Source: Candidatus Gastranaerophilales bacterium HUM_1 (GTDB lineage Bacteria > Bacteroidota > Bacteroidia > Bacteroidales > UBA932). Taken from it: a DNA stretch of 46,276 bases. The position numbers were made by a program, and so were the translations under genes. The stretch covers positions 1-46,276 of the forward strand of contig CAVIXF010000341.1 of NCBI GenBank assembly GCA_963646585.1, in the 5' to 3' direction. The notes beneath the pieces were generated by a model that had not been told where the DNA came from, made no database searches, and saw only the letters and a list, made by a program, of their open reading frames with translations. Every line of letters starts with the position of its first letter. Positions within the stretch are counted from its first letter, which is position 1. Positions 1-46,276 of the stretch are shown one piece after another.

Positions 1-67
1 ATCCTGTACGGCACTGTCCGAAACTTCGGGCGGGACGAAATCGAAAACTTCTCCCTGCTCCAGGAGG
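1..67 (+). repeat. Terminal direct repeat (circular overlap), left copy
   Basis: Matches 46210-46276 except position 13 (A versus C at 46222). Confidence 0.97.
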
Positions 68-1104
68 TCGAACCGGTGTCGGAGACCATCTCCATCAACA
101 CGGTCAATTTCACCCTGAAAAAGCAGAGTGACGTCGATTTCATCTTCCAGGAAAAGCAGCCGGTCTACACCTACTTCGACGACACGCTCGTTCAGACGAC
201 ATTTATCACGCACTACGAGCGGAACTCCGACAAGACATATGATATCGAATCGGAAGACTATATTTCCATCCTCGACGATTCACCGTTCGACGGCGGGATG
301 TATTCAGCGAAGAACGCCGCCGACCTCATCGGCGAAATGCTCTCGCCGCTCAAAGTCGAGTACGAAATCGCCGACAACCTGAAAACCGCGACGCTCACCG
401 GATACCTCGCGATATCTTCCTGCCGCGAGGCGCTGAACCAGATCGCTTTCGCCCTCGGCGCAGTGGTGGACACGAGCCGGTCAGACAAGGTGAAAATATA
501 CAAGCTCTCCGACGCCGTGGCGGGCACGCTGAACTCCACGAACACCTTCTCCGGGCAGTCGACCACATTCCGCGACAAGCTCACCGAACTGCGGCTCACG
601 GCGTACTCCTACGTCACCGGCAGCACCGACTACACCGCGTACAAAGCGGCGGACAGCGGAACCGGAACGAACATAACAGTCACTTTCCCCGAACCGCTCC
701 ACTCGCTGTCCATCACGAACGGCACGATCGTCTCACAGGGCGTGAATCAGGCGGTCATCAACGCGAACGCGAACTGCGTTCTGACCGGGAAGAAGTACGA
801 CAAGACCCAGACCGTCGTCACGAAGCGAAATCCGCTCGTCCTCGCCGGGGACAAAGAGAACGTCGTCGAACTCAAAGACTTCACCCTCGTCAACCGCACG
901 AACGCCGACGCGCTCGCCACGGCAGCGTACAACTACTACTCCGCGCGGCGCGAAATATCTGAAAAGATAATAGCCGGAGACCTCACGGTCGGCGACAAAG
1001 TGACGCAGGAATACGACTACATGGACGACGTGACCGGACGCATCGTCAGCATGAAATACAACGTTTCCGGAACGGCTAAGGTCGCGGAGGTGACTATCAA
1101 ATGA
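1..1104 (+). CDS. Tail tip/baseplate hub protein, 3' part (5' part at 45706-46276)
   Basis: Open frame from base 1, in frame with ATG 45706 across the junction (about 535 aa joined); follows the distal tail gene. Confidence 0.75.
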   Translation: MLYGTVRNFGRDEIENFSLLQEVEPVSETISINTVNFTLKKQSDVDFIFQEKQPVYTYFDDTLVQTTFITHYERNSDKTYDIESEDYISILDDSPFDGGMYSAKNAADLIGEMLSPLKVEYEIADNLKTATLTGYLAISSCREALNQIAFALGAVVDTSRSDKVKIYKLSDAVAGTLNSTNTFSGQSTTFRDKLTELRLTAYSYVTGSTDYTAYKAADSGTGTNITVTFPEPLHSLSITNGTIVSQGVNQAVINANANCVLTGKKYDKTQTVVTKRNPLVLAGDKENVVELKDFTLVNRTNADALATAAYNYYSARREISEKIIAGDLTVGDKVTQEYDYMDDVTGRIVSMKYNVSGTAKVAEVTIK

Positions 1105-2786
1105 GCCTTAATCTTGTATATGACCGGACGCAGGAAGATGTGACCTCATCCGCCGCGATACGGAGCGCACACCAGACACCCGGAGGCTACAACTGGTCGG
1201 GGGTGACTGATGCCGAAAGGGCACGGCTCGAGCGCGGGACGCTCACTTACAACACCCTCAACCGCGTCGAACAGGCCGTAAAAACCCTCGCCGCCGCGCT
1301 GACGTCGGCGGGGTATCCGGTGGAGGTGGAGCCGGTGCTTAAGGGGAGTTCGAGGTTGCCGAGCGGGTATACGGAGGTGGAGTGGATTGCGGCGAACGGG
1401 ACACAGTACGTCGATTCCGGCGTCACCGAGACCGCCGACACGGCCGTCGATTGTAAATTCGATATCGATACCGTCGCGTCGGACTACCTTTTTGGTACAC
1501 GGCAGAATAGCAGCAATCTTAGCTACAACGGCATATATAAAAACAATGTGCTGGAGTACAACTATAACGAAATCAGCTTTACGGCCGCGAGCAGCATCGA
1601 GCTTACCGAGGAAGTCTCCGGGACGACGAACAATATCACTATTAACGGCGTCTCGTACACCGCGTCGACCGGCACCGGAACCGGCGAGACTATGCTGATC
1701 TTTGCAATCCGGTATCAGTCCGGGTACAATAGCAGCAGGGTGCGACCGTACGGCGGGGCGACGAAACTCAGGTACTTTAAGATCAAGCAAAACGGGGCTC
1801 TTGTCCGAGACTATATCCCCTGTAAAAATCCGGATGGTGTTGTGGGGCTGTATGATGTCATCGGGAAACAGTTTTACACTACGCCCCTTGCGGAAGACCC
1901 CGTTGCACTGCCGGACGGGTACACGCAGCTTGAATATCTGCAAAGCACCGGAACGCAGTATATAAACACCGGCTTCACGCCGAATCAGGACACGCGCGTC
2001 GTCTGCCGGGCAAAGTGCCCGGTGTCAACTACTACAAACTTTCTGTTCGGCGCGAGAGTGTCAAACGCCGCAAGTCAGTACGCGTTTCTCGGCGCGGCAG
2101 CGGGGACATTTCGGTCGGACTACGCGACGGTGTGGGGGTCTTTCCCGTCGTCGCTTAACACATCAGATACAATCCTGATCGACAAGAATAAAAACGTTAC
2201 CACGATAAACGGCGGCAACGCTGTAACTGCGACTGCAACTACGTTTTCGGCCGGTTCGCCGCTCGCATTGTTCGGCGTAAACACTGCCGGGACAATCACT
2301 TATGGAAAAGTCACTATCCATCGGGCGAAAATCTACGACAACGGCAAGCTCGTCCGCGACATGGTTCCCGCGCGGAACAGCTCCGGCACGCTCGGAATGT
2401 ACGATCTGGTGAGCGGTACATTTTATACCAACGCCGGAACCGGCACATTTACCGCTGGGGCGGATATCGTCGGATTTACAGCCGGAAGTGAAATCGGCAA
2501 AGCCGAAAACCGCGAATGGCAGGAAGGCGATATCATCCGGCGTGGGCAGTGGACGACGTACCTATCCAATGTGCAGAAACTCCGCGACGCGTACTACACG
2601 CTGGCGGAGACGGGGCAACTTCCGGAGCCGGAAGACAAGCTGGGGTATGAGGGCGCGAATACCATCGAAAAGGTACTCGCAGACATTGACTTACTGCTCG
2701 ACGAGATGACAGCGGGCTACAGACGGTGCGGAACTTTCCGTTCCGGAAATAACGCGGTACACTTACCGCTGAAAGGAAGTATCTAA
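1101..2786 (+). CDS. Baseplate/tail protein with two inserted lectin-like domains
   Basis: 561 aa; duplicated domain LPSGYTEVEWI...GLYDVIGKQFYT / LPDGYTQLEYL...GMYDLVSGTFYT; tail module position. Confidence 0.65.
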   Translation: MSLNLVYDRTQEDVTSSAAIRSAHQTPGGYNWSGVTDAERARLERGTLTYNTLNRVEQAVKTLAAALTSAGYPVEVEPVLKGSSRLPSGYTEVEWIAANGTQYVDSGVTETADTAVDCKFDIDTVASDYLFGTRQNSSNLSYNGIYKNNVLEYNYNEISFTAASSIELTEEVSGTTNNITINGVSYTASTGTGTGETMLIFAIRYQSGYNSSRVRPYGGATKLRYFKIKQNGALVRDYIPCKNPDGVVGLYDVIGKQFYTTPLAEDPVALPDGYTQLEYLQSTGTQYINTGFTPNQDTRVVCRAKCPVSTTTNFLFGARVSNAASQYAFLGAAAGTFRSDYATVWGSFPSSLNTSDTILIDKNKNVTTINGGNAVTATATTFSAGSPLALFGVNTAGTITYGKVTIHRAKIYDNGKLVRDMVPARNSSGTLGMYDLVSGTFYTNAGTGTFTAGADIVGFTAGSEIGKAENREWQEGDIIRRGQWTTYLSNVQKLRDAYYTLAETGQLPEPEDKLGYEGANTIEKVLADIDLLLDEMTAGYRRCGTFRSGNNAVHLPLKGSI

Positions 2787-3973
2787 TGGCATATACAGCG
2801 CCAACAATCAAAGATCGCGTCGCCGCTGGTGACAACAAGTACACCATGCAGACGCTATCAGACGGGCGGGTTCTGCTCACGCCGTCGCCGGATGAGGTCG
2901 AAGAGGCGGGGACAGAGATCAACAAAGTGCTGTTGCAGCCGCTGTTCGATCTCGCGGCGTCGCATGACGCGACAATCGAAGAAATGCTGGCAAAGCTCGG
3001 AATCCTTGCCCCCTACGAGGACTACTGGTGGCGGACAAAAACGAGCGCAGGATCGTACACTCTCACGATGGCGGCGGCGGGCAGCATCAGCGGAGCGTAT
3101 TACCATGAGACTATAAATTATACCAGCGGCACATCCGACGACTTTTACGCCATTCCCATCAACACACGTACATGGACTTCCGACGATAGCTACAGCGATA
3201 ACGGCTCGCAGACCATCAAATACGCGTCGAGCATCACAATGGATTCGTCCGGTAATATATCGCTTGTGAATCCGACGACAATCACCGTCGACGCCGATAC
3301 CGTGACATCTTATCAAAGCACGCTGCGCGGGAAATACGTCACCGGGCTCGACCAGAATGAAAACCTGATTTACAAAATCGGGCAGTACGCATCGATCGCG
3401 ACATGGACGCCGAATCCACGCAGCTATAGCTCTTACACACGGTACACGCAGATGTGGGGATATAGAGCAAGCTCGCCGGGCAGCCTTTCGATCGAAGTCG
3501 CCGTCGCGCAGTACTCGTCGACCTCGAGCGACTACACCTACGTCCACAACTCCGATCCGGACTTTTATCCGCACAGCGGCACGACAAACGGGACGGAATA
3601 TCAGTACCTCGGGAAAATATATGACGCCGCCACGGCCGACGCGCCGTTTGGCATTAAGACTGTAAACGTTACGTCGGCAAGCTGGAACAGCAGCAAGCAG
3701 TACACCGTCACGACGAAATGCACACGGTATCTGCTGTTCGGCGGCGGATTACAAACAAAAGGTGTGGCATTGCTTGTGGATGGCACGAAAGGCTATGGAA
3801 TGCAAGCATACTACGGCGACACCGGATACGATAGATATGCTTCATCGCTTGTCGGAGAAGCGACTGCGGGAATAGGCGTCGCGACCGTCACCTTCACGTC
3901 GACCGGCTTCCGGCTCTCGCACTCGGCGACGACCGGGCCCGCGCTGACGCTCGCATACTTACCACTTGCATAG
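2786..3973 (+). CDS. Putative tail fibre/receptor-binding protein
   Basis: 395 aa, S/T/G/Y-rich beta-type composition, at the end of the tail module. Confidence 0.55.
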   Translation: MAYTAPTIKDRVAAGDNKYTMQTLSDGRVLLTPSPDEVEEAGTEINKVLLQPLFDLAASHDATIEEMLAKLGILAPYEDYWWRTKTSAGSYTLTMAAAGSISGAYYHETINYTSGTSDDFYAIPINTRTWTSDDSYSDNGSQTIKYASSITMDSSGNISLVNPTTITVDADTVTSYQSTLRGKYVTGLDQNENLIYKIGQYASIATWTPNPRSYSSYTRYTQMWGYRASSPGSLSIEVAVAQYSSTSSDYTYVHNSDPDFYPHSGTTNGTEYQYLGKIYDAATADAPFGIKTVNVTSASWNSSKQYTVTTKCTRYLLFGGGLQTKGVALLVDGTKGYGMQAYYGDTGYDRYASSLVGEATAGIGVATVTFTSTGFRLSHSATTGPALTLAYLPLA

Positions 3974-3982
3974 GAGGGCATA

Positions 3983-4309
3983 ATGACCTATCAACTCTGG
4001 GACAAAGAATCCCCGATCTACGACATCACCGCCGAACAGGCGGTAATCAACAATCCGCTGTACGGGAGCGAAAACAGCTACCTTATCCTCCGTGACGACG
4101 GGTCAATTCTCGACATTCTGCCGATATCGACGCTTCGGGAGTTGACCGGCAAAGACGACAACGCGACCGACGAGGAAGTCTGCGAGGCGTACATCGCGCA
4201 GCTCACCGCGACGCCGGAGCCGGTCGGAGACCTCGCCGAACTCTCCGCTAAGGTCGCCGACCTCGAAAAGCAGCTCGCCGTGGCGAAAATCTTACTGGGG
4301 GTGGAATGA
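3983..4309 (+). CDS. Small tail-associated protein with C-terminal coiled coil
   Basis: GGAGGG SD; LAELSAKVADLEKQL heptads; follows the fibre gene. Confidence 0.5.
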   Translation: MTYQLWDKESPIYDITAEQAVINNPLYGSENSYLILRDDGSILDILPISTLRELTGKDDNATDEEVCEAYIAQLTATPEPVGDLAELSAKVADLEKQLAVAKILLGVE

Positions 4310-4722
4310 TGACACTGATTGAACTTGCAAGAACCCTTCGCCCGCTGCTTGAAAAGGCTATGACCAAAACCGAAAGCCTGACCGACGAGGAGGCAATCGC
4401 GGCGACCTGCCTGTACCCGCACTGGAGCGGGGAGAGCGTCGAGTACGCGGCGGGTCAGCGGGTGCAGTACGGCGGCACGCTTTACACGGTGCTCCAAGCC
4501 CACACCTCGCAGGCGGGATGGACGCCGACCGGCGCGGTGTCGCTGTGGGCGAAAGTGCTCATTCCTGATCCGACCATCGTGCCGGAGTGGGAACAGCCGG
4601 AAAGCACGAACCCGTACAAGAAGGGCGACAAAGTGAAGCACAACGGTAAGACATGGGTATCCGACTACGACGCCAACGTCTGGGAACCCGGTGTCTTCGG
4701 CTGGTCGGAGGTAACCGAATGA
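4306..4722 (+). CDS. Carbohydrate-binding module (CBM5/12-like) protein
   Basis: YAAGQRVQYGGTLYTVLQAHTSQAGWTP and YKKGDKVKHNGKTW motifs. Confidence 0.7.
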   Translation: MMTLIELARTLRPLLEKAMTKTESLTDEEAIAATCLYPHWSGESVEYAAGQRVQYGGTLYTVLQAHTSQAGWTPTGAVSLWAKVLIPDPTIVPEWEQPESTNPYKKGDKVKHNGKTWVSDYDANVWEPGVFGWSEVTE

Positions 4723-5036
4723 TCGTCGAGAAAATAATCGCGTGGGCTGTGCCCTTTGTCTGCGGCGGAATCATCACCGGCATCGTCGCATATATCAAGA
4801 CGCTGAAAAAGCGGATCGACGCCATCGGCGAAGGGGTGCAGTGCTTACTGCGAGCTGAAATAATACGAAATCATGAAAAGTGCATGGACAAGGGCTTCTG
4901 CCCGATCTATGCGAAGGAAGCCTTGAAAAGGGTTTATCACGCTTACCATGACCTTCAGGGGAATGACGTCGCGACGAGACTTTATAATGAGGTCATGGAA
5001 TTACCTGTGGAGGCGAGAAACAATGATCAGAATTAA
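4719..5036 (+). CDS. Putative holin
   Basis: N-terminal TM segment (IIAWAVPFVCGGIITGIVAYI); ATGA overlap with upstream gene; lysis region. Confidence 0.6.
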   Translation: MIVEKIIAWAVPFVCGGIITGIVAYIKTLKKRIDAIGEGVQCLLRAEIIRNHEKCMDKGFCPIYAKEALKRVYHAYHDLQGNDVATRLYNEVMELPVEARNNDQN

Positions 5037-6471
5037 AGCGGACAAAGACGGGAGACTGACGCAGTGGGACAAAAACCGCACCGTCATCATCACCGGGCTT
5101 GACAGCATCGACGGCGTAAAGGTACACTTTTCGAGCCCGACCGACAACCACGACGCTTATGTCGTCGAGCCATTGGAGACCGACGGAGTAGTCACGGCGG
5201 AAATTCCCGACGAGCTGCTGACCATCGCCGGGACAATCTGGGTATATGTGTACCCGGACAGCTACACCAAGTCATCGGCAGTGCTCAGTGTTATGCGGCG
5301 GGAGAAGCCGGATGACTACACCTACGGCGGGGGCGGTGCTCCGCAGGTGCAGGCTGACTGGGGGCAGAACGATGAAAGCGCGGTTGATTTTATCAAAAAT
5401 CGGCCGGGCGGGTACATGGGCGATCCACACGAAGGGTATATACTCAACATGACCGAGTATGCTTTCGCGACCACATACGGCGACGCTGGTATTGAAGTAC
5501 TTGACGAAATAATTCCTCTTTCAGAAGGCGCTGAATATACAGTCGAGTGGGACGGCACACCGTATCGTCTCACGGCAACAAAACTGGAGAGCGACTCCGC
5601 CGAAGCGGCATTTATCGGAAACGCCGCAATAGTTCAAATGGGAGCAGATACTGGAGAGCCGTTTTGCGTTCTCTCCGTCGAAGATCTAGTCACACAAATA
5701 GCGACGTCTGTTGCCGCCAAGCACACTGTCGCGATTTCTACTTTGATAGCGCCTGTCATTCCGATTGACAGCAAGTTCCTCCCACAGAGCGTTTTTGATT
5801 ACAACGCATTAAATAATAGGCCGGTAACCGCAGAGCCTCTTGACATTACCATGAGTAAACAGCTAAATTCATACACCTTGACAGCGGGCAGCAGTTATAT
5901 CGCGCACGTCAATGAGACGCTCGAAGTTGAGGGCGCTGCATTTTACAGAATTAGCGGCACAATAAGCCTTACATACCAGAATGATCTCACAACGGCAGAA
6001 CTGATTCTTGACGGGTTATATCCTTCGACTTCGACGAGCGACGGCGAGTATATTGAACTCGACGAAGTGGGAGAATTCCCTGGCGACAGAAACCACAGTC
6101 CGTGGTCGTTCAAGGCATCGCGGTTATACTCGGCTTCTTCCCGTCTTTACGATGGGGCTTTGTGCGTTTCTTACAATATCAGTAGATTGAGCGCACTTTT
6201 TGATATCAAGATAAATCTCAAAATAGAGAAAAAGATAACGCAGTTAGATACGGATTATATTCCCGCAGAAATAGCGAGGAAAGCGGATATTCCCAATATT
6301 CCAGTCGCTACATCATCGAATTCTGGCGAAGCGCTCGTTGTTGGCACGGATGGAACGTTAAAATGGTCTTCCGACGTGATTATCCCATCTTCGACTGCTG
6401 ACTCCACCAAAAAATTCCGCATAACCGTCGACGATACCGGCACGCTAAGTGCCACGGAGGTAACCGAATGA
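5023..6471 (+). CDS. Putative virion appendage/fibre protein (BppU-like N-terminus)
   Basis: LTQWDKNRTV...AEIPDELL N-terminus, QADWGQND..DFIKNRP motif, KFRITVDDTGTLSATEV C-terminus; GGAGG SD. Confidence 0.5.
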   Translation: MIRIKADKDGRLTQWDKNRTVIITGLDSIDGVKVHFSSPTDNHDAYVVEPLETDGVVTAEIPDELLTIAGTIWVYVYPDSYTKSSAVLSVMRREKPDDYTYGGGGAPQVQADWGQNDESAVDFIKNRPGGYMGDPHEGYILNMTEYAFATTYGDAGIEVLDEIIPLSEGAEYTVEWDGTPYRLTATKLESDSAEAAFIGNAAIVQMGADTGEPFCVLSVEDLVTQIATSVAAKHTVAISTLIAPVIPIDSKFLPQSVFDYNALNNRPVTAEPLDITMSKQLNSYTLTAGSSYIAHVNETLEVEGAAFYRISGTISLTYQNDLTTAELILDGLYPSTSTSDGEYIELDEVGEFPGDRNHSPWSFKASRLYSASSRLYDGALCVSYNISRLSALFDIKINLKIEKKITQLDTDYIPAEIARKADIPNIPVATSSNSGEALVVGTDGTLKWSSDVIIPSSTADSTKKFRITVDDTGTLSATEVTE

Positions 6472-7265
6472 AAGGCATCGACATCTCCAAACACAACACA
6501 ATCCGTAGCTTCCCGGCGCTGAAAGCCGAAGGCATCGCATTCTGCATCATCCGCGCGGGCTTCGGCACAAGCGTCGACCCGAAATTCGCCACGCACATCA
6601 AAGCGGCGAAAGACTGCGGAATGCTTGTCGGCGTGTATTGGTTTTGCTACGCCCGCGATACCGTCGAGGCGCGGCGGGAGGCTGAGGTCTGCGCGACCAC
6701 CTTGAACGGGTGCAAGCTCGATCTGCCGGTGTTTTACGACTTTGAGTATGACACCGAAAGATACGCCGCAAAGACCAAGGTGAAGTACGACACCAAGTCA
6801 CGGACGGACATCATCGAAACATTTTGTGCCGAAATCACGAAGCGCGGGTACAAAGCGGGGGTGTACACGAACCCCGACTACTGGCTGTACAAGCTGAATT
6901 CCGACCGGCTCGCGAAGTGGCCGCTGTGGATCGCGGCTTACAGACAGGCAGACTGCAAGGCGTCATTTGCGACCACCTCGCCGTCTGATCTCCCTCCGGC
7001 ATACCAGAACGCCATGATATGGCAGTTCGGCAAGTGTAAATTCACGAAAGCCGTGGGGGATGTGGACATCAACTATGGGTACGGCATCAAGCCCCCCGCG
7101 AAGAAGACCTACAAAGTCGGCGACCAGTACACCATCAAATCCGGCGACGTCTACACCACCGGGCGCAAAGTTCCGGCGCGTGTCGTCGGGAAGGTTTGCA
7201 CCATCAAGCAAGTACGCACCGGCGCGATACTGCTCGCGGAAATCAATTCCTGGGTGGCGGTATGA
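6468..7265 (+). CDS. Endolysin, GH25 muramidase
   Basis: KGIDISKHN, VFYDFEYD, IWQF and DVDIN GH25 motifs. Confidence 0.92.
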   Translation: MKGIDISKHNTIRSFPALKAEGIAFCIIRAGFGTSVDPKFATHIKAAKDCGMLVGVYWFCYARDTVEARREAEVCATTLNGCKLDLPVFYDFEYDTERYAAKTKVKYDTKSRTDIIETFCAEITKRGYKAGVYTNPDYWLYKLNSDRLAKWPLWIAAYRQADCKASFATTSPSDLPPAYQNAMIWQFGKCKFTKAVGDVDINYGYGIKPPAKKTYKVGDQYTIKSGDVYTTGRKVPARVVGKVCTIKQVRTGAILLAEINSWVAV

Positions 7266-7618
7266 GGTACTTAAAGCGGCTGATCCTCGCCGTGCTCATA
7301 TACCTCGCGTTGTATCTCCCCTTTATCGCCGTCCTGCAAGCCGTCACCGGCGCCGACCTTACCGCCGCGTTTTCCGTCGGCGGCATCGTCGGGGCGGTCG
7401 AACTCGCACTCGGGAGCTTAATTAAAATCACCGAAAACAAAGAGATAAGCAAGAAAGGATATATTGAAAATGGACAAGATGGATATAACGCCGATTCTGG
7501 AACTGATAATCAAGCTGGTCTTTACCCTGATAACCCTCTTCCTGATCCCGAAGATCAAGGACTTTCTGGCGGCGAAAGTCTCGGAGAGCGACCTGAAGGA
7601 GATCATACGATGGGCTGA
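7262..7618 (+). CDS. Membrane protein of the lysis module
   Basis: Two hydrophobic segments; ATGA overlap with the endolysin gene. Confidence 0.55.
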   Translation: MRYLKRLILAVLIYLALYLPFIAVLQAVTGADLTAAFSVGGIVGAVELALGSLIKITENKEISKKGYIENGQDGYNADSGTDNQAGLYPDNPLPDPEDQGLSGGESLGERPEGDHTMG

Positions 7619-7832
7619 ACTCGCCGTCCAGGCGGCGGAAGAGGCAGAACGCGCCGGGCTGATCGACAAGAAAGCGAAATATGATTACGCGAAGGAATTC
7701 CTCGAGGCTCGAGGCGTGACCTTTGACGCGGACGCTATGCAAGCGCTGATCGATTCCGTCGTGTGGGATCTTTTCAACCAGTTTAAGAAGGACGCCGAGA
7801 CCGAGGACGATTCCCCTGAAAAGGAGATGTGA
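7470..7832 (+). CDS. Holin (LL-H-like)
   Basis: N-terminal TM; WAELAVQAAEE and IDSVV motifs; AAAGGA SD. Confidence 0.75.
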   Translation: MDKMDITPILELIIKLVFTLITLFLIPKIKDFLAAKVSESDLKEIIRWAELAVQAAEEAERAGLIDKKAKYDYAKEFLEARGVTFDADAMQALIDSVVWDLFNQFKKDAETEDDSPEKEM

Positions 7833-7835
7833 GCG

Positions 7836-8048
7836 GTGCGGGCTGACGATGTGGCCGATCTCTCCCGGTCTGAGTGGACCAGGGTTATAGACGAGCACAT
7901 CCACGACGAGGCATGGCGGCGGATTTTCAAGCGCCGCTGGCTCGACGGGGTGAAGCTCGAGCCGCTGGCGGAAGAATTTGACCTCTCCCCGCGGCAAGTA
8001 CAGCGCATCGTGCGCATCTGCGAGCGCAAAATCATCAACCATATGTGA
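7836..8048 (+). CDS. Small sigma-region-4-like HTH protein
   Basis: RRWLDGVKLEPLAEEFDLSPRQVQRIV; GGAG SD. Confidence 0.7.
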   Translation: MRADDVADLSRSEWTRVIDEHIHDEAWRRIFKRRWLDGVKLEPLAEEFDLSPRQVQRIVRICERKIINHM

Positions 8049-8050
8049 GC

Positions 8051-8082
8051 GAACCGGGCAGTGTAAAACTGTCCGGTTTTTG
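8051..8082 (+). terminator. Possible intrinsic terminator
   Basis: AACCGGGCAGT-gtaaa-ACTGTCCGGTT followed by T-run. Confidence 0.45.
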
Positions 8083-8161
8083 TCGTTCACAGCGGGCGGT
8101 TTTTGTGGTATCATATATGTGCCGGAGAAATCCGAGTATATATACAGGATGGTGAATCCAC

Positions 8162-8722
8162 ATGGCAGAATTTGCAAGCAACGGAAAAGCGAACGCGGCG
8201 CTGACCACCGGTATCATCGGTACGGCGGGTCTGGGCGCGGCTCTGCTCAACGGCGGTCTCGGCGGACTGTTCGGCGGCTACCGGAACGGCGGCTGTAACG
8301 AAGACCATACCGTCGACCGCTACGAGGCACAGCAGCAGGCGAGAATCGCGGAGCTGGAGACCGAAGTGAAGCTTCGCGACGCGAACACCTACACCGACCA
8401 GAAGATGTTGGAGATGTACAAGTACTTTGACGGCAAGGTGCGCGGGCTCGAAATGGCCGACGCGGCACAGCAGATCACCAATCAGCGCATGGCGGACAGC
8501 TTTGAGGCCGTCCACACCGACATCAACTGCGTCAAGAACGAGCTTTACGCGGCTATCCGCAACGAGGCTGAAAAGCGCCGCTGCGGCGACAACTCCATTG
8601 TCACCTACGCGAACGCGACGTTCTACCCGAAAATGGTCGCCGACGTCACGACCGGCTCGGACACCACTGCGCAGAGCACGTACAACCCGCTCCCCAACTG
8701 CGGGTGCAACGGCAACGGCTGA
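8162..8722 (+). CDS. Hypothetical protein, Gly-rich hydrophobic N-terminus and coiled coil
   Basis: 186-aa ORF with phage-like codon usage; Cys-rich tail. Confidence 0.7.
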   Translation: MAEFASNGKANAALTTGIIGTAGLGAALLNGGLGGLFGGYRNGGCNEDHTVDRYEAQQQARIAELETEVKLRDANTYTDQKMLEMYKYFDGKVRGLEMADAAQQITNQRMADSFEAVHTDINCVKNELYAAIRNEAEKRRCGDNSIVTYANATFYPKMVADVTTGSDTTAQSTYNPLPNCGCNGNG

Positions 8723-8762
8723 CGGCAGGGGCGGCAATCGCCGCCCCATTTGAGGTGATGAT

Positions 8763-9101
8763 ATGGTAACTCTGGCACAGGCGACAGCCGGAATCGAGAA
8801 ATACCTCGACACGGAAATCCTCGCGAAAATTCCCGGCTGGCAGAAGTGGGTTCTCGGCGCGGCGGCGTCGCGGATGCTGTCCCGGTCGGGAGAGATTTTT
8901 AACACGCTGAAAAACAACCCCGTCGTCGCGGCGATGGGGATAATCGACGAAAACGATCAAATCGACATCGATGCCATATACCGGGAATTCTCGGCTCAGG
9001 CACAGCGCGGAGCGATAACGTTCGACGTTCCGCTCGTCGGGGCGCTGACGCTCGGGGCGGGCGACGTCGACCAATTGTATCGATATATTATCGGAGGGTG
9101 A
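8763..9101 (+). CDS. Hypothetical protein
   Basis: GAGGTGA SD; 112 aa. Confidence 0.7.
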   Translation: MVTLAQATAGIEKYLDTEILAKIPGWQKWVLGAAASRMLSRSGEIFNTLKNNPVVAAMGIIDENDQIDIDAIYREFSAQAQRGAITFDVPLVGALTLGAGDVDQLYRYIIGG

Positions 9102-9103
9102 AA

Positions 9104-9388
9104 ATGAAAGACGAAGTTATGCGCGGTATCGTATGGACGATCACCGACGGGATAAAGGACGCGGGGATGACCTACGACTACGCCGAGGACGCGAAAGAGG
9201 CAGGGAAGCCGGAGCTCGCGGCGCTGTTTATCGAAGACGCGAAGTACCGGCTCGGGAAAGTCAAGGAGTGGTACGAAAGAGCAGTCTCGATGCACGGGCA
9301 GGTCGACGGGGTGACTGAGGAGCTGATTGAGGTGCATAAACAGGTTTATCGGGAGCTGCTGGACAAGGTGCTGAAATTTAAAGCTTAA
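9104..9388 (+). CDS. Hypothetical helical (possibly ferritin-like) protein
   Basis: GGAGGGTG SD; YAEDAKEAGKPELAALF helix pattern. Confidence 0.6.
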   Translation: MKDEVMRGIVWTITDGIKDAGMTYDYAEDAKEAGKPELAALFIEDAKYRLGKVKEWYERAVSMHGQVDGVTEELIEVHKQVYRELLDKVLKFKA

Positions 9389-9393
9389 GCCGG

Positions 9394-9420
9394 AGGGGCG
9401 GAAACGCCCCCTCTTTTTTT
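9394..9420 (+). terminator. Intrinsic terminator
   Basis: GGGGCG-GAAA-CGCCCC hairpin followed by T7. Confidence 0.85.
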
Positions 9421-9432
9421 ACTTAAAATTTC

Positions 9433-9495
9433 TTCGAGAAAAATATATTTTTTTCTCGAAAACCCCTTGACAAAATCGAGAAAGTATGGTATAAT
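9433..9495 (+). promoter_or_regulatory. Consensus sigma-A promoter with palindromic operator
   Basis: TTGACA 9467-9472, 17 bp, TATAAT 9490-9495; TTCGAGAAAAA..TTTTTCTCGAA at 9433-9460 and a TCGAGAAA half-site in the spacer. Confidence 0.85.
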
Positions 9496-9511
9496 ATATA
9501 TGTAAACAAGA

Positions 9512-9544
9512 GGGGAGCGGACAACCCCGGAAACCGCAGAAGGA
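9512..9544 (+). promoter_or_regulatory. SD-abutting pseudoknot, copy A
   Basis: GGGG/CCCC stem; loop GCGG pairs with CCGC directly before AGAAGGA. Confidence 0.55.
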
Positions 9545-9551
9545 GAACAAA

Positions 9552-9896
9552 ATGAAGCTTACGAATGAAATGATCGAAAAGGCAAAGGCGGCAATCGAGG
9601 CCGACGAAAAGCACGAAATCTTCGCGATCCGCACTCAGGACGTTCCCTTCGAGATGGGAAAAATCGATCACAAGTCGCTTGTCTGGATCGACGGCGAGAT
9701 GACCGACGAAGAGCTCGACGGCATCTGCGCGACAGCCATTGATCCGGATGACGTCACGAAGTGGCTCAACCGCCACAGCCGCGAAGGCTACGAAGGCGAG
9801 CACATCGCGATCCTCGCGGGCAAGGAAAGCAAGGCGGGCGAAGATCCCTTTGAAATCATCATGGAAACCCCCGACGTTATCGCAATCCTCGCGTAA
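9552..9896 (+). CDS. Hypothetical acidic protein
   Basis: AAGGAG SD; first gene after the promoter. Confidence 0.8.
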   Translation: MKLTNEMIEKAKAAIEADEKHEIFAIRTQDVPFEMGKIDHKSLVWIDGEMTDEELDGICATAIDPDDVTKWLNRHSREGYEGEHIAILAGKESKAGEDPFEIIMETPDVIAILA

Positions 9897-9942
9897 AGCA
9901 CACGCTCCTGAGCCGTCGAACGTATCGGCGGCATCCAAAAAT

Positions 9943-9975
9943 CAAGCTGGCGCATCGGCTACACGGCGAGAAGGA
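9943..9975 (+). promoter_or_regulatory. SD-abutting pseudoknot, copy B
   Basis: GCTG-GCGCAT-CGGC-TACACGGCG-AGAAGGA. Confidence 0.6.
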
Positions 9976-9984
9976 TAAAACACT

Positions 9985-10680
9985 ATGTTTTTCAACGAAA
10001 TCAAAATTGCAGGTAAAACCTACGCCGCAGTCAGCTGCACTGCATACCTCCCGACTATCGGCGAGACCGAAGCTGACCGCCGCGACATGATGATCATTAA
10101 CGCAAACGCATACGCCGACACTGACGAGAACAACTATATGCTCATCCCCGAGTACCTCGATGAGGGCGAAGAAATCTCCGAGTGGGATTCCGCATGGAGC
10201 ACCGATAGTGACGACCTCGGAACGGCAATTCACGATGGAGAGTGGTTTGACGTCCACGCCGCGCACACCGACGACGAGCGTAACCACAACGAGACCGAGC
10301 CGGTGAGAGCTTCGGCCAGCTCCTACGGCGGCCAGGCAAGCTACAGCGGTTCCCGCGGCGACGAATCGGTTGACATCCTTGACGTGACCATCCCCAGCAG
10401 TGCATTCTTCCACGACACTGAGCATCGTCTTCTCGCAGAGTTGGTTATCGATGCTTCCGAGACATACGACGAGACTGCGAGCTATTCGGCACTCTGTGAG
10501 ATGATCTCGGATGCTATGGGGGCTCTGGCTTGCCGCCTTGTCAAGCCGGTCGTCATCCCGCTCAGTGACTTCTGCGGCGGTGAGGATATCACCATCGAGC
10601 CGACCCAACCGCATGACGACGAGGATCACGCTTACGACGACGCTCAGATCGTCGAGGGTGTGAAGGTCGAAACCGTCTAA
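9985..10680 (+). CDS. Hypothetical highly acidic protein
   Basis: 231 aa, D/E-rich; AAGGA SD. Confidence 0.8.
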   Translation: MFFNEIKIAGKTYAAVSCTAYLPTIGETEADRRDMMIINANAYADTDENNYMLIPEYLDEGEEISEWDSAWSTDSDDLGTAIHDGEWFDVHAAHTDDERNHNETEPVRASASSYGGQASYSGSRGDESVDILDVTIPSSAFFHDTEHRLLAELVIDASETYDETASYSALCEMISDAMGALACRLVKPVVIPLSDFCGGEDITIEPTQPHDDEDHAYDDAQIVEGVKVETV

Positions 10681-10691
10681 TTTCATCGAAA

Positions 10692-10724
10692 CAAGCTGTC
10701 CTATCGGCTTGACGGGGAGAAGGA
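10692..10724 (+). promoter_or_regulatory. SD-abutting pseudoknot, copy C
   Basis: GCTG-TCCTAT-CGGC-TTGACGGGG-AGAAGGA. Confidence 0.6.
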
Positions 10725-10731
10725 GACCAAA

Positions 10732-11157
10732 ATGTTTAACCTTTGCGACGATACCAACCACGAGGCAGGAATCATCATCCACGGCGAAGAAGCCGTGATC
10801 GTCACCAACTGGAGCAGCTACGGAGACAACCGCGTCCCGATGCTCCTCGACCCGCTCGGCCTGATGGAATGGCCGATCGACGACGAGGACGAGGATGTGA
10901 AGATCGTGAAGCTGCGCGACGTCGAGGACATCCGCGACGAGCTTCCCGGAAAAGTGTGGATCAATGAGGACGGCGACGCCGAAACCGACATGGACATCGT
11001 CAGCGACGCGAATGGCGACCTCCCAGCCCTGTTCGGAATTCGCACCGGCGACACCGACCCGGATTTTTACAAGAGCATTCCCCGCCCGTTTTCCGGCAGT
11101 GTTTATGAGATCACCGGAGCTGATATTAAGGTGATCACGATTAGGGTGTGGGACTGA
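10732..11157 (+). CDS. Hypothetical highly acidic protein
   Basis: 141 aa, D/E-rich; AAGGAG SD. Confidence 0.8.
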   Translation: MFNLCDDTNHEAGIIIHGEEAVIVTNWSSYGDNRVPMLLDPLGLMEWPIDDEDEDVKIVKLRDVEDIRDELPGKVWINEDGDAETDMDIVSDANGDLPALFGIRTGDTDPDFYKSIPRPFSGSVYEITGADIKVITIRVWD

Positions 11158-11900
11158 TGGTGCGAAAGTGTAAAAAGTGCGGAACGGAATTTGTCCCACA
11201 AACAGAGGACCGCTACCTCTGCTCCGAGTGCTACGCGAAAACGATGAGCGAAAACGCCTTCCGCCGTGTCAAGTGCTGGACGTGCGGCAAGGAATTTGAC
11301 GGGCGCATCCGCTCGCGTTACTGCCCGGACTGCGCGGCAGAGAGGCGACGCGAGCGCGACCGGCAGTACCGAAAGACTGGGACGAGGCGCAAGCTCGGCA
11401 GTATCGACCACTGCGAAATCTGCGGCGCGGAGTATGTCGTCGTCAGCGGGCGACAGCGCTACTGCGCGACCTGTGCGGAGGAAGAGAAGAAGAAGTACGC
11501 CGCGCGGGAGAAGCGCGAGTGGTATGACGCCGGAGGAAAGCAGAGGCGCGACGCGAACCGCACCCGCCTGAAGACCGACGCGACCGTGTGCCCTGTGTGC
11601 GGCAAGGCTTTTACGGCGTCGCCGGAGCATCCGCACTACTGCTCGCGGGGGTGCGCCGAAATTGCCGCCGACAATGCTGAGGTACGCCGTATCGTCAATC
11701 GCGACCTGCTCACGGAAAAACTCAACGCGCGGAACAAAACCGGCGTCAGAGGCGTACACCTCGACAGCCGGAGCGGCAAGTATATCGCGAAAATCACCGT
11801 CGACAAGGTGACGCACACGCTCGGACACTTTGACACACTCGAGGAAGCCGCGAAGGCTCGGCACGACGCAGAAATTTATTATAAGGAGAAAAAATCATGA
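11157..11900 (+). CDS. Multi zinc-finger protein with C-terminal AP2 DNA-binding domain
   Basis: Four CxxC..CxxC units; NKTGVRGV...KYIAKI...LGHFDTLEEAAKAR AP2 motif. Confidence 0.8.
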   Translation: MVRKCKKCGTEFVPQTEDRYLCSECYAKTMSENAFRRVKCWTCGKEFDGRIRSRYCPDCAAERRRERDRQYRKTGTRRKLGSIDHCEICGAEYVVVSGRQRYCATCAEEEKKKYAAREKREWYDAGGKQRRDANRTRLKTDATVCPVCGKAFTASPEHPHYCSRGCAEIAADNAEVRRIVNRDLLTEKLNARNKTGVRGVHLDSRSGKYIAKITVDKVTHTLGHFDTLEEAAKARHDAEIYYKEKKS

Positions 11901-12325
11901 AAAAAGTAATCCAAGGTGTCCTCTGCGACACCAGCACAGCAAAATACCTCGGAAAGGCATCCTATCTGGGTGACCGCGACTTTGCCCACTGGAACGAGGA
12001 ACTTTACCGAACAAAATCCGGGAAGTATTTCCTCTACGGCGAGGGAGGACCCGCCAGCCGATACGCCGTGACCATCGGGCAGAATGAGTGGTCGGGCGGC
12101 GAGAAGATACAGCTGCTCTCCCGCGAAACCGCGATGGAATGGGCGGAGGAATATCTCGACGGCGACGAGTATATTGCAGCCTTCGGCGATCCGGAGGAAA
12201 CCGAGAAAGCCATGTCGATCGTCCTGCCGGTGACGAGCAGGGAACGGCTCGAGGTGCTCAAGCGCGAGACCGGGATGACATTTTCGGAGATTATCGCGAA
12301 GGCGGTTGATCAGTACCAAAAATGA
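11897..12325 (+). CDS. Hypothetical protein with C-terminal ribbon-helix-helix-like segment
   Basis: MSIVLPVTSRERLEVLKRETGMTFSEIIAKAV; AAGGAG SD. Confidence 0.65.
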   Translation: MKKVIQGVLCDTSTAKYLGKASYLGDRDFAHWNEELYRTKSGKYFLYGEGGPASRYAVTIGQNEWSGGEKIQLLSRETAMEWAEEYLDGDEYIAAFGDPEETEKAMSIVLPVTSRERLEVLKRETGMTFSEIIAKAVDQYQK

Positions 12326-12330
12326 GAACG

Positions 12331-12358
12331 AGCCGGGGATTTTGCCCCCGGCTTTTCT
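12331..12358 (+). terminator. Intrinsic terminator
   Basis: AGCCGGGG-attttgc-CCCCGGCT followed by T-run. Confidence 0.75.
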
Positions 12359-12366
12359 CGTGACAG

Positions 12367-12389
12367 CGTGACGGATTCGTGACGGATTT
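12367..12389 (+). repeat. Integrase arm-type binding repeats, left
   Basis: Tandem CGTGACGGATT x2. Confidence 0.7.
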
Positions 12390-12471
12390 GGTTCCAAAAT
12401 GCCGTTTTTCGTGGCGGAATTCCGCTATGGGAGACGGAATAAGAAGAGCCGAAAACCCGCATGAATACAAG

Positions 12472-12503
12472 AAAAAACCGCCTATCGGCTTGATAAGCGG
12501 TTT
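12472..12503 (-). terminator. Terminator downstream of the tRNA-derived core
   Basis: On the minus strand AAACCGCTTATC-aagcc-GATAGGCGGTTTTTT. Confidence 0.65.
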
Positions 12504-12510
12504 ATTCCGT

Positions 12511-12535
12511 TGGCGCGCCTGGCGGGATTCGAACC
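12511..12535 (-). other. attP core: 3' end of a tRNA (probably tRNA-Arg)
   Basis: Minus strand GGTTCGAATCCCGCCAGGCGCGCCA = T-arm, acceptor strand and CCA; adjacent to integrase and flanked by arm repeats. Confidence 0.85.
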
Positions 12536-12583
12536 AGTCGGAAATGTCCGAAAAACTCGATGAATACTGGATTGTTCAAAAAA

Positions 12584-12607
12584 CGTGACGGATTTCATGA
12601 CGGATTT
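12584..12607 (+). repeat. Integrase arm-type binding repeats, right
   Basis: CGTGACGGATTT followed by CATGACGGATTT. Confidence 0.7.
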
Positions 12608-13632
12608 CATAAAATGCCGTTGTAGTACGTTTCAAGCCGGTCGAACATTTCGTCCTTCTTGTCCTGCATAATGTGGCCGTAAACACGGTTTACCATATTC
12701 TCCGTATCATGCCCCAGATAGTTGGAAATGTACTTCGTCGGAATCCCCAACATGATCATTACCGACGCGCAGTAATGACGGAGCTCATGAAATGTATAAT
12801 GCTTGCCCGGGCAAGCGGTTTCAAGCGCGACGCAATACCTATCGTAAATATTGTGCGCCTTAAGGTCGGTGACAAACTCGGCGTCGGGACGATAAGCGCG
12901 TTTAAGCGACGCATACACGGGCGGGAGCATTTTCAGCGTCCGTGTGCTGTCCGTCGTCTTCGTGCCTTTGAGGCAAATCGACCGGTCGGCGCGGGTGATT
13001 TTCGCGGAGCGTATGCGCAGCACCTTTTTGTCAAAATCAACATCCCGCCACCGCAGACCGAGAATTTCCGACTGCCTCATCCCACAGAGCGCCGCAAGGT
13101 ATACCGGTGCGTCTATGTCCGTCCCCTCGACCTCATGTAGCAGGGCAAGGACGTCCGCCTCCGTCGGGATTATCGTGTCGGGCTTCTCCCGCTGCGGCAA
13201 TTTCGTCCGCAGCACAAACTCCGGTCGGAACATCTTAAGCGACGCGGACAACAGCCCGTGCATATTCCGCACCGTTTTCGGCTTGTGGTCGACCGATTCA
13301 AGCCCGATGGCGATTTGCACCTGTTCCTGCGTCAGCTCCGACACGAGCAGTGGCTGTATCGTCTCGAGGCTGTTGTCGCACAGCTTGATATACTCATCGT
13401 ACGTCTTCGGCGACAGCGTGTTCTTCTTCGCCTCCGAATACCGCCTCATCGCCTCGCCGACCGTCATCCCCGCATAGGGGTCGTCCGGCTTGTCCACCTT
13501 CTGTTCCGCCTCGAACTGCGCCGCGCGGAGCTGCACGTCCTTCTTATCCTTGCCGGAAAACGTCTTGTACTTATTATCCCCAATCAGCACCCGTGCCCGC
13601 CAGCTGCCGCTCGGAAGCTTGTCTATAATCAT
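12607..13632 (-). CDS. int: Tyrosine integrase
   Basis: GMRQSEILGL, KT, FHELRHYCAS, LGH, VYGH catalytic motifs. Confidence 0.96.
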   Translation of the reverse strand: MIIDKLPSGSWRARVLIGDNKYKTFSGKDKKDVQLRAAQFEAEQKVDKPDDPYAGMTVGEAMRRYSEAKKNTLSPKTYDEYIKLCDNSLETIQPLLVSELTQEQVQIAIGLESVDHKPKTVRNMHGLLSASLKMFRPEFVLRTKLPQREKPDTIIPTEADVLALLHEVEGTDIDAPVYLAALCGMRQSEILGLRWRDVDFDKKVLRIRSAKITRADRSICLKGTKTTDSTRTLKMLPPVYASLKRAYRPDAEFVTDLKAHNIYDRYCVALETACPGKHYTFHELRHYCASVMIMLGIPTKYISNYLGHDTENMVNRVYGHIMQDKKDEMFDRLETYYNGIL

Positions 13633-13636
13633 GCCT

Positions 13637-14068
13637 TCACCTCTGAATCCATCCGACCGTGGGATTCATTAAATCATACGCGAACAGAAAGCATATAAAC
13701 GCCACGAGCAGCACCGCGACCACCACGGCCGCCCGGAACTCCTTCTGCGTCCGCGCTATCATTGCCTTCAAATCCTCGATCCGCTCGAGGTATATCTTCT
13801 CCAACGCATTCACGGCTTCTTCCATTGTCACTTCTTCCGGTTCCTCCTGTTCATCCGTTTCAGACACCCCGCTCACCAACTCGTCAACCGTCACGTCGAA
13901 CGCCGCCGCGAGCAGCGACACCGTTGTGCGCGTCGTCGGGTATCCCTTCAATATCCGCTTTATCGTCCCCTCCGACAACCCCGCCGTCTCGGCGAGCCGC
14001 AAATTCGTGAGGCAATTTTTGTCCATTAATTTCTGTAGCGCGTCCACATTTACGGTGATATTTGCCAA
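13637..14068 (-). CDS. XRE-type HTH protein with C-terminal TM anchor
   Basis: LAETAGLSEGTIKRIL HTH; VVVAVLLVAFICFLFAY TM; GGAGG SD before TTG. Confidence 0.75.
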   Translation of the reverse strand: MANITVNVDALQKLMDKNCLTNLRLAETAGLSEGTIKRILKGYPTTRTTVSLLAAAFDVTVDELVSGVSETDEQEEPEEVTMEEAVNALEKIYLERIEDLKAMIARTQKEFRAAVVVAVLLVAFICFLFAYDLMNPTVGWIQR

Positions 14069-14118
14069 TATTAACCTCCGTTACCCGAACATTGTCGAAA
14101 ATTGACCGACGATTACCC

Positions 14119-14147
14119 TTGCGTTTTGGCGAAAATGGGTGTATAAT
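14119..14147 (+). promoter_or_regulatory. Sigma-A promoter for the small gene at 14185
   Basis: TTGCGT-17-TATAAT. Confidence 0.6.
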
Positions 14148-14184
14148 GGAATCAATCAATAAACGCGAAAGCGAGGATATCCGA

Positions 14185-14343
14185 ATGAAGTACATACCGA
14201 ATCAGCCCGAACCTCCCGACTACGAATACCGATACCTCACAAAGGACGAACTCAAACTCGTCAAAGACTTCCGCACCCTCGCGCCGGAAAACCAGCGCAA
14301 GGCAATCGCCCACCTGCGACGGCTCAAACAGTCGCAGGAATAA
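14185..14343 (+). CDS. Small protein resembling the repressor C-terminal domain
   Basis: GAGGA SD; LTKDELKLVKDFRTLAPENQR; own promoter and terminator. Confidence 0.65.
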   Translation: MKYIPNQPEPPDYEYRYLTKDELKLVKDFRTLAPENQRKAIAHLRRLKQSQE

Positions 14344-14349
14344 TTACTC

Positions 14350-14371
14350 GCCGCCTTCGGGCGGCTTTTTT
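14350..14371 (+). terminator. Intrinsic terminator (UUCG tetraloop)
   Basis: GCCGCC-TTCG-GGCGGC-TTTTTT. Confidence 0.85.
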
Positions 14372-14984
14372 ATTTTATACTTGCATTATAAATTAATTCT
14401 TCGAGCTTGTCGCGATCCCATAGCACAACCCCTGTCTCTTTTGCGAGAATCTTTGCATTCTCGCTGAAATACAAGTTGGTTATGACAACCGCGGAATCCG
14501 CATTGTAGTGAATGCGCCCTGAATATATCTCTTGAACCGGTTTGAGCCCGATTCTGCTGCCCGGCGAATACCTCTTGCATTGAATCGCATATTTCAAGCC
14601 GTTCTTATGCGCGATTATGTCTGTACCGTAATCGCCGCTTGCAACAGTCACTTCGACGTGCTGAAATCCGTTTTTGCGAAGCAACTGCGCAATATAGTGC
14701 TCGAACATATGCCCTTCCATGTAATCGATATCATGCCAGTCGATTTGATGATCCGGCGATGGTAGAGCGGCGTTCTCAATGCGTTTTCTCTCGGCGTAAT
14801 TCGCTAAAGCTTCACAGGCTGCTAAAATCACAGGAAGCAATAAGTGCAGTATCTTAACTATAGCAATTATAGATAAAATTGCAACTACAACTTTCCAGTA
14901 ATTAACAAGAATCGCAAACGCAAATATCCCGACCGCTATGGTAAATGTGCATCCAACGTCCGACTTCGACGATCTCCTACTCAT
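14370..14984 (-). CDS. Membrane-anchored Mrr-like restriction endonuclease-domain protein
   Basis: FEHYIA..SGDYGTDII..AIQCKRY Mrr_cat motif; N-terminal TM segments. Confidence 0.85.
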   Translation of the reverse strand: MSRRSSKSDVGCTFTIAVGIFAFAILVNYWKVVVAILSIIAIVKILHLLLPVILAACEALANYAERKRIENAALPSPDHQIDWHDIDYMEGHMFEHYIAQLLRKNGFQHVEVTVASGDYGTDIIAHKNGLKYAIQCKRYSPGSRIGLKPVQEIYSGRIHYNADSAVVITNLYFSENAKILAKETGVVLWDRDKLEELIYNASIK

Positions 14985-15295
14985 GACCGTTCATCGGTTC
15001 GGCTCGCGCACAGTGCTTCAAGCCTTTCGACGATATCCGCCATGCCGTGCAAATGCGCGCCTATCGCAGAGCACACCGCCCCTGCCGCAAAGACGCCGAG
15101 AACGACGCCTACCCAGAACGACGCCGCGTATGCCATACCGCCGTTTACAAACGACACGACGAAGATTATAACAGCGGCGACATACGCCAGCGCCGCTATC
15201 ACGGCGAACACGGTCGAAATGCGCTTCAACCACGGGATTGACTCGGGTGCACTTCGCTTTACGGTTGCTGCGGGGGTGGATTCATTTTGTTCCAT
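14981..15295 (-). CDS. Two-TM membrane protein
   Basis: Two long hydrophobic segments; AAGGA SD; directly downstream of the repressor. Confidence 0.7.
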   Translation of the reverse strand: MEQNESTPAATVKRSAPESIPWLKRISTVFAVIAALAYVAAVIIFVVSFVNGGMAYAASFWVGVVLGVFAAGAVCSAIGAHLHGMADIVERLEALCASRTDERS

Positions 15296-15301
15296 AACAA
15301 A

Positions 15302-15640
15302 TCATCCTTTCATCTGTTCAATAATTTTTTTGAAAAGCTCGCGCTTCTCCGGCGATATGTCACGGTAAAGTTCGAGCATTTCTACTTCTTCGGGGGACAG
15401 CTGCACCGGGGTGCTGTCCGGGGCGGGGTCGTCAGTCTCTCCGATGAGATAATCGGGGGAGACGCCGAGGGTGCCAGCGAAACTGTTGAGGTCTTCCGGC
15501 TTCAAAGCACATTTCCCGTTCCATATATCGTTGAGATATGTGTTCTTCCTGCCTATCTTGTCGGTGAGGTATTTTTGAGATATGCCGGTTTCCTTACACG
15601 TTTGTTTCAGACGTTCTTTGAATGTGGTAATATTGTACAT
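15302..15640 (-). CDS. CI-like XRE repressor without peptidase domain
   Basis: RLKQTCKETGISQKYL...LGVSPDYLIGETDDP; divergent from the early promoter. Confidence 0.85.
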   Translation of the reverse strand: MYNITTFKERLKQTCKETGISQKYLTDKIGRKNTYLNDIWNGKCALKPEDLNSFAGTLGVSPDYLIGETDDPAPDSTPVQLSPEEVEMLELYRDISPEKRELFKKIIEQMKG

Positions 15641-15672
15641 AAATAGCCTTTCTTTTTGTGCACAACGGCGAA

Positions 15673-15725
15673 TCTAATAATAATTAGATAAACCTATTGA
15701 CATCTAACAAAAATTAGAGTATAAT
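15673..15725 (+). promoter_or_regulatory. Early lytic promoter with two operators
   Basis: TTGACA 15697-15702, 17 bp, TATAAT 15720-15725; TCTAA-N6-TTAGA at 15673-15688 and 15703-15718 (second fills the spacer). Confidence 0.85.
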
Positions 15726-15762
15726 ATATTCAGTCACAAGAAATTGACAGGAGGTGAAGAAA

Positions 15763-16002
15763 ATGGTACCTCGTGAAGAGCTCACCCCACAGGTCGTCGT
15801 CGATGGACTGGCGGACAGCTACGCAGCGTTTCTGAAGGTCGCGCGGCTGTATCTCGGGGCGGACATTGAGAAGCCTTTCTACGAGCTTAACGAAGCTTTC
15901 AAGAAAGCGATTGACGCTGCTCTTACTTTCTACCACGGCTGGAAGATTTCCTCTTTTTCAGAGTCATCCGCTGTTGCTCCGGAAGATCAATCTGTTCGAT
16001 AA
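15763..16002 (+). CDS. Hypothetical early protein
   Basis: AGGAGGTGA SD. Confidence 0.7.
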   Translation: MVPREELTPQVVVDGLADSYAAFLKVARLYLGADIEKPFYELNEAFKKAIDAALTFYHGWKISSFSESSAVAPEDQSVR

Positions 16003-16330
16003 GTTCAAGCAATAAGTCGTGAACTTCGTCCGCTTTCCGCGCGTCGGCGAGCTGATTTATTCGAGTTATCAAGTCCCATTGCGAGCGGTCGACATACAGA
16101 TAAATTTTACCGCACACCTGATAAAACTTGTTGTTCTGCCCAGACCGGCACGTGCTTACTTCATCGATATACTCAGTCAGCGCGGCAAGCTTAAGCTCAT
16201 CGAAATGTTCTATCCGCTTCCGCCGCTCATCGAGCCGGGACGCCACAAGCTGAATGATTCCCGGCAGCGACGCGACGAGAACGGCGGACGACCATGTGAG
16301 AAGATTAAAGACTACGTTGTTATCCATCAC
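15923..16330 (-). CDS. Membrane-anchored hypothetical protein (possible superinfection exclusion)
   Basis: N-terminal TM; GAGGT SD; antisense to the early operon. Confidence 0.6.
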   Translation of the reverse strand: MMDNNVVFNLLTWSSAVLVASLPGIIQLVASRLDERRKRIEHFDELKLAALTEYIDEVSTCRSGQNNKFYQVCGKIYLYVDRSQWDLITRINQLADARKADEVHDLLLELIEQIDLPEQQRMTLKKRKSSSRGRK

Positions 16331-16461
16331 ATTACCTCAAAATTGAATATGACGTCGGGCGAGGTTATTCCGAATTCAGGCGGATTCCTGAATACGGTTA
16401 TTTTCTGAGATGTGCGATAATCGAAATGTCAGTGAACTCAGTCGCTTAAACTGTCAGCTGA

Positions 16462-16545
16462 TTAAAGCGTCAGACCAAGCATTAAGAGGTCAACGATGAG
16501 CTGGAGAATGCAGATTGTTAAATACAGTTTCTCGAATTTACTCAC
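16462..16545 (-). CDS. 27-aa hydrophobic peptide MSKFEKLYLTICILQLIVDLLMLGLTL
   Basis: GGAGGTG SD 5 nt before GTG; own promoter; too short for the ORF track. Confidence 0.6.
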   Translation of the reverse strand: MSKFEKLYLTICILQLIVDLLMLGLTL

Positions 16546-16569
16546 AAGACCACCTCCCCATTACGGTTC

Positions 16570-16604
16570 GGCGCTCTGGCGCTCTGGGCGCTCTATGGCG
16601 CTCT
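16570..16604 (-). repeat. 4x AGAGCGCC tandem repeats
   Basis: GGCGCTCT on plus at 16570, 16578, 16587 and 16597. Confidence 0.95.
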
Positions 16605-16655
16605 CAGTTTAGGGTATCGGAACCTCGCTCGGCGGCCATATAAAATGGCACTTCT

Positions 16656-16684
16656 ATTATATCACATTGTCACCATCTTGTCAA
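16656..16684 (-). promoter_or_regulatory. Consensus sigma-A promoter, leftward, extended -10
   Basis: Minus strand TTGACA-agatggtgacaatgtga-TATAAT; -35 lies in the palindrome TGTCAA-N6-TTGACA. Confidence 0.85.
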
Positions 16685-16716
16685 GAAATTTTGACAGAAT
16701 TTAGGAGGAGAAAACA

Positions 16717-17034
16717 ATGACGGAACAAACACGGAATAACAAGGCATGGCTCGAGAGGCTCGAGCACGGGCAGGAAGAACTTGTCTACAGCCTCATCGGG
16801 CAGGCAGTCCGCGCGGCGAAAGCAGCAGGCGTTCATGCCATTGTCTGGGTTGACGAGGGCGGACTGACATTCAACATCACGGGCAAGGGCTATCTGCATT
16901 TCAATGGCGAGACGCAGGATATCGCAGAGCTGATTGACATCGTCGAATGGCTGCTCAACGGCGCGCCGAAGGAAGACGAACCGGAGAAGGACGACGGCGA
17001 AGAAGACGACGACTGCTACGACTACAACAATTAA
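16717..17034 (+). CDS. Hypothetical protein
   Basis: AGGAGG SD. Confidence 0.75.
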   Translation: MTEQTRNNKAWLERLEHGQEELVYSLIGQAVRAAKAAGVHAIVWVDEGGLTFNITGKGYLHFNGETQDIAELIDIVEWLLNGAPKEDEPEKDDGEEDDDCYDYNN

Positions 17035-17051
17035 AAATGGAGGAGAAAACC

Positions 17052-17492
17052 ATGACCACAACGAACGAGGAGCTAAGGGAACTCCTCGAGGAAATTAAAG
17101 CGTTCCGCACCGATATCTGCGCGACAATGCGCCGGTTCGACGAGCGGATCGCCGAGTGCGAGAAAGCTCTCGAAAAGGAGCGCCGAAAGAGGAAGAAGCA
17201 GGACGAGCGTATCGGCAACGACCTGAAAGCGGTTTACGAGGCAATCAATGAGCTTGCCAAAACGCCGATCTGGGAGGACAAGACCGATGGCAGAATCGCG
17301 ATAAGCCGGAAAGCGGCATATGCCCGCTTCAAGGCTCTGGGTATAAAGCCGAAAGACGCGCTTGACGCCCTCGCACGGGACGGATACCTCGTGAGGGACA
17401 GCGAAGGAAAGAACACCCGCACCGTGAGGCGCGGACGCGAAGTAGAAAGGGCGGTGATGATAAACAATCATGGACATATTGAAATTTCTTGA
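17052..17492 (+). CDS. Hypothetical protein (coiled coil plus possible winged helix)
   Basis: GGAGGAG SD; ALDALARDGYLVRD. Confidence 0.65.
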   Translation: MTTTNEELRELLEEIKAFRTDICATMRRFDERIAECEKALEKERRKRKKQDERIGNDLKAVYEAINELAKTPIWEDKTDGRIAISRKAAYARFKALGIKPKDALDALARDGYLVRDSEGKNTRTVRRGREVERAVMINNHGHIEIS

Positions 17493-17709
17493 CCAGCACA
17501 GGCTCACGAACCGGTGGCTTATAGCACAGCTCCACGCGGTCGGCTACGACATCAGCGATTCCTTCATCAGCCGGATTCTCTCCGGCGAGCGGAACTCCGA
17601 CTACGCGCAGGAAGTCCGCGCGGCCGCCGTGGCAATCTGCCGCCGCTACGAGGCGGGCATGGAAGAAAGGAGCACCACCAATGCCGAGGCTATCCAGAAC
17701 GGTCGCTGA
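17470..17709 (+). CDS. Cro-like HTH protein
   Basis: ISDSFISRILSGERN. Confidence 0.7.
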   Translation: MDILKFLDQHRLTNRWLIAQLHAVGYDISDSFISRILSGERNSDYAQEVRAAAVAICRRYEAGMEERSTTNAEAIQNGR

Positions 17710-17929
17710 GAAGCAGCTGGACGCGCTCAGGGACGCCGTTGACATCTACATGATGAAGCGCTCCCGAGACGGAATCGACTGCAAAACCGCCGCCGCCGCA
17801 CTCGGCTTCAAGTACTCGACGCTCCGCGACAAGCGGAACCGTCCCGAAACCTTCACGGTCGGCGAAATTCAGCGGATCGCGAACACACTTAACGTCACTA
17901 TCCCGACACTGCTCGGGGAGAATAATTAA
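17681..17929 (+). CDS. HTH protein
   Basis: AAAALGFKYSTLRDKRNRPETFTVGEI; AAGGAG SD. Confidence 0.7.
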   Translation: MPRLSRTVAEKQLDALRDAVDIYMMKRSRDGIDCKTAAAALGFKYSTLRDKRNRPETFTVGEIQRIANTLNVTIPTLLGENN

Positions 17930-17949
17930 AATTAAAGGAGAAAACCAAA

Positions 17950-18348
17950 ATGTACGAAGAGAAGAAGAACATGAATCAGGACAAGACCGTGGAGAAAGAC
18001 ATCGTCGACGCCGTAAGGAAGTCTGTTACGAAAATGCACATCGAGCACGTCATGAATCAGTTCGGCGACGACGTTGATTCAATGCTCGGCTGGCTCGCTC
18101 ACCGTGCCGGGAACCAGCAGCTGATCAAAGGGCGCAGGCTCGACAATCTCAGGATGATAGTTGATAACGACCACCTCACACTCAAGTTTCCGGAGGCAGG
18201 CTGCTACATCGTGGTGGACGATGGAAAACTCACCACCGAAAACCTCCAGACAGCCGTCCGTCTTGTCATCGAGCACGACCAGGAAACAATGTGGAAAAGA
18301 TCGTGCGAGATCGCCGACGAGATGGCGGACGAAGACGACGAGGGCTGA
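17950..18348 (+). CDS. Hypothetical protein
   Basis: AAGGAG SD. Confidence 0.7.
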   Translation: MYEEKKNMNQDKTVEKDIVDAVRKSVTKMHIEHVMNQFGDDVDSMLGWLAHRAGNQQLIKGRRLDNLRMIVDNDHLTLKFPEAGCYIVVDDGKLTTENLQTAVRLVIEHDQETMWKRSCEIADEMADEDDEG

Positions 18349-18370
18349 ATAGGGGGATGAGGAGAAAACC

Positions 18371-18667
18371 ATGAACAAAAGGCAGAAAAAGAAGTACAAT
18401 GATCTCGTTTGCTCGCTCGTGGCACAGGTCAGCGTTTTCACCGAGGACGGAAGATGCCACACTGACCTCTACCCCGAGGCAATCCGGCTGAATGCCAGGA
18501 CGTTCCGCCGGTGCTGGAACTGGATCGTGAAGAATGACATTTTCTCGACGAACGGGTACTCGCCTCGGGGTCTGAATCCGAACTTTTGGTATAACATAAC
18601 AATTCTGCACCGCAGCGGCGAAAGACCCTGCGCCTATTGGGTACAGTGGAGGGAGAAGAACTCATGA
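18371..18667 (+). CDS. Hypothetical protein
   Basis: GAGGAG SD. Confidence 0.65.
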   Translation: MNKRQKKKYNDLVCSLVAQVSVFTEDGRCHTDLYPEAIRLNARTFRRCWNWIVKNDIFSTNGYSPRGLNPNFWYNITILHRSGERPCAYWVQWREKNS

Positions 18668-18882
18668 AGAAAACCGACTTCGTCCACTCCCGCCTCTCCC
18701 CGCTGCTCCGCGCACTGGACGACGATATCCTCGCCGTGTCCTACGGCAAGGTGGGGGCAAAAGAGCACGTTTACATCATCTTCGACGGCGGATACCTCGA
18801 TATTGACGTTTCGGGGCTCGACAACGCCGGAATCACTGAAATCGTAATAAGGAGGCTCATTCGCAATGATAGAACTTGCTAA
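18664..18882 (+). CDS. Hypothetical protein
   Basis: ATGA coupling; GGAG SD. Confidence 0.6.
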   Translation: MKKTDFVHSRLSPLLRALDDDILAVSYGKVGAKEHVYIIFDGGYLDIDVSGLDNAGITEIVIRRLIRNDRTC

Positions 18883-19054
18883 CAAAATCGCGTCGGACAG
18901 GCTCCACCGCATCGAGCAGGAGCACAACAACGAGCTGAGGCGTGAGAACGCCGAACTCCGCGCAATGGTGAGAGCGCTTCTGACAGCACACACCGTCGAC
19001 GTTGAAATCGAGCATGGGAGGGCGAAATTCTATGATGCCGCGAATCTGGACTGA
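18866..19054 (+). CDS. Hypothetical protein
   Basis: AAGGAGG SD. Confidence 0.6.
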   Translation: MIELANKIASDRLHRIEQEHNNELRRENAELRAMVRALLTAHTVDVEIEHGRAKFYDAANLD

Positions 19055-19349
19055 CAGTGTGATCGACGACGTTCTCAGCCGCATCCGTGCGGGAGAGAGA
19101 ACGGCGGATATCGCCGAAGAATACTGCATAAGCGCCGCGTCGCTCAGGAGCGCTATCTATCAGCACCGAGGCTCCGTTGTGAGCGAAGCCCGGCAGGATA
19201 TGTACGCCGACATGGGGAAGCTCTGGGAAGCAGGCTGGACGACCTCTGACATCGCCCGTAAGTATGATATGCACCCTCAGACCCTCGCGGGCATTATCCA
19301 GCGCCGCCGCGACCTTTTCCCGAGGAAGAACAGGAGGCGGACGAGATGA
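19032..19349 (+). CDS. Tandem HTH protein
   Basis: ADIAEEYCISAASL and SDIARKYDMHPQTL. Confidence 0.65.
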   Translation: MMPRIWTDSVIDDVLSRIRAGERTADIAEEYCISAASLRSAIYQHRGSVVSEARQDMYADMGKLWEAGWTTSDIARKYDMHPQTLAGIIQRRRDLFPRKNRRRTR

Positions 19350-19888
19350 TCACGAAAGAGGAAATTCTCGCCGAACTTGAAGGCTGTGAAGAACCCGAAA
19401 AGAAGCTCCACGAGATAGCGGAACGCGAAAAGTTGCCGGTCATGATCATCCGGAAGATACTGAAAGACCTCGTAACCGTCGCGCCGCCCGAAAAGGATTA
19501 TGACAACGTCAACCGCATCGCGCGGCTGCACTACGAGGTCGTCGGCCACCAGTGGTTCCCCGACGAAATCGCGTATGCGGAAGAGCGTTGGAGGCGCGGA
19601 GCGACCGTTGACGAGATCGCCGCGGAGATCGGACGCTCACGTGTGGCGGTCAAGGGCATGATGCAGCGGAATCGTGAGCGGTTCCCACGTCGACAGGCCT
19701 CATTCCGGGTGTGGTCGTCCGAAGAGATAGTCCGAGCCGCCGATATGTGGCGAGACCCGACGTTGACGGCGGCGGACATATGTATCGCGCTTAATCGAGG
19801 CATTAACGATTTTTACCAACTGCGAGCAGAAAACCCGGCGCTGTTTAAGCCGAGGAGAATTCGCAGAATCAATTCTGAGGTCGAGTGA
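19346..19888 (+). CDS. HTH-repeat protein (GcrA-like N-terminal repeats)
   Basis: WFPDEI..WRRGATVDEIAAEIGRSR; AGGAGG SD. Confidence 0.65.
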   Translation: MITKEEILAELEGCEEPEKKLHEIAEREKLPVMIIRKILKDLVTVAPPEKDYDNVNRIARLHYEVVGHQWFPDEIAYAEERWRRGATVDEIAAEIGRSRVAVKGMMQRNRERFPRRQASFRVWSSEEIVRAADMWRDPTLTAADICIALNRGINDFYQLRAENPALFKPRRIRRINSEVE

Positions 19889-20003
19889 GCCGCTGTGCAC
19901 AGGGCACAAAAACACAAAGTACATTCCGGGAGGGTAAATACCTATCCCCGATACTATCCTTCCGGAATCAATGCTGCTATCGGGGAGAAAAGGAGTAGAA
20001 TCA

Positions 20004-20447
20004 ATGAACACCAAGCTTATGTTTTCATCGGAGAAAGAGGACTGGGAAACGCCACAAGACTTCTTCGACGAGCTGGATAGAGAATTTCATTTCACGCTTG
20101 ATGCGGCGGCTTCGCCCGAAAACGCGAAATGCGGCAGCTACTACACGAAGGAACAAGACGGGCTTGCACAAAGCTGGGACGGGCACACCGTGTGGATCAA
20201 CCCGCCATACGGGCGCTATACAACGGGACTATGGGTTAGGAAGGCATACGAGGAGCACAAACGTGCAGGATGCACAATTGTCATGCTGCTACCCGCGCGA
20301 ACCGATACGATATGGTTCCATGATTTCGTGCTCGGGAAAAGCAAAATCAGATTCATTAAAGGGCGCTTGAAGTTCAGCAACTGCAAAGATCCCGCACCAT
20401 TTCCATCTTTGGTGGCTATATACGGAGGCAAAGACGATGAACGATAA
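20004..20447 (+). CDS. Phage DNA N6-adenine methyltransferase (Dam family)
   Basis: DWETPQ, FTLDAAA, NPPY, LLPARTDT, GRLKF motifs. Confidence 0.92.
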   Translation: MNTKLMFSSEKEDWETPQDFFDELDREFHFTLDAAASPENAKCGSYYTKEQDGLAQSWDGHTVWINPPYGRYTTGLWVRKAYEEHKRAGCTIVMLLPARTDTIWFHDFVLGKSKIRFIKGRLKFSNCKDPAPFPSLVAIYGGKDDER

Positions 20448-20784
20448 AATCAGGCAAGAAGCAATGCACCTGCACAACTGGTGCGAAGGGCAGTGCGACT
20501 GCACACACTGCGACTTCGGACGCGACAATCGCACGTGCAAGATCAGCGGGATACCGGCGCAGTGGTTCGACGAAGACGAACGTCCTGCTGATACCGGCAA
20601 AACGATCAAGACCCGGCAGGAAAGGTTTCTCGAGATGTTCCCGCACACAGTCAGGATTATGGCGGATGGCGCTATAGACCTTTGCCCGGGGCGGTTAGGC
20701 GAGCGGTGCAATTGTCCTGCGGGCTACGACTGTAGAAAGTGTAAGCGTGAATTCTGGTTCGCGAAGGAGGACGAAAATGTCTGA
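20437..20784 (+). CDS. Cys-rich hypothetical protein (paralog of 21741-22115)
   Basis: KTRQERFLEMFP...CRKCKREFW. Confidence 0.7.
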   Translation: MNDKIRQEAMHLHNWCEGQCDCTHCDFGRDNRTCKISGIPAQWFDEDERPADTGKTIKTRQERFLEMFPHTVRIMADGAIDLCPGRLGERCNCPAGYDCRKCKREFWFAKEDENV

Positions 20785-21112
20785 ATACATTAAGCGCGAA
20801 GACGCAATCAAAGTTGCCGAAAAGTACGGGCTTGCGAATGGCTTTGTGCTGGGCAGACATACAGGGCTGGCGGATTGCATTGCAAGCGAAATTGCGGCTA
20901 TTCCTGCCGCCGACGTCGCGCCGGTCGTTCATGCCGCGTGGATATTTTTCCGCGGCGTAGGTGAACATTTTCCAAGATGCTCCCAATGCGGAGAAGAAGC
21001 TGATGAAGAGATTGCACGTTTGTATTGCGCTTACTGCGGAGCACGTATGGACATGCCGCACAAATTTGACTACTCCGATGACAGAAAACGAAAGGATGGA
21101 GGAAGAAAGTAA
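20777..21112 (+). CDS. Zn-ribbon hypothetical protein
   Basis: IPAADVAPVVH..CSQCG..YCAYCGARMD. Confidence 0.75.
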   Translation: MSEYIKREDAIKVAEKYGLANGFVLGRHTGLADCIASEIAAIPAADVAPVVHAAWIFFRGVGEHFPRCSQCGEEADEEIARLYCAYCGARMDMPHKFDYSDDRKRKDGGRK

Positions 21113-21333
21113 TGGAAAGCGCGCACATCGTCTGGAAGGAACGGGAAGTCAGGCTCGAGACGTATTATAACAGCGGGCATTTATGGGAAGGTGTACCGTT
21201 TTATTTCTTGAAATACAGTCAATTTATGGACAAAATTCCATGCTGTTCCCGCTGTGGCAAGCGTATCGATGACAGATTTATGCACTTTTGCCCGAACTGC
21301 GGCGCGAAGATGGATGAGGAGGGCGAGCAATGA
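21112..21333 (+). CDS. Zn-ribbon hypothetical protein
   Basis: CSRCG..FCPNCGAKMD. Confidence 0.7.
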   Translation: MESAHIVWKEREVRLETYYNSGHLWEGVPFYFLKYSQFMDKIPCCSRCGKRIDDRFMHFCPNCGAKMDEEGEQ

Positions 21334-21569
21334 CTGAATGGATAAGCGTTAAAGACAGACTACCGGAAGAAAACACCCCGGTACTGATATGCACTCAGTG
21401 GGGGGATGTCTGGATGGCGAGCTATTACAGCGAGTGCCGGATAGCGCAAAAGCTGTTTAGCCCTGCGCACTGGGACGTGGAGACCCTGCGCGGCGGTGGC
21501 ATAGATTTCGAAGCGGAGGACGTGACGCATTGGATGCCATTGCCCAAAAAACCGGAGGAGGAAGAATGA
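21330..21569 (+). CDS. DUF551-like protein
   Basis: WISVKDRLPE...VTHWMPLP. Confidence 0.85.
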   Translation: MTEWISVKDRLPEENTPVLICTQWGDVWMASYYSECRIAQKLFSPAHWDVETLRGGGIDFEAEDVTHWMPLPKKPEEEE

Positions 21570-21754
21570 GAAAAACGCTCGAAGAACGCTCAACGGCGTT
21601 TATGAACTGCCCATGGAAATCCACTGCCGGATGTAATTATATCTGTGAAACGTGCTTACACGGCGATTCTGATGGGCTTAAGACAATTCTTGATGATATC
21701 AACAGACTGGGAAGACAGATGAAAACAAGGGAGGACGAAAATGGATGCAGTTGA
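21566..21754 (+). CDS. Hypothetical protein
   Basis: GGAGG SD; ATGA coupling. Confidence 0.55.
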   Translation: MRKTLEERSTAFMNCPWKSTAGCNYICETCLHGDSDGLKTILDDINRLGRQMKTREDENGCS

Positions 21755-22115
21755 ATTTCTGAAAGAAGCCAATCGGATGCACAATTTTGACAACCAAGAC
21801 TGCGCTAAATGCGAAATTAATAAGCGCAGGGGCGGTAATCTCTCGTGCGTTGAATGGACTCTCAGTCACCCCACCAAAGCCGTCGAAATCGTCGAACGAT
21901 GGGCGAAGGAGCATCCAAGAAAGACCCGGCAGAGCGAGTTTCTGAAGATGTTTCCGAGAGTGGGCATGACCGCTGATGGCGTGATAGCACTCTACCCAGA
22001 AAGCATGGATTCGACGTTTGTCTGCCCGATCAAAGAGCGTGACCGCTATGATCCGGAGTGCGGCGACTGCCGGAAGAAGTACTGGCTTGAGGAGGTAGAG
22101 AAGGATGGCGATTAA
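21741..22115 (+). CDS. Cys-rich hypothetical protein
   Basis: KTRQSEFLKMFP...CGDCRKKYW; GGAGG SD. Confidence 0.75.
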   Translation: MDAVEFLKEANRMHNFDNQDCAKCEINKRRGGNLSCVEWTLSHPTKAVEIVERWAKEHPRKTRQSEFLKMFPRVGMTADGVIALYPESMDSTFVCPIKERDRYDPECGDCRKKYWLEEVEKDGD

Positions 22116-22248
22116 GATTATCAAGCCGGGGAAGATCAAGAACCCGAAAGACACACGACGGTTTACCTGCCATCATGCGACGTATAGGTCGGAACCGCTC
22201 GATGAGTAAACCCCGCTACATCTGGTGGAGAAAAGAGAAAACCAATGA
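22105..22248 (+). pseudogene. Small gene with in-frame TAA at 22207-22209
   Basis: MAIKIIKPGK...; frame continues to a TGA overlapping the next ATG. Confidence 0.35.
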
Positions 22249-22577
22249 AGATCAAAGAAATAACCGAAGAAGCAATAATATTCGACAACGGCAACACCAT
22301 CACGTTCTGGCACGAGCAGTGCTGCTGCGAGATGAATTATGCCGACTTCGCTCAGCTCGACGACATAGCGCGAAACACGGAATTCGACGAAAACCTTGAT
22401 TTTGAGTTCGTCGAGGAACAGGGTTTCCGCTTCGGGAATCAGCCGAGCAGGATGTTCTTCGTTCCGTGCTACTCGGTGCAGAGCGGCTATTACAGCTACG
22501 AAATAACCATTATGTACAACAACGTCGAGGTGCTGTCCGGCATCTGCAATGAACCGGAATGCGAATGGGATTGTTGA
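22245..22577 (+). CDS. Hypothetical acidic protein
   Basis: 110 aa; HEQCCCE motif. Confidence 0.7.
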   Translation: MKIKEITEEAIIFDNGNTITFWHEQCCCEMNYADFAQLDDIARNTEFDENLDFEFVEEQGFRFGNQPSRMFFVPCYSVQSGYYSYEITIMYNNVEVLSGICNEPECEWDC

Positions 22578-22590
22578 AGGGAGAAAACCG

Positions 22591-22797
22591 ATGATAAAAG
22601 CAAAGCTTGACCACAAGAAAGATATCTGCGAGATCGAGGTGCGGGGCAAAATTGCCGAGATCACAAACGAAGTCGCGAACATCGTCCAGAACGTCTATGT
22701 GGCATTGGACGAACAGCACAAGGCACTCTTCAGGCGCGCACTCATTCAGGCAATCGCAGAAGGAGAACTGCTCAGCGAGGGAGGACAGTGGCGATGA
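22591..22797 (+). CDS. Hypothetical protein
   Basis: GGGAG SD. Confidence 0.6.
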   Translation: MIKAKLDHKKDICEIEVRGKIAEITNEVANIVQNVYVALDEQHKALFRRALIQAIAEGELLSEGGQWR

Positions 22798-23087
22798 ATG
22801 CTAAACTCGCAACCCTCATCGTTAAAATCCTCGACTTCATCGCGGAGCACCCGGAACTCGAAGTTGACTTCGATATCTGGCGCGTCGGCTCCGGGCGTGA
22901 ACTCCGGGCGTCGTTCTGCTACAACCTTCGCAGCGATTCGGACGCGCTCGGAATGCCGGTGAGGAAGTGCCGGTACATAGAAAATGGGCGGCTCATCAAG
23001 TCAATGGATTTCCTCGCGTCGGAGGACAATTTCAGGCTCCTCGTCGAAGGGCTTGAAAAATTGGAGGCGAAGCTCAATGATCATTAA
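22788..23087 (+). CDS. Hypothetical protein
   Basis: GGAGG SD; coupled in the operon. Confidence 0.6.
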   Translation: MAMNAKLATLIVKILDFIAEHPELEVDFDIWRVGSGRELRASFCYNLRSDSDALGMPVRKCRYIENGRLIKSMDFLASEDNFRLLVEGLEKLEAKLNDH

Positions 23088-23889
23088 AGATTCCATCACC
23101 GAATACCACGCAAAGCCGAGTGTCAGCAAGACGAAGCTCTGGCGACTTCTGAGCGACACCCCGGCGAAATTCAAGTGGCTTGAAGATCATCCCGAACCGC
23201 CGACCGCCGCTATGCAATTTGGCTCCGCACTGCACAAGTACGCGCTCGAGCCGGACGGATTCTTTGACGAGTACGCCGTCGCACCGCAATGTGATAGGCG
23301 AACCAAAGCAGGGAAGGAAGAATATCAGGCTTTTGTAGATAGTGCACAAGGCAAGGCAGTTATTTCTGCGGACGACATAGTGCTTATCTCCGAAATGACC
23401 GCTGCTATCAGAGAAAACCCCCGCGCCGACTTCCTTCTCCGGGGCGAGGTCGAAACATCCTACTACTGGCAGGACGAAATGACCGGGCTTGACTGTCAGG
23501 CGCGTCCCGACTGCGTGAAGATGATCGACGGCAAAGCGCTGATTGTCGACCTGAAAACCTGCGCGAGGGCTGATACCGAAACGATGGTGAAGCAAGCCTA
23601 TGCCCTCGGGTACGATATGCAAGCCGCCATGTTCATCGAGGCGGTAAGCAGAGAACGCAACGTCGGGTGCGACTTCTTGTTCGTCTGCATTGAGAAGGAG
23701 CCGCCATACCTCATCAACATTTTGCAAGCCGACGATCTCATGATCAAGAGCGGGCAGGACAGATTCCGGGAAGCTATCGGGATTTACAAATCCTGTCTCG
23801 ATTCCGGAAACTGGTACGGGTATGAAGGCGCGTTCGGGATGGTGAACACGCTCGGACTGCCGAAATGGGTTGAGAAAACACTGGAATGA
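23077..23889 (+). CDS. RecE-like PD-(D/E)XK exonuclease (DUF3799-like)
   Basis: FGSALH, CQARPD, IVDLKT, YDMQAAMF; upstream of the annealing protein. Confidence 0.85.
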   Translation: MIIKDSITEYHAKPSVSKTKLWRLLSDTPAKFKWLEDHPEPPTAAMQFGSALHKYALEPDGFFDEYAVAPQCDRRTKAGKEEYQAFVDSAQGKAVISADDIVLISEMTAAIRENPRADFLLRGEVETSYYWQDEMTGLDCQARPDCVKMIDGKALIVDLKTCARADTETMVKQAYALGYDMQAAMFIEAVSRERNVGCDFLFVCIEKEPPYLINILQADDLMIKSGQDRFREAIGIYKSCLDSGNWYGYEGAFGMVNTLGLPKWVEKTLE

Positions 23890-23917
23890 AATTTAATTAA
23901 TTAAAGGAGCACAGAAA

Positions 23918-24598
23918 ATGGATAACGTACAAGAAATCATCCCCGCGACTGCCGAACAGACCGTCGCGCCGATCAACACCGCACCGATGAACGTCACCAA
24001 TATCTGGGTCGACAAGGACGCATTTGAACAGACGCAGCGCGTCGCGGTCATGCTGTCAAAGTCGCAGATGATCCCGGAGAAGTACCAGAACAAACCCCAG
24101 GACTGCTTCGTCGCTATCGAAATGGCGGCTCGCGCCGGACTCTCGCCGCTCGCCGTCCTCCAAAACGTCGATGTGGTGAAGGGAAAGCCTCGCTGGAGCG
24201 GTCAGGCCTGCATGGCTATCATCAACTCGTGTGGGCGCTTCCGCGACGCCCATCCGGTCTACACCGGCGCGAAAGGCACTGATAACCGCGCTTGCTTTAT
24301 CCGCGCAATCCGTATTTCGGACGGCGAAGTCGTCGACGGAACCGAAATCTCCCTGAAAATGGCAGCTGCCGAAGGCTGGATGAGCAATCCGAAGTGGAAG
24401 AATATGCCGGAGCAGATGCTTTTCTACCGCGCGGCGGCATTCTTCGCGAGGATGTACTGCCCGTCGGAACTCCTCGGCGCGATAGTCGAGGGCGAGCCGG
24501 AGGACATCGAAGCGTCCAGGCAGAAACAGACCGGCGCGTCAGCGACTATGACAGCCGCCCTCGACGCCGCAATCGCTGCCGGAAAGGAGAAAAAATAA
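23918..24598 (+). CDS. RecT-like single-strand annealing protein
   Basis: SQMIPEKYQNKPQDC..LQNVDVVKGKP..WKNMPEQML; between exonuclease and SSB. Confidence 0.75.
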   Translation: MDNVQEIIPATAEQTVAPINTAPMNVTNIWVDKDAFEQTQRVAVMLSKSQMIPEKYQNKPQDCFVAIEMAARAGLSPLAVLQNVDVVKGKPRWSGQACMAIINSCGRFRDAHPVYTGAKGTDNRACFIRAIRISDGEVVDGTEISLKMAAAEGWMSNPKWKNMPEQMLFYRAAAFFARMYCPSELLGAIVEGEPEDIEASRQKQTGASATMTAALDAAIAAGKEKK

Positions 24599-25047
24599 TG
24601 CTGAACAAGTGCACCTTCCAGGGCAGATTCACCGCCGACCCGGAGCTGAAACAGACGGCGAGCGGCGTCTTCTTCTGCAACTTCGACGTCGCGTGGAGCG
24701 AAAAATACAAGGAAGTCGAATCGACCTGCTTCCTGAAATGCCGCGCGTGGAGAACGACGGCGGAATTCCTGTCGAAATACTTCCACAAGGGCGACCAGGT
24801 CATCGTCGAGGGGCGTCTCATCACCAACTCGTGGACAGACGACCAGGGACAGAAACGCTCCATGATAATCTGCGACGTCGACAAATGCCACTTCTGCGGC
24901 GCGAAGAGCGGCGCTCAGGGCGCGGGGAACTATCAGACGAGTAACTATGCTCCCCAACCGCAAACGACCGCCACAGCCCCCCACAGCGCGTCACAGGACG
25001 TTCCTAACTTCGAGGTTCTGCCCGAGGACGACGTGCTGCCGTTCTGA
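24598..25047 (+). CDS. ssb: Single-stranded DNA-binding protein
   Basis: GRFTADPELK..FHKGDQVIVEGRL..DDVLPF tail. Confidence 0.95.
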   Translation: MLNKCTFQGRFTADPELKQTASGVFFCNFDVAWSEKYKEVESTCFLKCRAWRTTAEFLSKYFHKGDQVIVEGRLITNSWTDDQGQKRSMIICDVDKCHFCGAKSGAQGAGNYQTSNYAPQPQTTATAPHSASQDVPNFEVLPEDDVLPF

Positions 25048-25060
25048 GGTGGGGTGAAAT

Positions 25061-25522
25061 ATGACAATTCAGGTCGATTCGAGGGAGAAAGCCCACATCA
25101 TCGCGGGGATAATCCGGTATTTCGACGAGCAGGGAATAAAACATTATTCCTCGAAACTCATCGTCGGCGACTATATGAACCTTGACAATCCGAAAGTGAT
25201 TTGTGATCGCAAACACAATTTGTCAGAGCTTGCCAACAACCTCACCAACGATTCCGGGCGGTTCATGCGCGAGGTGCGGCTCGCGAAGGAACTCGGAATT
25301 CACCTCGTCGTGCTGTGCGAGCACGGCGGCTGGTGCAAGTCGATTCGCGACGTCAAAGACTGGCACAATCCGATGCAGGGGAAAATTCCATACGCTATAA
25401 GCGGGAAAGAGCTTATGGAGCGCATCTACAAAGTGCATATCGCGTACGGCGTCGACTTCCTGTTCTGCGACAAGCGCTGCACCGGGCGGCGGATCGTCGA
25501 AATTCTGGGGGCAAAGCTATGA
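25061..25522 (+). CDS. ERCC4-domain nuclease
   Basis: IQVDSRE..LIVGDY..DRKHNLSEL. Confidence 0.85.
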   Translation: MTIQVDSREKAHIIAGIIRYFDEQGIKHYSSKLIVGDYMNLDNPKVICDRKHNLSELANNLTNDSGRFMREVRLAKELGIHLVVLCEHGGWCKSIRDVKDWHNPMQGKIPYAISGKELMERIYKVHIAYGVDFLFCDKRCTGRRIVEILGAKL

Positions 25523-26124
25523 GCAACTACCCCCGTTACGACGTGGAGGCGGTCAAGGCGGCCGTCTCCGTCCCCGACGCGCTCGAACGGTACGGCGACT
25601 TGTCAAAACGCCGCGGAAACCGCTGCCCGTGCCCTATTCACGGCGGCAAGGACAACAACCTCGCGTTCCGGGACGATTCTTTTCACTGTTTCGTCTGCAA
25701 CTGTGGCGGCGACGTCATCACGCTGGTCGAGAAGATTTTTAATCTTTCCTTCCCGGACGCCGTGCGAAAGCTCGCGGAGGATTTCGGGGTCGCGCCGGGC
25801 GTTGATCCGGAGGCTGCCCGGCGGCGGCAACTCGCGGCTGATGCACGGAAGCGCCGGGTCGAGCGCGAGAAAGACGACTTTCGGCGGCTCACAGCGTTTT
25901 ATCACCAGGTGCAAGACCTTCCACAGTCCCCGCTCCGCGACCGGTATGTCGGCACCCTCGCGGCGACTATCGACGACATTATCCGGTGCGGAGACGCGAG
26001 CAGCTACCCGGTCGATGAGATAATATCAACCATGCGGCAGGGGCTGCAATGGGAACAGCGGTCAAGAATATCTGTTCATTCCGTGCAACTATCCGCCCAA
26101 CCATTTCACGAAAGGACGTCATAA
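25519..26124 (+). CDS. CHC2 zinc-finger (primase ZBD-like) protein
   Basis: CPIH..FHCFVCNCGGDVITL. Confidence 0.85.
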   Translation: MSNYPRYDVEAVKAAVSVPDALERYGDLSKRRGNRCPCPIHGGKDNNLAFRDDSFHCFVCNCGGDVITLVEKIFNLSFPDAVRKLAEDFGVAPGVDPEAARRRQLAADARKRRVEREKDDFRRLTAFYHQVQDLPQSPLRDRYVGTLAATIDDIIRCGDASSYPVDEIISTMRQGLQWEQRSRISVHSVQLSAQPFHERTS

Positions 26125-26127
26125 ACC

Positions 26128-27966
26128 GTGGCTGAAATCCTTGAACCGAAAATTAAAGACCTCCCGGCGTGGACGCTCGAGGATTTCGAGAACGCCGTCC
26201 CGCACAGGTGGCTTTACGGCAACTATTACAAGAATCCTTTTACATACCGGCGTGCAATCGTCAAAATAGACGAAGCGGCACGGAAACTCGGCTATCCCGG
26301 GTTCAAAGCCGAAATGCGCGACTATGTGAAAGAATTCGGCGACGGCAAGGTAAACGAGAGCGACTATACCAACTCGACCGAGTTCACCGGGCAGCCTATC
26401 GAACTGAACTGCGGTAAGTACATTTGTACGGATGCGGGCGTTTCAGTTCCGTCCCTCGGCGAAGTCACGACTATCTGCCCGCACCCGATTCTGATATCCG
26501 GGCGACTTGTCAATCTCGATTCGGGGGAAGTCCGGCTCGAGGTGTCGTTCAAGCGGTCGGCAGAATGGCGAACCGTCGTCGTCGAGAAGATCATCCTCGC
26601 GTCGGCGGCGAAGATCATCGACCTTGCCCGGCTCGGGATCGCGGTCGATTCCGAGAACGCGAAAGCTCTTGTCAAGTACTTTACCGACCTCGAAGCATGG
26701 AACTATGACCGGCTCCCAGAACGGCATTCCGTCGCGCGGGTCGGCTGGACGACTTCCGGAAAATTCGTGCCATACGCCGATTCTGTCGAGTTCGACGGCG
26801 CGCCCGGATTCAGGGCTGTGTTCGATTCCTTCCACCCGGAGGGAGACCGTGAAGCCTGGTTCAAAGCCGCCTCGAAAGCCCGGAACGAGAGCACCATTGC
26901 GCGGATCGTTCTCGCCGCCTCCCTCGCGTCCGCATTGGTTAATCCGCTCCACGCGCTACCATTTTTCGTGCACGTCTGGGGTAGATCGGGCAACGGCAAA
27001 ACCATGCTGTTAAAGCTCGCCGCGTCCGTCTGGGCGTCGCCCAACTCGTCGGAGGGGTATGTGCGGAACTTCAACTCGACTATCGTCGGACTGGAGACCG
27101 CCGCGGGGTTCTTCAACTCCGCTCCCCTCTGCGTGGACGAGCTGCAAGTCGTGAAAAACCGGCGCGACTACGACGATATAATCTATATGCTTTCCGAGGG
27201 GCAAGGGCGCTCCCGCGGGTCGAAGGACGGGTCTTTTCAGCAGCTCAAATCCTGGCAGAATACCATCATCACGACAGGCGAAATGCCGATCACGAGCGAC
27301 TATTCCGGCGCGGGCGCTATCAGCCGAATCATCGAAATCTCCTGCGGCAAGGAGCGGCTTCTCAGCGACTATCGCGGGCTTTCCGACACGCTGTCCCACA
27401 ACTGGGGCTTCGCAGGGAAGGAATTCGTCGAAGGGCTCACACCACAGGTGCTCGAAGCGGCGAAGAAAGTGCAGGAAGAGTACCGCACGGCATTCGAGGC
27501 GTCAGCGACTACCGAAAAGCTCGCGCTCTCCGCGTCGCTGATCCTCACGGCGGATGCTCTCGCAGAGCTTTTAATCTGGCACACCGGCACGAGCCTGTCA
27601 GCGACAGAGCTTGCAAAGTATCTGCCGACCGAAAAAGAGGTCGACACCAATCAACGCGCGTTGGAATGGCTTTACGGCACCATTGCGGAGAACGAGGGCA
27701 AATTCGACTTCTCCGGCGATTCTATCCCGCGCGAGGTGTGGGGCGAATACAAGACTGACGGATATGACCGTCCCGGAGTGGCGATCATCTCGTCGGTGCT
27801 CAGCCGGATCATGCCCGAGGCGGGGTTCAACCCCACAGCGTTCCGGCAATGGGCAGCTACGGAGGGCTATCTTCGCCGCGACGCGGAGGGCAGATCAACC
27901 TTCATGGTTCGCATCCACGGCAAGCCGCCCACTCGGTGTGTGTGGCTGTACCTGGACGACAAATAA
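26128..27966 (+). CDS. DUF927-family replicative helicase/ATPase
   Basis: Walker A GRSGNGKT, Walker B LCVDE, IITTGE. Confidence 0.85.
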   Translation: MAEILEPKIKDLPAWTLEDFENAVPHRWLYGNYYKNPFTYRRAIVKIDEAARKLGYPGFKAEMRDYVKEFGDGKVNESDYTNSTEFTGQPIELNCGKYICTDAGVSVPSLGEVTTICPHPILISGRLVNLDSGEVRLEVSFKRSAEWRTVVVEKIILASAAKIIDLARLGIAVDSENAKALVKYFTDLEAWNYDRLPERHSVARVGWTTSGKFVPYADSVEFDGAPGFRAVFDSFHPEGDREAWFKAASKARNESTIARIVLAASLASALVNPLHALPFFVHVWGRSGNGKTMLLKLAASVWASPNSSEGYVRNFNSTIVGLETAAGFFNSAPLCVDELQVVKNRRDYDDIIYMLSEGQGRSRGSKDGSFQQLKSWQNTIITTGEMPITSDYSGAGAISRIIEISCGKERLLSDYRGLSDTLSHNWGFAGKEFVEGLTPQVLEAAKKVQEEYRTAFEASATTEKLALSASLILTADALAELLIWHTGTSLSATELAKYLPTEKEVDTNQRALEWLYGTIAENEGKFDFSGDSIPREVWGEYKTDGYDRPGVAIISSVLSRIMPEAGFNPTAFRQWAATEGYLRRDAEGRSTFMVRIHGKPPTRCVWLYLDDK

Positions 27967-28035
27967 CTATCGTTGGCGAATATGTCAAATTCGATGGCTG
28001 TTCGCCAGCGACTATTGTGCAAGTTTGTTTCGGCG

Positions 28036-28307
28036 GTATCACAGTATCGCCCTTTGTATCAGACCGCAGATACGCCGAAACCCGCATAAAACCTGGACTT
28101 TTTGGAGGTGTATCACAGTATCACTCAAAAATCGATTGCACGCTTATATACGCGCGTAAAAAAATTTGAAATACAAAACATGCTCGCGCGTATGTATAGT
28201 ATAGTATGTGATACATGTGATACAAGTGATACATATATAAATAAGCCAGTATTCATGGGCATTTTCGAGTATCACTTAAAACGGGCTTGCCCGAAACAGA
28301 GTGATAC
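28036..28307. other. Probable replication origin with GTATCAC iterons
   Basis: GTATCAC at 28036, 28110, 28118, 28269; GTGATAC at 28208, 28217, 28226, 28301; AT-rich core after the helicase gene. Confidence 0.7.
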
Positions 28308-28335
28308 TTAGTGATGGATTACGAAAGGAGATCAC

Positions 28336-29163
28336 ATGGACGAAGAGAAGAAAGCCGGAGCGAAGAGCGCGGCACAAGGCAAGGCGACTGGAGCTGGAGC
28401 GGACAACCCCGCACCGAAGAAGAGAGGCAGACCGAAGGGCAGCACGAAGCCGAAGCCACCGAAGAAGCCGAAAGAGAAGACGGTCAACTCCTACGCGAAG
28501 CGGAAAGCGACGGAATACGCAGTCGAGATAGCCGAACGGGTCACCGATGACGAGAGCAAGAAAGCGATCATCGCCGCACTGGACATCCCCGAAGAGGATA
28601 TGCCTGCCCGAGACCCGAAGTACCCGACGCACAAGAAGCCCCCTGTCGGGACGAACCCGAGAAGATGGTCGCCCGAAACGGATGAAGATCGGGCGCTGGT
28701 CAGCCAGATGCTTCACGAGCTGTTGACCGAGTACCGGAAACCACCGGTGCGAAGCGATGAGGAACTCGCGCAGAGGTTCAGCGACTATTACATTCAGTGC
28801 GCTGAGGAAGGAAGGACGCCCGTATGGGAAGAAGCATGCCTGAGCACAGGGTACACGGCGGGGTCGCTGTGGAGGTGGGAATGTGGGATTGAGCGGGGGT
28901 TCACCGATATGAGCGGCGAATTGGTTAAAAAGGCTAAAGCTTTTCAACAGGGTTTTGACGCAAAACTTGTCACGGCCGGGAAGATGAATTTTTTGGCATA
29001 TTGCTTCCGCTCGAAGTGCTATTACGGGATGCGGGATAACGCAGAATTGCCCGAAACTACGCGAAATCCGATGGGTGAGGCGAATCTCACGCCGAAGCAG
29101 CTGCAAGAAAGATATTTGCAGGGAATGAGGGAGAGCGACTATGAAGACAAGACCTTGAAGTGA
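28336..29163 (+). CDS. terS: Terminase small subunit (probable)
   Basis: KKRGRPK hook, EELAQRFSDYY..CLSTG..KCYYGMRD pattern; position upstream of terL. Confidence 0.65.
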   Translation: MDEEKKAGAKSAAQGKATGAGADNPAPKKRGRPKGSTKPKPPKKPKEKTVNSYAKRKATEYAVEIAERVTDDESKKAIIAALDIPEEDMPARDPKYPTHKKPPVGTNPRRWSPETDEDRALVSQMLHELLTEYRKPPVRSDEELAQRFSDYYIQCAEEGRTPVWEEACLSTGYTAGSLWRWECGIERGFTDMSGELVKKAKAFQQGFDAKLVTAGKMNFLAYCFRSKCYYGMRDNAELPETTRNPMGEANLTPKQLQERYLQGMRESDYEDKTLK

Positions 29164-29266
29164 GGCAAAAGGTTTGATTTTCGACAGTCGAAATGGGCTG
29201 CTCAGTGATATGTTGCTAAAAGTATTGTGCAATATGACGAACTGGTTTGACGTTCTCTGACATTCG

Positions 29267-29342
29267 AGCGACTATTGCCCGAGCGACTATCAGACGGTCA
29301 GCGACTATCAAGCGACTATCGCGAAAAATTATCAGCGACTAT
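29267..29342 (+). repeat. 5x AGCGACTAT repeats (candidate pac region)
   Basis: Copies at 29267, 29282, 29300, 29311, 29334; another at 29134 inside terS. Confidence 0.85.
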
Positions 29343-29494
29343 TGCGAACCCGGAAAAGAAAAATCCGGTTTTTGAAACTCGCAGAAAAGTTTTTCAAAAC
29401 CGGGCAGGAAATTTTTCGGAAATCGGCGGGAAATTGAACAGGTTTCGAGGGGCTGTCCGGGCGGCGGGCGGCCTCTCTCGCCGTGTAGGGGGCA

Positions 29495-29845
29495 CCTCGA
29501 GGCGGCAGAGCTACACGGCGGGCGGCAGCGTATGACCGCACAGGACGCGCACAGGCGGCGCACAGCGGGCGGAAATGGGCGGGGCGGTATATTTACCCTC
29601 TCGAGGGATTAAACACGCTCACGGGGCTTGTAGTGGCTCACAGACATATGCAGCCTCGAGGGCGTCACGGGGCGGCGCGGATCATGCCGGGCGCAGGGGC
29701 GGCCGTGCACCCTCTCGAGGCGGCGGACGGCGGGCATAGGGCTGTGAGGCTCTGTGAGGCTACGCGCAGGGCGTTTGCGCTGCGGGTGGTATAGATACCC
29801 TCTCGAGGCTCTGCGGGCGTCCTGTGGGCTTGTAGCGCGTCACAG
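29495..29845. repeat. CTCGAGG-containing imperfect repeat units
   Basis: Five CTCGAGG; two units GGTATA..TACCCTCTCGAGG..GGGCTTGTAG..TCACAG. Confidence 0.6.
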
Positions 29846-29852
29846 CGTGGGC

Positions 29853-29920
29853 GCAAAAAAGCCCCGGCAGTCCGGACGGGCTACCAGGGCATAAAAAGAC
29901 CGCCCACGCGGGGCGGTCGG
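29853..29920 (-). terminator. Tandem intrinsic terminators of the leftward island
   Basis: Minus strand GACCGCCC-cgcgt-GGGCGGTC-TTTTT and GCCCTGGTAG...CTGCCGGGGC-TTTTTT. Confidence 0.75.
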
Positions 29921-29923
29921 GGG

Positions 29924-29992
29924 TTATGAGCGGTGCGCGAGCTCCAGCAGGATCAGCACCGGCACTATCAGGATGTACAGCACTACAAGCAC
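29924..29992 (-). CDS. 22-aa hydrophobic peptide MLVVLYILIVPVLILLELAHRS
   Basis: GGAGGTGA SD, own promoter and terminator; too short for the ORF track. Confidence 0.65.
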   Translation of the reverse strand: MLVVLYILIVPVLILLELAHRS

Positions 29993-30011
29993 GCTATCAC
30001 CTCCCGCACAC

Positions 30012-30040
30012 AGTATAGCACATCGGCGGGCGGATGTCAA
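30012..30040 (-). promoter_or_regulatory. Sigma-A promoter for the 22-aa peptide
   Basis: TTGACA-17-TATACT with extended TG. Confidence 0.75.
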
Positions 30041-30046
30041 GGGGGG

Positions 30047-30385
30047 TCATGCGGTCACGCTCGGCTGCGCTGCCTCCATGCGGCGCATGGAGTTACGGAT
30101 GGCGGTCAGCGTGGTCACGCTGCCGTCGCGGTAGTACTCGCCGGACGCGTAGCAGTGCGAGCAGCTCTCGCGGTAGTGGTACGCGGCGGCGTATGTGTGC
30201 CCGCCCTCCGCCCACTCGACGCGGTCGCGGTTGTGCTGCTCCTCGTGCCAACGGCGGGACGCGGCAGTGCCCGCGGGCGTCCACCAGTAGGCACTCTTGC
30301 AGGTCTCCGCCTGTGCTACGATCTCCGCCACGGCGGCGACGGTCTCGGGGGTGTATGCGTCCGGTATAAGTATCTTTTTTGCCAT
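30047..30385 (-). CDS. Hypothetical protein (anti-defence candidate)
   Basis: AAGGAG SD; lies in the TTC-depleted island. Confidence 0.7.
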   Translation of the reverse strand: MAKKILIPDAYTPETVAAVAEIVAQAETCKSAYWWTPAGTAASRRWHEEQHNRDRVEWAEGGHTYAAAYHYRESCSHCYASGEYYRDGSVTTLTAIRNSMRRMEAAQPSVTA

Positions 30386-30394
30386 GATATGCTC

Positions 30395-30425
30395 TCCTTC
30401 TCCCGCCATAGCCGGGCGGGGCGGC
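30395..30425 (-). promoter_or_regulatory. SD-abutting pseudoknot, copy D
   Basis: GCCG-CCCCGCC-CGGC-TATGGCGGG-AGAAGGA. Confidence 0.6.
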
Positions 30426-30438
30426 GATAAAATTAGTC

Positions 30439-30621
30439 TTACTTTGCCATGCTATACAGCGCGTCCGCAGTGATCCGCAGGGCGTCCAGGACGCGATAAG
30501 CGCGGTCTTCGGCGGCTGTGTCTGCCGCCTCGTCTGCCGGGCGTCTGAGGCCGCATGCGCGGCGGTAGTCGCGGCGATCCTTTACCCATGCTATGATCTC
30601 CAGTGCTTTATCTGCCGTCAT
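30439..30621 (-). CDS. Hypothetical protein
   Basis: 60 aa, overlaps the upstream gene end. Confidence 0.55.
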   Translation of the reverse strand: MTADKALEIIAWVKDRRDYRRACGLRRPADEAADTAAEDRAYRVLDALRITADALYSMAK

Positions 30622-31267
30622 GCCCTCGCCCCCCCTCTCGTGCGATCTCGCGAGTGGTGATGATCCACTCTGCCAGCAGACGGCCGCGGGTCGCGGTGTC
30701 TGCGCCTCTGCAAGCCTCTGCAAGCTCACGGACGCCCACAGCCGGGACGCCCGCCGCGGGGCGGTAGCCAGTGCAGATGGTCAGCCCCGCGATCACGTAT
30801 ACGTCACAGTTCCAGCCGTACACACCCGCCGTGTAGTAATCGGGACGGATGCCAGCCAGCGCGTCTTGCAGATCGCAGTAGCCCACGCGGACGATACGAC
30901 GGCCAAAGTAACGCTCCTCATCACGCAGCCAGCCCGCAGTTACTTGCCGCGTGGGACAATGGCGGTATGCGTCACGCTTTAGGGCTATGCCGTCCATAGC
31001 GTATGCGATCTCTGCTGCAAGCTCGCCGCTCTCTGCCACCCTCTCGGCGGTCTCGCTCTCCGGCTCTGCTGCTGGTACGGTCCAGCCCTCCGGCACAGTC
31101 ACGACGGGCTGCCCGGGTTTCGGGTGGCTCATGGTCTCGGTGCAGCCGATGACCTCGCACCCCTTTACGGTGTAGTAGGCGGTTGCCTGTTCTGCGGACT
31201 CTGCGATCACAAGGTTCGCGGAGTAAATGTCGTTGCCGTTGCTGTAGGTGATTTCATAGGTTTTCAT
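30608..31267 (-). CDS. Hypothetical protein (anti-defence candidate)
   Basis: AAGGAG SD; YYTAGVYGWNCDVY..ICTGYRP; first gene after the consensus promoter. Confidence 0.75.
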   Translation of the reverse strand: MKTYEITYSNGNDIYSANLVIAESAEQATAYYTVKGCEVIGCTETMSHPKPGQPVVTVPEGWTVPAAEPESETAERVAESGELAAEIAYAMDGIALKRDAYRHCPTRQVTAGWLRDEERYFGRRIVRVGYCDLQDALAGIRPDYYTAGVYGWNCDVYVIAGLTICTGYRPAAGVPAVGVRELAEACRGADTATRGRLLAEWIITTREIAREGGRGHDGR

Positions 31268-31315
31268 GGTGCTCTCCTTCTGCCCTCTCGGGGCTGTTTG
31301 CTTTGGTGTGACTAT

Positions 31316-31344
31316 ATTATAGCACACTTTTTTGCTGTTGTCAA
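31316..31344 (-). promoter_or_regulatory. Consensus sigma-A promoter, leftward
   Basis: TTGACA-acagcaaaaaagtgtgc-TATAAT with A-rich UP element. Confidence 0.88.
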
Positions 31345-31568
31345 GGGGTTTCAGCAATTTTTTTTGCTTTTTTTTAAGCTTTTTTCACCGCCGCAAAATG
31401 CGCGCTTTAGCGGCAGTCACCCAGGCGGCGGCGGGTACCCCGGGGGGCGCAATTGCCAGAGGGACGGCGCGGTTGACCCTCCCCACTCAAAAAAATCCAA
31501 AAAAACGAGCAATTCAAGCAACACATTTGTCACGGGCGAGAAAAATCAGAAAAAATTTGAAAAAGGTC

Positions 31569-31597
31569 TTGACATCAGCATAATTATGTGCTATAAT
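31569..31597 (+). promoter_or_regulatory. Consensus sigma-A promoter, rightward
   Basis: TTGACA-tcagcataattatgtgc-TATAAT. Confidence 0.88.
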
Positions 31598-31674
31598 AGT
31601 ACCAGAACAAGCGACGCCGGAATTGACAGGTAGCCCGACTGAGGCTGCCGGAATCGGCGGATGGGGAGAAAACA

Positions 31675-31935
31675 ATGGGGATAACGGAGATAATTCAGGG
31701 AATTCGCAAAGAGAAGAAAGTGACCTACGACCAGCTCGCGAAAGCGACGGGGGCGAAGTCATACACCAACGTGAAGAACGTGCTGTCGCGCGACGGTTCG
31801 GTGAATGTTGAGACGGCGGTAAAGCTGCTTGAAGCGCTTGGGTATGAAATGGTCATTCAGCCGAAGAAGCAGGGACGCAGACCGGACGGGCAGCAGGTCG
31901 TGGCGATCCCCGAGAAGGGAGGGGACGAGCAGTGA
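31675..31935 (+). CDS. XRE-family HTH regulator
   Basis: IRKEKKVTYDQLAKATG..VETAVKLLEALGYE. Confidence 0.8.
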   Translation: MGITEIIQGIRKEKKVTYDQLAKATGAKSYTNVKNVLSRDGSVNVETAVKLLEALGYEMVIQPKKQGRRPDGQQVVAIPEKGGDEQ

Positions 31936-32519
31936 CGTACGCATATGTCAGAGTCTCGACCATCGAGCAGAACGAGGCGCGGCAGATAGACGCGCTCGAG
32001 GCGTCCGGCATCACATTCGACCGGGTGTTCATGGACAAGCAATCCGGCAAAGACTTCAATCGTGCCGAATGGCAGGAGCTTCTCGGGACGATTCGAGGCG
32101 GCGACCTCCTCGTTGTGAAGTCCATTGACCGCCTGGGGCGCGATTATGAAGGCATCATCGAAATGTGGCGGAAGATAACGAAAGAGATCGGCGCGGACAT
32201 TTACGTTCTGGATATGCCGATACTTGACACGCGAAAGAACAAGGATATGCTCGGAACGTTCATCTCCGACCTCGTTCTCCAACTGCTGTCATATGTCGCG
32301 CAGACCGAGCGTGAGAACATCAAGCAGCGCCAGGCGGAGGGGATAGCTTCCGCGAAAGCCCGCGGCGTGAAGCTCGGGAGACCATGCGCGGAGATATCCG
32401 CGAGCGCGTTCGAATCATACCGCGAAAAGGTTGAGCGCAAAGAAATATCCGTCACTCAGGCTTGCCGGGAACTCGGAATTTCAACCGATACATGGTACCG
32501 GCGTGTGAAAGCGGCATAA
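31932..32519 (+). CDS. Serine recombinase (resolvase/invertase family)
   Basis: YAYVRVST..EARQ, VKSIDRLGR, C-terminal HTH. Confidence 0.95.
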   Translation: MTYAYVRVSTIEQNEARQIDALEASGITFDRVFMDKQSGKDFNRAEWQELLGTIRGGDLLVVKSIDRLGRDYEGIIEMWRKITKEIGADIYVLDMPILDTRKNKDMLGTFISDLVLQLLSYVAQTERENIKQRQAEGIASAKARGVKLGRPCAEISASAFESYREKVERKEISVTQACRELGISTDTWYRRVKAA

Positions 32520-32549
32520 CTCCACCAACACTCCACCAACATTCCAACA
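32520..32549 (+). repeat. CTCCACCAACA 11-bp tandem repeat
   Basis: Two perfect copies and one degenerate copy. Confidence 0.75.
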
Positions 32550-32561
32550 AGGGAGGCAACC

Positions 32562-32831
32562 ATGAACCCGATAACCATGAGCGAGAACTGCACAGCGGCG
32601 CATAACATCAACGCACTGACAGAGGCATACAAGCTGCTGACGAACGAGATCGTCGGCGCGAGAAAGAACGAGAAGATTAAAAAGGCGTATGACGACCTCA
32701 ACGAGGCGTTTTACGCGGCGATTCGCGCGGAGAGTGAGCGGATCGTGCTGAGCGGCGAATCAAGCCGTAACACCGTAACACCGGAATCACGTGTAACGGA
32801 GCGGGTCGACCGTAACACCGTAACACAATAA
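32562..32831 (+). CDS. Hypothetical protein
   Basis: GGAGG SD; repeat-derived C-terminus. Confidence 0.6.
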   Translation: MNPITMSENCTAAHNINALTEAYKLLTNEIVGARKNEKIKKAYDDLNEAFYAAIRAESERIVLSGESSRNTVTPESRVTERVDRNTVTQ

Positions 32832-33038
32832 CACGTGTAACAGCGAAGAACGCTTAGTTTGAACTTAGTTTGCGTTTAGTTTCAAGTTAGTTTTAAGTTA
32901 GTTTTAACCAATACGCAAACAAAATGTAAACGACGGCGCAAGTGCGCAAGTTGCCTCGCAAGTTTAACACAGAATTAACACGGGTTTAACACAGATTCAG
33001 CGTTGAATGTCAATGCGCAACGCTGATTCAGTGTTAAA
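32765..33038 (+). repeat. Cluster of short phased direct-repeat arrays
   Basis: CCGTAACA x4, TTAGTTT x5 (11-bp period), GCAAGT x3, TTAACAC x3 (11-bp period), inverted repeat 32985-33038. Confidence 0.85.
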
Positions 33039-33185
33039 GGCTGCGAACCGCAACCGGCTTTCCCGAAAAGGAAGGACAGCGAGCAGATACCGCAAACGTT
33101 CACCTGACCGCGTGAAGCGGTCACGGAATAACAAACGCATCCCGCACCGGCATTGTGCCGCGCGGAGTACCGAACCCCTATACTT

Positions 33186-33237
33186 AGAGCGCCCAGAGCG
33201 CCATTTTCAGAGGAGAGTGGCGTCTTGGGCGTTTTTT
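33186..33237 (+). promoter_or_regulatory. AGAGCGCC x2 hairpin/terminator covering the probable terL SD and start
   Basis: 20-bp stem (one mismatch, several G-U) with AGAG loop, then T6; AGAGGAG and in-frame TTG 33225 lie in the loop and 3' arm. Confidence 0.75.
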
Positions 33238-35000
33238 CATGTGAAGATACTGGAAATAAAAAATCAAAAAAGGCAAAAAAAGGGAATAAAGCGATAATCC
33301 CCGGTTTTGAGAACTGGAACGACCGGCTGCCGGAGTGCGTCACGCTGTGCGAGGCTATCGCGGCGTACGGGACGGACAGCCTTTCGGTCGCGAAAGACTA
33401 CTTCGACGCGCTGAGGGGGCTCGCGCAGGACAATTCGGCGGAATCGTACGAGGAAGAACTCGCCTACATGGTGGCGAAAGGGAAAGAATTTTTTGACGTC
33501 GTAAATCGTATGCTCGCGAGGTCGGCCGCCGCGAGGACGTCAGCCGCGCCGGAATGGTACGAGCTGAAACGGAAAGTCTGCCTTCTGCTCGCGCCGCACT
33601 CGTTCGACCACTATATGCAGTACGTCGAATGGAACAGAGAACCGTCGCGGAAATTCTGGGTGCCGAGAAGAAGCGTCCTCATGGGGCTGTGCAACGATCT
33701 GCAAGACCTCGAGGAGCATAGGATTAAATTTCTCGGGGTGAGTATGCCGCCTCGTGTCGGAAAATCCACGATTTGTATATTTTTCCTGACCTGGCACATG
33801 GGACGACATCCGGACGACGCGTCCGCTATGGGCGGGCACTCCGACACGCTCGTGAACGGGTTCTACGGCGAGCTGAACGCGGTGCTCGACCCGGACGGCG
33901 AATACCTCTGGCACGACGTGTTCCCGCACGCGCAGATCGAAAGCCGGTCGGCGAAATACCTGCAAATCAACATCAATCACCCGAAGAGATTCCCGACGAT
34001 GACGTGCAGATCGGCGGAAGGCACGTGGACGGGCGCTATCGATATCTCACGGGACGGCATCCTTTACGTCGACGACCTCGTGAAAGACCTCGAGGAATCG
34101 CTGTCTCCCTCCCGTCTCGACGCGAAATACAACATCTACCTGAACCAGATGAAAGACCGTATGAAGGACGGCGCACTACAGCTGATGGTCGGTACGCGCT
34201 GGAACGTCATGGACCCGCTCGGACGTGTGCGCGAACAGTACAGAGACAATCCCGAATACCGGTTCACCGTCATTCCCGCGCTCGACGCGAACGGAGAATC
34301 CAACTTCCAGTACGACTACGGCGTCGGATTCTCGACCGAATACTACCGCGACATGAAAGCGTCAATCGACGACTGCACATGGTGCGCGAAGTACCAGGGC
34401 GCACCGTACGTCCGCCAGGGTCTCGTCTTTCCGCCGGATTCACTGCTCCGCTACAACGGCGTGCTACCGGGCGGATCTCCGGAACGCATTATCGCCGCGT
34501 GCGACGTCGCGTGGGGCGGAGAAGACTATCTGTCAATGCCCATCGTCTACGTGTACGGCGACGGCTCCATGTACTGCGTCGATGTGGTGTTCTCGAACGC
34601 GAACAAGGTATTCACACAGCCCGAAGTGGTCGGCAAGCTGCTGATTCACCGCCCGCATCAGGTACAGTTCGAGGCGAACAACGGCGGAACCGAATATGCG
34701 CAGACGGTTGACGAAATGCTCCGCGCGAAAGGGTGTTCTCTCAACATCTCGACGCGACGCGCTCCCGGCAACGCCTCGAAGCTCTCCCGCATCATCCAGT
34801 ACGCGCCGGATATCGCGAAGATTCACTTTCTCGACTTCGACCACTCGACGCCGGAATACCGCTCGTTCATCGAATGGCTCTGTTCTTTCGTCTCGCTCGG
34901 CAAGAACGTCCACGACGACGCGCCCGATTCGCTCGCACAGCTGATGGACTTAGCAACCGGAAACTGGGGCATTGTCTCGGTTCAGAAACGGGTATTCTGA
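33225..35000 (+). CDS. terL: Terminase large subunit (start uncertain)
   Basis: MPPRVGKST Walker A, LYVDD Walker B, CDVA and HDDAPDS nuclease motifs. Confidence 0.93.
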   Translation: MGVFSCEDTGNKKSKKAKKGNKAIIPGFENWNDRLPECVTLCEAIAAYGTDSLSVAKDYFDALRGLAQDNSAESYEEELAYMVAKGKEFFDVVNRMLARSAAARTSAAPEWYELKRKVCLLLAPHSFDHYMQYVEWNREPSRKFWVPRRSVLMGLCNDLQDLEEHRIKFLGVSMPPRVGKSTICIFFLTWHMGRHPDDASAMGGHSDTLVNGFYGELNAVLDPDGEYLWHDVFPHAQIESRSAKYLQININHPKRFPTMTCRSAEGTWTGAIDISRDGILYVDDLVKDLEESLSPSRLDAKYNIYLNQMKDRMKDGALQLMVGTRWNVMDPLGRVREQYRDNPEYRFTVIPALDANGESNFQYDYGVGFSTEYYRDMKASIDDCTWCAKYQGAPYVRQGLVFPPDSLLRYNGVLPGGSPERIIAACDVAWGGEDYLSMPIVYVYGDGSMYCVDVVFSNANKVFTQPEVVGKLLIHRPHQVQFEANNGGTEYAQTVDEMLRAKGCSLNISTRRAPGNASKLSRIIQYAPDIAKIHFLDFDHSTPEYRSFIEWLCSFVSLGKNVHDDAPDSLAQLMDLATGNWGIVSVQKRVF

Positions 35001-35068
35001 TATCTGTGGCGGAATTTCGTCACTCATGACGGAATTTCGGAATATATATACAAGTATGCTCGGAACAC

Positions 35069-35097
35069 TTGACAAATTCTTGTTTAAGGTGTATAAT
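35069..35097 (+). promoter_or_regulatory. Consensus sigma-A promoter upstream of portal
   Basis: TTGACA-aattcttgtttaaggtg-TATAAT. Confidence 0.8.
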
Positions 35098-35101
35098 AAT
35101 A

Positions 35102-35216
35102 CATGGCGGGCACTCCTATCCCCTTCTGCCCGTATGCCATGCTCCGCACCGTTTGCGGATATGGTTTTCTCCTTCATCCCCGGCGCTGTTTTTAACCTTT
35201 CTCACGCCGGGGTGAA
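35102..35216 (+). ncRNA. Structured three-hairpin leader with pyrimidine-rich loops
   Basis: Stems at 35102-35136, 35137-35164 and 35173-35216; CTCCT in loop 1 and in the linker. Confidence 0.45.
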
Positions 35217-35242
35217 TATTACACAGAACTGGTGGTGAAAGA

Positions 35243-36832
35243 ATGGCGGAACCCAAAGTCGAAGGGTATGCGGACGACGGCACACCCATATTCGGCGCGG
35301 CAGAGCTCCCGGACGTTTCTCCGGTACTGACCGGGCGACATATCATATATACGGACGCGGAAACGGTCGACGCGGCAAACGTCGTACAGGTGCTGAATGA
35401 CGTCCTCCCGACCTTTTACCGGAACCAGAGCGAAATAAACTATCTCTACGGCTACTACAAGGGCAGACAGCCCATCCTCAACCGCGTCAAGGAAGTCCGG
35501 CCGGAGATCAACAACAAAATCGTCGAAAACCACGCGTGGGAAATTGTATCCTTCAAGGTCGCGTACCTCCTCGGAGCGCCCATCGCCTACACGCGCCGGA
35601 AAATCCGGAGCGGAGAGGCACGCATGACCATGACGCCCGATGAGATCACCGCGGCGCAGACACGCGACCCGGTGTCTGATAAGGTCGGACGGCTCAATGA
35701 AATCATGCACGTCCTTGACAAGGAGGCCATCGACCACGACATAGCCGAGTGGAACCACATATGCGGAACCGCTTACCGATATGTCATCGGGAACTTAGCG
35801 AACGACGAGAAAATCGAAATCGGCAGTCTCGACCCGAGACGGACAGGCGTCGTCTACTCGAAAGAGCTCGGCGCGAAGCCCGTCATGGCGTTCCAGGAGA
35901 CGCTCAGAGACAATCAGCAGACAATATACACCGTCTGGACAGATACCATGCAGTTCGAGATCGTGAACAACACCGTCACGTCCTCGAGGCTCCACGGCAT
36001 CGGGGCGGTTCCGATCATCGAGTACCCGCTCAACAACGCGCGGCTCGGCTCATTCGAGGTCGTGCTCGAAGTCCTCGACGGCATCAACAAGCTGTCGTCG
36101 AACCGGCTTGACGGCACGGAGCAGTTCGTCCAGAGTTTCATTAAATTCGTCAACTGCCAGATTGACCCCGAGAAGTACAAGGAGTTCCGGCAGGAAGGCG
36201 CTATCGTCATCAAGTCGGACAACTCGAACCCTTCGGACGTCGATATCATCTCGTCCGAACTCGACCAGTCGCAGACACAGGTCGAAATCGACCACCTCTA
36301 TCAGCAAGCCCTCACGATATGCGGTATGCCGGACAGAAACGGTGCGAACCGCACGACCGGAGACACCGGCAACGCCGTGCTGCTCCGCGACGGGTGGGCA
36401 ATGGCGGAAAGCTGCGCTAGGGACACCGTGATGCAGTGGGAACGCAGCGAAAAGCAGTTCCTCAGAATCGCGCTCTCCCTTCTCAAAATATACGGCAAGC
36501 TCGACCTCGGGCTCGCCGACATCGACATCCGGTTCACGAAAGGTAATACGGAGAACATGCTCGTCAAGACGCAGGCTCTCATGAACCTTCTCGACGCCGG
36601 AGTACATCCCGAAATCGCGTTCGGTATACCTCACCTGTTCGACGACCCGAATCAGGCGTATATCGACTCGATCCCATACCTCGCCGCGCGGCTCCAGTCC
36701 GGGGCTGCCGGGCAGGACAATTCAGGGCAGAAAGACGCAAAGCAAAACAATTCAGGGCAGGACAAGCCCGGAGGCGGAAGCAATGACGGAAACAAAAACG
36801 ATTCCGGCGGCGGAAGCTCCGGAACTGATTAA
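35243..36832 (+). CDS. Portal protein (SPP1-like)
   Basis: LYGYYKGRQPI, NNKIVENHA, VPIIEYPLN; position after terL. Confidence 0.92.
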   Translation: MAEPKVEGYADDGTPIFGAAELPDVSPVLTGRHIIYTDAETVDAANVVQVLNDVLPTFYRNQSEINYLYGYYKGRQPILNRVKEVRPEINNKIVENHAWEIVSFKVAYLLGAPIAYTRRKIRSGEARMTMTPDEITAAQTRDPVSDKVGRLNEIMHVLDKEAIDHDIAEWNHICGTAYRYVIGNLANDEKIEIGSLDPRRTGVVYSKELGAKPVMAFQETLRDNQQTIYTVWTDTMQFEIVNNTVTSSRLHGIGAVPIIEYPLNNARLGSFEVVLEVLDGINKLSSNRLDGTEQFVQSFIKFVNCQIDPEKYKEFRQEGAIVIKSDNSNPSDVDIISSELDQSQTQVEIDHLYQQALTICGMPDRNGANRTTGDTGNAVLLRDGWAMAESCARDTVMQWERSEKQFLRIALSLLKIYGKLDLGLADIDIRFTKGNTENMLVKTQALMNLLDAGVHPEIAFGIPHLFDDPNQAYIDSIPYLAARLQSGAAGQDNSGQKDAKQNNSGQDKPGGGSNDGNKNDSGGGSSGTD

Positions 36833-36968
36833 AGTCCGCTGCCCGCACTGCGGAAGGCTCCTCGGAGCAATAAGCGGTGTGGCAGAGATAAAGTGCCGCG
36901 GCTGCGGGACGACGGTCAGAGCCAGAACAGAAGGCTCACACGCCGTCATACGCACGGTCGCGTCATAA
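36783..36968 (+). CDS. Mu Com-like zinc-ribbon regulator
   Basis: VRCPHCGRLL..AEIKCRGCG matches the Com pattern IRCxxCxKLL..IEIRCPRC; GGAGG SD. Confidence 0.8.
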   Translation: MTETKTIPAAEAPELIKVRCPHCGRLLGAISGVAEIKCRGCGTTVRARTEGSHAVIRTVAS

Positions 36969-36992
36969 GCGGGAACACCCGCACCACAACAC

Positions 36993-37057
36993 AGAGCGCC
37001 AAGAGCGCCAGATATCTACAGGTTTTTACACAACCTGTCGGTTCTGGCGCTCTTTTT
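36993..37057 (+). terminator. AGAGCGCC x2 intrinsic terminator before the head genes
   Basis: AAGAGCGCCAGA/TCTGGCGCTCTT and ACAGGTT/AACCTGT stems followed by T-run. Confidence 0.85.
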
Positions 37058-37110
37058 AACTTATTAAGCCTCTTCCCCGGGGCGACGCTGGTTTTAATTT
37101 ATTAAACAAT

Positions 37111-37169
37111 GGACAGAGAAGTCCGAAAAACGCAAATCTATGGCGGAGAGAACCGCCTCACCAAACGCA
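37111..37169 (+). promoter_or_regulatory. Twin AGAGAA-loop hairpins in the scaffold leader
   Basis: GGAC-AGAGAA-GTCC and GGCGG-AGAGAA-CCGCC, each followed by AAACGCA. Confidence 0.7.
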
Positions 37170-37184
37170 GAAAGGGATTATCAC

Positions 37185-37727
37185 ATGGAACTCAGAGATT
37201 TACTCGGCGAAGACTACCGCGAAGGGATGACGGCCGAAGAGATCGCGACGGCGCTCTCGACCAAGAACTTCGTGAACAAGGAGACCTTCGACAAGACCGC
37301 GTCCGACCTCGCAAAGGCGAAGAAGGACATGAAGACCAACGAAGGCACTCTGACCGAACGCCTCGAAGCGCAGAGGCAGCAGATCGAACAGCTCACCGTC
37401 AAGGCGAACCGTCAGGAAGCGGCAAGCATCCTCGCGGGGAACGGCATGACGAAGGAAGCCTACGAGACCTTCCTCGACGGTATCGTCACCACCGACGCGG
37501 AACAGACGACCTCGGTCGCCACGGCAATCGCAGCGGCGTTCAAGGCCTACGGAGAGGCGACGGCGAACAAGGTCAAGGGAGAACTCGCGGCAGGCGGCAA
37601 AGCCCCCTCACAGGCTCCCGCGACGACCACCATGACCAAGGAAGCTTTCGGCAAGCTCACTTTCGCTGAGCAGGTACAGTTCAAGAACGATAATCCGACC
37701 GAATACGCGGCGCTCTTCAAGGCGTGA
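37185..37727 (+). CDS. Head scaffolding protein
   Basis: Coiled coil; MTKEAFGKLTFAEQVQFKNDNP C-terminus; precedes the capsid gene. Confidence 0.8.
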   Translation: MELRDLLGEDYREGMTAEEIATALSTKNFVNKETFDKTASDLAKAKKDMKTNEGTLTERLEAQRQQIEQLTVKANRQEAASILAGNGMTKEAYETFLDGIVTTDAEQTTSVATAIAAAFKAYGEATANKVKGELAAGGKAPSQAPATTTMTKEAFGKLTFAEQVQFKNDNPTEYAALFKA

Positions 37728-37763
37728 CCGCACAACCACATTTTTCGAAAGGATGATTAAACA

Positions 37764-38786
37764 ATGTCCAAGACCTACCTCAACTACCCGTTTGACGACG
37801 ATCTCTTCATTGCCCGCTGGCTTGCGGAGCCGGATTCTACCAAGACCGCGCTCCTCGATTCCGGCGTAATGGTTGACGACCCGGTGCTCGCCTCGAGACT
37901 CATGTCCTCCGGCAACTACGGCACTATCCCCTTCTACAAGACCCTCACCGGCACTCCCGTGAACCACGACGGCGCGACCGATATCACCTCGACCGAGACC
38001 GAGGCAGACCAGCAGAACTTCGTCGCGTACGGCCGCGACGTCGCATGGACTGCACGCGATTTCGTCGGCGAGCTCTCCGGCGCAGACCCGATGGGTCACA
38101 TTATATCGTCCACCGCGAAATTCTGGGCGAAGTATCGCCAGAAGAAGATTATCGCCATCCTCGGCGCGATCTTCGGCATCACCGGCAACGCCGCGTGGAC
38201 TTCCCATACCGTCGACGTCGGTTCCGCAACCGCGACCGCGAGAAAGATTGAGGCAACCGACCTCAACGACCTCGCGACCGACACCCTCGGCGACAACAAG
38301 GACGCGTACAAGCTCGCTATCATGCACTCCTCCGTCGCCCGCACCCTCGAGAATCTCCAGGTTCTTGACTACTGGAAGCAGACCGACGCGAACGGCATCC
38401 AGAGAAACCTCGGCCTCGCGTCCGTGAACGGCTACACCGTCATCATCGACGACGGCGTTCCGGTCACCACTGTCGGCGGTACTGAGGCGAACAAAGACCT
38501 CAAAAAGTACACTACCTACCTCCTCGGCACCGGCGTTCTCCGCCACTGCTGGGCAAGACAGGACGTGCCGGTTGAAGTCCTCCGCGAGCCGCTGAAGAAC
38601 AACGGTCAGGACACCCTCATCACGAGAATCCGCGAGTGCATCCACCCGAACGGCTTCTCCTTCAAGCTGCCCACCACCGGTTGGACGAACTCCCCCACCG
38701 ACGCGCAGCTCGAGGCGTCCACCAACTGGGCTATCAAGTTCGCGCCGAAGGAAATCCCGATCGCACGCCTCATCACGAACGGCTAA
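37764..38786 (+). CDS. Major capsid protein
   Basis: 340 aa, highly biased codons, VIIDDGVP..HPNGFSF; position. Confidence 0.88.
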   Translation: MSKTYLNYPFDDDLFIARWLAEPDSTKTALLDSGVMVDDPVLASRLMSSGNYGTIPFYKTLTGTPVNHDGATDITSTETEADQQNFVAYGRDVAWTARDFVGELSGADPMGHIISSTAKFWAKYRQKKIIAILGAIFGITGNAAWTSHTVDVGSATATARKIEATDLNDLATDTLGDNKDAYKLAIMHSSVARTLENLQVLDYWKQTDANGIQRNLGLASVNGYTVIIDDGVPVTTVGGTEANKDLKKYTTYLLGTGVLRHCWARQDVPVEVLREPLKNNGQDTLITRIRECIHPNGFSFKLPTTGWTNSPTDAQLEASTNWAIKFAPKEIPIARLITNG

Positions 38787-38789
38787 ACC

Positions 38790-39122
38790 ATGACCGCAGA
38801 CGAGAAGCTTATCCGGCTGAAACGGATGATGCGGCTTCCCGACACGGACGACGATACGCTCTCGGCGTTCCTCGACTTCACGCGAGACGAAATCCTCTCG
38901 TGGAGGTACGGGGCGACCGGGAGCATACCGGACGACGTGACCGACGTGCCGCAGGAATACGAAAGCGTCCAGTTGAACGCCGTCATGATCGGCTTCTCGC
39001 AGATCGGCGGCGAAGGCGAAACCGCTCACAATGAAAACGGAATATCGAGGCAGTTCGGGTATTCGTCCTGCCTCGAATACATCCACAAAAACGTTATGCC
39101 GTACGTCGGGGTGATCTCATGA
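38790..39122 (+). CDS. Head-tail connector (adaptor)
   Basis: GGEGETAHNENGISR motif; position. Confidence 0.8.
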   Translation: MTADEKLIRLKRMMRLPDTDDDTLSAFLDFTRDEILSWRYGATGSIPDDVTDVPQEYESVQLNAVMIGFSQIGGEGETAHNENGISRQFGYSSCLEYIHKNVMPYVGVIS

Positions 39123-39472
39123 GGACGCTCGCGAAGAACCGGATACCGTACTGGTACGCCCTCTACGCGGGCACTCAGGACGTCACCGACGAGAACGGCA
39201 ATTACACCGGCGAGCAGGAAGTCATCTATACCGAACCCGTCAAGGCGTGGGGCAACATCTCCGCCGCCAAAGGCGAATCATACGCCGCCGGGTTCGGAAC
39301 GATGGTCGACTACGACAAAGTGCTCTGCACCGAAACGACAGAGCTTGACGAGAACGCGGTCGTCTGGCTCGACGCAGAGCCGACCGCCCCGTACAACTAC
39401 CGCGTCAGGCGCGTGTCGAAGTCAATCAACGGAACGCTCGTCGCGCTGAAACAAGTCGACGTAGGAACGTAG
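39119..39472 (+). CDS. Head closure (stopper) protein
   Basis: DENGNYTGE..YRVRRV; position. Confidence 0.7.
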   Translation: MRTLAKNRIPYWYALYAGTQDVTDENGNYTGEQEVIYTEPVKAWGNISAAKGESYAAGFGTMVDYDKVLCTETTELDENAVVWLDAEPTAPYNYRVRRVSKSINGTLVALKQVDVGT

Positions 39473-39486
39473 CGAAGGAGAACGCC

Positions 39487-39990
39487 ATGCGAAAACGTAT
39501 AACCGTCCGGCTCTCGCCCGGAAGCGTCAAGTCGGCTCTCGATGAGGTCGCATCCCTCATGTCAGCCAACCGGAACCGGCTCGACGACGCCGCGCGGGAT
39601 ATCGCCGAACGGATATGCGAAAAAGCACAGGCGAACTTCGACGCCGCGTGGTACGACAGCCTCGCGAGAGGCGTCAGAGGCGAAGCCGATATCAAATGCC
39701 GGGTAGAAAAGACCGGCAGCGGCTACAAAGTCGTCGCCGAAGGGAATGAGGTGACGTTCATCGAGTTCGGGGCAGGAATCTATTACAATCCCCCCGCCGG
39801 AGCGTCCCCTCACCCGAAAGGCGCTGAACTCGGATTCATTATCGGCGGATATGGCAAGGGGCAGGGAAATCAGAAGGCGTGGGGCTACTACGCCGAAGAC
39901 GGAAACCTCGTCATCACGCACGGCACGGCGGCGCAAATGCCGCTGTACAGAGCTTTTGAAGAGGTATTACAGGAGGCGAAGAAACGATGA
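39487..39990 (+). CDS. Neck/tail-completion protein (HK97 gp10-like)
   Basis: FIEFGAG..THGTAAQMPLYRA. Confidence 0.7.
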   Translation: MRKRITVRLSPGSVKSALDEVASLMSANRNRLDDAARDIAERICEKAQANFDAAWYDSLARGVRGEADIKCRVEKTGSGYKVVAEGNEVTFIEFGAGIYYNPPAGASPHPKGAELGFIIGGYGKGQGNQKAWGYYAEDGNLVITHGTAAQMPLYRAFEEVLQEAKKR

Positions 39991-40382
39991 TCGATTTTGA
40001 AAACACATTCGTCGACGCTGTGCGAACGGCAGTCGCGAAAAAGTTTCCGAAAGCGACGGTCGTCTCCGAGTACGTCCCGAAACCGTCTTCCTTCCCCCAT
40101 GTGTACATCCGCGAAACCGATAACGTCTCCGAGACCGCCTCGTTCCGCGTAAGCGGCGGAGAAAACAACGCGAGACTGTCCTACACCGTCGACGTATTTT
40201 CGAACAAGAAAAGCGGGAAAAAGAGCGAATGCAAAGCGGTTATGGCAGTGGTCGACGAGACCATGCAGAGCTACAACTTCCAGCGCACATTCTGCAACCC
40301 CTTCCCGAACGAGAACGACGCGTCCATCTACCGGATGGTCGCGAGATACACGAAACTGCAATCAGCAGAAATGGAGGTATGA
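39987..40382 (+). CDS. Tail terminator protein
   Basis: SFPHVYI..YTVDVFSN..YRMVARY; position. Confidence 0.7.
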   Translation: MIDFENTFVDAVRTAVAKKFPKATVVSEYVPKPSSFPHVYIRETDNVSETASFRVSGGENNARLSYTVDVFSNKKSGKKSECKAVMAVVDETMQSYNFQRTFCNPFPNENDASIYRMVARYTKLQSAEMEV

Positions 40383-40385
40383 TAA

Positions 40386-40844
40386 ATGACCACCAACGGC
40401 ATTAAATTCTATTACGCTCCCGAGACCACCGCGGGCACTCAGCCCACCGCCGGTTGGGTTGAAATCCCGAACGTCGTCAGCTGGGGTGAAATCGGCTCGA
40501 CTCCCGATACCATCGAAATCACCCCGGTCTCCGAGACCGCGTTCAAGCGCTACGAGCAGGGTCTGTCCGACACCGGCAGCGTCGACGTCACCGGCAACTG
40601 GGCTTCTGATTTCATCGACGCGTGGGAGACCATGAGAGAGGCTGCGGCAACCGCGGCTGCATCGGGCAAGACGCTCTGGTTCACCCAGGTCATTCCGAAC
40701 TACGAAAAGAGCTTCTATTACTCCGGTTCCCCCTCGATGCTCAGATTCCCCGAGGTCACCTCGAACTCGGCTTTCCAGGTATCCGGAACCATCACCGTAA
40801 ACAAGGTCACCGGCCTTGCAACGAAGCCCACTATCGGCGGCTGA
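40386..40844 (+). CDS. Major tail tube protein
   Basis: EIGSTPDTIEITP..KRYEQGLSDTG. Confidence 0.85.
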   Translation: MTTNGIKFYYAPETTAGTQPTAGWVEIPNVVSWGEIGSTPDTIEITPVSETAFKRYEQGLSDTGSVDVTGNWASDFIDAWETMREAAATAAASGKTLWFTQVIPNYEKSFYYSGSPSMLRFPEVTSNSAFQVSGTITVNKVTGLATKPTIGG

Positions 40845-40863
40845 TAAACAAAGGAGATAAACC

Positions 40864-41175
40864 ATGATCATCAACGGCAAGGAAATAACGGCAAAACCCA
40901 TCGATTTCAACGCCACGATCGAACTCAACGATCTCGGCGGCGACATCTACTCTTTCGGCACAAAGCCCCTCGCGGCACTCAGAGCCTATCTCGCGTACTG
41001 CGCGGGCATCGACGCCGAGGAGGCGGGTCGGGAAATTGAAGCACACATCGTAGGGGGCGGCGACCTCTCCGACCTCTCGACGGCATTCATGAAGGCGTGC
41101 GACGACAGCGCTTTTTTCAAAGCGATGATCGCGAAGGCGAAGACGACGGAGAAGAAACAGGCAAAGAACGCCTGA
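40864..41175 (+). CDS. Tail assembly chaperone (G-like)
   Basis: Between tail tube and tape measure; AAGGAG SD. Confidence 0.75.
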   Translation: MIINGKEITAKPIDFNATIELNDLGGDIYSFGTKPLAALRAYLAYCAGIDAEEAGREIEAHIVGGGDLSDLSTAFMKACDDSAFFKAMIAKAKTTEKKQAKNA

Positions 41176-41561
41176 TTCCGAACGCCGCCGAAACGGTATA
41201 CGAAAACTGGCTTCCTGCGGCTTACAGGATCGGGCTTGACCTTACCACATTCTGGCGGCTCAATCCGCGCCGCATGAAGCCTTTTTTAGATATATTCGAA
41301 AAGAACCAGCGTGAAGAACGCGATCGGATGAACTTTCACGCATACATGACCGGCGTCTACGTCCGGGACGCCATCGGCGCATGCTTCTCGAAGAACGGAA
41401 AGTTCCCGGATCGTCCGTACGATCTGAGAAGCGAAGAGGAAAAAGCGGCCGCAATCTCCCCCGAAGAATACGCACGGAGATTGATCCTCATGCAGGAATA
41501 CCACGATAAAGAAAGAAAATTAAAGGAAAAGTTCGGAGGAGGTGAAATAAATGGCAGATAA
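41112..41561 (+). CDS. Tail assembly chaperone extension (T-like), probably by -1 frameshift
   Basis: T TTT TTC at 41112-41118; -1 frame open to 41561 with FWRLNPRRM motif. Confidence 0.65.
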   Translation, partial: FFQSDDREGEDDGEETGKERLIPNAAETVYENWLPAAYRIGLDLTTFWRLNPRRMKPFLDIFEKNQREERDRMNFHAYMTGVYVRDAIGACFSKNGKFPDRPYDLRSEEEKAAAISPEEYARRLILMQEYHDKERKLKEKFGGGEINGR

Positions 41562-44500
41562 CGAAGTGCAAATTGACAGCTTGTCAGTCGCGATAGAGGA
41601 AAGCACCGGACGGGCGTCGAAAGACCTCTCGAGCCTTGCATCCGGACTTAAGAAGCTGCAAAAGAGCGTCGCGGGGTTGAATCTGAACAACGCGATTATA
41701 CAGTTCGGCTCACTGTCGACGGCAATCGGCGGGATCGGAAACAACGCCGACAAGATCACGGCTCTCGCCTCGTCGCTGCTTGACCTCAAGTCGGTCGGGA
41801 AAGTCAGCGCCGCCGTGCCGAAAGCGCTCTCGAACCAGATCACCGCACTTGATACCGCGCTGAGTGGCGTCACCGAATCGGACGTAAAGCGGATATCGTC
41901 ACTGGCATCCGCCCTGACTCAGCTCAGCAGTGCGAAAATGCCGCAAATCTCAGCGTCTATCGGGCATCAAATTCAGAACATCGGAGACGCGGCGAAGAAC
42001 CTGCAAGGCGTGAACCTCACGCGGTTCAAGGAACTTGCAACCGCGTTGCAGCCGCTGTCGGCTCTCACCCCTGCGCACCTCACCTCATTTATTAATCAGC
42101 TCGGCGAATTCTCTCAGCTGTCGAAGGAACTCGAAACCGTCGACATGGACAAATTTGTTTCGACGATTGAGCGGCTTACGGCGGCCATGAAGCCCCTCGC
42201 GACCGAGATGGACAAAATCGCGCGCGGATTCTCAGCTTTTCCGCAGAGAATTCAGACTTTTATTAAAAATAATGAAGAATCGACCAAGAGCGTAAAAAAA
42301 GCCGAACCGACGTGGCAGAAATTCTTTGAGACCATATCAAAGGGCAGTAAAAAAAGTTCGTCAGGGCTGACGAATTTCGCAAAACAGCTTTTCTCGATTT
42401 CGACGATCAAAAAGTTCTGGATGAAAGCTACGGATTCGCTCGAATCCGCCAACGAATACATCGAAGCCCTGAACCTCTTCTACGTCTCGATGGGCGACAA
42501 AGAGCTCGCCGAGAATGCGCAGAAATACGCCGAAATCGTCGGGGACAGCTACGGAATCGACCCCACAGAGTTCATGAAGATGCAAGCGACCTTCATGGAC
42601 GTCTCGAAATCATTCGGCACGGCGAGCGGCACGGCGTATACCATGTCGAAGGCGCTGACGCAGCTGACTTATGATATATCATCTCTTTATAACCTCAAAG
42701 TCGACGAATCGCTGAACAAAGTGCGGTCGGCTCTGGTCGGCGAGATAGAGCCGATCCGCGCCCTCGGAAAAGACCTTTCCGTCGCGAACCTCAAACTCCT
42801 CGCGACCGAACTCGGCATCACTGCGAACGTTGACGCCATGAACCAGTCCGAAAAGGCAATGCTCCGCACGATCTCGCTGCTGAGACAGTCGAAGTCGGCT
42901 ATGGGCGACATGGCGAGAACGCTCGAGCAGCCCGCGAACCAGTTCAGAATCCTTAAAGCGCAGCTGACACTTCTCGGACGGGCAATCGGCGAGCTATTCC
43001 TGCCGATGGTGCAAAAAGTTCTCCCGTACATGATCGCGCTTGTCAAAGTCGGACAGCACATTGTCTCGGCGTTCGCAGCACTCGCGGGGTTTGAACTGCC
43101 GAAATTCGACTACGCGGATTCGATAATCGAAGGCAACGAAGGTATCGCAGATTCCGCAGAGGACGCCGCGAAGAGCGTCAAGAAGCTTTATCAGCTCTCA
43201 TTCGACGAGCTGAACATTCTCGGGAATAAGAACGGCTCCTCGTCCGGAAGCGGGACGAGCGCGGCGGATATCGCGAAGCTTGAAGAGGAGCTTAATCGGC
43301 TGTCGGCAGAGTGGGACACCGCATTTTCGAAGAAGATCGGCGAGACCACCGACAAGATCGCGGAGCAGATTGAGAACTGGATCACCAAAGGGCAGGACGT
43401 CGAAGACTGGGCGGCCGGCGTCTGGAAAGACTTCAAGGGCATCAAGGACGCCGCGGCGGCTGTCGCGGACTCCCTCGGGCTCTGGAAGATTCCCGCCGCT
43501 ATCGCAGACCTCGCGAAGTCTCTCGGGCTTGACGTTGGCGCGGTCGACTTTAATTTCGGATCGTCCACGCAGGGCAAAGTCACCGGCGGCGACACACTGA
43601 AAAAACTGCTCGGAAGCGGGCTGGGGCTGGCGCTCGGGATTGGGGCGCTGGCAATCGCGGCAACAGGCAATGGCGGAGGGCTTCTCGCGAAAGGCCTCGG
43701 AATCGCCCTCGGAATCGGCGCGATAGATATGCTTTATGACAACGTGACGAGCGGAAAGAACGACACGAGCACCGGGAACGGACTGCTGAAAACAGTCACA
43801 AATGCTCTCAGCCTCGGTCTGCTCGGAGCTTCGCTCTCACTGCTCGGCGGCAAGGGGCTGAAATATTCCGTCGAAATGGCATTAGGAATATCATCAGTGC
43901 TACTGCTATTTGACGGCATCACCGGGCTTGTCGATACCGACCCGGATAACGACCTCGCGTCGACCGTCAAGCTGGGCATAGGGGCTGCGCTCGGTGGCAT
44001 TAAGCTGATGGTTGCCGGAGGCGCAGCAGGACTTAAATACACGTTGCCGATGGCTTTAGGCTTCACGAGCCTATCGATGATATTTGCCGGGGCGTCGGCT
44101 ACTGCGGATGGGAACACGCTTCTCGGAATTGTTTCGGGCGCCGTCGGACAGGCATTTGCTGCGGCTACCGGTGGAGCCGTTGCAAAGCTGATAGGAGTCG
44201 CCCCGGCTGCTGGGGCTGGATTAGCGCTGCATTTTTCGATACCATTTGCCATTTCTCTGACGCTTGAAAAAATCGGGTTCTTTGACAAAGCCGGAGAAAA
44301 AATCAAGGACGCTTTTTCGGGAATGGGAGAAGCGTTCAAAAAATCGACGGAGAACTTCAAGAACGGCAAATATGATCCGAATAACATCTTCGGCGTCGCG
44401 GGAAACTGGTTAGACACTCTCGGCGAAACAATCTCCGGCGCGTTTGATGGGCTGACGAAAACAAAATACCCTAAATTGGATAGTGGCAACAGTTTCAAGG

Positions 44501-45333
44501 TTACGGGTAAAAAGATCACCGACGAAATCACAGCAGGAATAGAATCCGGGGCGACGGACGTTAAAGCGGCTGCGTCGAAAGTATCGGACGACGCCGCATC
44601 CAAATTCGCTGACCTCGCCGACAAAGGCAAGTCGGCCGGTGAAAATGTCGCGAAGGGCTTCGTAGCCGGAGTGGACTACAACGCCGATTACGTCACGAAA
44701 GGCATGACCGGCGCGGCGCGCAACGCTATGGTTCAGTTCACCGATGTTCTCGGCATCCACTCCCCATCGACCGTGTTCAAAGAATATGGCCAATACGTCG
44801 ACCTCGGATTCGCTGAGGGCGTCACGCTCGGTCTCCCGAACGTCACGGACGCTTTCGGGAACGTCTGGACGTCGATCCGCGTCGATTTCTCGTCCTTCGC
44901 GAACGGGCTGCTCGCGTCCGCGAGAACCTTTGTCAATCAGCTGAATCAGACGCTCTCATCGGTGTCGTTCGGCGGAAGCAACGCGGCGAAATCCATCATC
45001 GGCAAGACGCCGAAAATGGTTCCCGCCTTCGCGACCGGCGGATTCCCGGAGGACGGAATGTTCTACGCGAACTCTGGCGAACTCGTCGGGCGGTTCTCCA
45101 ACGGGCGGACGGCTGTCGCGAACAACGCGCAGATCGTCGAAGGCATCGAGAACGCCGTCTATCGCGCAATGTCAGCCGCACAGCGCGGCTCAGGGCGCAG
45201 CGGGAAGATAGAACTCATCCTCGACAAGCAAGTCGTCGGACGCGCCTTCGGAGACGCCATAGATTCCGAAAAGAGACGTTCCGGCGCGAACACCAAAATC
45301 ACATTCACGAACGGAGGGCGCGGAAATGGTTAA
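41551..45333 (+). CDS. Tape measure protein
   Basis: 1260 aa, A/G/S/L-rich, LGIHSPS and FATGGFP motifs. Confidence 0.92.
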   Translation: MADNEVQIDSLSVAIEESTGRASKDLSSLASGLKKLQKSVAGLNLNNAIIQFGSLSTAIGGIGNNADKITALASSLLDLKSVGKVSAAVPKALSNQITALDTALSGVTESDVKRISSLASALTQLSSAKMPQISASIGHQIQNIGDAAKNLQGVNLTRFKELATALQPLSALTPAHLTSFINQLGEFSQLSKELETVDMDKFVSTIERLTAAMKPLATEMDKIARGFSAFPQRIQTFIKNNEESTKSVKKAEPTWQKFFETISKGSKKSSSGLTNFAKQLFSISTIKKFWMKATDSLESANEYIEALNLFYVSMGDKELAENAQKYAEIVGDSYGIDPTEFMKMQATFMDVSKSFGTASGTAYTMSKALTQLTYDISSLYNLKVDESLNKVRSALVGEIEPIRALGKDLSVANLKLLATELGITANVDAMNQSEKAMLRTISLLRQSKSAMGDMARTLEQPANQFRILKAQLTLLGRAIGELFLPMVQKVLPYMIALVKVGQHIVSAFAALAGFELPKFDYADSIIEGNEGIADSAEDAAKSVKKLYQLSFDELNILGNKNGSSSGSGTSAADIAKLEEELNRLSAEWDTAFSKKIGETTDKIAEQIENWITKGQDVEDWAAGVWKDFKGIKDAAAAVADSLGLWKIPAAIADLAKSLGLDVGAVDFNFGSSTQGKVTGGDTLKKLLGSGLGLALGIGALAIAATGNGGGLLAKGLGIALGIGAIDMLYDNVTSGKNDTSTGNGLLKTVTNALSLGLLGASLSLLGGKGLKYSVEMALGISSVLLLFDGITGLVDTDPDNDLASTVKLGIGAALGGIKLMVAGGAAGLKYTLPMALGFTSLSMIFAGASATADGNTLLGIVSGAVGQAFAAATGGAVAKLIGVAPAAGAGLALHFSIPFAISLTLEKIGFFDKAGEKIKDAFSGMGEAFKKSTENFKNGKYDPNNIFGVAGNWLDTLGETISGAFDGLTKTKYPKLDSGNSFKVTGKKITDEITAGIESGATDVKAAASKVSDDAASKFADLADKGKSAGENVAKGFVAGVDYNADYVTKGMTGAARNAMVQFTDVLGIHSPSTVFKEYGQYVDLGFAEGVTLGLPNVTDAFGNVWTSIRVDFSSFANGLLASARTFVNQLNQTLSSVSFGGSNAAKSIIGKTPKMVPAFATGGFPEDGMFYANSGELVGRFSNGRTAVANNAQIVEGIENAVYRAMSAAQRGSGRSGKIELILDKQVVGRAFGDAIDSEKRRSGANTKITFTNGGRGNG

Positions 45334-45709
45334 AGTTGACGGAACAGACTACAGCGCAATCGTCACCGCGCTGACGCGGAATTTCGAAGTCGTCGACGGC
45401 GACAACGCCGGGCGCACACTCGATGGCGTCATGCACCGCGACCTCATCGGAACCTACTACAATTATTCCATCACGATCAACACCGACCGTATGTCCCAGG
45501 CGGAGTACAACGCTCTCTACAAGACGATTTCCGCGCCGGTCACAAGTCACGACATCATCGTCCCGTTCGGCAACGAACCGCTCGCCTTCAAGGCGTATGT
45601 CTCGCGCGGAAGCGACGATCTCCTCCGGCAGTACTCCGAGACAAACCGGTACTGGGGCAACCTCTCCTTCGACTTTATCGCGATGGAGCCGCAAAGGAGC
45701 GCGGAATGA
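45326..45709 (+). CDS. Distal tail protein
   Basis: AGRTLDGVMHRDLIG motif; follows tape measure. Confidence 0.75.
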   Translation: MVKVDGTDYSAIVTALTRNFEVVDGDNAGRTLDGVMHRDLIGTYYNYSITINTDRMSQAEYNALYKTISAPVTSHDIIVPFGNEPLAFKAYVSRGSDDLLRQYSETNRYWGNLSFDFIAMEPQRSAE

Positions 45710-46276
45710 AACTCAAAGTCTCTTACGCCGACGTCGCCGTCGGGGCGAAAGAAAACTTCGCCCCGACGGCGGAGGGTCAGGCAAGCATATCCACCCCGGC
45801 ACTCCTACAGGGCATGCAGACGCCGATGTACGCGAACCCGTGCGAGATATACTCCGTCCTTCTCGATGGCTCTCTCGAAGTCCCTCCGGACGATGTGAAA
45901 TACGCTCTCGTGTCGGATGACCTCTCGGACGCGACCGACGGCAGCTTCGAAACGCCGCTCATCCTCACGCTTACCGCGACCGGGCAATACACCTCCCAGG
46001 GCATCACGCTAGTATTTGACGAGACCTCGAACCGGTACGCGACGGCGCTCAGTATCAAATGGTATCGCGGCGACACGCTGCTCTCCGAAAAGAGCTACAC
46101 GCCGGACAGCCCGAACTACTTCTGCGCGAACAAAGTCGAGAACTACAGCAAGCTGATAATCAGCTTCACGGCAATGAATATGCCGCGCAACCGGCTGTAT
46201 CTCACGGATATCCTGTACGGCCCTGTCCGAAACTTCGGGCGGGACGAAATCGAAAACTTCTCCCTGCTCCAGGAGG
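45706..46276 (+). CDS. Tail tip/baseplate hub protein, 5' part (continues at 1-1104)
   Basis: AAGGAG SD, ATGA overlap, open to the window end. Confidence 0.75.
   Translation, partial: MKLKVSYADVAVGAKENFAPTAEGQASISTPALLQGMQTPMYANPCEIYSVLLDGSLEVPPDDVKYALVSDDLSDATDGSFETPLILTLTATGQYTSQGITLVFDETSNRYATALSIKWYRGDTLLSEKSYTPDSPNYFCANKVENYSKLIISFTAMNMPRNRLYLTDILYGPVRNFGRDEIENFSLLQE
46210..46276 (+). repeat. Terminal direct repeat, right copy
   Basis: 66/67 identical to 1-67. Confidence 0.97.

What the first reader, a model, noticed from the sequence alone, without database searches (positions are those of the whole stretch)
16546..16684. Separately promoted antisense RNA carrying four unpaired copies of the late-switch repeat
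Seen: a perfect leftward sigma-A promoter (16656-16684) drives a roughly 100-nt leader with AGAGCGCC x4, and I see no complementary arm in that leader. It contains an exact 19-nt copy (TAGAGCGCCCAGAGCGCCA, minus strand of 16577-16595) of the terL site 33185-33203, 17 kb away. Model A (inference): a lysogen-expressed decoy that titrates the Com-like activator, like CsrB/RsmZ sponges, suppressing leaky late expression or superinfecting relatives. Model B (inference): the rightward early transcript carries the complementary GGCGCTCT x4 and opens the late hairpins by trans base-pairing.
Basis: partly seen in the sequence, partly recalled or inferred. Interest (0 to 1): 0.8.

Follow-up and report, generated by a model that had tools for sequence, protein, structure and literature searches.

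The report
Com-binding leader of phage peptide gene
In a family of gut temperate phages, a transcript that runs against the lytic genes and encodes a tiny membrane peptide carries the same small RNA hairpin that guards the late-gene stop signals, so the phage's late activator protein probably also senses or is soaked up by this transcript.

Summary
The promoter, the four AGAGCGCC boxes and the 19-nt match to the terL site are real. (1) It is not a stand-alone sRNA: the leader ends in a strong ribosome-binding site and a conserved 27-codon membrane-peptide gene (21 of 22 related records), with no leftward terminator. (2) The boxes are not unpaired: they match the published Mu Com motif GAG(N)2CC and fold into Com-type hairpins; the last box can also pair with the ribosome-binding site. 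Four copies and the 19-nt identity are lineage-specific (14 of 22 have two boxes). In a relative with a diverged Com, leader and late-terminator sites changed together while their stems differ, which favours protein recognition and argues against trans pairing (Model B). The promoter has no CI operator and faces the CI-repressed lytic promoter. Best reading: a lysogen-phase, toxin-like peptide mRNA whose translation is coupled to Com; decoy action (Model A) is a close, compatible rival. Folding did not show a Com-driven opening of the ribosome site, and no RNA data were available. The scan found Com/terminator regulons before on other DNA, but no such counter-transcript.

The parts
16656..16684 (-). 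Leftward sigma-A-type promoter (P_left), 12/12 consensus plus TG; no CI operator
   Evidence: hexamers invariant with variable spacer in relatives; operator scan
16546..16649 (-). About 105-nt 5' leader of the leftward transcript (start site inferred from the -10 box)
   Evidence: sequence; start inferred
16621..16633 (-). 5' arm of an end-to-end helix (partner 16354-16366); strand of the pairing RNA not resolved
16607..16615 (-). Upstream pyrimidine arm able to pair with the 5' part of the Shine-Dalgarno region; covaries between two-box alleles and G118
16570..16604 (-). Four GAG(N)2CC boxes (16597-16604, 16587-16594, 16578-16585, 16570-16577); boxes 1/2 form the Com-type hairpin 16587-16603; box 4 doubles as anti-Shine-Dalgarno
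   Evidence: motif from PMC6483171
16550..16559 (-). Shine-Dalgarno GGGGAGGTGG
16462..16545 (-). 27-aa hydrophobic peptide gene (GTG start; one predicted membrane helix; no Pfam, PHROG or NCBIfam family)
16370..16405 (+). Conserved hairpin with a U-rich tail on the rightward strand: candidate weak terminator of the P_R transcript (absent from G118)
16354..16366 (-). 3' arm of the end-to-end helix
15923..16330 (-). Accessory leftward gene (135 aa) inserted behind the leftward transcript in this lineage
15673..15725 (+). Lytic promoter P_R (15697-15725) with two CI-type operators (15673-15688, 15703-15718); convergent with P_left
15302..15640 (-). CI-like HTH repressor
33187..33240 (+). Late terminator before terL whose 5' arm holds two boxes
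36783..36968 (+). Com-like Cys4 zinc ribbon, 61 aa
   Evidence: PF10122 22.7 bits vs cut-off 22.9; phrog_6417 translational regulator
36994..37062 (+). Late terminator before the scaffold gene whose 5' arm holds two boxes

Best explanation
The stretch is the 5' leader of a leftward mRNA for a 27-aa membrane peptide. Its boxes fold into the small hairpin read by the phage's Com-like zinc ribbon, the same signal that sits in the 5' arm of the two late terminators (this shared-reader part I put at about 0.75). Most likely working: P_left has no CI operator, so the RNA is made in the lysogen while the facing lytic promoter P_R is shut. The peptide is kept untranslated by several pairings over its ribosome site, one of them made by the last box. 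Com, made in lytic growth, binds the hairpin and frees or remodels the ribosome site as Mu Com does on mom mRNA, so the peptide appears only where Com is present; on induction the phage's own P_R transcript is antisense to the whole RNA and can silence it. Shown: sequence anatomy, conservation, covariation with late sites, operator layout. Inferred: transcription, Com binding, direction of the effect, toxicity.
For: Motif equals the SELEX motif of Com, GAG(N)2CC, bipartite, in a short hairpin (PMC6483171). A structure-plus-motif scan finds 5 fully paired sites in the window: 3 in the leader and the 2 late terminators, all on the transcribed strand, against 0.125 per shuffled genome (the rule was drawn from these sites). 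In G118 (Com 45% identical over residues 16-46) the second half-site reads GAAYRCC in the leader and at both late sites. Box 1/2 stem shows G-C, G-U and A-U at one pair in window, L051 and L304. SD plus ORF kept in 21 of 22 other records; variable sites by codon position 13/3/14 among 8 distinct alleles; L051 keeps length and hydrophobic pattern at 35% identity. Last box lies 12-14 nt before the SD in all of them and a last-box/SD helix is predicted in each lineage (-10.6 to -14.1 kcal/mol). The one record without the ORF (G114) also lost the second box. End-to-end helix recurs in three different sequences, a feature of type I toxin mRNAs (PMC8594479 passages).
Against: Enforcing the Com hairpin does not open the ribosome site in the folding model: change +0.3 and +0.5 kcal/mol for the two-box allele L041, 0 to -2.1 for the window, mixed for the other three. 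Occlusion of the site is no stronger than with shuffled leaders (139, 34 and 91 of 150 shuffles as high). Formal covariation on 8 rows is not significant (209 of 500 shuffles). The swap test of the last-box/SD helix is not specific for G118. The end-to-end helix is weaker in the window (15 of 300 controls as good) and is as stable or more so on the opposite strand in several alleles. In G118 the variant hairpins have near-zero predicted probability. The Com-like protein is 0.2 bit under the Pfam cut-off and the G118 one has no PF10122 hit at E 0.001. The peptide has no family and lacks the charged C-terminus typical of type I toxins.
Confidence: 0.4

Rival explanations
1. Decoy or threshold: the lysogen-phase leader offers a ready-folded Com hairpin on an abundant RNA and titrates Com away from the late terminators; P_R antisense transcription removes the decoy on induction. 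The peptide has a separate role.
For: Leader hairpin is pre-formed (0.93-0.99 in nascent leaders) whereas it is 0.0 in the finished terminators. No computed effect on the ribosome site. Late operons have consensus host promoters without CI operators (31569, 35069; the one before portal-com is kept in 16 of 17 terL loci), so a lysogen needs a post-transcriptional lock. Site number rose twice, in the four-box lineage and in G118.
Against: 14 of 22 other records carry only one hairpin; the boxes stay at a fixed distance from a conserved SD and ORF; hairpin probability falls to 0.13-0.54 in the full-length RNA; a candidate terminator at 35136-35173 may already keep com off.
Confidence: 0.3
2. Com represses the leftward transcript: binding stabilises the closed leader or blocks ribosomes, shutting off the peptide and any read-through to cI, which locks in lysis.
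For: In two-box alleles and G118 the hairpin crowns an outer stem that covers the 5' SD and covaries (-8.9 cognate vs -6.7 swapped; -9.6 vs -4.7); enforced hairpin slightly raises the opening cost in L041; cI starts about 410-440 nt behind P_left in most relatives with no leftward terminator seen in the window.
Against: The computed effect is under 1 kcal/mol; P_R antisense transcription would already silence the RNA before Com appears; Com acts as an opener at the late sites and in Mu.
Confidence: 0.12
3. Neutral relic: the leader picked up a copy of the terL leader by recombination and the boxes do nothing here.
For: The four-box allele equals the two-box allele plus a 17-nt insert identical to the terL site, so copying between the sites happens; nine upstream bases are shared too.
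Against: Boxes are kept in 21 of 22 records, change only at the two free positions of GAG(N)2CC in L051 and L304 with stem pairing kept, and follow the phage's own late motif in G118 without being a copy of either site.
Confidence: 0.08
4. Trans base-pairing: the rightward early transcript carries the complement of the boxes and opens the late terminators.
For: The P_R transcript must cross the region to reach the early genes (no other rightward consensus promoter); the 5' arms of the late terminators are invariant while the 3' arms vary; the window has 19 nt of perfect complementarity.
Against: Longest exact match to the terL site is 9 nt in three two-box phages tested and 7 nt in G118; G119 leader drifted while its late sites did not; the antisense copy is itself folded; the invariant arm is explained by a protein motif known from SELEX.
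Confidence: 0.04
5. The boxes are DNA sites for a DNA-binding regulator.
For: Direct repeats downstream of a promoter; zinc ribbons can bind DNA (general knowledge).
Against: All fully paired sites lie on the transcribed strand; stem positions vary with pairing kept, including a G-U step valid only on that strand; Mu Com binds RNA (PMC6483171).
Confidence: 0.04

Closest known systems
Phage Mu Com and the mom mRNA leader (PF10122; PMC6483171, sections read)
   Same: About 60-aa Cys4 zinc ribbon; bipartite GAG(N)2CC motif in a short hairpin; hairpin next to a structure that covers a ribosome site and a GUG start.
   Different: Target is a membrane-peptide gene on a counter-oriented, CI-independent transcript 20 kb from com, not a DNA-modifying gene behind com; the same hairpin is built into late terminators; Gram-positive-type siphophage, not a Mu-like phage.
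Type I toxin-antitoxin loci of prophages (C. difficile and B. subtilis modules, PMC6563280 passages; mRNA folding features, PMC8594479 passages)
   Same: Small one-helix peptide, anti-SD pairings, predicted 5'-3' helix, convergent antisense transcription, prophage location.
   Different: No dedicated constitutive antitoxin RNA shown (the antisense promoter is the CI-repressed lytic one); peptide lacks a charged C-terminus and matches no family; a protein-binding hairpin sits in the leader; toxicity untested.
Lactococcus AbiD1 activated by phage Orf1 (PMC2661086, abstract only)
   Same: A resident mRNA mimics the RNA motif bound by a phage RNA-binding protein, which switches on its translation.
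   Different: AbiD1 is not a small membrane peptide (recalled), Orf1 is not shown to be Com-like, and here sensor and trigger are on the same phage.
CsrB/RsmZ protein sponges (recalled)
   Same: Repeated hairpin-displayed copies of a regulator's RNA site on a separate transcript.
   Different: One or two hairpins only, on an mRNA leader with a conserved ORF and no own terminator.

Membership tests
Com-mom type control | Com-family zinc ribbon in the genome | tested here: inconclusive
   PF10122 is the top hit, E 6.8e-5, 22.7 bits vs cut-off 22.9; 3 of 4 aligned homologues hit it; phrog_6417; no informative fold match
Com-mom type control | Bipartite GAG(N)2CC motif in a short hairpin on the RNA strand | tested here: met
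   motif
Com-mom type control | Adjacent structure covering the ribosome site | tested here: inconclusive
   predicted in all lineages but not above shuffled leaders
Com-mom type control | Protein binding activates translation | not testable with these tools
   folding proxy showed no consistent opening
Com-mom type control | Target is a mom-like DNA modification gene behind com | tested here: not met
   target is a 27-aa peptide gene; com is followed by the scaffold gene
CsrB/RsmZ-type sponge sRNA | Non-coding RNA with its own terminator | tested here: not met
   conserved SD and ORF; no leftward terminator-like site near the leader
CsrB/RsmZ-type sponge sRNA | Many tandem protein sites | tested here: not met
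   two boxes (one hairpin) in 14 of 22 other records
CsrB/RsmZ-type sponge sRNA | Titrates the protein in vivo | not testable with these tools
   needs reporters
Type I toxin-antitoxin | Small hydrophobic peptide under 60 aa with a membrane helix | tested here: met
   27 aa, best 19-residue Kyte-Doolittle mean 2.3
Type I toxin-antitoxin | Charged C-terminal residues or match to a known toxin family | tested here: not met
   no Pfam, PHROG or NCBIfam hit; charges are N-terminal
Type I toxin-antitoxin | SD sequestration and 5'-3' pairing of the mRNA | tested here: inconclusive
   helix beats controls in most alleles (0-3 of 300) but not in window, L039, L051 (15-21 of 300); strand unresolved
Type I toxin-antitoxin | Antisense antitoxin RNA | tested here: inconclusive
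   convergent P_R and a candidate terminator at 16370-16405, but P_R carries CI operators
Type I toxin-antitoxin | Toxic when expressed | not testable with these tools
   bench test

The most novel reading that the evidence does not exclude
A second, repressor-independent immunity layer aimed at the late activator. At least four CI/operator types among 8 loci examined share the same leader position and, apart from G118, the same Com site. A lysogen keeps a silent mRNA baited with the Com hairpin; a heteroimmune relative that escapes CI still makes Com, which is both soaked up and trips translation of a membrane-damaging peptide, aborting the infection, while the resident phage disarms the trap on induction by transcribing through it from P_R.
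Probability: 0.22. Interest if true: 0.85.

Novelty: new variant of a known kind. Interest (0 to 1): 0.6.

Why it matters
Com is known from one target, Mu mom. Here one Com-type hairpin appears to tie late-gene terminators to a counter-transcribed peptide mRNA in the lysis-lysogeny region, in every near-complete relative examined (12 of 12). If Com gates or is titrated by this RNA, it is an RNA-level link between the immunity switch and late genes in gut phages whose late operons use ordinary host promoters, and possibly a way for prophages to stop relatives that their repressor cannot. The parts are tiny (61-aa protein, 100-nt leader, 27-aa peptide), so every model is testable with reporters in a laboratory strain.

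Tried and rejected
Rfam at gathering score: no match in the window. Triple-box scan of viral contigs: 14 loci, one a true relative (L012), one a Com-adjacent terminator (L008), the rest mostly unrelated repeats (part of the output was cut). 100 relatives of the bin: none holds the element. Hairpin-before-SD scan: 101 loci, 80 examined for ORFs; the peptide leader only in this phage group. 80 cI-relative loci: the element only in close relatives. 19 distant terL loci (52-54%): no such site on the coding strand. Peptide search in genome contigs: nothing confirmed; the protein-database search needs 40 residues and could not be run. RNA runs: no RNA holder listed, so no reads were laid. Invertible segment: rejected, orientation is the same in all records and the arms differ. 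Peptide as the phage holin: not needed, a one-helix candidate lies at 4719-5036 in the lysis region. Com-positive-feedback argument (com behind the terL terminator): dropped, because a conserved promoter lies before portal-com. Host: not determined; the bin has no Spo0A and is unlike the bin holding G119:C14, so one or both contigs may be mis-binned. AlphaFold model of Com (pLDDT 79) gave only weak zinc-ribbon matches. Literature searches listed no paper on Com sites in terminators or counter-transcripts; the library lacks most subscription papers and I opened no supplements.

Full report
Setting. The window is a whole contig (G000:C341) whose ends overlap by about 67 nt with one mismatch: a circular temperate phage genome with integrase, CI-like repressor (15302-15640), RecT, primase, terL, SPP1-type portal, capsid, tail and GH25 lysin. 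Its terL is closest among named phages to a Clostridium innocuum phage (46%). The host is not established.

Observation. The promoter, four boxes and 19-nt identity are as described. In the 2.6-Mb bin, tandem boxes occur only in this leader and at two late sites, before terL and before the scaffold gene. At those two sites the boxes form the 5' arm of strong terminators (z -8.3 and -7.8), and the second follows a 61-aa Cys4 protein whose best Pfam hit is Mu-like Com, just under the cut-off. Across the 16 Com loci the 5' arms keep the boxes while the 3' arms vary.

The leader runs into GGGGAGGTGG and a GTG-started ORF of 27 codons, 16545..16462, with a hydrophilic start and one long hydrophobic stretch. 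I found the element in 22 other records (they are close kin, and L037 is probably the same phage as G101), including all 12 near-complete genomes searched. Of the 22, 21 keep SD and ORF. Among 8 distinct alignable alleles the variable sites fall 13/3/14 on codon positions 1/2/3; a second peptide version (L051, L304) is 35% identical with the same length and pattern. No family matched. No leftward terminator-like site lies near the leader; in most relatives cI starts about 410-440 nt behind the promoter, and in the window and some others accessory leftward genes are inserted there. So this is the head of an mRNA, not a 100-nt sRNA.

The boxes are Com-type hairpins. PMC6483171 (abstract and sections 3, 7, 14, 15, 18 read) reports that Com selects a bipartite GAG(N)2CC motif with CC(N)2-3GAG at the loop of a 3-4-bp hairpin, and that Mu Com binds such a hairpin next to a structure hiding the GUG start of mom. 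AGAGCGCC pairs fit this directly. In the nascent leader boxes 1/2 pair with probability 0.99 and box 4 pairs with the SD at about 0.93. A motif-plus-stem scan gives five fully paired sites in the window, three in the leader and the two late ones, all on the transcribed strand, against 0.125 in shuffles (the rule was derived from these sites). Changes in L051 and L304 fall on the two free positions and take one stem pair through G-C, G-U and A-U, though eight rows are too few for significance (209 of 500).

Natural experiments. G118 has the same layout, a 74-77% identical peptide and a diverged Com. Its leader boxes changed to a GAG-YRT-C...GAA-YR-CC form, and so did both late sites; the stems differ among its sites, and the longest exact leader-terL match is 7 nt. 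This is one event, but it is what a shared protein reader predicts and trans pairing does not. In G119:C14 the leader drifted while the late sites stayed. Two boxes are the common state (14 of 22); the four-box form (6 of 22) is the two-box form plus a 17-nt insert identical to the terL site, so the 19-nt identity (4 of 22) is most simply a recent copy. G114 lost the ORF together with the second box, and its cI is interrupted.

Regulatory layout. P_left faces the lytic promoter P_R. Palindromes in and upstream of the P_R spacer change with the CI type (four types in 8 loci examined); the window's type occurs only at 15673 and 15703 with at most one mismatch, not at P_left. So P_R is CI-repressed and P_left is not (inference); a second palindrome over the P_left -35 and behind P_R could still control it. 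The P_R transcript must cross the element to reach the early genes and is antisense to the whole RNA; a conserved hairpin with a U-rich tail at 16370-16405 may attenuate it. The late operons have consensus promoters without CI operators (31569, 35069). The RNA ends can pair in three unrelated sequence versions, a hallmark of type I toxin mRNAs (PMC8594479 passages; PMC6563280 passages), but the strand is unresolved and the helix is weak in the window's lineage.

Mechanism. I rank Com-gated translation of the peptide first (0.40): fixed box-to-SD distance, a last-box/SD helix in every lineage, joint loss in G114, and the Mu precedent. Against it, folding shows no consistent opening when the hairpin is enforced and occlusion is no greater than with shuffled leaders. 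The decoy reading (0.30) fits a pre-formed hairpin on a CI-independent RNA, against 0.0 in finished terminators, and two separate gains of sites; it does not explain the tie to the ORF. The two are compatible. Repression by Com (0.12), relic (0.08), trans pairing (0.04) and DNA sites (0.04) follow. No expression data could be had.

Comparison and novelty. It works like Com-mom and is built like a type I toxin locus, but is a member of neither by the tests above; AbiD1-Orf1 (PMC2661086, abstract only) is the nearest functional analogy; CsrB/RsmZ is recalled. Ten searches (listings only, apart from the four papers named) showed no description of Com sites on a counter-transcript. Earlier notes of this scan describe Com-like proteins with terminator repeats in other genomes but none like this leader. 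Verdict: real, conserved, misread in detail; a new variant of Com-type RNA control, interest 0.6.

Noticed in passing
window 35069-35173 (+): Perfect promoter before portal-com, kept in 16 of 17 terL loci; its leader holds a hairpin with a U-rich tail and a 13-nt exact complement of the ribosome site and start of two early genes (17041, 18360), kept in 15 of 17 loci. Possible trans-acting antisense RNA or attenuator.
   Followed up: partly
window 15733-15748 and 16680-16695: Matching GTCA..TGAC palindromes behind P_R and over the -35 of P_left, independent of CI type: candidate operator of a second, Cro/Apl-like regulator.
   Followed up: partly
window 15673-15718; L182, L183, L184, L191, L195, L196, L197: At least four CI/operator types are swapped among close relatives while the leader stays.
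   Followed up: partly
L079, L082, L087, L105 (about position 701): In other phages the same hairpin sits directly before the SD of a 122-aa gene that looks tail-related, suggesting translation-level Com control of late genes.
   Followed up: no
window 29924-29992 (-): A second leftward 22-codon hydrophobic ORF with a strong SD.
   Followed up: no
window 15754-16002 and 32562-32831 (+): Two small ORFs share a similar C-terminal motif by eye; possible paralogues, each first or last before a regulated hairpin.
   Followed up: no
window 31316-31344 (-) and 31569-31597 (+): Divergent perfect promoters with similar spacers next to an HTH gene and a serine invertase/resolvase upstream of the terL terminator.
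   Followed up: no
window 14370-14984 (-): Mrr-type nuclease domain gene in the lysogeny module.
   Followed up: no
L304 / G119:C14: A 43.8-kb contig of this phage family sits in a bin labelled Akkermansia muciniphila, while G000 is unlike that bin; binning of these contigs is doubtful.
   Followed up: partly
L052 / G114: Allele lacking the peptide gene and second box, with cI interrupted by an insertion.
   Followed up: partly

Follow-up and report, generated by a model that had tools for sequence, protein, structure and literature searches.

A stretch of about 1.7 kb in the genome of a temperate 46-kb siphophage is almost free of the trinucleotide TTC and its complement GAA. The chance is about one half that this near-total lack arose by selection against the type I-C PAM within an immediate-early anti-defense island. 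The phage contig, CAVIXF010000341.1, was binned in the MAG GCA_963646585.1 and was assembled as a circle (67-base overlap); all 46,276 nt of it are referred to here as the window. The island lies between the replication module on one side and the large terminase gene on the other, and its features and surroundings are as follows.

29267..29342, + strand: cluster of AGCGACTAT repeats just outside the desert, the candidate pac repeats of the initial annotation
29445..31189, no strand: TTC/GAA desert delimited by a likelihood-ratio scan (1745 bp, 5 sites, GC 0.66)
29447..29850, no strand: GC-rich (0.70) non-coding stretch with CTCGAGG motifs and three GGnGGTATAnnTACCCTCTCGAGG copies
29863..29918, − strand: two terminator-like hairpins at the end of the leftward operon
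29924..29992, − strand: 22-codon hydrophobic ORF (VLVVLYILIVPVLILLELAHRS) with its own promoter and a GGGAGGTGA Shine-Dalgarno
30012..30040, − strand: sigma-70-type promoter TTGACA-17-TATACT (11/12 match, TG-extended)
30047..30385, − strand: gene C (112 aa), variable third slot, an Acr or anti-defense candidate by position only
30439..30621, − strand: gene B (60 aa)
30608..31267, − strand: gene A (219 aa), modular
31316..31344, − strand: consensus promoter TTGACA-17-TATAAT (12/12, TG) upstream of genes A-B-C, outside the desert
31569..31597, + strand: divergent consensus promoter (12/12, TG), an inverted copy of the leftward promoter
31675..31935, + strand: HTH_3 regulator (Pfam HTH_3, E 3e-6), a candidate Aca-like repressor
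31932..32519, + strand: serine recombinase/DNA invertase (Resolvase E 2.5e-28; phrog_125 E 3e-50)

Extent and make-up of the TTC/GAA desert

An exact count between 29447 and 31118 gives four sites, GAA at 29572 and TTC at 30398, 30508, and 30810, the same four positions that the initial annotation had reported for about 1670 bp. One had been placed inside a Shine-Dalgarno motif, and 30398 does belong to a Shine-Dalgarno, GGGAGAAGGAG, which precedes the ATG at 30385. The full window holds 1988 sites (43/kb), its 1672-bp spans have a mean of 71.6 (sd 15), and the minimum of 4 is reached only by spans starting at 29445-29447. Relative to the rest of the phage genome, which shows no depletion (43/kb, O/E 1.09), the desert is depleted approximately 9- to 18-fold.

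The loss is specific to this word, as had been claimed. Related words persist in 29447-31118 (TTG/CAA 18, TTT/AAA 22, TTA/TAA 17), and although a mononucleotide null predicts 31.6 TTC/GAA and a first-order Markov null 18.4, only 4 are found; the resulting Markov O/E of 0.22 is the lowest among the 32 strand-symmetric 3-mers. All eight of the GAA-containing 4-mers listed are depleted, which indicates that the avoided unit is the 3-mer itself, and depletion is about equal for the GAAN and NGAA 4-mers listed.

The desert coincides with a sharp GC island (about 0.65-0.66 vs 0.556) of mosaic content, and other 3-mers with AA or TT are about 2-fold depleted there as well. These properties could point to a compositional by-product, in which a cassette pool from a high-GC source with odd codon and amino-acid usage brought in a lack of TTC/GAA that was inherited without selection. 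GC-matched DNA, however, contains 40-94 TTC/GAA per 1672 bp: 57 MAG windows matched for GC (0.635-0.675) have 63.2±11 sites with a minimum of 40. No window off the phage contig, among the 19,198 counted across the 2.6-Mb assembly, has fewer than 28 sites, and 29447-31118 is the most extreme TTC/GAA-poor window of all. Likewise, the Eggerthella gut phage EL753P1 (GC 0.59) has 39.6 TTC/GAA per kb, and its 500-bp windows at 63-73% GC hold 8-23 each. Furthermore, TTC is the GC-richer Phe codon, yet no in-frame TTC is present where 0.67 are expected given the near-absence of Phe. The depletion goes far beyond every GC- and codon-matched null.

It is also seen on both strands, inside and outside coding sequence, and at sites in and out of frame. 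When the four full-length ORFs are recoded with phage codon usage, 32.7±4.1 sites are expected and 7 are observed, most of them in the first 26 codons of gene A; the coding parts within the desert contain 3. In-frame sites number 1 against 17.3 expected, and out-of-frame sites 2 against 11.0±2.6, a value as low as which occurred in none of 3000 simulations. The 477 bp of non-coding DNA (29447-29923) have 1 site, compared with 7.9 by shuffling (P=0.0016) and 5.3 by a first-order Markov model (P=0.03). Because out-of-frame and non-coding positions are depleted too, what is constrained is the nucleic-acid sequence (DNA, or possibly RNA) rather than codon choice.

The depletion is achieved through GAG for Glu, loss of Phe with substitution by Tyr, fewer Lys, Asn, and Ser residues, and raised GC. 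Island ORFs use 31 GAG and 3 GAA codons, against 171 and 199 in the phage overall. Phe accounts for a single residue of the 410 in the island proteins, encoded by TTT, and Tyr partly stands in for it at aligned sites; among 120 gene-A homologues, Phe makes up 0.49% and Tyr 6.0%. Such figures, including a TTT codon that is itself almost unused, are what selection at the level of translation might leave if tRNA-Phe(GAA) or tRNA-Glu(UUC) were scarce or cleaved early, for example by an anticodon nuclease. This explanation is very improbable given the out-of-frame and non-coding deficits, and given that the AcrIC5-like proteins discussed below keep an invariant Phe, encoded by TTT in the zero-site copies read at codon level, although the same tRNA reads TTT and TTC. 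As a sole cause, translation-level selection is largely refuted.

The island, its relatives and its orphan genes

Three consensus promoters and double terminators frame the island, in agreement with the earlier statement that its genes are strongly promoted; these promoters are predicted from sequence. The two 12/12 promoters lie within a 58-nt inverted repeat (31315-31372 and 31541-31598) that is 76% complementary, and the divergent HTH_3 gene shares the architecture of the island promoter. It is possible that this gene encodes an Aca-like repressor; among the 10 relatives whose desert is full-length, only L007 has it. The neighboring serine recombinase is not conserved beside the island either, with 97% identity in L007, 36% in L009, and no match in the other relatives. 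The proposed purge of PAMs does not reach the start of the operon, where the leftward promoter is unpurged, as are the opening ~26 codons of gene A: that promoter and the first ~80 bp of the gene contain about six TTC/GAA. These roughly six sites would still allow a crRNA to shut the operon off at its beginning, a point against PAM avoidance, as is the fact that a purge of 1.7 kb leaves the other 44 kb unprotected (43/kb).

On the opposite side, five copies of AGCGACTAT (≤1 mismatch) occupy 29267-29334 and one more lies at 29134; a cluster of 5-9 copies precedes the desert by 100-370 bp in all 11 loci. The GC-rich non-coding stretch 29447..29850 is conserved at ~83% identity in eight relatives (L002-L009), partial in L010, and absent from L018; an Rfam search of the whole window, including this stretch, gave no match. 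A 275-aa protein (28336-29160), which we took by eye to resemble a small terminase, was rejected as TerS after sequence searches of PHROGs, Pfam, NCBIfam, and PDB all returned no match.

Searches with genes A and C recovered ten full-length close relatives (L002-L010, L018). All ten have a desert at the same place, 1.7-2.5 kb long with 6-21 sites (TTC 2-13 and GAA 2-12 per desert), while the genes inside are mosaic and partly non-homologous. Pooled, the 11 deserts (21.9 kb) contain 5.3 TTC/GAA per kb vs 46.1/kb in 105 kb of flanks, and the next-lowest 3-mers are only ~2-fold down. Because unrelated cassettes keep the desert and standalone homologues of gene A's C-terminal domain do not, the desert is a property of the island rather than of gene families. 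TerL is 87-99% identical among the relatives, which are therefore close kin, and their deserts represent approximately one evolutionary event plus that of L088, an unrelated contig (GC 51%) in which a 254-bp site-free gap coincides with an acrIC5-like ORF. Of 57 residual desert sites, 45 persist in the majority of homologues, a level of conservation equal to that of control 3-mers; this frequency test gives no sign of ongoing purging and is uninformative.

The close kinship of the relatives and the absence of an excess of young variants at residual sites would both suit the compositional explanation. Several observations make it quite unlikely nonetheless: Phe is nearly absent and Tyr takes its place at aligned sites, non-coding and out-of-frame positions are depleted as well, the trait is common to non-homologous cassettes, and the L088 gap occurs at GC 0.50 and is limited to one ORF.

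Gene A consists of an N-terminal small alpha/beta domain, an acidic linker, and a conserved C-terminal GYCDLQDAL..YTAGVYGWNCDVY..TGYRP domain, and none of its 370 homologues is annotated. The C-terminal domain also occurs standalone in low-GC phages, where its genes carry 31-48 TTC/GAA per kb and have Phe where desert copies have Tyr or Ala. In a fold search only the N-terminal 58 residues of gene A gave a match, with weak likeness to the RNAP epsilon subunit (Z 6.5) and T7 Gp2 (Z 4.7) and no assignment; an ESM Atlas search gave no usable match. Gene B shares its C-terminal motif DALRITADA(L/F)YSMA with relatives whose N-termini differ. Gene C has 158 representative homologues, none of them named, and its AlphaFold2 model (pLDDT 92.5) matches no PDB fold (best Foldseek E 0.09, best VIA Z 4.6). 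All three genes had been proposed as Acr candidates. They may encode anti-defense proteins; searches of Pfam, PHROGs, and NCBIfam returned no Acr or other family for any of them, nor did the fold searches, leaving the Acr proposal without support from these sources.

AcrIC5-family genes and the type I-C PAM

In the relative L003, the slot of gene C is occupied by an AcrIC5-like gene. This third island gene (68 aa) matches Pfam AcrIC5 (PF22147) at E 7e-4 and 20.1 bits, below the gathering cut-off of 27 bits. PF22147 is also found in homologues 54-72% identical to it (best E 1.8e-11), 11 of the 12 members of its family alignment match AcrIC5 at E≤0.01, and the family profile matches PDB 7yhr ('Anti-CRISPR protein Type I-C5') with an E of 0.022. 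An AcrIC5-family gene sits in the third slot of the desert in five distinct sister loci (L003/L084, L081/L087, L083, L085, L086). Each of these five genes has no TTC/GAA and always uses GAG for Glu and TTT for Phe; wherever the codons of a zero-site copy were read, the invariant Phe of AcrIC5-like proteins is written TTT. Of the 11 islands in the locus set defined by genes A and C, only that of L003 has the acrIC5-like gene; the 46-kb window itself contains no AcrIC5 homologue.

Passages of PMC7913775 and PMC12174588 give 5'-TTC as the consensus type I-C PAM, the former bearing out the assignment made in the initial annotation, and PMC7913775 in part describes AcrIC5 orthologues from Firmicutes and gut Actinobacteria. 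The most depleted 3-mer of the desert is thus the PAM of type I-C. Since sister islands carry AcrIC5-family genes free of this word, the island is tied to type I-C pressure.

Freedom from the PAM is not a general rule for acrIC5 genes, a notion that finds no support in the normal site counts of six other lineages: L082 (10), L089 (5), Bacillus phage Mgbh1 (7), L093 (17), L094 (7), and L095 (6). Zero-site acrIC5-like genes are found at 6 of 12 distinct loci, and five of these six belong to one clade. In Mgbh1, the acrIC5-like gene adjoins genes annotated as ArdA-like and Ocr-like, which indicates that such islands hold mixed anti-defense genes.

These mostly undepleted genes and the mixed content around the Mgbh1 gene would also fit avoidance of something else, of host or phage origin, that recognizes GAA/TTC in double-stranded DNA, with the AcrIC5-like gene as one cassette of a general anti-defense island. 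Depletion of a 3-mer on both strands at the DNA level suits any reader of double-stranded DNA, and the phage avoids other sites genome-wide (CTAG 3 vs 26.9, GGCC 46 vs 195, GCCGGC 1 vs 28.4, CTGCAG 0 vs 9.2). The reader could be an undescribed nuclease or defense system, a Type I R-M half-site, a phosphorothioate-type GAAC/GTTC system, a silencing or nucleoid protein, or a primase with a TTC/GAA start triplet. We consider such a factor unlikely. To our knowledge, the CRISPR PAM is the only bare 3-mer recognized by a defense or DNA-binding system; the about equal depletion of the GAAN and NGAA 4-mers listed makes GAAC/GTTC or longer sites inadequate; and the single identifiable island function, the AcrIC5 family of the sister islands, points to type I-C.

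Under avoidance of the type I-C PAM, the selecting agent would be type I-C itself, and the island would become accessible before other parts of the genome. Without PAMs, the island would offer Cascade no binding site and the adaptation machinery no usable spacers. The first-expressed locus, which would disarm type I-C immunity, would then itself be safe from attack or silencing. Tentatively, and at somewhat short of an even chance, this gut phage clade hides its immediate-early anti-CRISPR island from the very system that the island inhibits. All type I-C PAMs would be gone from ~2 kb by way of GAG and TTT codons, replacement of Phe by Tyr, and higher GC, and cassettes entering the island would acquire the PAM-free property or already have it. 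This would be a counter-move against hosts that keep spacers against acr loci, a CRISPR version of the site-free first-entering DNA of T5. Part of bioRxiv 10.64898/2026.10.15.759504 describes P. aeruginosa spacers as falling disproportionately on acr loci. A full-text literature search returned no title or abstract opening that describes PAM removal confined to the surroundings of an acr locus, and no earlier report of such local hiding of counter-defense genes was found.

The phage contig is foreign to the MAG with which it was binned. Owing to this mis-binning, the I-C-type array on MAG contig C71 was ruled out as host evidence, and no I-C system is tied to the phage. The 501 spacers from arrays with the MAG's exact repeat (its own 3 included) and 63 distinct spacers from I-C-type arrays of its family, 564 in total, gave only 14-16-nt chance matches to the phage and its relatives and nothing beyond. 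Short DNA matches in 7 other genomes of the MAG's genus were not repeat-flanked, and no prophage relatives were found in 60 other genomes of that genus. TerL at E≤1e-60 was absent from 401 genomes of G360's class, with no prophage relative; PF22147 was also absent from these 401, an uninformative result since control genomes were equally silent, and PF09709 (Cas8c) gave none in the MAG, with a silent control as well. An RNA anti-CRISPR of the solitary-repeat type (PMC10651486) was set aside because the I-C-type repeat of the MAG array has TTGAAAC at its end and thus includes a GAA, and the desert's single GAA (29572) stands in another context.

Comparison with known systems

If PAM avoidance is the cause, CRISPR selection can reshape the amino-acid make-up of phage proteins, here to an almost Phe-free set. 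Local deserts of a PAM-sized word could mark undiscovered anti-CRISPR genes, providing a sequence-only signal for both anti-CRISPR loci and the CRISPR subtype of an uncultured host. The orphan families of the island (the gene A domains, gene B, gene C, and a 171-aa cassette) would be candidate type I-C inhibitors. Whether acr loci are the weak point of Acr phages would also become testable, in line with the 'time continuum' idea in part of bioRxiv 10.64898/2026.10.15.759504.

The closest likeness is to T5-like phages. According to passages of PMC10644984, T5 and BF23 resist R-M types I, II, and III and type I and II CRISPR if their FST region is site-free. In both cases a short block of small genes behind strong promoters lies in DNA free, or nearly free, of the relevant recognition sites; in T5 these are pre-early anti-defense genes, in the island putative anti-defense genes. 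The FST region is a 10-kb terminal repeat with a proven two-step injection, whereas the island is known from sequence alone and belongs to a temperate 46-kb siphophage, unlike T5. Furthermore, the island is nearly devoid of a 3-mer, and the purge of a 3-bp PAM is not described in those passages of PMC10644984.

The proposed selection against a CRISPR PAM, accompanied by a G+C shift, has a counterpart in P. aeruginosa phages, in which, as part of PMC12174588 relates, the CC PAM of type I-F is depleted genome-wide with the G+C shift as part of the means. That depletion is weak and spans the whole genome; the island's is local to 1.7 kb, and the rest of its genome has an O/E of 1.09. Avoidance of restriction sites is a defense-driven loss of motifs, and this phage avoids GGCC, CTAG, and GCCGGC genome-wide, but those are palindromes of 4-6 bp, in contrast to a local 3-mer.

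Finally, the island resembles acr-aca operons in its small orphan genes, very strong promoter, nearby HTH gene, and interchangeable cassettes. In the canonical layout the HTH gene lies downstream, whereas that of the window is divergent and present in one of 10 relatives. Members of the AcrIC5 family (PF22147, PDB 7yhr) occur in the sister islands, and the island of the window, which has no recognizable Acr, keeps the same desert around a different set of cassettes.

The TTC/GAA desert and its construction

Exactly four TTC/GAA sites fall within 29447-31118, a GAA at 29572 and TTCs at 30398, 30508 and 30810, as the initial annotation had listed them. The gene starting at 30385 has the TTC at 30398 within its ribosome-binding site, GGGAGAAGGAG. 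The whole window holds 1988 sites (43/kb), and its 1672-bp spans average 71.6 (sd 15), with the minimum found only at the desert. TTG/CAA (18), TTT/AAA (22) and TTA/TAA (17) do persist there, and the reported depletion holds against GC-matched windows.

Expected number of sites in 29447-31118 (observed, 4)
Base composition: 31.6
First-order Markov: 18.4, observed/expected 0.22, the lowest among 32 strand-symmetric 3-mers; this expectation is itself lowered, because it is mainly the loss of GAA/TTC that makes GA/TC and AA/TT dinucleotides look scarce
GC-matched windows of the assembly (n = 57): 63.2 ± 11, minimum 40

Outside the phage contig, no window of the 2.6-Mb assembly falls below 28 sites (19,198 windows in all). 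Every listed GAAN and NGAA 4-mer is depleted, and therefore the depleted unit is the 3-mer. A likelihood-ratio scan bounds the desert at 29445-31189 (5 sites, GC 0.66). The remainder of the phage genome shows no depletion (TTC/GAA observed/expected 1.09), and sites persist in the leftward promoter and over the first ~80 bp of gene A. A compositional by-product of cassette exchange is an improbable explanation, weakened both by the GC-matched controls and by a 59%-GC Eggerthella phage that holds 39.6 sites/kb.

The coding part of the region consists of three minus-strand genes and a 22-codon hydrophobic ORF.

30608-31267, minus strand: gene A, 219 aa
30439-30621, minus strand: gene B, 60 aa
30047-30385, minus strand: gene C, 112 aa

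Recoding the same proteins with the phage's own codon usage gives 32.7 ± 4.1 expected sites against 7 observed in these ORFs; most of the 7 belong to codons 1-26 of gene A, which the desert does not include, and the coding parts within the desert keep only 3. Glu codons are GAG 31 : GAA 3 in the island ORFs, compared with 171 : 199 in 14 backbone genes. Phe accounts for 1 of 410 residues of the island proteins (0.2% vs 3.6%), Tyr is raised (6.4% vs 4.2%), and Lys, Asn and Ser are down to about half or less. Within the desert, 1 in-frame site is observed against 17.3 expected and 2 out-of-frame sites against 11.0 ± 2.6, with 0 of 3000 simulations as low. Non-coding DNA at 29447-29923 (477 bp) retains 1 site, where shuffling predicts 7.9 (P = 0.0016) and a first-order Markov model 5.3 (P = 0.03). 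Since depletion is in-frame, out-of-frame and non-coding, the constraint acts at the level of nucleic-acid sequence and is more than a matter of codons or tRNAs; it also extends into protein composition. Selection at the tRNA level, refuted as the sole cause by the out-of-frame and non-coding depletion, is a very remote explanation.

A mosaic island and the AcrIC5-like genes of its relatives

Searching IMG/VR and GenBank phages with genes A and C identified ten close relatives with a full-length island (L002-L010 and L018) and an eleventh, L011, whose contig ends inside it. The desert occupies the same place in all ten (1.7-2.5 kb, 6-21 sites, GC 0.64-0.66), between flanks of 10-20 sites per 300 bp. 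Pooled over the window and the ten relatives, the deserts hold 5.3 sites/kb vs 46.1/kb in 105 kb of flanks, and the next-lowest 3-mers are down only about 2-fold. Because these phages are close kin, their deserts represent roughly one origin; the weight lies on the trait being common to unrelated cassettes. The backbone is near-uniform (TerL 87-99%, helicase 80-97%) and the island is mosaic: both the N- and C-terminal domains of gene A vary, as do gene B N-termini, and the third slot, the position of gene C, is filled by a 112-, 171-, 93-, 79- or 68-aa gene. All third-slot and other island cassette proteins compared are Phe-poor and Tyr-rich, and gene-A homologues (n = 120) contain 0.49% Phe and 6.0% Tyr. 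Standalone homologues of the gene A C-terminal domain in low-GC phages hold 31-48 sites/kb and have Phe at positions where desert copies have Tyr or Ala.

Pfam, PHROGs and NCBIfam give no match to gene A, B or C. The predicted fold of gene C is confident (pLDDT 92.5), but the PDB offers no clear counterpart (Foldseek E 0.09 and VIA Z 4.6 at best). Gene A is modular, and only residues 1-58 of its model match anything in the fold search: the Firmicutes RNA polymerase epsilon subunit (Z 6.2-6.5, rmsd 2.3-2.5 Å, 50-57 residues) and T7 Gp2 (Z 4.7), both under the tool's recommended trust level. This predicted fold is a weak lead toward RNA polymerase binding by the N-terminal domain.

The proposal that these genes are Acr candidates in a type I-C context stands in part: the window holds no known Acr, its genes A, B and C included, and the tie to type I-C comes from an acrIC5-like gene within the desert of five distinct same-clade loci (L003=L084, L081/L087, L083, L085 and L086; L081 and L087 are probably one phage). 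The Pfam AcrIC5 model picks up the 68-aa third-slot gene of L003 with E 7e-4 and 20.1 bits, under the 27-bit cut-off. PF22147 is found on 7 of 11 database homologues, 11 of 12 members of the family alignment match AcrIC5 at E<=0.01 (best 1.8e-11), and the family profile finds PDB entry 7yhr, 'Anti-CRISPR protein Type I-C5' (E 0.022). This AcrIC5-like, anti-I-C protein of sister loci is the only identifiable function in the island. PMC7913775 gives 5'-TTC as the consensus type I-C PAM and describes AcrIC5 orthologues from Firmicutes and gut Actinobacteria.

In the five same-clade loci, each acrIC5-like gene has zero TTC/GAA, encodes all Glu as GAG and its invariant Phe as TTT. On L088, an unrelated contig of 51% GC, a 254-bp site-free gap with dense flanks coincides with the acrIC5-like ORF. 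Six other lineages have normal counts.

TTC/GAA sites in acrIC5-like genes of other lineages
L082: 10
L089: 5
Bacillus phage Mgbh1 gp12: 7
L093: 17
L094: 7
L095: 6

PAM-free acrIC5 genes as a general rule are therefore rejected; they are a feature of the window's clade and perhaps one more lineage.

AcrIC5-like genes adjoin packaging genes in four of the lineages with annotated neighbourhoods: the window's clade; L082, which has the same invertase-TerL pairing; L089, where the gene is divergent from terS-terL; and Mgbh1, where it follows genes annotated ArdA-like (gp4) and Ocr-like (gp5) and precedes terS. This neighbourhood fits a putative anti-defence island near the packaging start.

The Mgbh1 block (L091, NC_041879.1, 2008-5766) is found at the record's left end, ahead of terS and terL, and its unannotated AcrIC5-like gp12 is 51.5% identical to that of L088. 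In L089 (OBLI01000363.1), an unrelated phage of 51% GC, terS, the terL start and intergenic DNA fall in a 1.2-kb zone (5388-6590) with 7 sites at GC 0.49. The divergent acrIC5-like gene lies about 400 bp past it; terL and portal hold ~20 sites/kb vs 32-93/kb in genes beyond that gene. In the gut phage L093 (MT835520.1), 560 bp at 3541-4100 hold 1 site at GC about 0.70, ~900 bp upstream of the distant AcrIC5-like match.

The phage, its layout and its bin

The window, an entire contig, is a temperate siphophage. Its ends (1-67 and 46210-46276) overlap by 67 bases at 99%, which makes this a circular assembly that probably covers the full genome. Pfam and PHROGs identify an integrase, GH25 lysin, holin, Dam-type methylase, SSB, primase, DUF927 helicase, portal and large terminase. 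The methylase is a Dam-family N6-adenine enzyme (19971-20444, plus, E 4.6e-32), and an Mrr-type restriction endonuclease domain lies at 14373-14984 (minus, E 4e-30). Several palindromes are avoided across the genome (observed vs expected): CTAG 3 vs 26.9, GGCC 46 vs 195, GCCGGC 1 vs 28.4, CTGCAG 0 vs 9.2, CCATGG 1 vs 11.6 and GGCGCC 2 vs 15.6.

Placed between the replication module and TerL (33153-34997), the desert is flanked on its left by a AGCGACTAT repeat cluster, with 20 plus-strand and 0 minus-strand copies (<=1 mismatch), mostly at 22482-29334. The strong promoters noted initially are borne out by a divergent pair on its right, each a 12/12 sigma-70 consensus with TG extension. The two are inverted copies of each other, forming a 58-nt inverted repeat (31315-31372 / 31541-31598) that shares TGTGCTATAAT and an AGCA..TGCT spacer, possibly a shared operator; 9460-9498 holds a third similar stretch (85% over 39 nt). 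The leftward promoter is predicted to drive genes A-B-C, and the rightward one an HTH_3 gene and serine invertase. A third promoter (11/12) precedes the small hydrophobic ORF.

29924-30040, minus strand: very hydrophobic 22-codon ORF, preceded by a near-consensus promoter of its own and a Shine-Dalgarno site and followed by two terminators; we take this layout to resemble type I toxins or small membrane peptides

The contig is foreign to the MAG (GCA_963646585.1). The median CATG density is 0 per kb in MAG contigs >15 kb (n = 24), against 3.1/kb in the phage and 4.4/kb in contig C342; GGCC runs the opposite way (0.99/kb in the phage vs 4.8/kb in the MAG). A search of 60 other genomes of the MAG's genus found no prophage relative. 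One genus relative carries what looks, by sequence, like a SusC-type (Bacteroidota) receptor gene; the phage, in contrast, has sigma-70-type promoters and strong Shine-Dalgarno sites. From the CATG contrast, the lack of genus prophages and the promoter and Shine-Dalgarno type, it follows that the contig is mis-binned. By TerL, Clostridium phage Maintenon (46%) and Eggerthella phage EL753P1 (36%) come closest among named phages.

The MAG also has a CRISPR array at a contig edge (C71:1-281), with four full repeats and a cut fifth copy; the 32-nt repeat ends ATTGAAAC and is presumably type I-C-like. MAGs from many phyla share the exact repeat, and 10 of 301 genomes in the MAG's family have I-C-like repeats. 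As the phage contig is mis-binned, this array was rejected as evidence on its host.

Proposed PAM avoidance and its precedents

To our knowledge, CRISPR PAM recognition is the only phage-defence activity that reads a word of just 3 bp. Since TTC is the type I-C PAM and an anti-I-C protein is the only identifiable function, the desert would therefore reflect selected type I-C PAM avoidance in a putative immediate-early anti-defence island, a reading to which we give a probability of about one half. Another factor reading GAA/TTC is a less likely agent. Several points count against PAM avoidance: none of 564 spacers from I-C-type arrays matches the phage, the leftward promoter and gene A start are unpurged, the rest of the genome is undepleted, the window has no known Acr, and most acrIC5-like genes elsewhere are undepleted. 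Under PAM avoidance, spacers directed at acr loci would supply the selective pressure for PAM loss from the island; a 2026 preprint states that acr loci are targeted by spacers more than other anti-defence genes are (bioRxiv 10.64898/2026.10.15.759504).

Genome-wide PAM depletion is described in PMC12174588, and site-free early regions and acr operons are already known. Full-text searching returned no title or abstract opening on an abrupt, local PAM-free zone over an acr-type island that arises in part through altered protein composition. The closest precedent is the first-entering region of T5, where, as PMC10644984 puts it, resistance requires the absence of restriction sites and protospacers.

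Follow-up and report, generated by a model that had tools for sequence, protein, structure and literature searches.

Antitermination by a protein that binds an RNA element overlapping a terminator is known from BglG, SacY and LicT with their RAT elements, from HutP and from GlpP. Phage late genes are also released by antitermination through processive modification of RNA polymerase, as in the lambda N/nut, lambda Q and HK022 put systems. A third kind of switch is com-mom of phage Mu, whose Com protein, the sole studied member of its family, acts as an activator that melts a neighbouring inhibitory structure (Nowacka et al. 2019, PMC6483171). In that report, SELEX with the Com zinc finger gave the core GAG(N)2CC, the bipartite element NGAGNNCC(N)2-3GAGNNCCNN was present in 868/999 selected sequences, and Com favoured a hairpin form with a C-G loop-closing pair in which GA was protected (PMC6483171). 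Com homologues have been described beside DNA adenine methyltransferases in the Mu-like prophages FluMu, Pnme1 and B3, where the gene that follows each com-like gene has possible Com binding sites ahead of it (PMC3299994).

Our literature search found no description of a Com-type late-gene switch; such a use of Com on phage late genes appears to be undescribed, and appears to be a variant of the Mu com-mom switch. Here we analyse a stretch of 46,276 nucleotides (the window) in which a Com switch, if the reading is true, would gate terL, the capsid operon and the gene of a tiny membrane peptide (Table 1).

Table 1. Features of the window that bear on the proposed switch, in order of position.
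Feature	Position	Strand	Basis
27-aa hydrophobic peptide gene, proposed target 3	16462..16545	-	ORF, leader pairing
Site 3, four tandem AGAGCGCC copies	16570..16604	-	repeat search
Promoter of site 3 leader, TTGACA-17-TATAAT with TG	16656..16684	-	12/12 match
Site 1 Com-type target, heptads GAGCGCC at 33187-33193 and 33196-33202	33186..33202	+	strict SELEX-type motif
Site 1 inhibitory hairpin, terminator-like and TIS-like	33186..33237	+	fold energy
terL, large terminase, proposed target 1	33225..35000	+	phrog_38 terminase large subunit 3.6e-52
Sigma-70-type consensus promoter TTGACA-17-TATAAT, ahead of portal and com	35069..35097	+	12/12 match
Portal gene	35243..36832	+	PF05133 SPP1_portal 1.5e-63
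com-like gene, 61-aa zinc-ribbon, CxxC...CxxC	36783..36968	+	profile matches, alignment, AF2 model
Site 2 Com-type target, heptads at 36994-37000 and 37003-37009	36993..37009	+	motif, fold, conservation
Site 2 terminator-like hairpin	37001..37057	+	fold energy
Scaffold, proposed target 2	37185-37727	+	phrog_172 1.1e-7
Major capsid, proposed target 2	37764-38786	+	phrog_247 major head protein 1.2e-71

A Com-like zinc-ribbon protein encoded behind the portal

The 61-aa CxxC/CxxC ORF and the promoter ahead of the portal lie where the initial annotation had placed them, and its claim that the protein has the Com pattern is borne out by profile comparison. More specifically, PF10122 (Zn_ribbon_Com) matches the protein with 22.7 bits (E 6.8e-5), just under the Pfam gathering cut-off of 22.9, and zinc-ribbon families are the only ones in the Pfam scan. 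The protein also matches phrog_6417, 'translational regulator' (1.6e-5), and hhalign of Mu Com against the family alignment (A4) gives 94.2% with E 1.1e-7. Sequence similarity to Mu Com is weak, at 21% identity (alignment A3). C20, C23, C38 and C41 are invariant across 10 aligned proteins including Mu Com, among which R19 and L27 are nearly invariant. The protein carries the signature taken here for the Com family, with four Cys arranged as two CxxC knuckles in ~50-70 aa, an R preceding the first Cys and two hydrophobic residues behind the first knuckle. The AF2 model has a zinc-ribbon-like beta structure (pLDDT 77); a fold search with it returned generic zinc ribbons only (best E 0.64), and a search by sequence for a solved Com structure found none. 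We infer that the 61-aa protein is a Com-family zinc-ribbon, for which RNA binding is predicted.

Among proteins of related loci, that of L069 is above the PF10122 cut-off (28.7 bits) and that of L154 reaches 20.1, and those of L214 and L224 also match phrog_13819, 'gpCom control of modification'. The proteins of L016, L057, L091, L093, L170 and L166 gave no PF10122 match at E <= 0.01 and belong to generic zinc ribbons or to no family. In the window, the 5' part of the com-like gene shares 50 nt with the portal 3' end, a GGAGG Shine-Dalgarno stands 7 nt ahead of the com-like start, and portal is probably co-transcribed with com. A promoter similar to the one ahead of these two genes is found at the equivalent position in L016.

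Tandem heptads with the form of a Com target

There are 12 copies of AGAGCGCC in the window, where 2.42 are expected (sd 1.59); 0/100 shuffles reach this count (shuffle maximum 7). The initial annotation had reported tandem copies at two places on the plus strand, each with a long hairpin and a T-tract. Both are there exactly as claimed (sites 1 and 2), but a third site on the minus strand (site 3) was overlooked, as were the covarying mini-hairpin that the heptads form, which is the shape of a Com target, and the recurrence of the arrangement in many distant phages. Exact tandem AGAGCGCC-N-AGAGCGCC is found at sites 1 and 2 and, on the minus strand, at 16578-16594 within the four-copy cluster of site 3. 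All three repeat sites are on the transcribed strand; they are sense to the downstream gene, as are all three sites in the L016 genome.

The strict pattern GAGNNCC-N1-3-GAGNNCC occurs in the window exclusively at the three sites, with 5 overlapping matches; in Markov-1 simulations of the window the mean was 0.26 and the highest count 2 (n=200). Adjacent heptads are 2 nt apart in sites 1 and 2; in site 3 the gaps are 3, 2 and 1 nt. The GAGCGCC pairs match the published Com motif GAG(N)2CC-(N)2-3-GAG(N)2CC (PMC6483171). If a Com target is taken to be a short hairpin whose 3-4 bp stem closes a loop of ~6 nt with C-G, the predicted structure has this shape: a GCGC/GCGC stem, a 5-nt loop and a C-G closing pair, at -5.5 kcal/mol. 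At site 1, 33189-33192 pairs with 33198-33201 around the loop CCAGA with this energy, and at site 2, 36996-36999 pairs with 37005-37008 around CAAGA.

In the window's clade, sites 1 and 3 also share CCCTATACT upstream, with ~27 nt common in inverted orientation. The identical heptads and the shared CCCTATACT could in part reflect recent copying between sites. These two sites are mutually inverted, and the segment between them could in principle flip.

Putative inhibitory hairpins at the three sites

At site 1, the large hairpin holds both heptads in its 5' arm, the Shine-Dalgarno GAGGAG (33210-33215) at its apex and TTG 33225 in its 3' arm, and is followed by a T run (33232-33237). The terL Shine-Dalgarno and start are both within the hairpin, as expected of a start-hiding inhibitory structure. 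The region 33170-33250 folds at -35.5 kcal/mol (z -5.73) and 0/200 shuffles fold as well; holding the heptads single-stranded changes the energy from -36.0 to -13.8 kcal/mol. The heptads are unchanged in 17/17 site-1 sequences (the window and 16 related loci) despite three different loop versions downstream, and the homologous hairpin of L016 is maintained despite changes in both arms (-38.7 kcal/mol, z -5.16). The choice of TTG 33225 as likely terL start, made in the initial annotation, is supported because this in-frame position is ATG in 14 of the 17 sequences, with TTG in 2 and ATA in 1.

Site 2 begins 25 nt past the com stop codon, and its heptads are unchanged in 19/19 site-2 sequences. 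Here the hairpin is terminator-like with no gene start inside: the 5' arm (37001-37012) holds heptad 2, the 3' arm spans 37043-37054 and a T run lies at 37053-37057. The fold of 36975-37070 (-33.6 kcal/mol, z -7.29) is again matched by 0/200 shuffles, blocking the heptads takes the energy from -32.5 to -12.3 kcal/mol with the inner hairpin alone left, and in relatives both inner-stem and outer-stem substitutions preserve pairing. Scaffold and capsid (37185..38786) are the start of the operon downstream. A GC-rich stem followed by a U run, the mark of an intrinsic terminator, is present at sites 1 and 2 and at the homologous sites in L016, L057, L214, L219 and L224; termination itself is predicted. 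The motif overlaps the 3' end of com in L016 and L057, in a reading frame that differs between the two, which argues for selection on the motif at the nucleotide level.

Site 3 lies in a leader, ~50 nt downstream of a consensus promoter, with copies at spacings of 10, 9 and 8 nt; relatives hold two copies. The gene that follows starts with GTG at 16545 behind a GGGGAGG Shine-Dalgarno (16553-16559), and its product would be a tiny membrane peptide, with no match in PHROG. The peptide start is covered by GGUGGUCUUG, a sequence with which the last two heptads can pair. The resulting hairpin is weaker and would hide the start weakly, and the whole leader folds no better than shuffles (z -0.86, 34/200 as good). 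In the L016 genome, four degenerate heptads occupy the syntenic place and the homologous peptide has an ATG start.

Covariation and co-occurrence with the Com-like gene

Across 22 sites from diverse phages, 88/88 cells of the mini-hairpin are paired, all 4 pairs have changed on both sides (12 cells) and 0/500 shuffles reach the observed covariation score, in a set where some rows come from a pairing-demanding scan and close relatives are not independent. The L016 heptads, GAGCAUC/GAAUGCC and GAGCGUC/GAACGCC, still pair, both with each other in the mini-hairpin and with the large hairpin's 3' arm. As a positive control, the Mu mom leader site (L183 876-892) was recovered by a structural pattern of GA, 4 nt, C, 1-3 nt, GA, the 4 nt in complement and C.

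Co-occurrence was assessed in two sets of loci picked by portal similarity alone. In the first (32 loci), a Com-like ORF is present in 18, with the hairpin at the ORF 3' end in 18/18; at that place it is found in 0/14 loci without the ORF. The second comprised 33 loci, of which 3 were too short for a verdict; the ORF is present in 15, with a strict-pattern hairpin in 14 and a variant plus terminator in 1 (L221), and a plus-strand hairpin is found in 0/15 loci without it. The initial annotation had named repeats in relatives without the gene as the observation that would speak against its reading. Pooling the sets, the strict-pattern hairpin is present in 31/32 loci with the Com-like ORF and, at that place, in 0/29 of the Com-less portal relatives.

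The motif is retained across phages at 39-43% portal identity and very different base composition. A hairpin plus terminator stands directly ahead of terminase genes in L214-216, L219, L220, L245, L224 and L226-229. In a motif-first scan of viral contigs, a terminator-like 3' arm was present in 11 distinct contexts, each of them with a Watson-Crick closing pair (7 C-G, 4 U-A); of the remaining contexts, 60/103 have one. In L069, L091/L128, L093, L154, L166 and L170 a Com-like ORF precedes the motif on its own strand, and one was found in 2/2 near-complete records searched. Around 14 weak PF10122 matches in host-phylum genomes (2 at or above the cut-off), no hairpin was found on the match strand within ~1.5 kb. 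Rfam returned no matching family. Of the sampled words, a share of 0.07 was present in the single RNA run found.

Proposed mechanism and alternative explanations

We consider it probable that the Com-like protein binds the mini-hairpin and blocks the inhibitory hairpin, causing antitermination and/or translational activation. The proposal of the initial annotation that the protein recognises the repeats and relieves an inhibitory structure is supported by the fit to the SELEX motif, by the profile match and by the outcome in the 29 Com-less portal relatives, and binding and its direction are predictions from sequence. The tandem heptad pair would be the Com RNA target, a hairpin of four base pairs whose loop of 5-6 nt ends in GA and whose stem is followed by a C, and the mini-hairpin 3' half would double as part of the inhibitory hairpin 5' arm at all three sites. 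The two structures would compete for these nucleotides at sites 1, 2 and 3, and since the nucleotides are shared, stabilising the mini-hairpin must weaken the inhibitory hairpin. A portal-com transcript, probably from the 35069 promoter, would supply Com; Com would then catch the nascent mini-hairpin at its exit from RNA polymerase, and preventing the inhibitory hairpin would allow transcription read-through and open the start sites. Portal and com would be expressed first, then terminase and capsid. The large hairpins are ~30 kcal/mol more stable than the mini-hairpin (-5.5), and therefore Com could win only kinetically, during transcription.

This energy gap, which strongly favours the large hairpins, also fits a different outcome of Com binding, in which the protein would act as a repressor, stabilise its own mRNA at the 3' end or regulate its own synthesis. 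In every lineage site 2 sits at the 3' end of com or over it, as would suit feedback, and the last heptad of site 3 is ~10 nt from the Shine-Dalgarno, where bound protein could hinder ribosomes. Yet mini- and inhibitory hairpins share nucleotides at all three sites, and activation by melting is the mode described for Mu Com, and we regard these outcomes as unlikely.

We give little credence to plain intrinsic terminators or damping hairpins that need no trans-acting protein, with heptads from a copied cassette and a zinc-ribbon of unrelated role. Such hairpins would work alone, as both large ones have a GC-rich stem and a T run; the Com-less L049 likewise has a terminator between the portal-adjacent small ORF and scaffold, and the extra upstream sequence common to sites 1 and 3 in the window's clade suggests copying. 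However, heptad 1 of site 2 lies outside the terminator, yet is invariant in 19/19 sequences and covaries with heptad 2. The motif equals the one selected independently with Com (PMC6483171), tracks gene presence over 61 portal-selected loci, and is kept through divergence of portal and base composition and in two com frames. Action of the repeats as DNA, either as operators for an HTH protein or as sites for the serine recombinase (31932-32519), would suit direct 8-mers about one helical turn apart that resemble operator arrays, the HTH and recombinase genes just upstream of site 1 and the inverted ~27 nt common to sites 1 and 3, but is very improbable given the inconstant spacing (8, 9, 10 nt), the sense strand at all sites, compensatory changes and G-U pairs that preserve pairing, meaningful only in RNA, and post-inversion flanks in 0/17 site-1 sequences.

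Comparison with known systems

The switch proposed here, Com binding that blocks an inhibitory hairpin, resembles Mu com-mom in its small four-Cys zinc-ribbon protein, in a target whose two GAG(N)2CC-like elements fold into a short hairpin, and in the position of a target at the com 3' end, adjoining or overlapping an inhibitory hairpin. The Mu inhibitory structure has its Shine-Dalgarno in the loop and a GUG start in the 3' arm (PMC6483171), and sites 1 and 3 are alike in this. The proposed switch differs in what would be regulated: a DNA-modification gene in Mu, and here terL, the scaffold-capsid operon and the 27-aa peptide gene. Directly after com, where the Mu operon has a DNA-modification enzyme, there are scaffold and capsid genes instead. 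Mu has one target, whereas there are three candidate targets here; the inhibitory structure of sites 1 and 2 is terminator-like with a T run, so that antitermination is also predicted; and the heptads are the inhibitory hairpin's own 5' arm, unlike the separate neighbouring hairpin of Mu. The FluMu, Pnme1 and B3 systems are one-gene DNA-modification switches of transposable phages, whereas the present one belongs to the packaging-head module, in a siphovirus-like phage whose portal is of the SPP1 type.

The logic is also that of BglG/LicT and RAT, in which a protein-stabilised small hairpin shares bases of the terminator 5' arm and binding prevents termination. The protein fold is unrelated, however, with no CAT/PRD or HutP domain found by Pfam in the 61-aa protein, and there is no evident sensory input, the putative regulator being a phage protein encoded just upstream of one of its own targets. 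The system would work like the RAT/terminator class but is not a member of it. As with lambda N and Q and HK022 put, phage late or structural genes would be released by overcoming terminators; in contrast to those systems, what is seen here suggests that RNA structures compete locally at every terminator.

Genome organization of the phage

The window (46 kb) is one entire contig of its assembly and, by its sequence, reads as a temperate, siphovirus-like phage. Its features are collected in the table, including the gene for a 61-aa zinc-ribbon protein likened to Com of phage Mu (here Com). Direct terminal repeats occur on related viral contigs (43-48 kb), and the close relatives of the window come from bins of two unrelated host taxa. 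No Rfam family matched the whole window at gathering thresholds, none was found at E <= 1 in 32800-37300, and a tRNA search of the window found none.

Coordinates of the features in the window
Feature	Position	Strand	Remark
Integrase	12607-13632	-	profile searches
HTH regulators		-	profile searches
Perfect sigma-70 match	15697-15725	+
27-aa hydrophobic ORF	16462-16545	-	GTG start
Site 3	16570-16604	-	four-copy cluster
Perfect sigma-70 match	16684-16656	-	~50 nt upstream of site 3
Early and replication genes	from ~16.7 kb	+	profile searches
Perfect sigma-70 match	31344-31316	-
Perfect sigma-70 match	31569-31597	+
HTH gene and serine recombinase (resolvase/invertase type)	31675-32519	+	recombinase 31932-32519; directly upstream of terL leader
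Site 1	33186-33202	+	exact tandem copies
terL	to 35000	+
CGGAATTTCG direct repeat	35010-35019, 35030-35039	+	20 nt apart
Perfect sigma-70 match	35069-35097	+	portal-com promoter
SPP1-type portal	35243-36832	+
61-aa zinc-ribbon ORF (com-like)	36783-36968	+
Site 2	36993-37009	+	exact tandem copies
Tandem AGAGAA stem-loops	37110-37157	+	between site 2 terminator and scaffold start
Scaffold, major capsid, head-tail and tail genes	after com-like ORF	+
Tape measure	41551-45333	

Five matches to the sigma-70 consensus are perfect (12 of 12), and two of them form a divergent pair (~31.3-31.6 kb) adjoining a 65% GC segment (30-31 kb) that bears a minus-strand ORF. The CGGAATTTCG repeat precedes the -35 element of the promoter at 35069 by ~30 nt and could be an activator or repressor binding site for the portal-com promoter. 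A serine recombinase also precedes terL in the related locus L016 (837-1625), and phage Mu has its invertase gene gin immediately before com-mom. We considered whether the neighbouring recombinase inverts the segment between sites 1 and 3 and rejected this, swapped flanks being found in none of 17 site-1 sequences (the window and 16 related loci). Among close relatives (L032-L048) the distance from site 1 to the end of the portal falls into three classes of ~3.6, 4.1 and 4.6 kb, which implies that some of them carry putative insertions of ~0.5 and ~1.0 kb within terL or next to it.

Tandem heptads match the Com RNA motif

The sequence AGAGCGCC occurs 12 times in the window against 2.42 expected, and 12 or more copies were seen in none of 100 shuffles. 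The initial annotation had placed tandem copies at two late-gene checkpoints; they are present at both (sites 1 and 2), but a third cluster, of four copies on the minus strand (site 3), had been missed. Site 3 is followed directly by a GGGGAGG Shine-Dalgarno sequence and the start of the 27-aa ORF. Since it sits between its promoter and that start, all three clusters lie on the transcribed strand.

In an in vitro selection study, a Com zinc finger selects a core GAG(N)2CC, with a bipartite form, NGAGNNCC(N)2-3GAGNNCCNN, in 868 of 999 selected sequences; a hairpin is favoured over a duplex, the target loop is closed by a C-G pair and GA dinucleotides are protected (Nowacka et al., 2019, PMC6483171). 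The pair of heptads in the window, GAGCGCC-NN-GAGCGCC, is an exact instance of this motif, and the three sites are the only places in the window with the strict bipartite pattern (0.26 expected, with a maximum of 2 in 200 simulations). The two heptads are predicted to pair with each other as a mini-hairpin with a GCGC/GCGC stem, a CCAGA or CAAGA loop and a C-G closing pair (-5.5 kcal/mol). A structural pattern modelled on this mini-hairpin (GA, 4 nt, C, 1-3 nt, GA, complement of those 4 nt, C) also retrieved Mu's own site, in the mom leader (GAAUGCC-UGC-GAGCAUC, L183 876-892).

The heptads are shared with larger hairpins

Long hairpins with T-tracts had been described at sites 1 and 2, and folding bears this out: their stabilities are -35.5 kcal/mol (z -5.73 against shuffles) and -33.6 kcal/mol (z -7.29), respectively, and a T run follows each. 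The 5' arm at site 1 is formed by the two heptads, while the apical part contains the Shine-Dalgarno sequence and the 3' arm the terL start. The proposed start, an in-frame TTG at 33225, is supported by comparison of the site-1 sequences, in which this position is ATG in 14/17, TTG in 2/17 and ATA in 1/17, and no other in-frame start codon was found upstream of 33469. Site 2 has a terminator-like hairpin 25 nt past the com stop codon, with heptad 2 plus AGA as its 5' arm. The last heptads of site 3 can pair, weakly, with GGUGGUCUUG across the start codon, and the fold of the whole leader there is no stronger than that of shuffled sequences (z -0.86). The TATACT immediately before sites 1 and 3 could be read as part of a promoter, but it has no -35 match and is not conserved in L016.

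Every one of the three sites has bases common to the mini-hairpin and the larger hairpin. When the heptads were held single-stranded, the stability of the fold fell from -36.0 to -13.8 kcal/mol at site 1 and from -32.5 to -12.3 kcal/mol at site 2. The large hairpins are far more stable than the mini-hairpin, so a protein could win only if it bound the nascent RNA ahead of synthesis of the 3' arm.

Both structures persist in L016, a moderately distant relative (portal 68% and Com 37% identical). The exact octamer is lost there (site 1, GAGCAUC-CA-GAAUGCC; site 2, GAGCGUC-AU-GAACGCC), the pairing of the mini-hairpins is kept by changes on both sides, and the 3' arms have changed in step, which keeps the large hairpins (-38.7 and -36.0 kcal/mol; z -5.2 and -5.5). 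Site 3, too, has a counterpart in the L016 genome, where four heptads in degenerate form lie behind a consensus promoter and the homologous 27-aa peptide starts with ATG. Four close relatives carry two copies at site 3. As a separate observation, in L016 (1823-1880) the terL ATG (1864) is ~25 nt downstream of the site 1 hairpin, and a short ORF that begins in the 3' arm runs to 1880 and overlaps the start of terL, an arrangement that suggests translational coupling rather than a buried start.

Pairing held in 88 of 88 cells over 22 sites from diverse phages, all four pairs changed on both sides and the observed score was reached in none of 500 shuffles, a count that overstates independence because several rows came from a scan requiring pairing and others from a pattern fixing most positions. 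A motif-first scan of viral contigs, with the closing pair left free, returned at least 119 stretches, including many chance matches in GC-rich coding DNA. Among the matches listed, the closing pair is Watson-Crick in 11/11 distinct contexts with a terminator-like 3' arm (7 C-G, 4 U-A) versus 60/103 others. In L016 and L057 the end of the com ORF and the motif overlap, each time in a different reading frame, which shows that selection acts on the nucleotides as such.

Hairpin and com-like gene occur together

Relatives were picked by portal similarity alone, that is, independently of both the com-like gene and the motif. In the first set (32 loci), a small CxxC...CxxC ORF stands just after the portal in 18, each with the hairpin at its 3' end (18/18), and the 14 loci without this ORF have no hairpin at that place; a plus-strand match lies 2.1 kb downstream in one of these and minus-strand matches occur in two. 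The second set comprised 33 loci with portals 39-100% identical to that of L057, three of them with too little downstream sequence for a verdict. Here the ORF is present in 15 and the strict-pattern hairpin in 14 of these, the fifteenth (L221) carrying GAGCGCA-UUU-GAGCGCC and a terminator; the 15 loci without the ORF have no plus-strand match, and minus-strand matches containing G-U were found in four. The possibility, raised initially, that the repeats persist in relatives lacking the gene is thus answered by a hairpin at this place in 0/14 and a plus-strand hairpin in 0/15. The portal-selected loci represent roughly 7 Com-bearing and at least 10 Com-less lineages (a rough grouping by portal identity), kin within a lineage not being independent.

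Low-GC lineages carry a second hairpin-plus-terminator directly upstream of the terminase genes (L214-216, L219, L220, L245; L224, L226-229), which indicates that the two-site layout is old. Among the matches listed, the motif-first loci L069, L091/L128, L093, L154, L166 and L170 have a Com-like ORF upstream on the same strand. A Com-like ORF was found in 2/2 near-complete records searched and matched in 2/8 records that are 10-40% fragments (G410 at E 2.1e-13, G409 weakly).

Two loci (L049 4879-5034, L054 4897-5061) have no Com-like gene and carry at the same place, overlapping the 3' end of the portal, a Cys-free ORF of 51-54 aa that has no Pfam match and may be an analogous small regulator. 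In L049 this ORF is followed by a terminator-like hairpin without heptads.

The two AGAGAA stem-loops before scaffold have stems GGAC...GUCC and GGCGG...CCGCC, each followed by an AAACGCA-like stretch, and no Rfam match. Two or three such hairpins, with stems that differ yet remain paired, follow the portal in L047, L057, L214, L217, L218, L221, L230, L232 and L233 (upstream of the scaffold start where viewed), among them Com-bearing and some Com-less relatives, and the rest of the loci is nearly free of them. They look like a separate conserved leader RNA.

The com-like protein

The Com motif pattern attributed to the 61-aa protein holds on alignment, its four Cys and the R before the first Cys aligning with Mu Com. 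PF10122 (Zn_ribbon_Com) scores it at 22.7 bits, just under the cut-off of 22.9, and does not recognize several relatives' Com-like proteins at all; phrog_6417, a 'translational regulator', matches at 1.6e-5. A profile built from the protein and six relatives matched Mu Com with a probability of 94.2% (E 1.1e-7). An AF2 model (pLDDT 77) retrieved only generic zinc ribbons with Foldseek (LysW, E 0.64), and a PDB sequence search found no Com entry. Sequence searches returned few homologues: two tblastn searches against isolated phages gave 1 and 3 records, a word-based protein search gave 3 close homologues, and L069 Com as query retrieved itself and two 11-residue matches only.

In 401 genomes of the host's phylum, weak matches were found in 15 (PF10122) and 4 (the profile of the protein and six relatives, A4), the window's own genome counted. 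The 14 PF10122 loci in the other genomes have no nearby hairpin on the match strand, which is uninformative rather than a refutation because most of these matches are probably generic zinc ribbons. In the near-complete viral record G414 (L203, ~1500-1600), a Com-like match inside a 736-aa open frame lies ~220 nt upstream of the hairpin and could be a fusion of a Com domain with a larger protein, possibly the portal.

A proposed switch and its alternatives

We consider it fairly likely that Com, bound at the mini-hairpins, relieves the inhibitory hairpins. Transcription of portal and com would probably start at the consensus promoter (35069), a promoter conserved in L016. Without Com, the portal-com transcript would end at the site 2 hairpin, and transcripts from upstream would end at site 1 with the terL start buried. 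Rising Com would bind nascent mini-hairpins and block the inhibitory hairpins, opening the scaffold-capsid-tail operon and terL and probably also translation of the 27-aa peptide. Antiterminators of RAT/terminator systems bind nascent RNA before the 3' arm of the terminator is made. The proposal builds on observed sequence, fold, conservation, co-occurrence and motif fit, and from these we infer that Com would bind, with what sign it would act and when. Counting against it are the Pfam score under the cut-off together with the relatives missed by PF10122, the unremarkable fold of site 3, and the weak PF10122 matches in 14 other genomes that lack a nearby hairpin on the match strand. In one metatranscriptome run, available as contigs, which do not show RNA ends, the share of sampled words was 0.07.

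An alternative is a Com that binds but represses, stabilises its own message or autoregulates, which we judge unlikely. Plain terminators, with heptads shared through copying, would likewise carry T runs; set beside the conserved pairing and the co-occurrence with the gene, they seem quite improbable. Operators or recombination sites acting at the DNA level are scarcely credible, being weakened by the strand bias of the sites, their variable spacing (8-10 nt), pairing upheld through G-U pairs and unchanged flanks in 17/17 site-1 sequences.

Returning to relief of the hairpins by Com, a broader reading can be offered tentatively, with slightly less than even confidence in its parts taken together. 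Com-family zinc ribbons might be widespread, overlooked regulators of phage late genes: one protein of 47-66 aa, encoded right after the portal, would bind small GA-loop hairpins and act locally, both as antiterminator and as activator of translation; portal and com would have to be expressed before terminase, the scaffold-capsid-tail operon and a small membrane peptide are licensed, which would give many gut siphophages a 'portal-first' assembly timer; and Mu com-mom would be a specialised offshoot of this late-gene circuit.

Comparison with known systems

To our knowledge, the timing of late genes in most uncultured temperate phages is not known, and Com has so far been treated as a curiosity controlling one DNA-modification gene. 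A full-text literature search, which covers few subscription journals and may miss older work, found no description of a Com circuit for terminase or capsid genes or of a Com antiterminator. Here the experimentally defined Com RNA motif is found at terminator-like hairpins that precede the capsid operon and the terminase genes. This is so in several divergent lineages, and only together with a Com-like gene. If the switch holds, a protein of ~50 aa and a hairpin of ~20 nt would explain how a large group of gut phages controls its late genes, extend the role of Com from translational activation to antitermination and provide a compact, portable regulatory part; it would also name concrete RNAs for the Com-RNA complex, still unsolved structurally.

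Known Com homologues adjoin DNA-modification genes (PMC3299994). The circuit proposed here differs from Mu com-mom in which genes are regulated, in how many targets there are and in having inhibitory hairpins that resemble terminators. It would resemble Mu com-mom in its mode of working, and its RNA target has the tested features of a Com site. The design of site 1, with the Shine-Dalgarno sequence apical and the start in the 3' arm, is that of the Mu translation inhibition structure, to which a terminator-like tail is added here.
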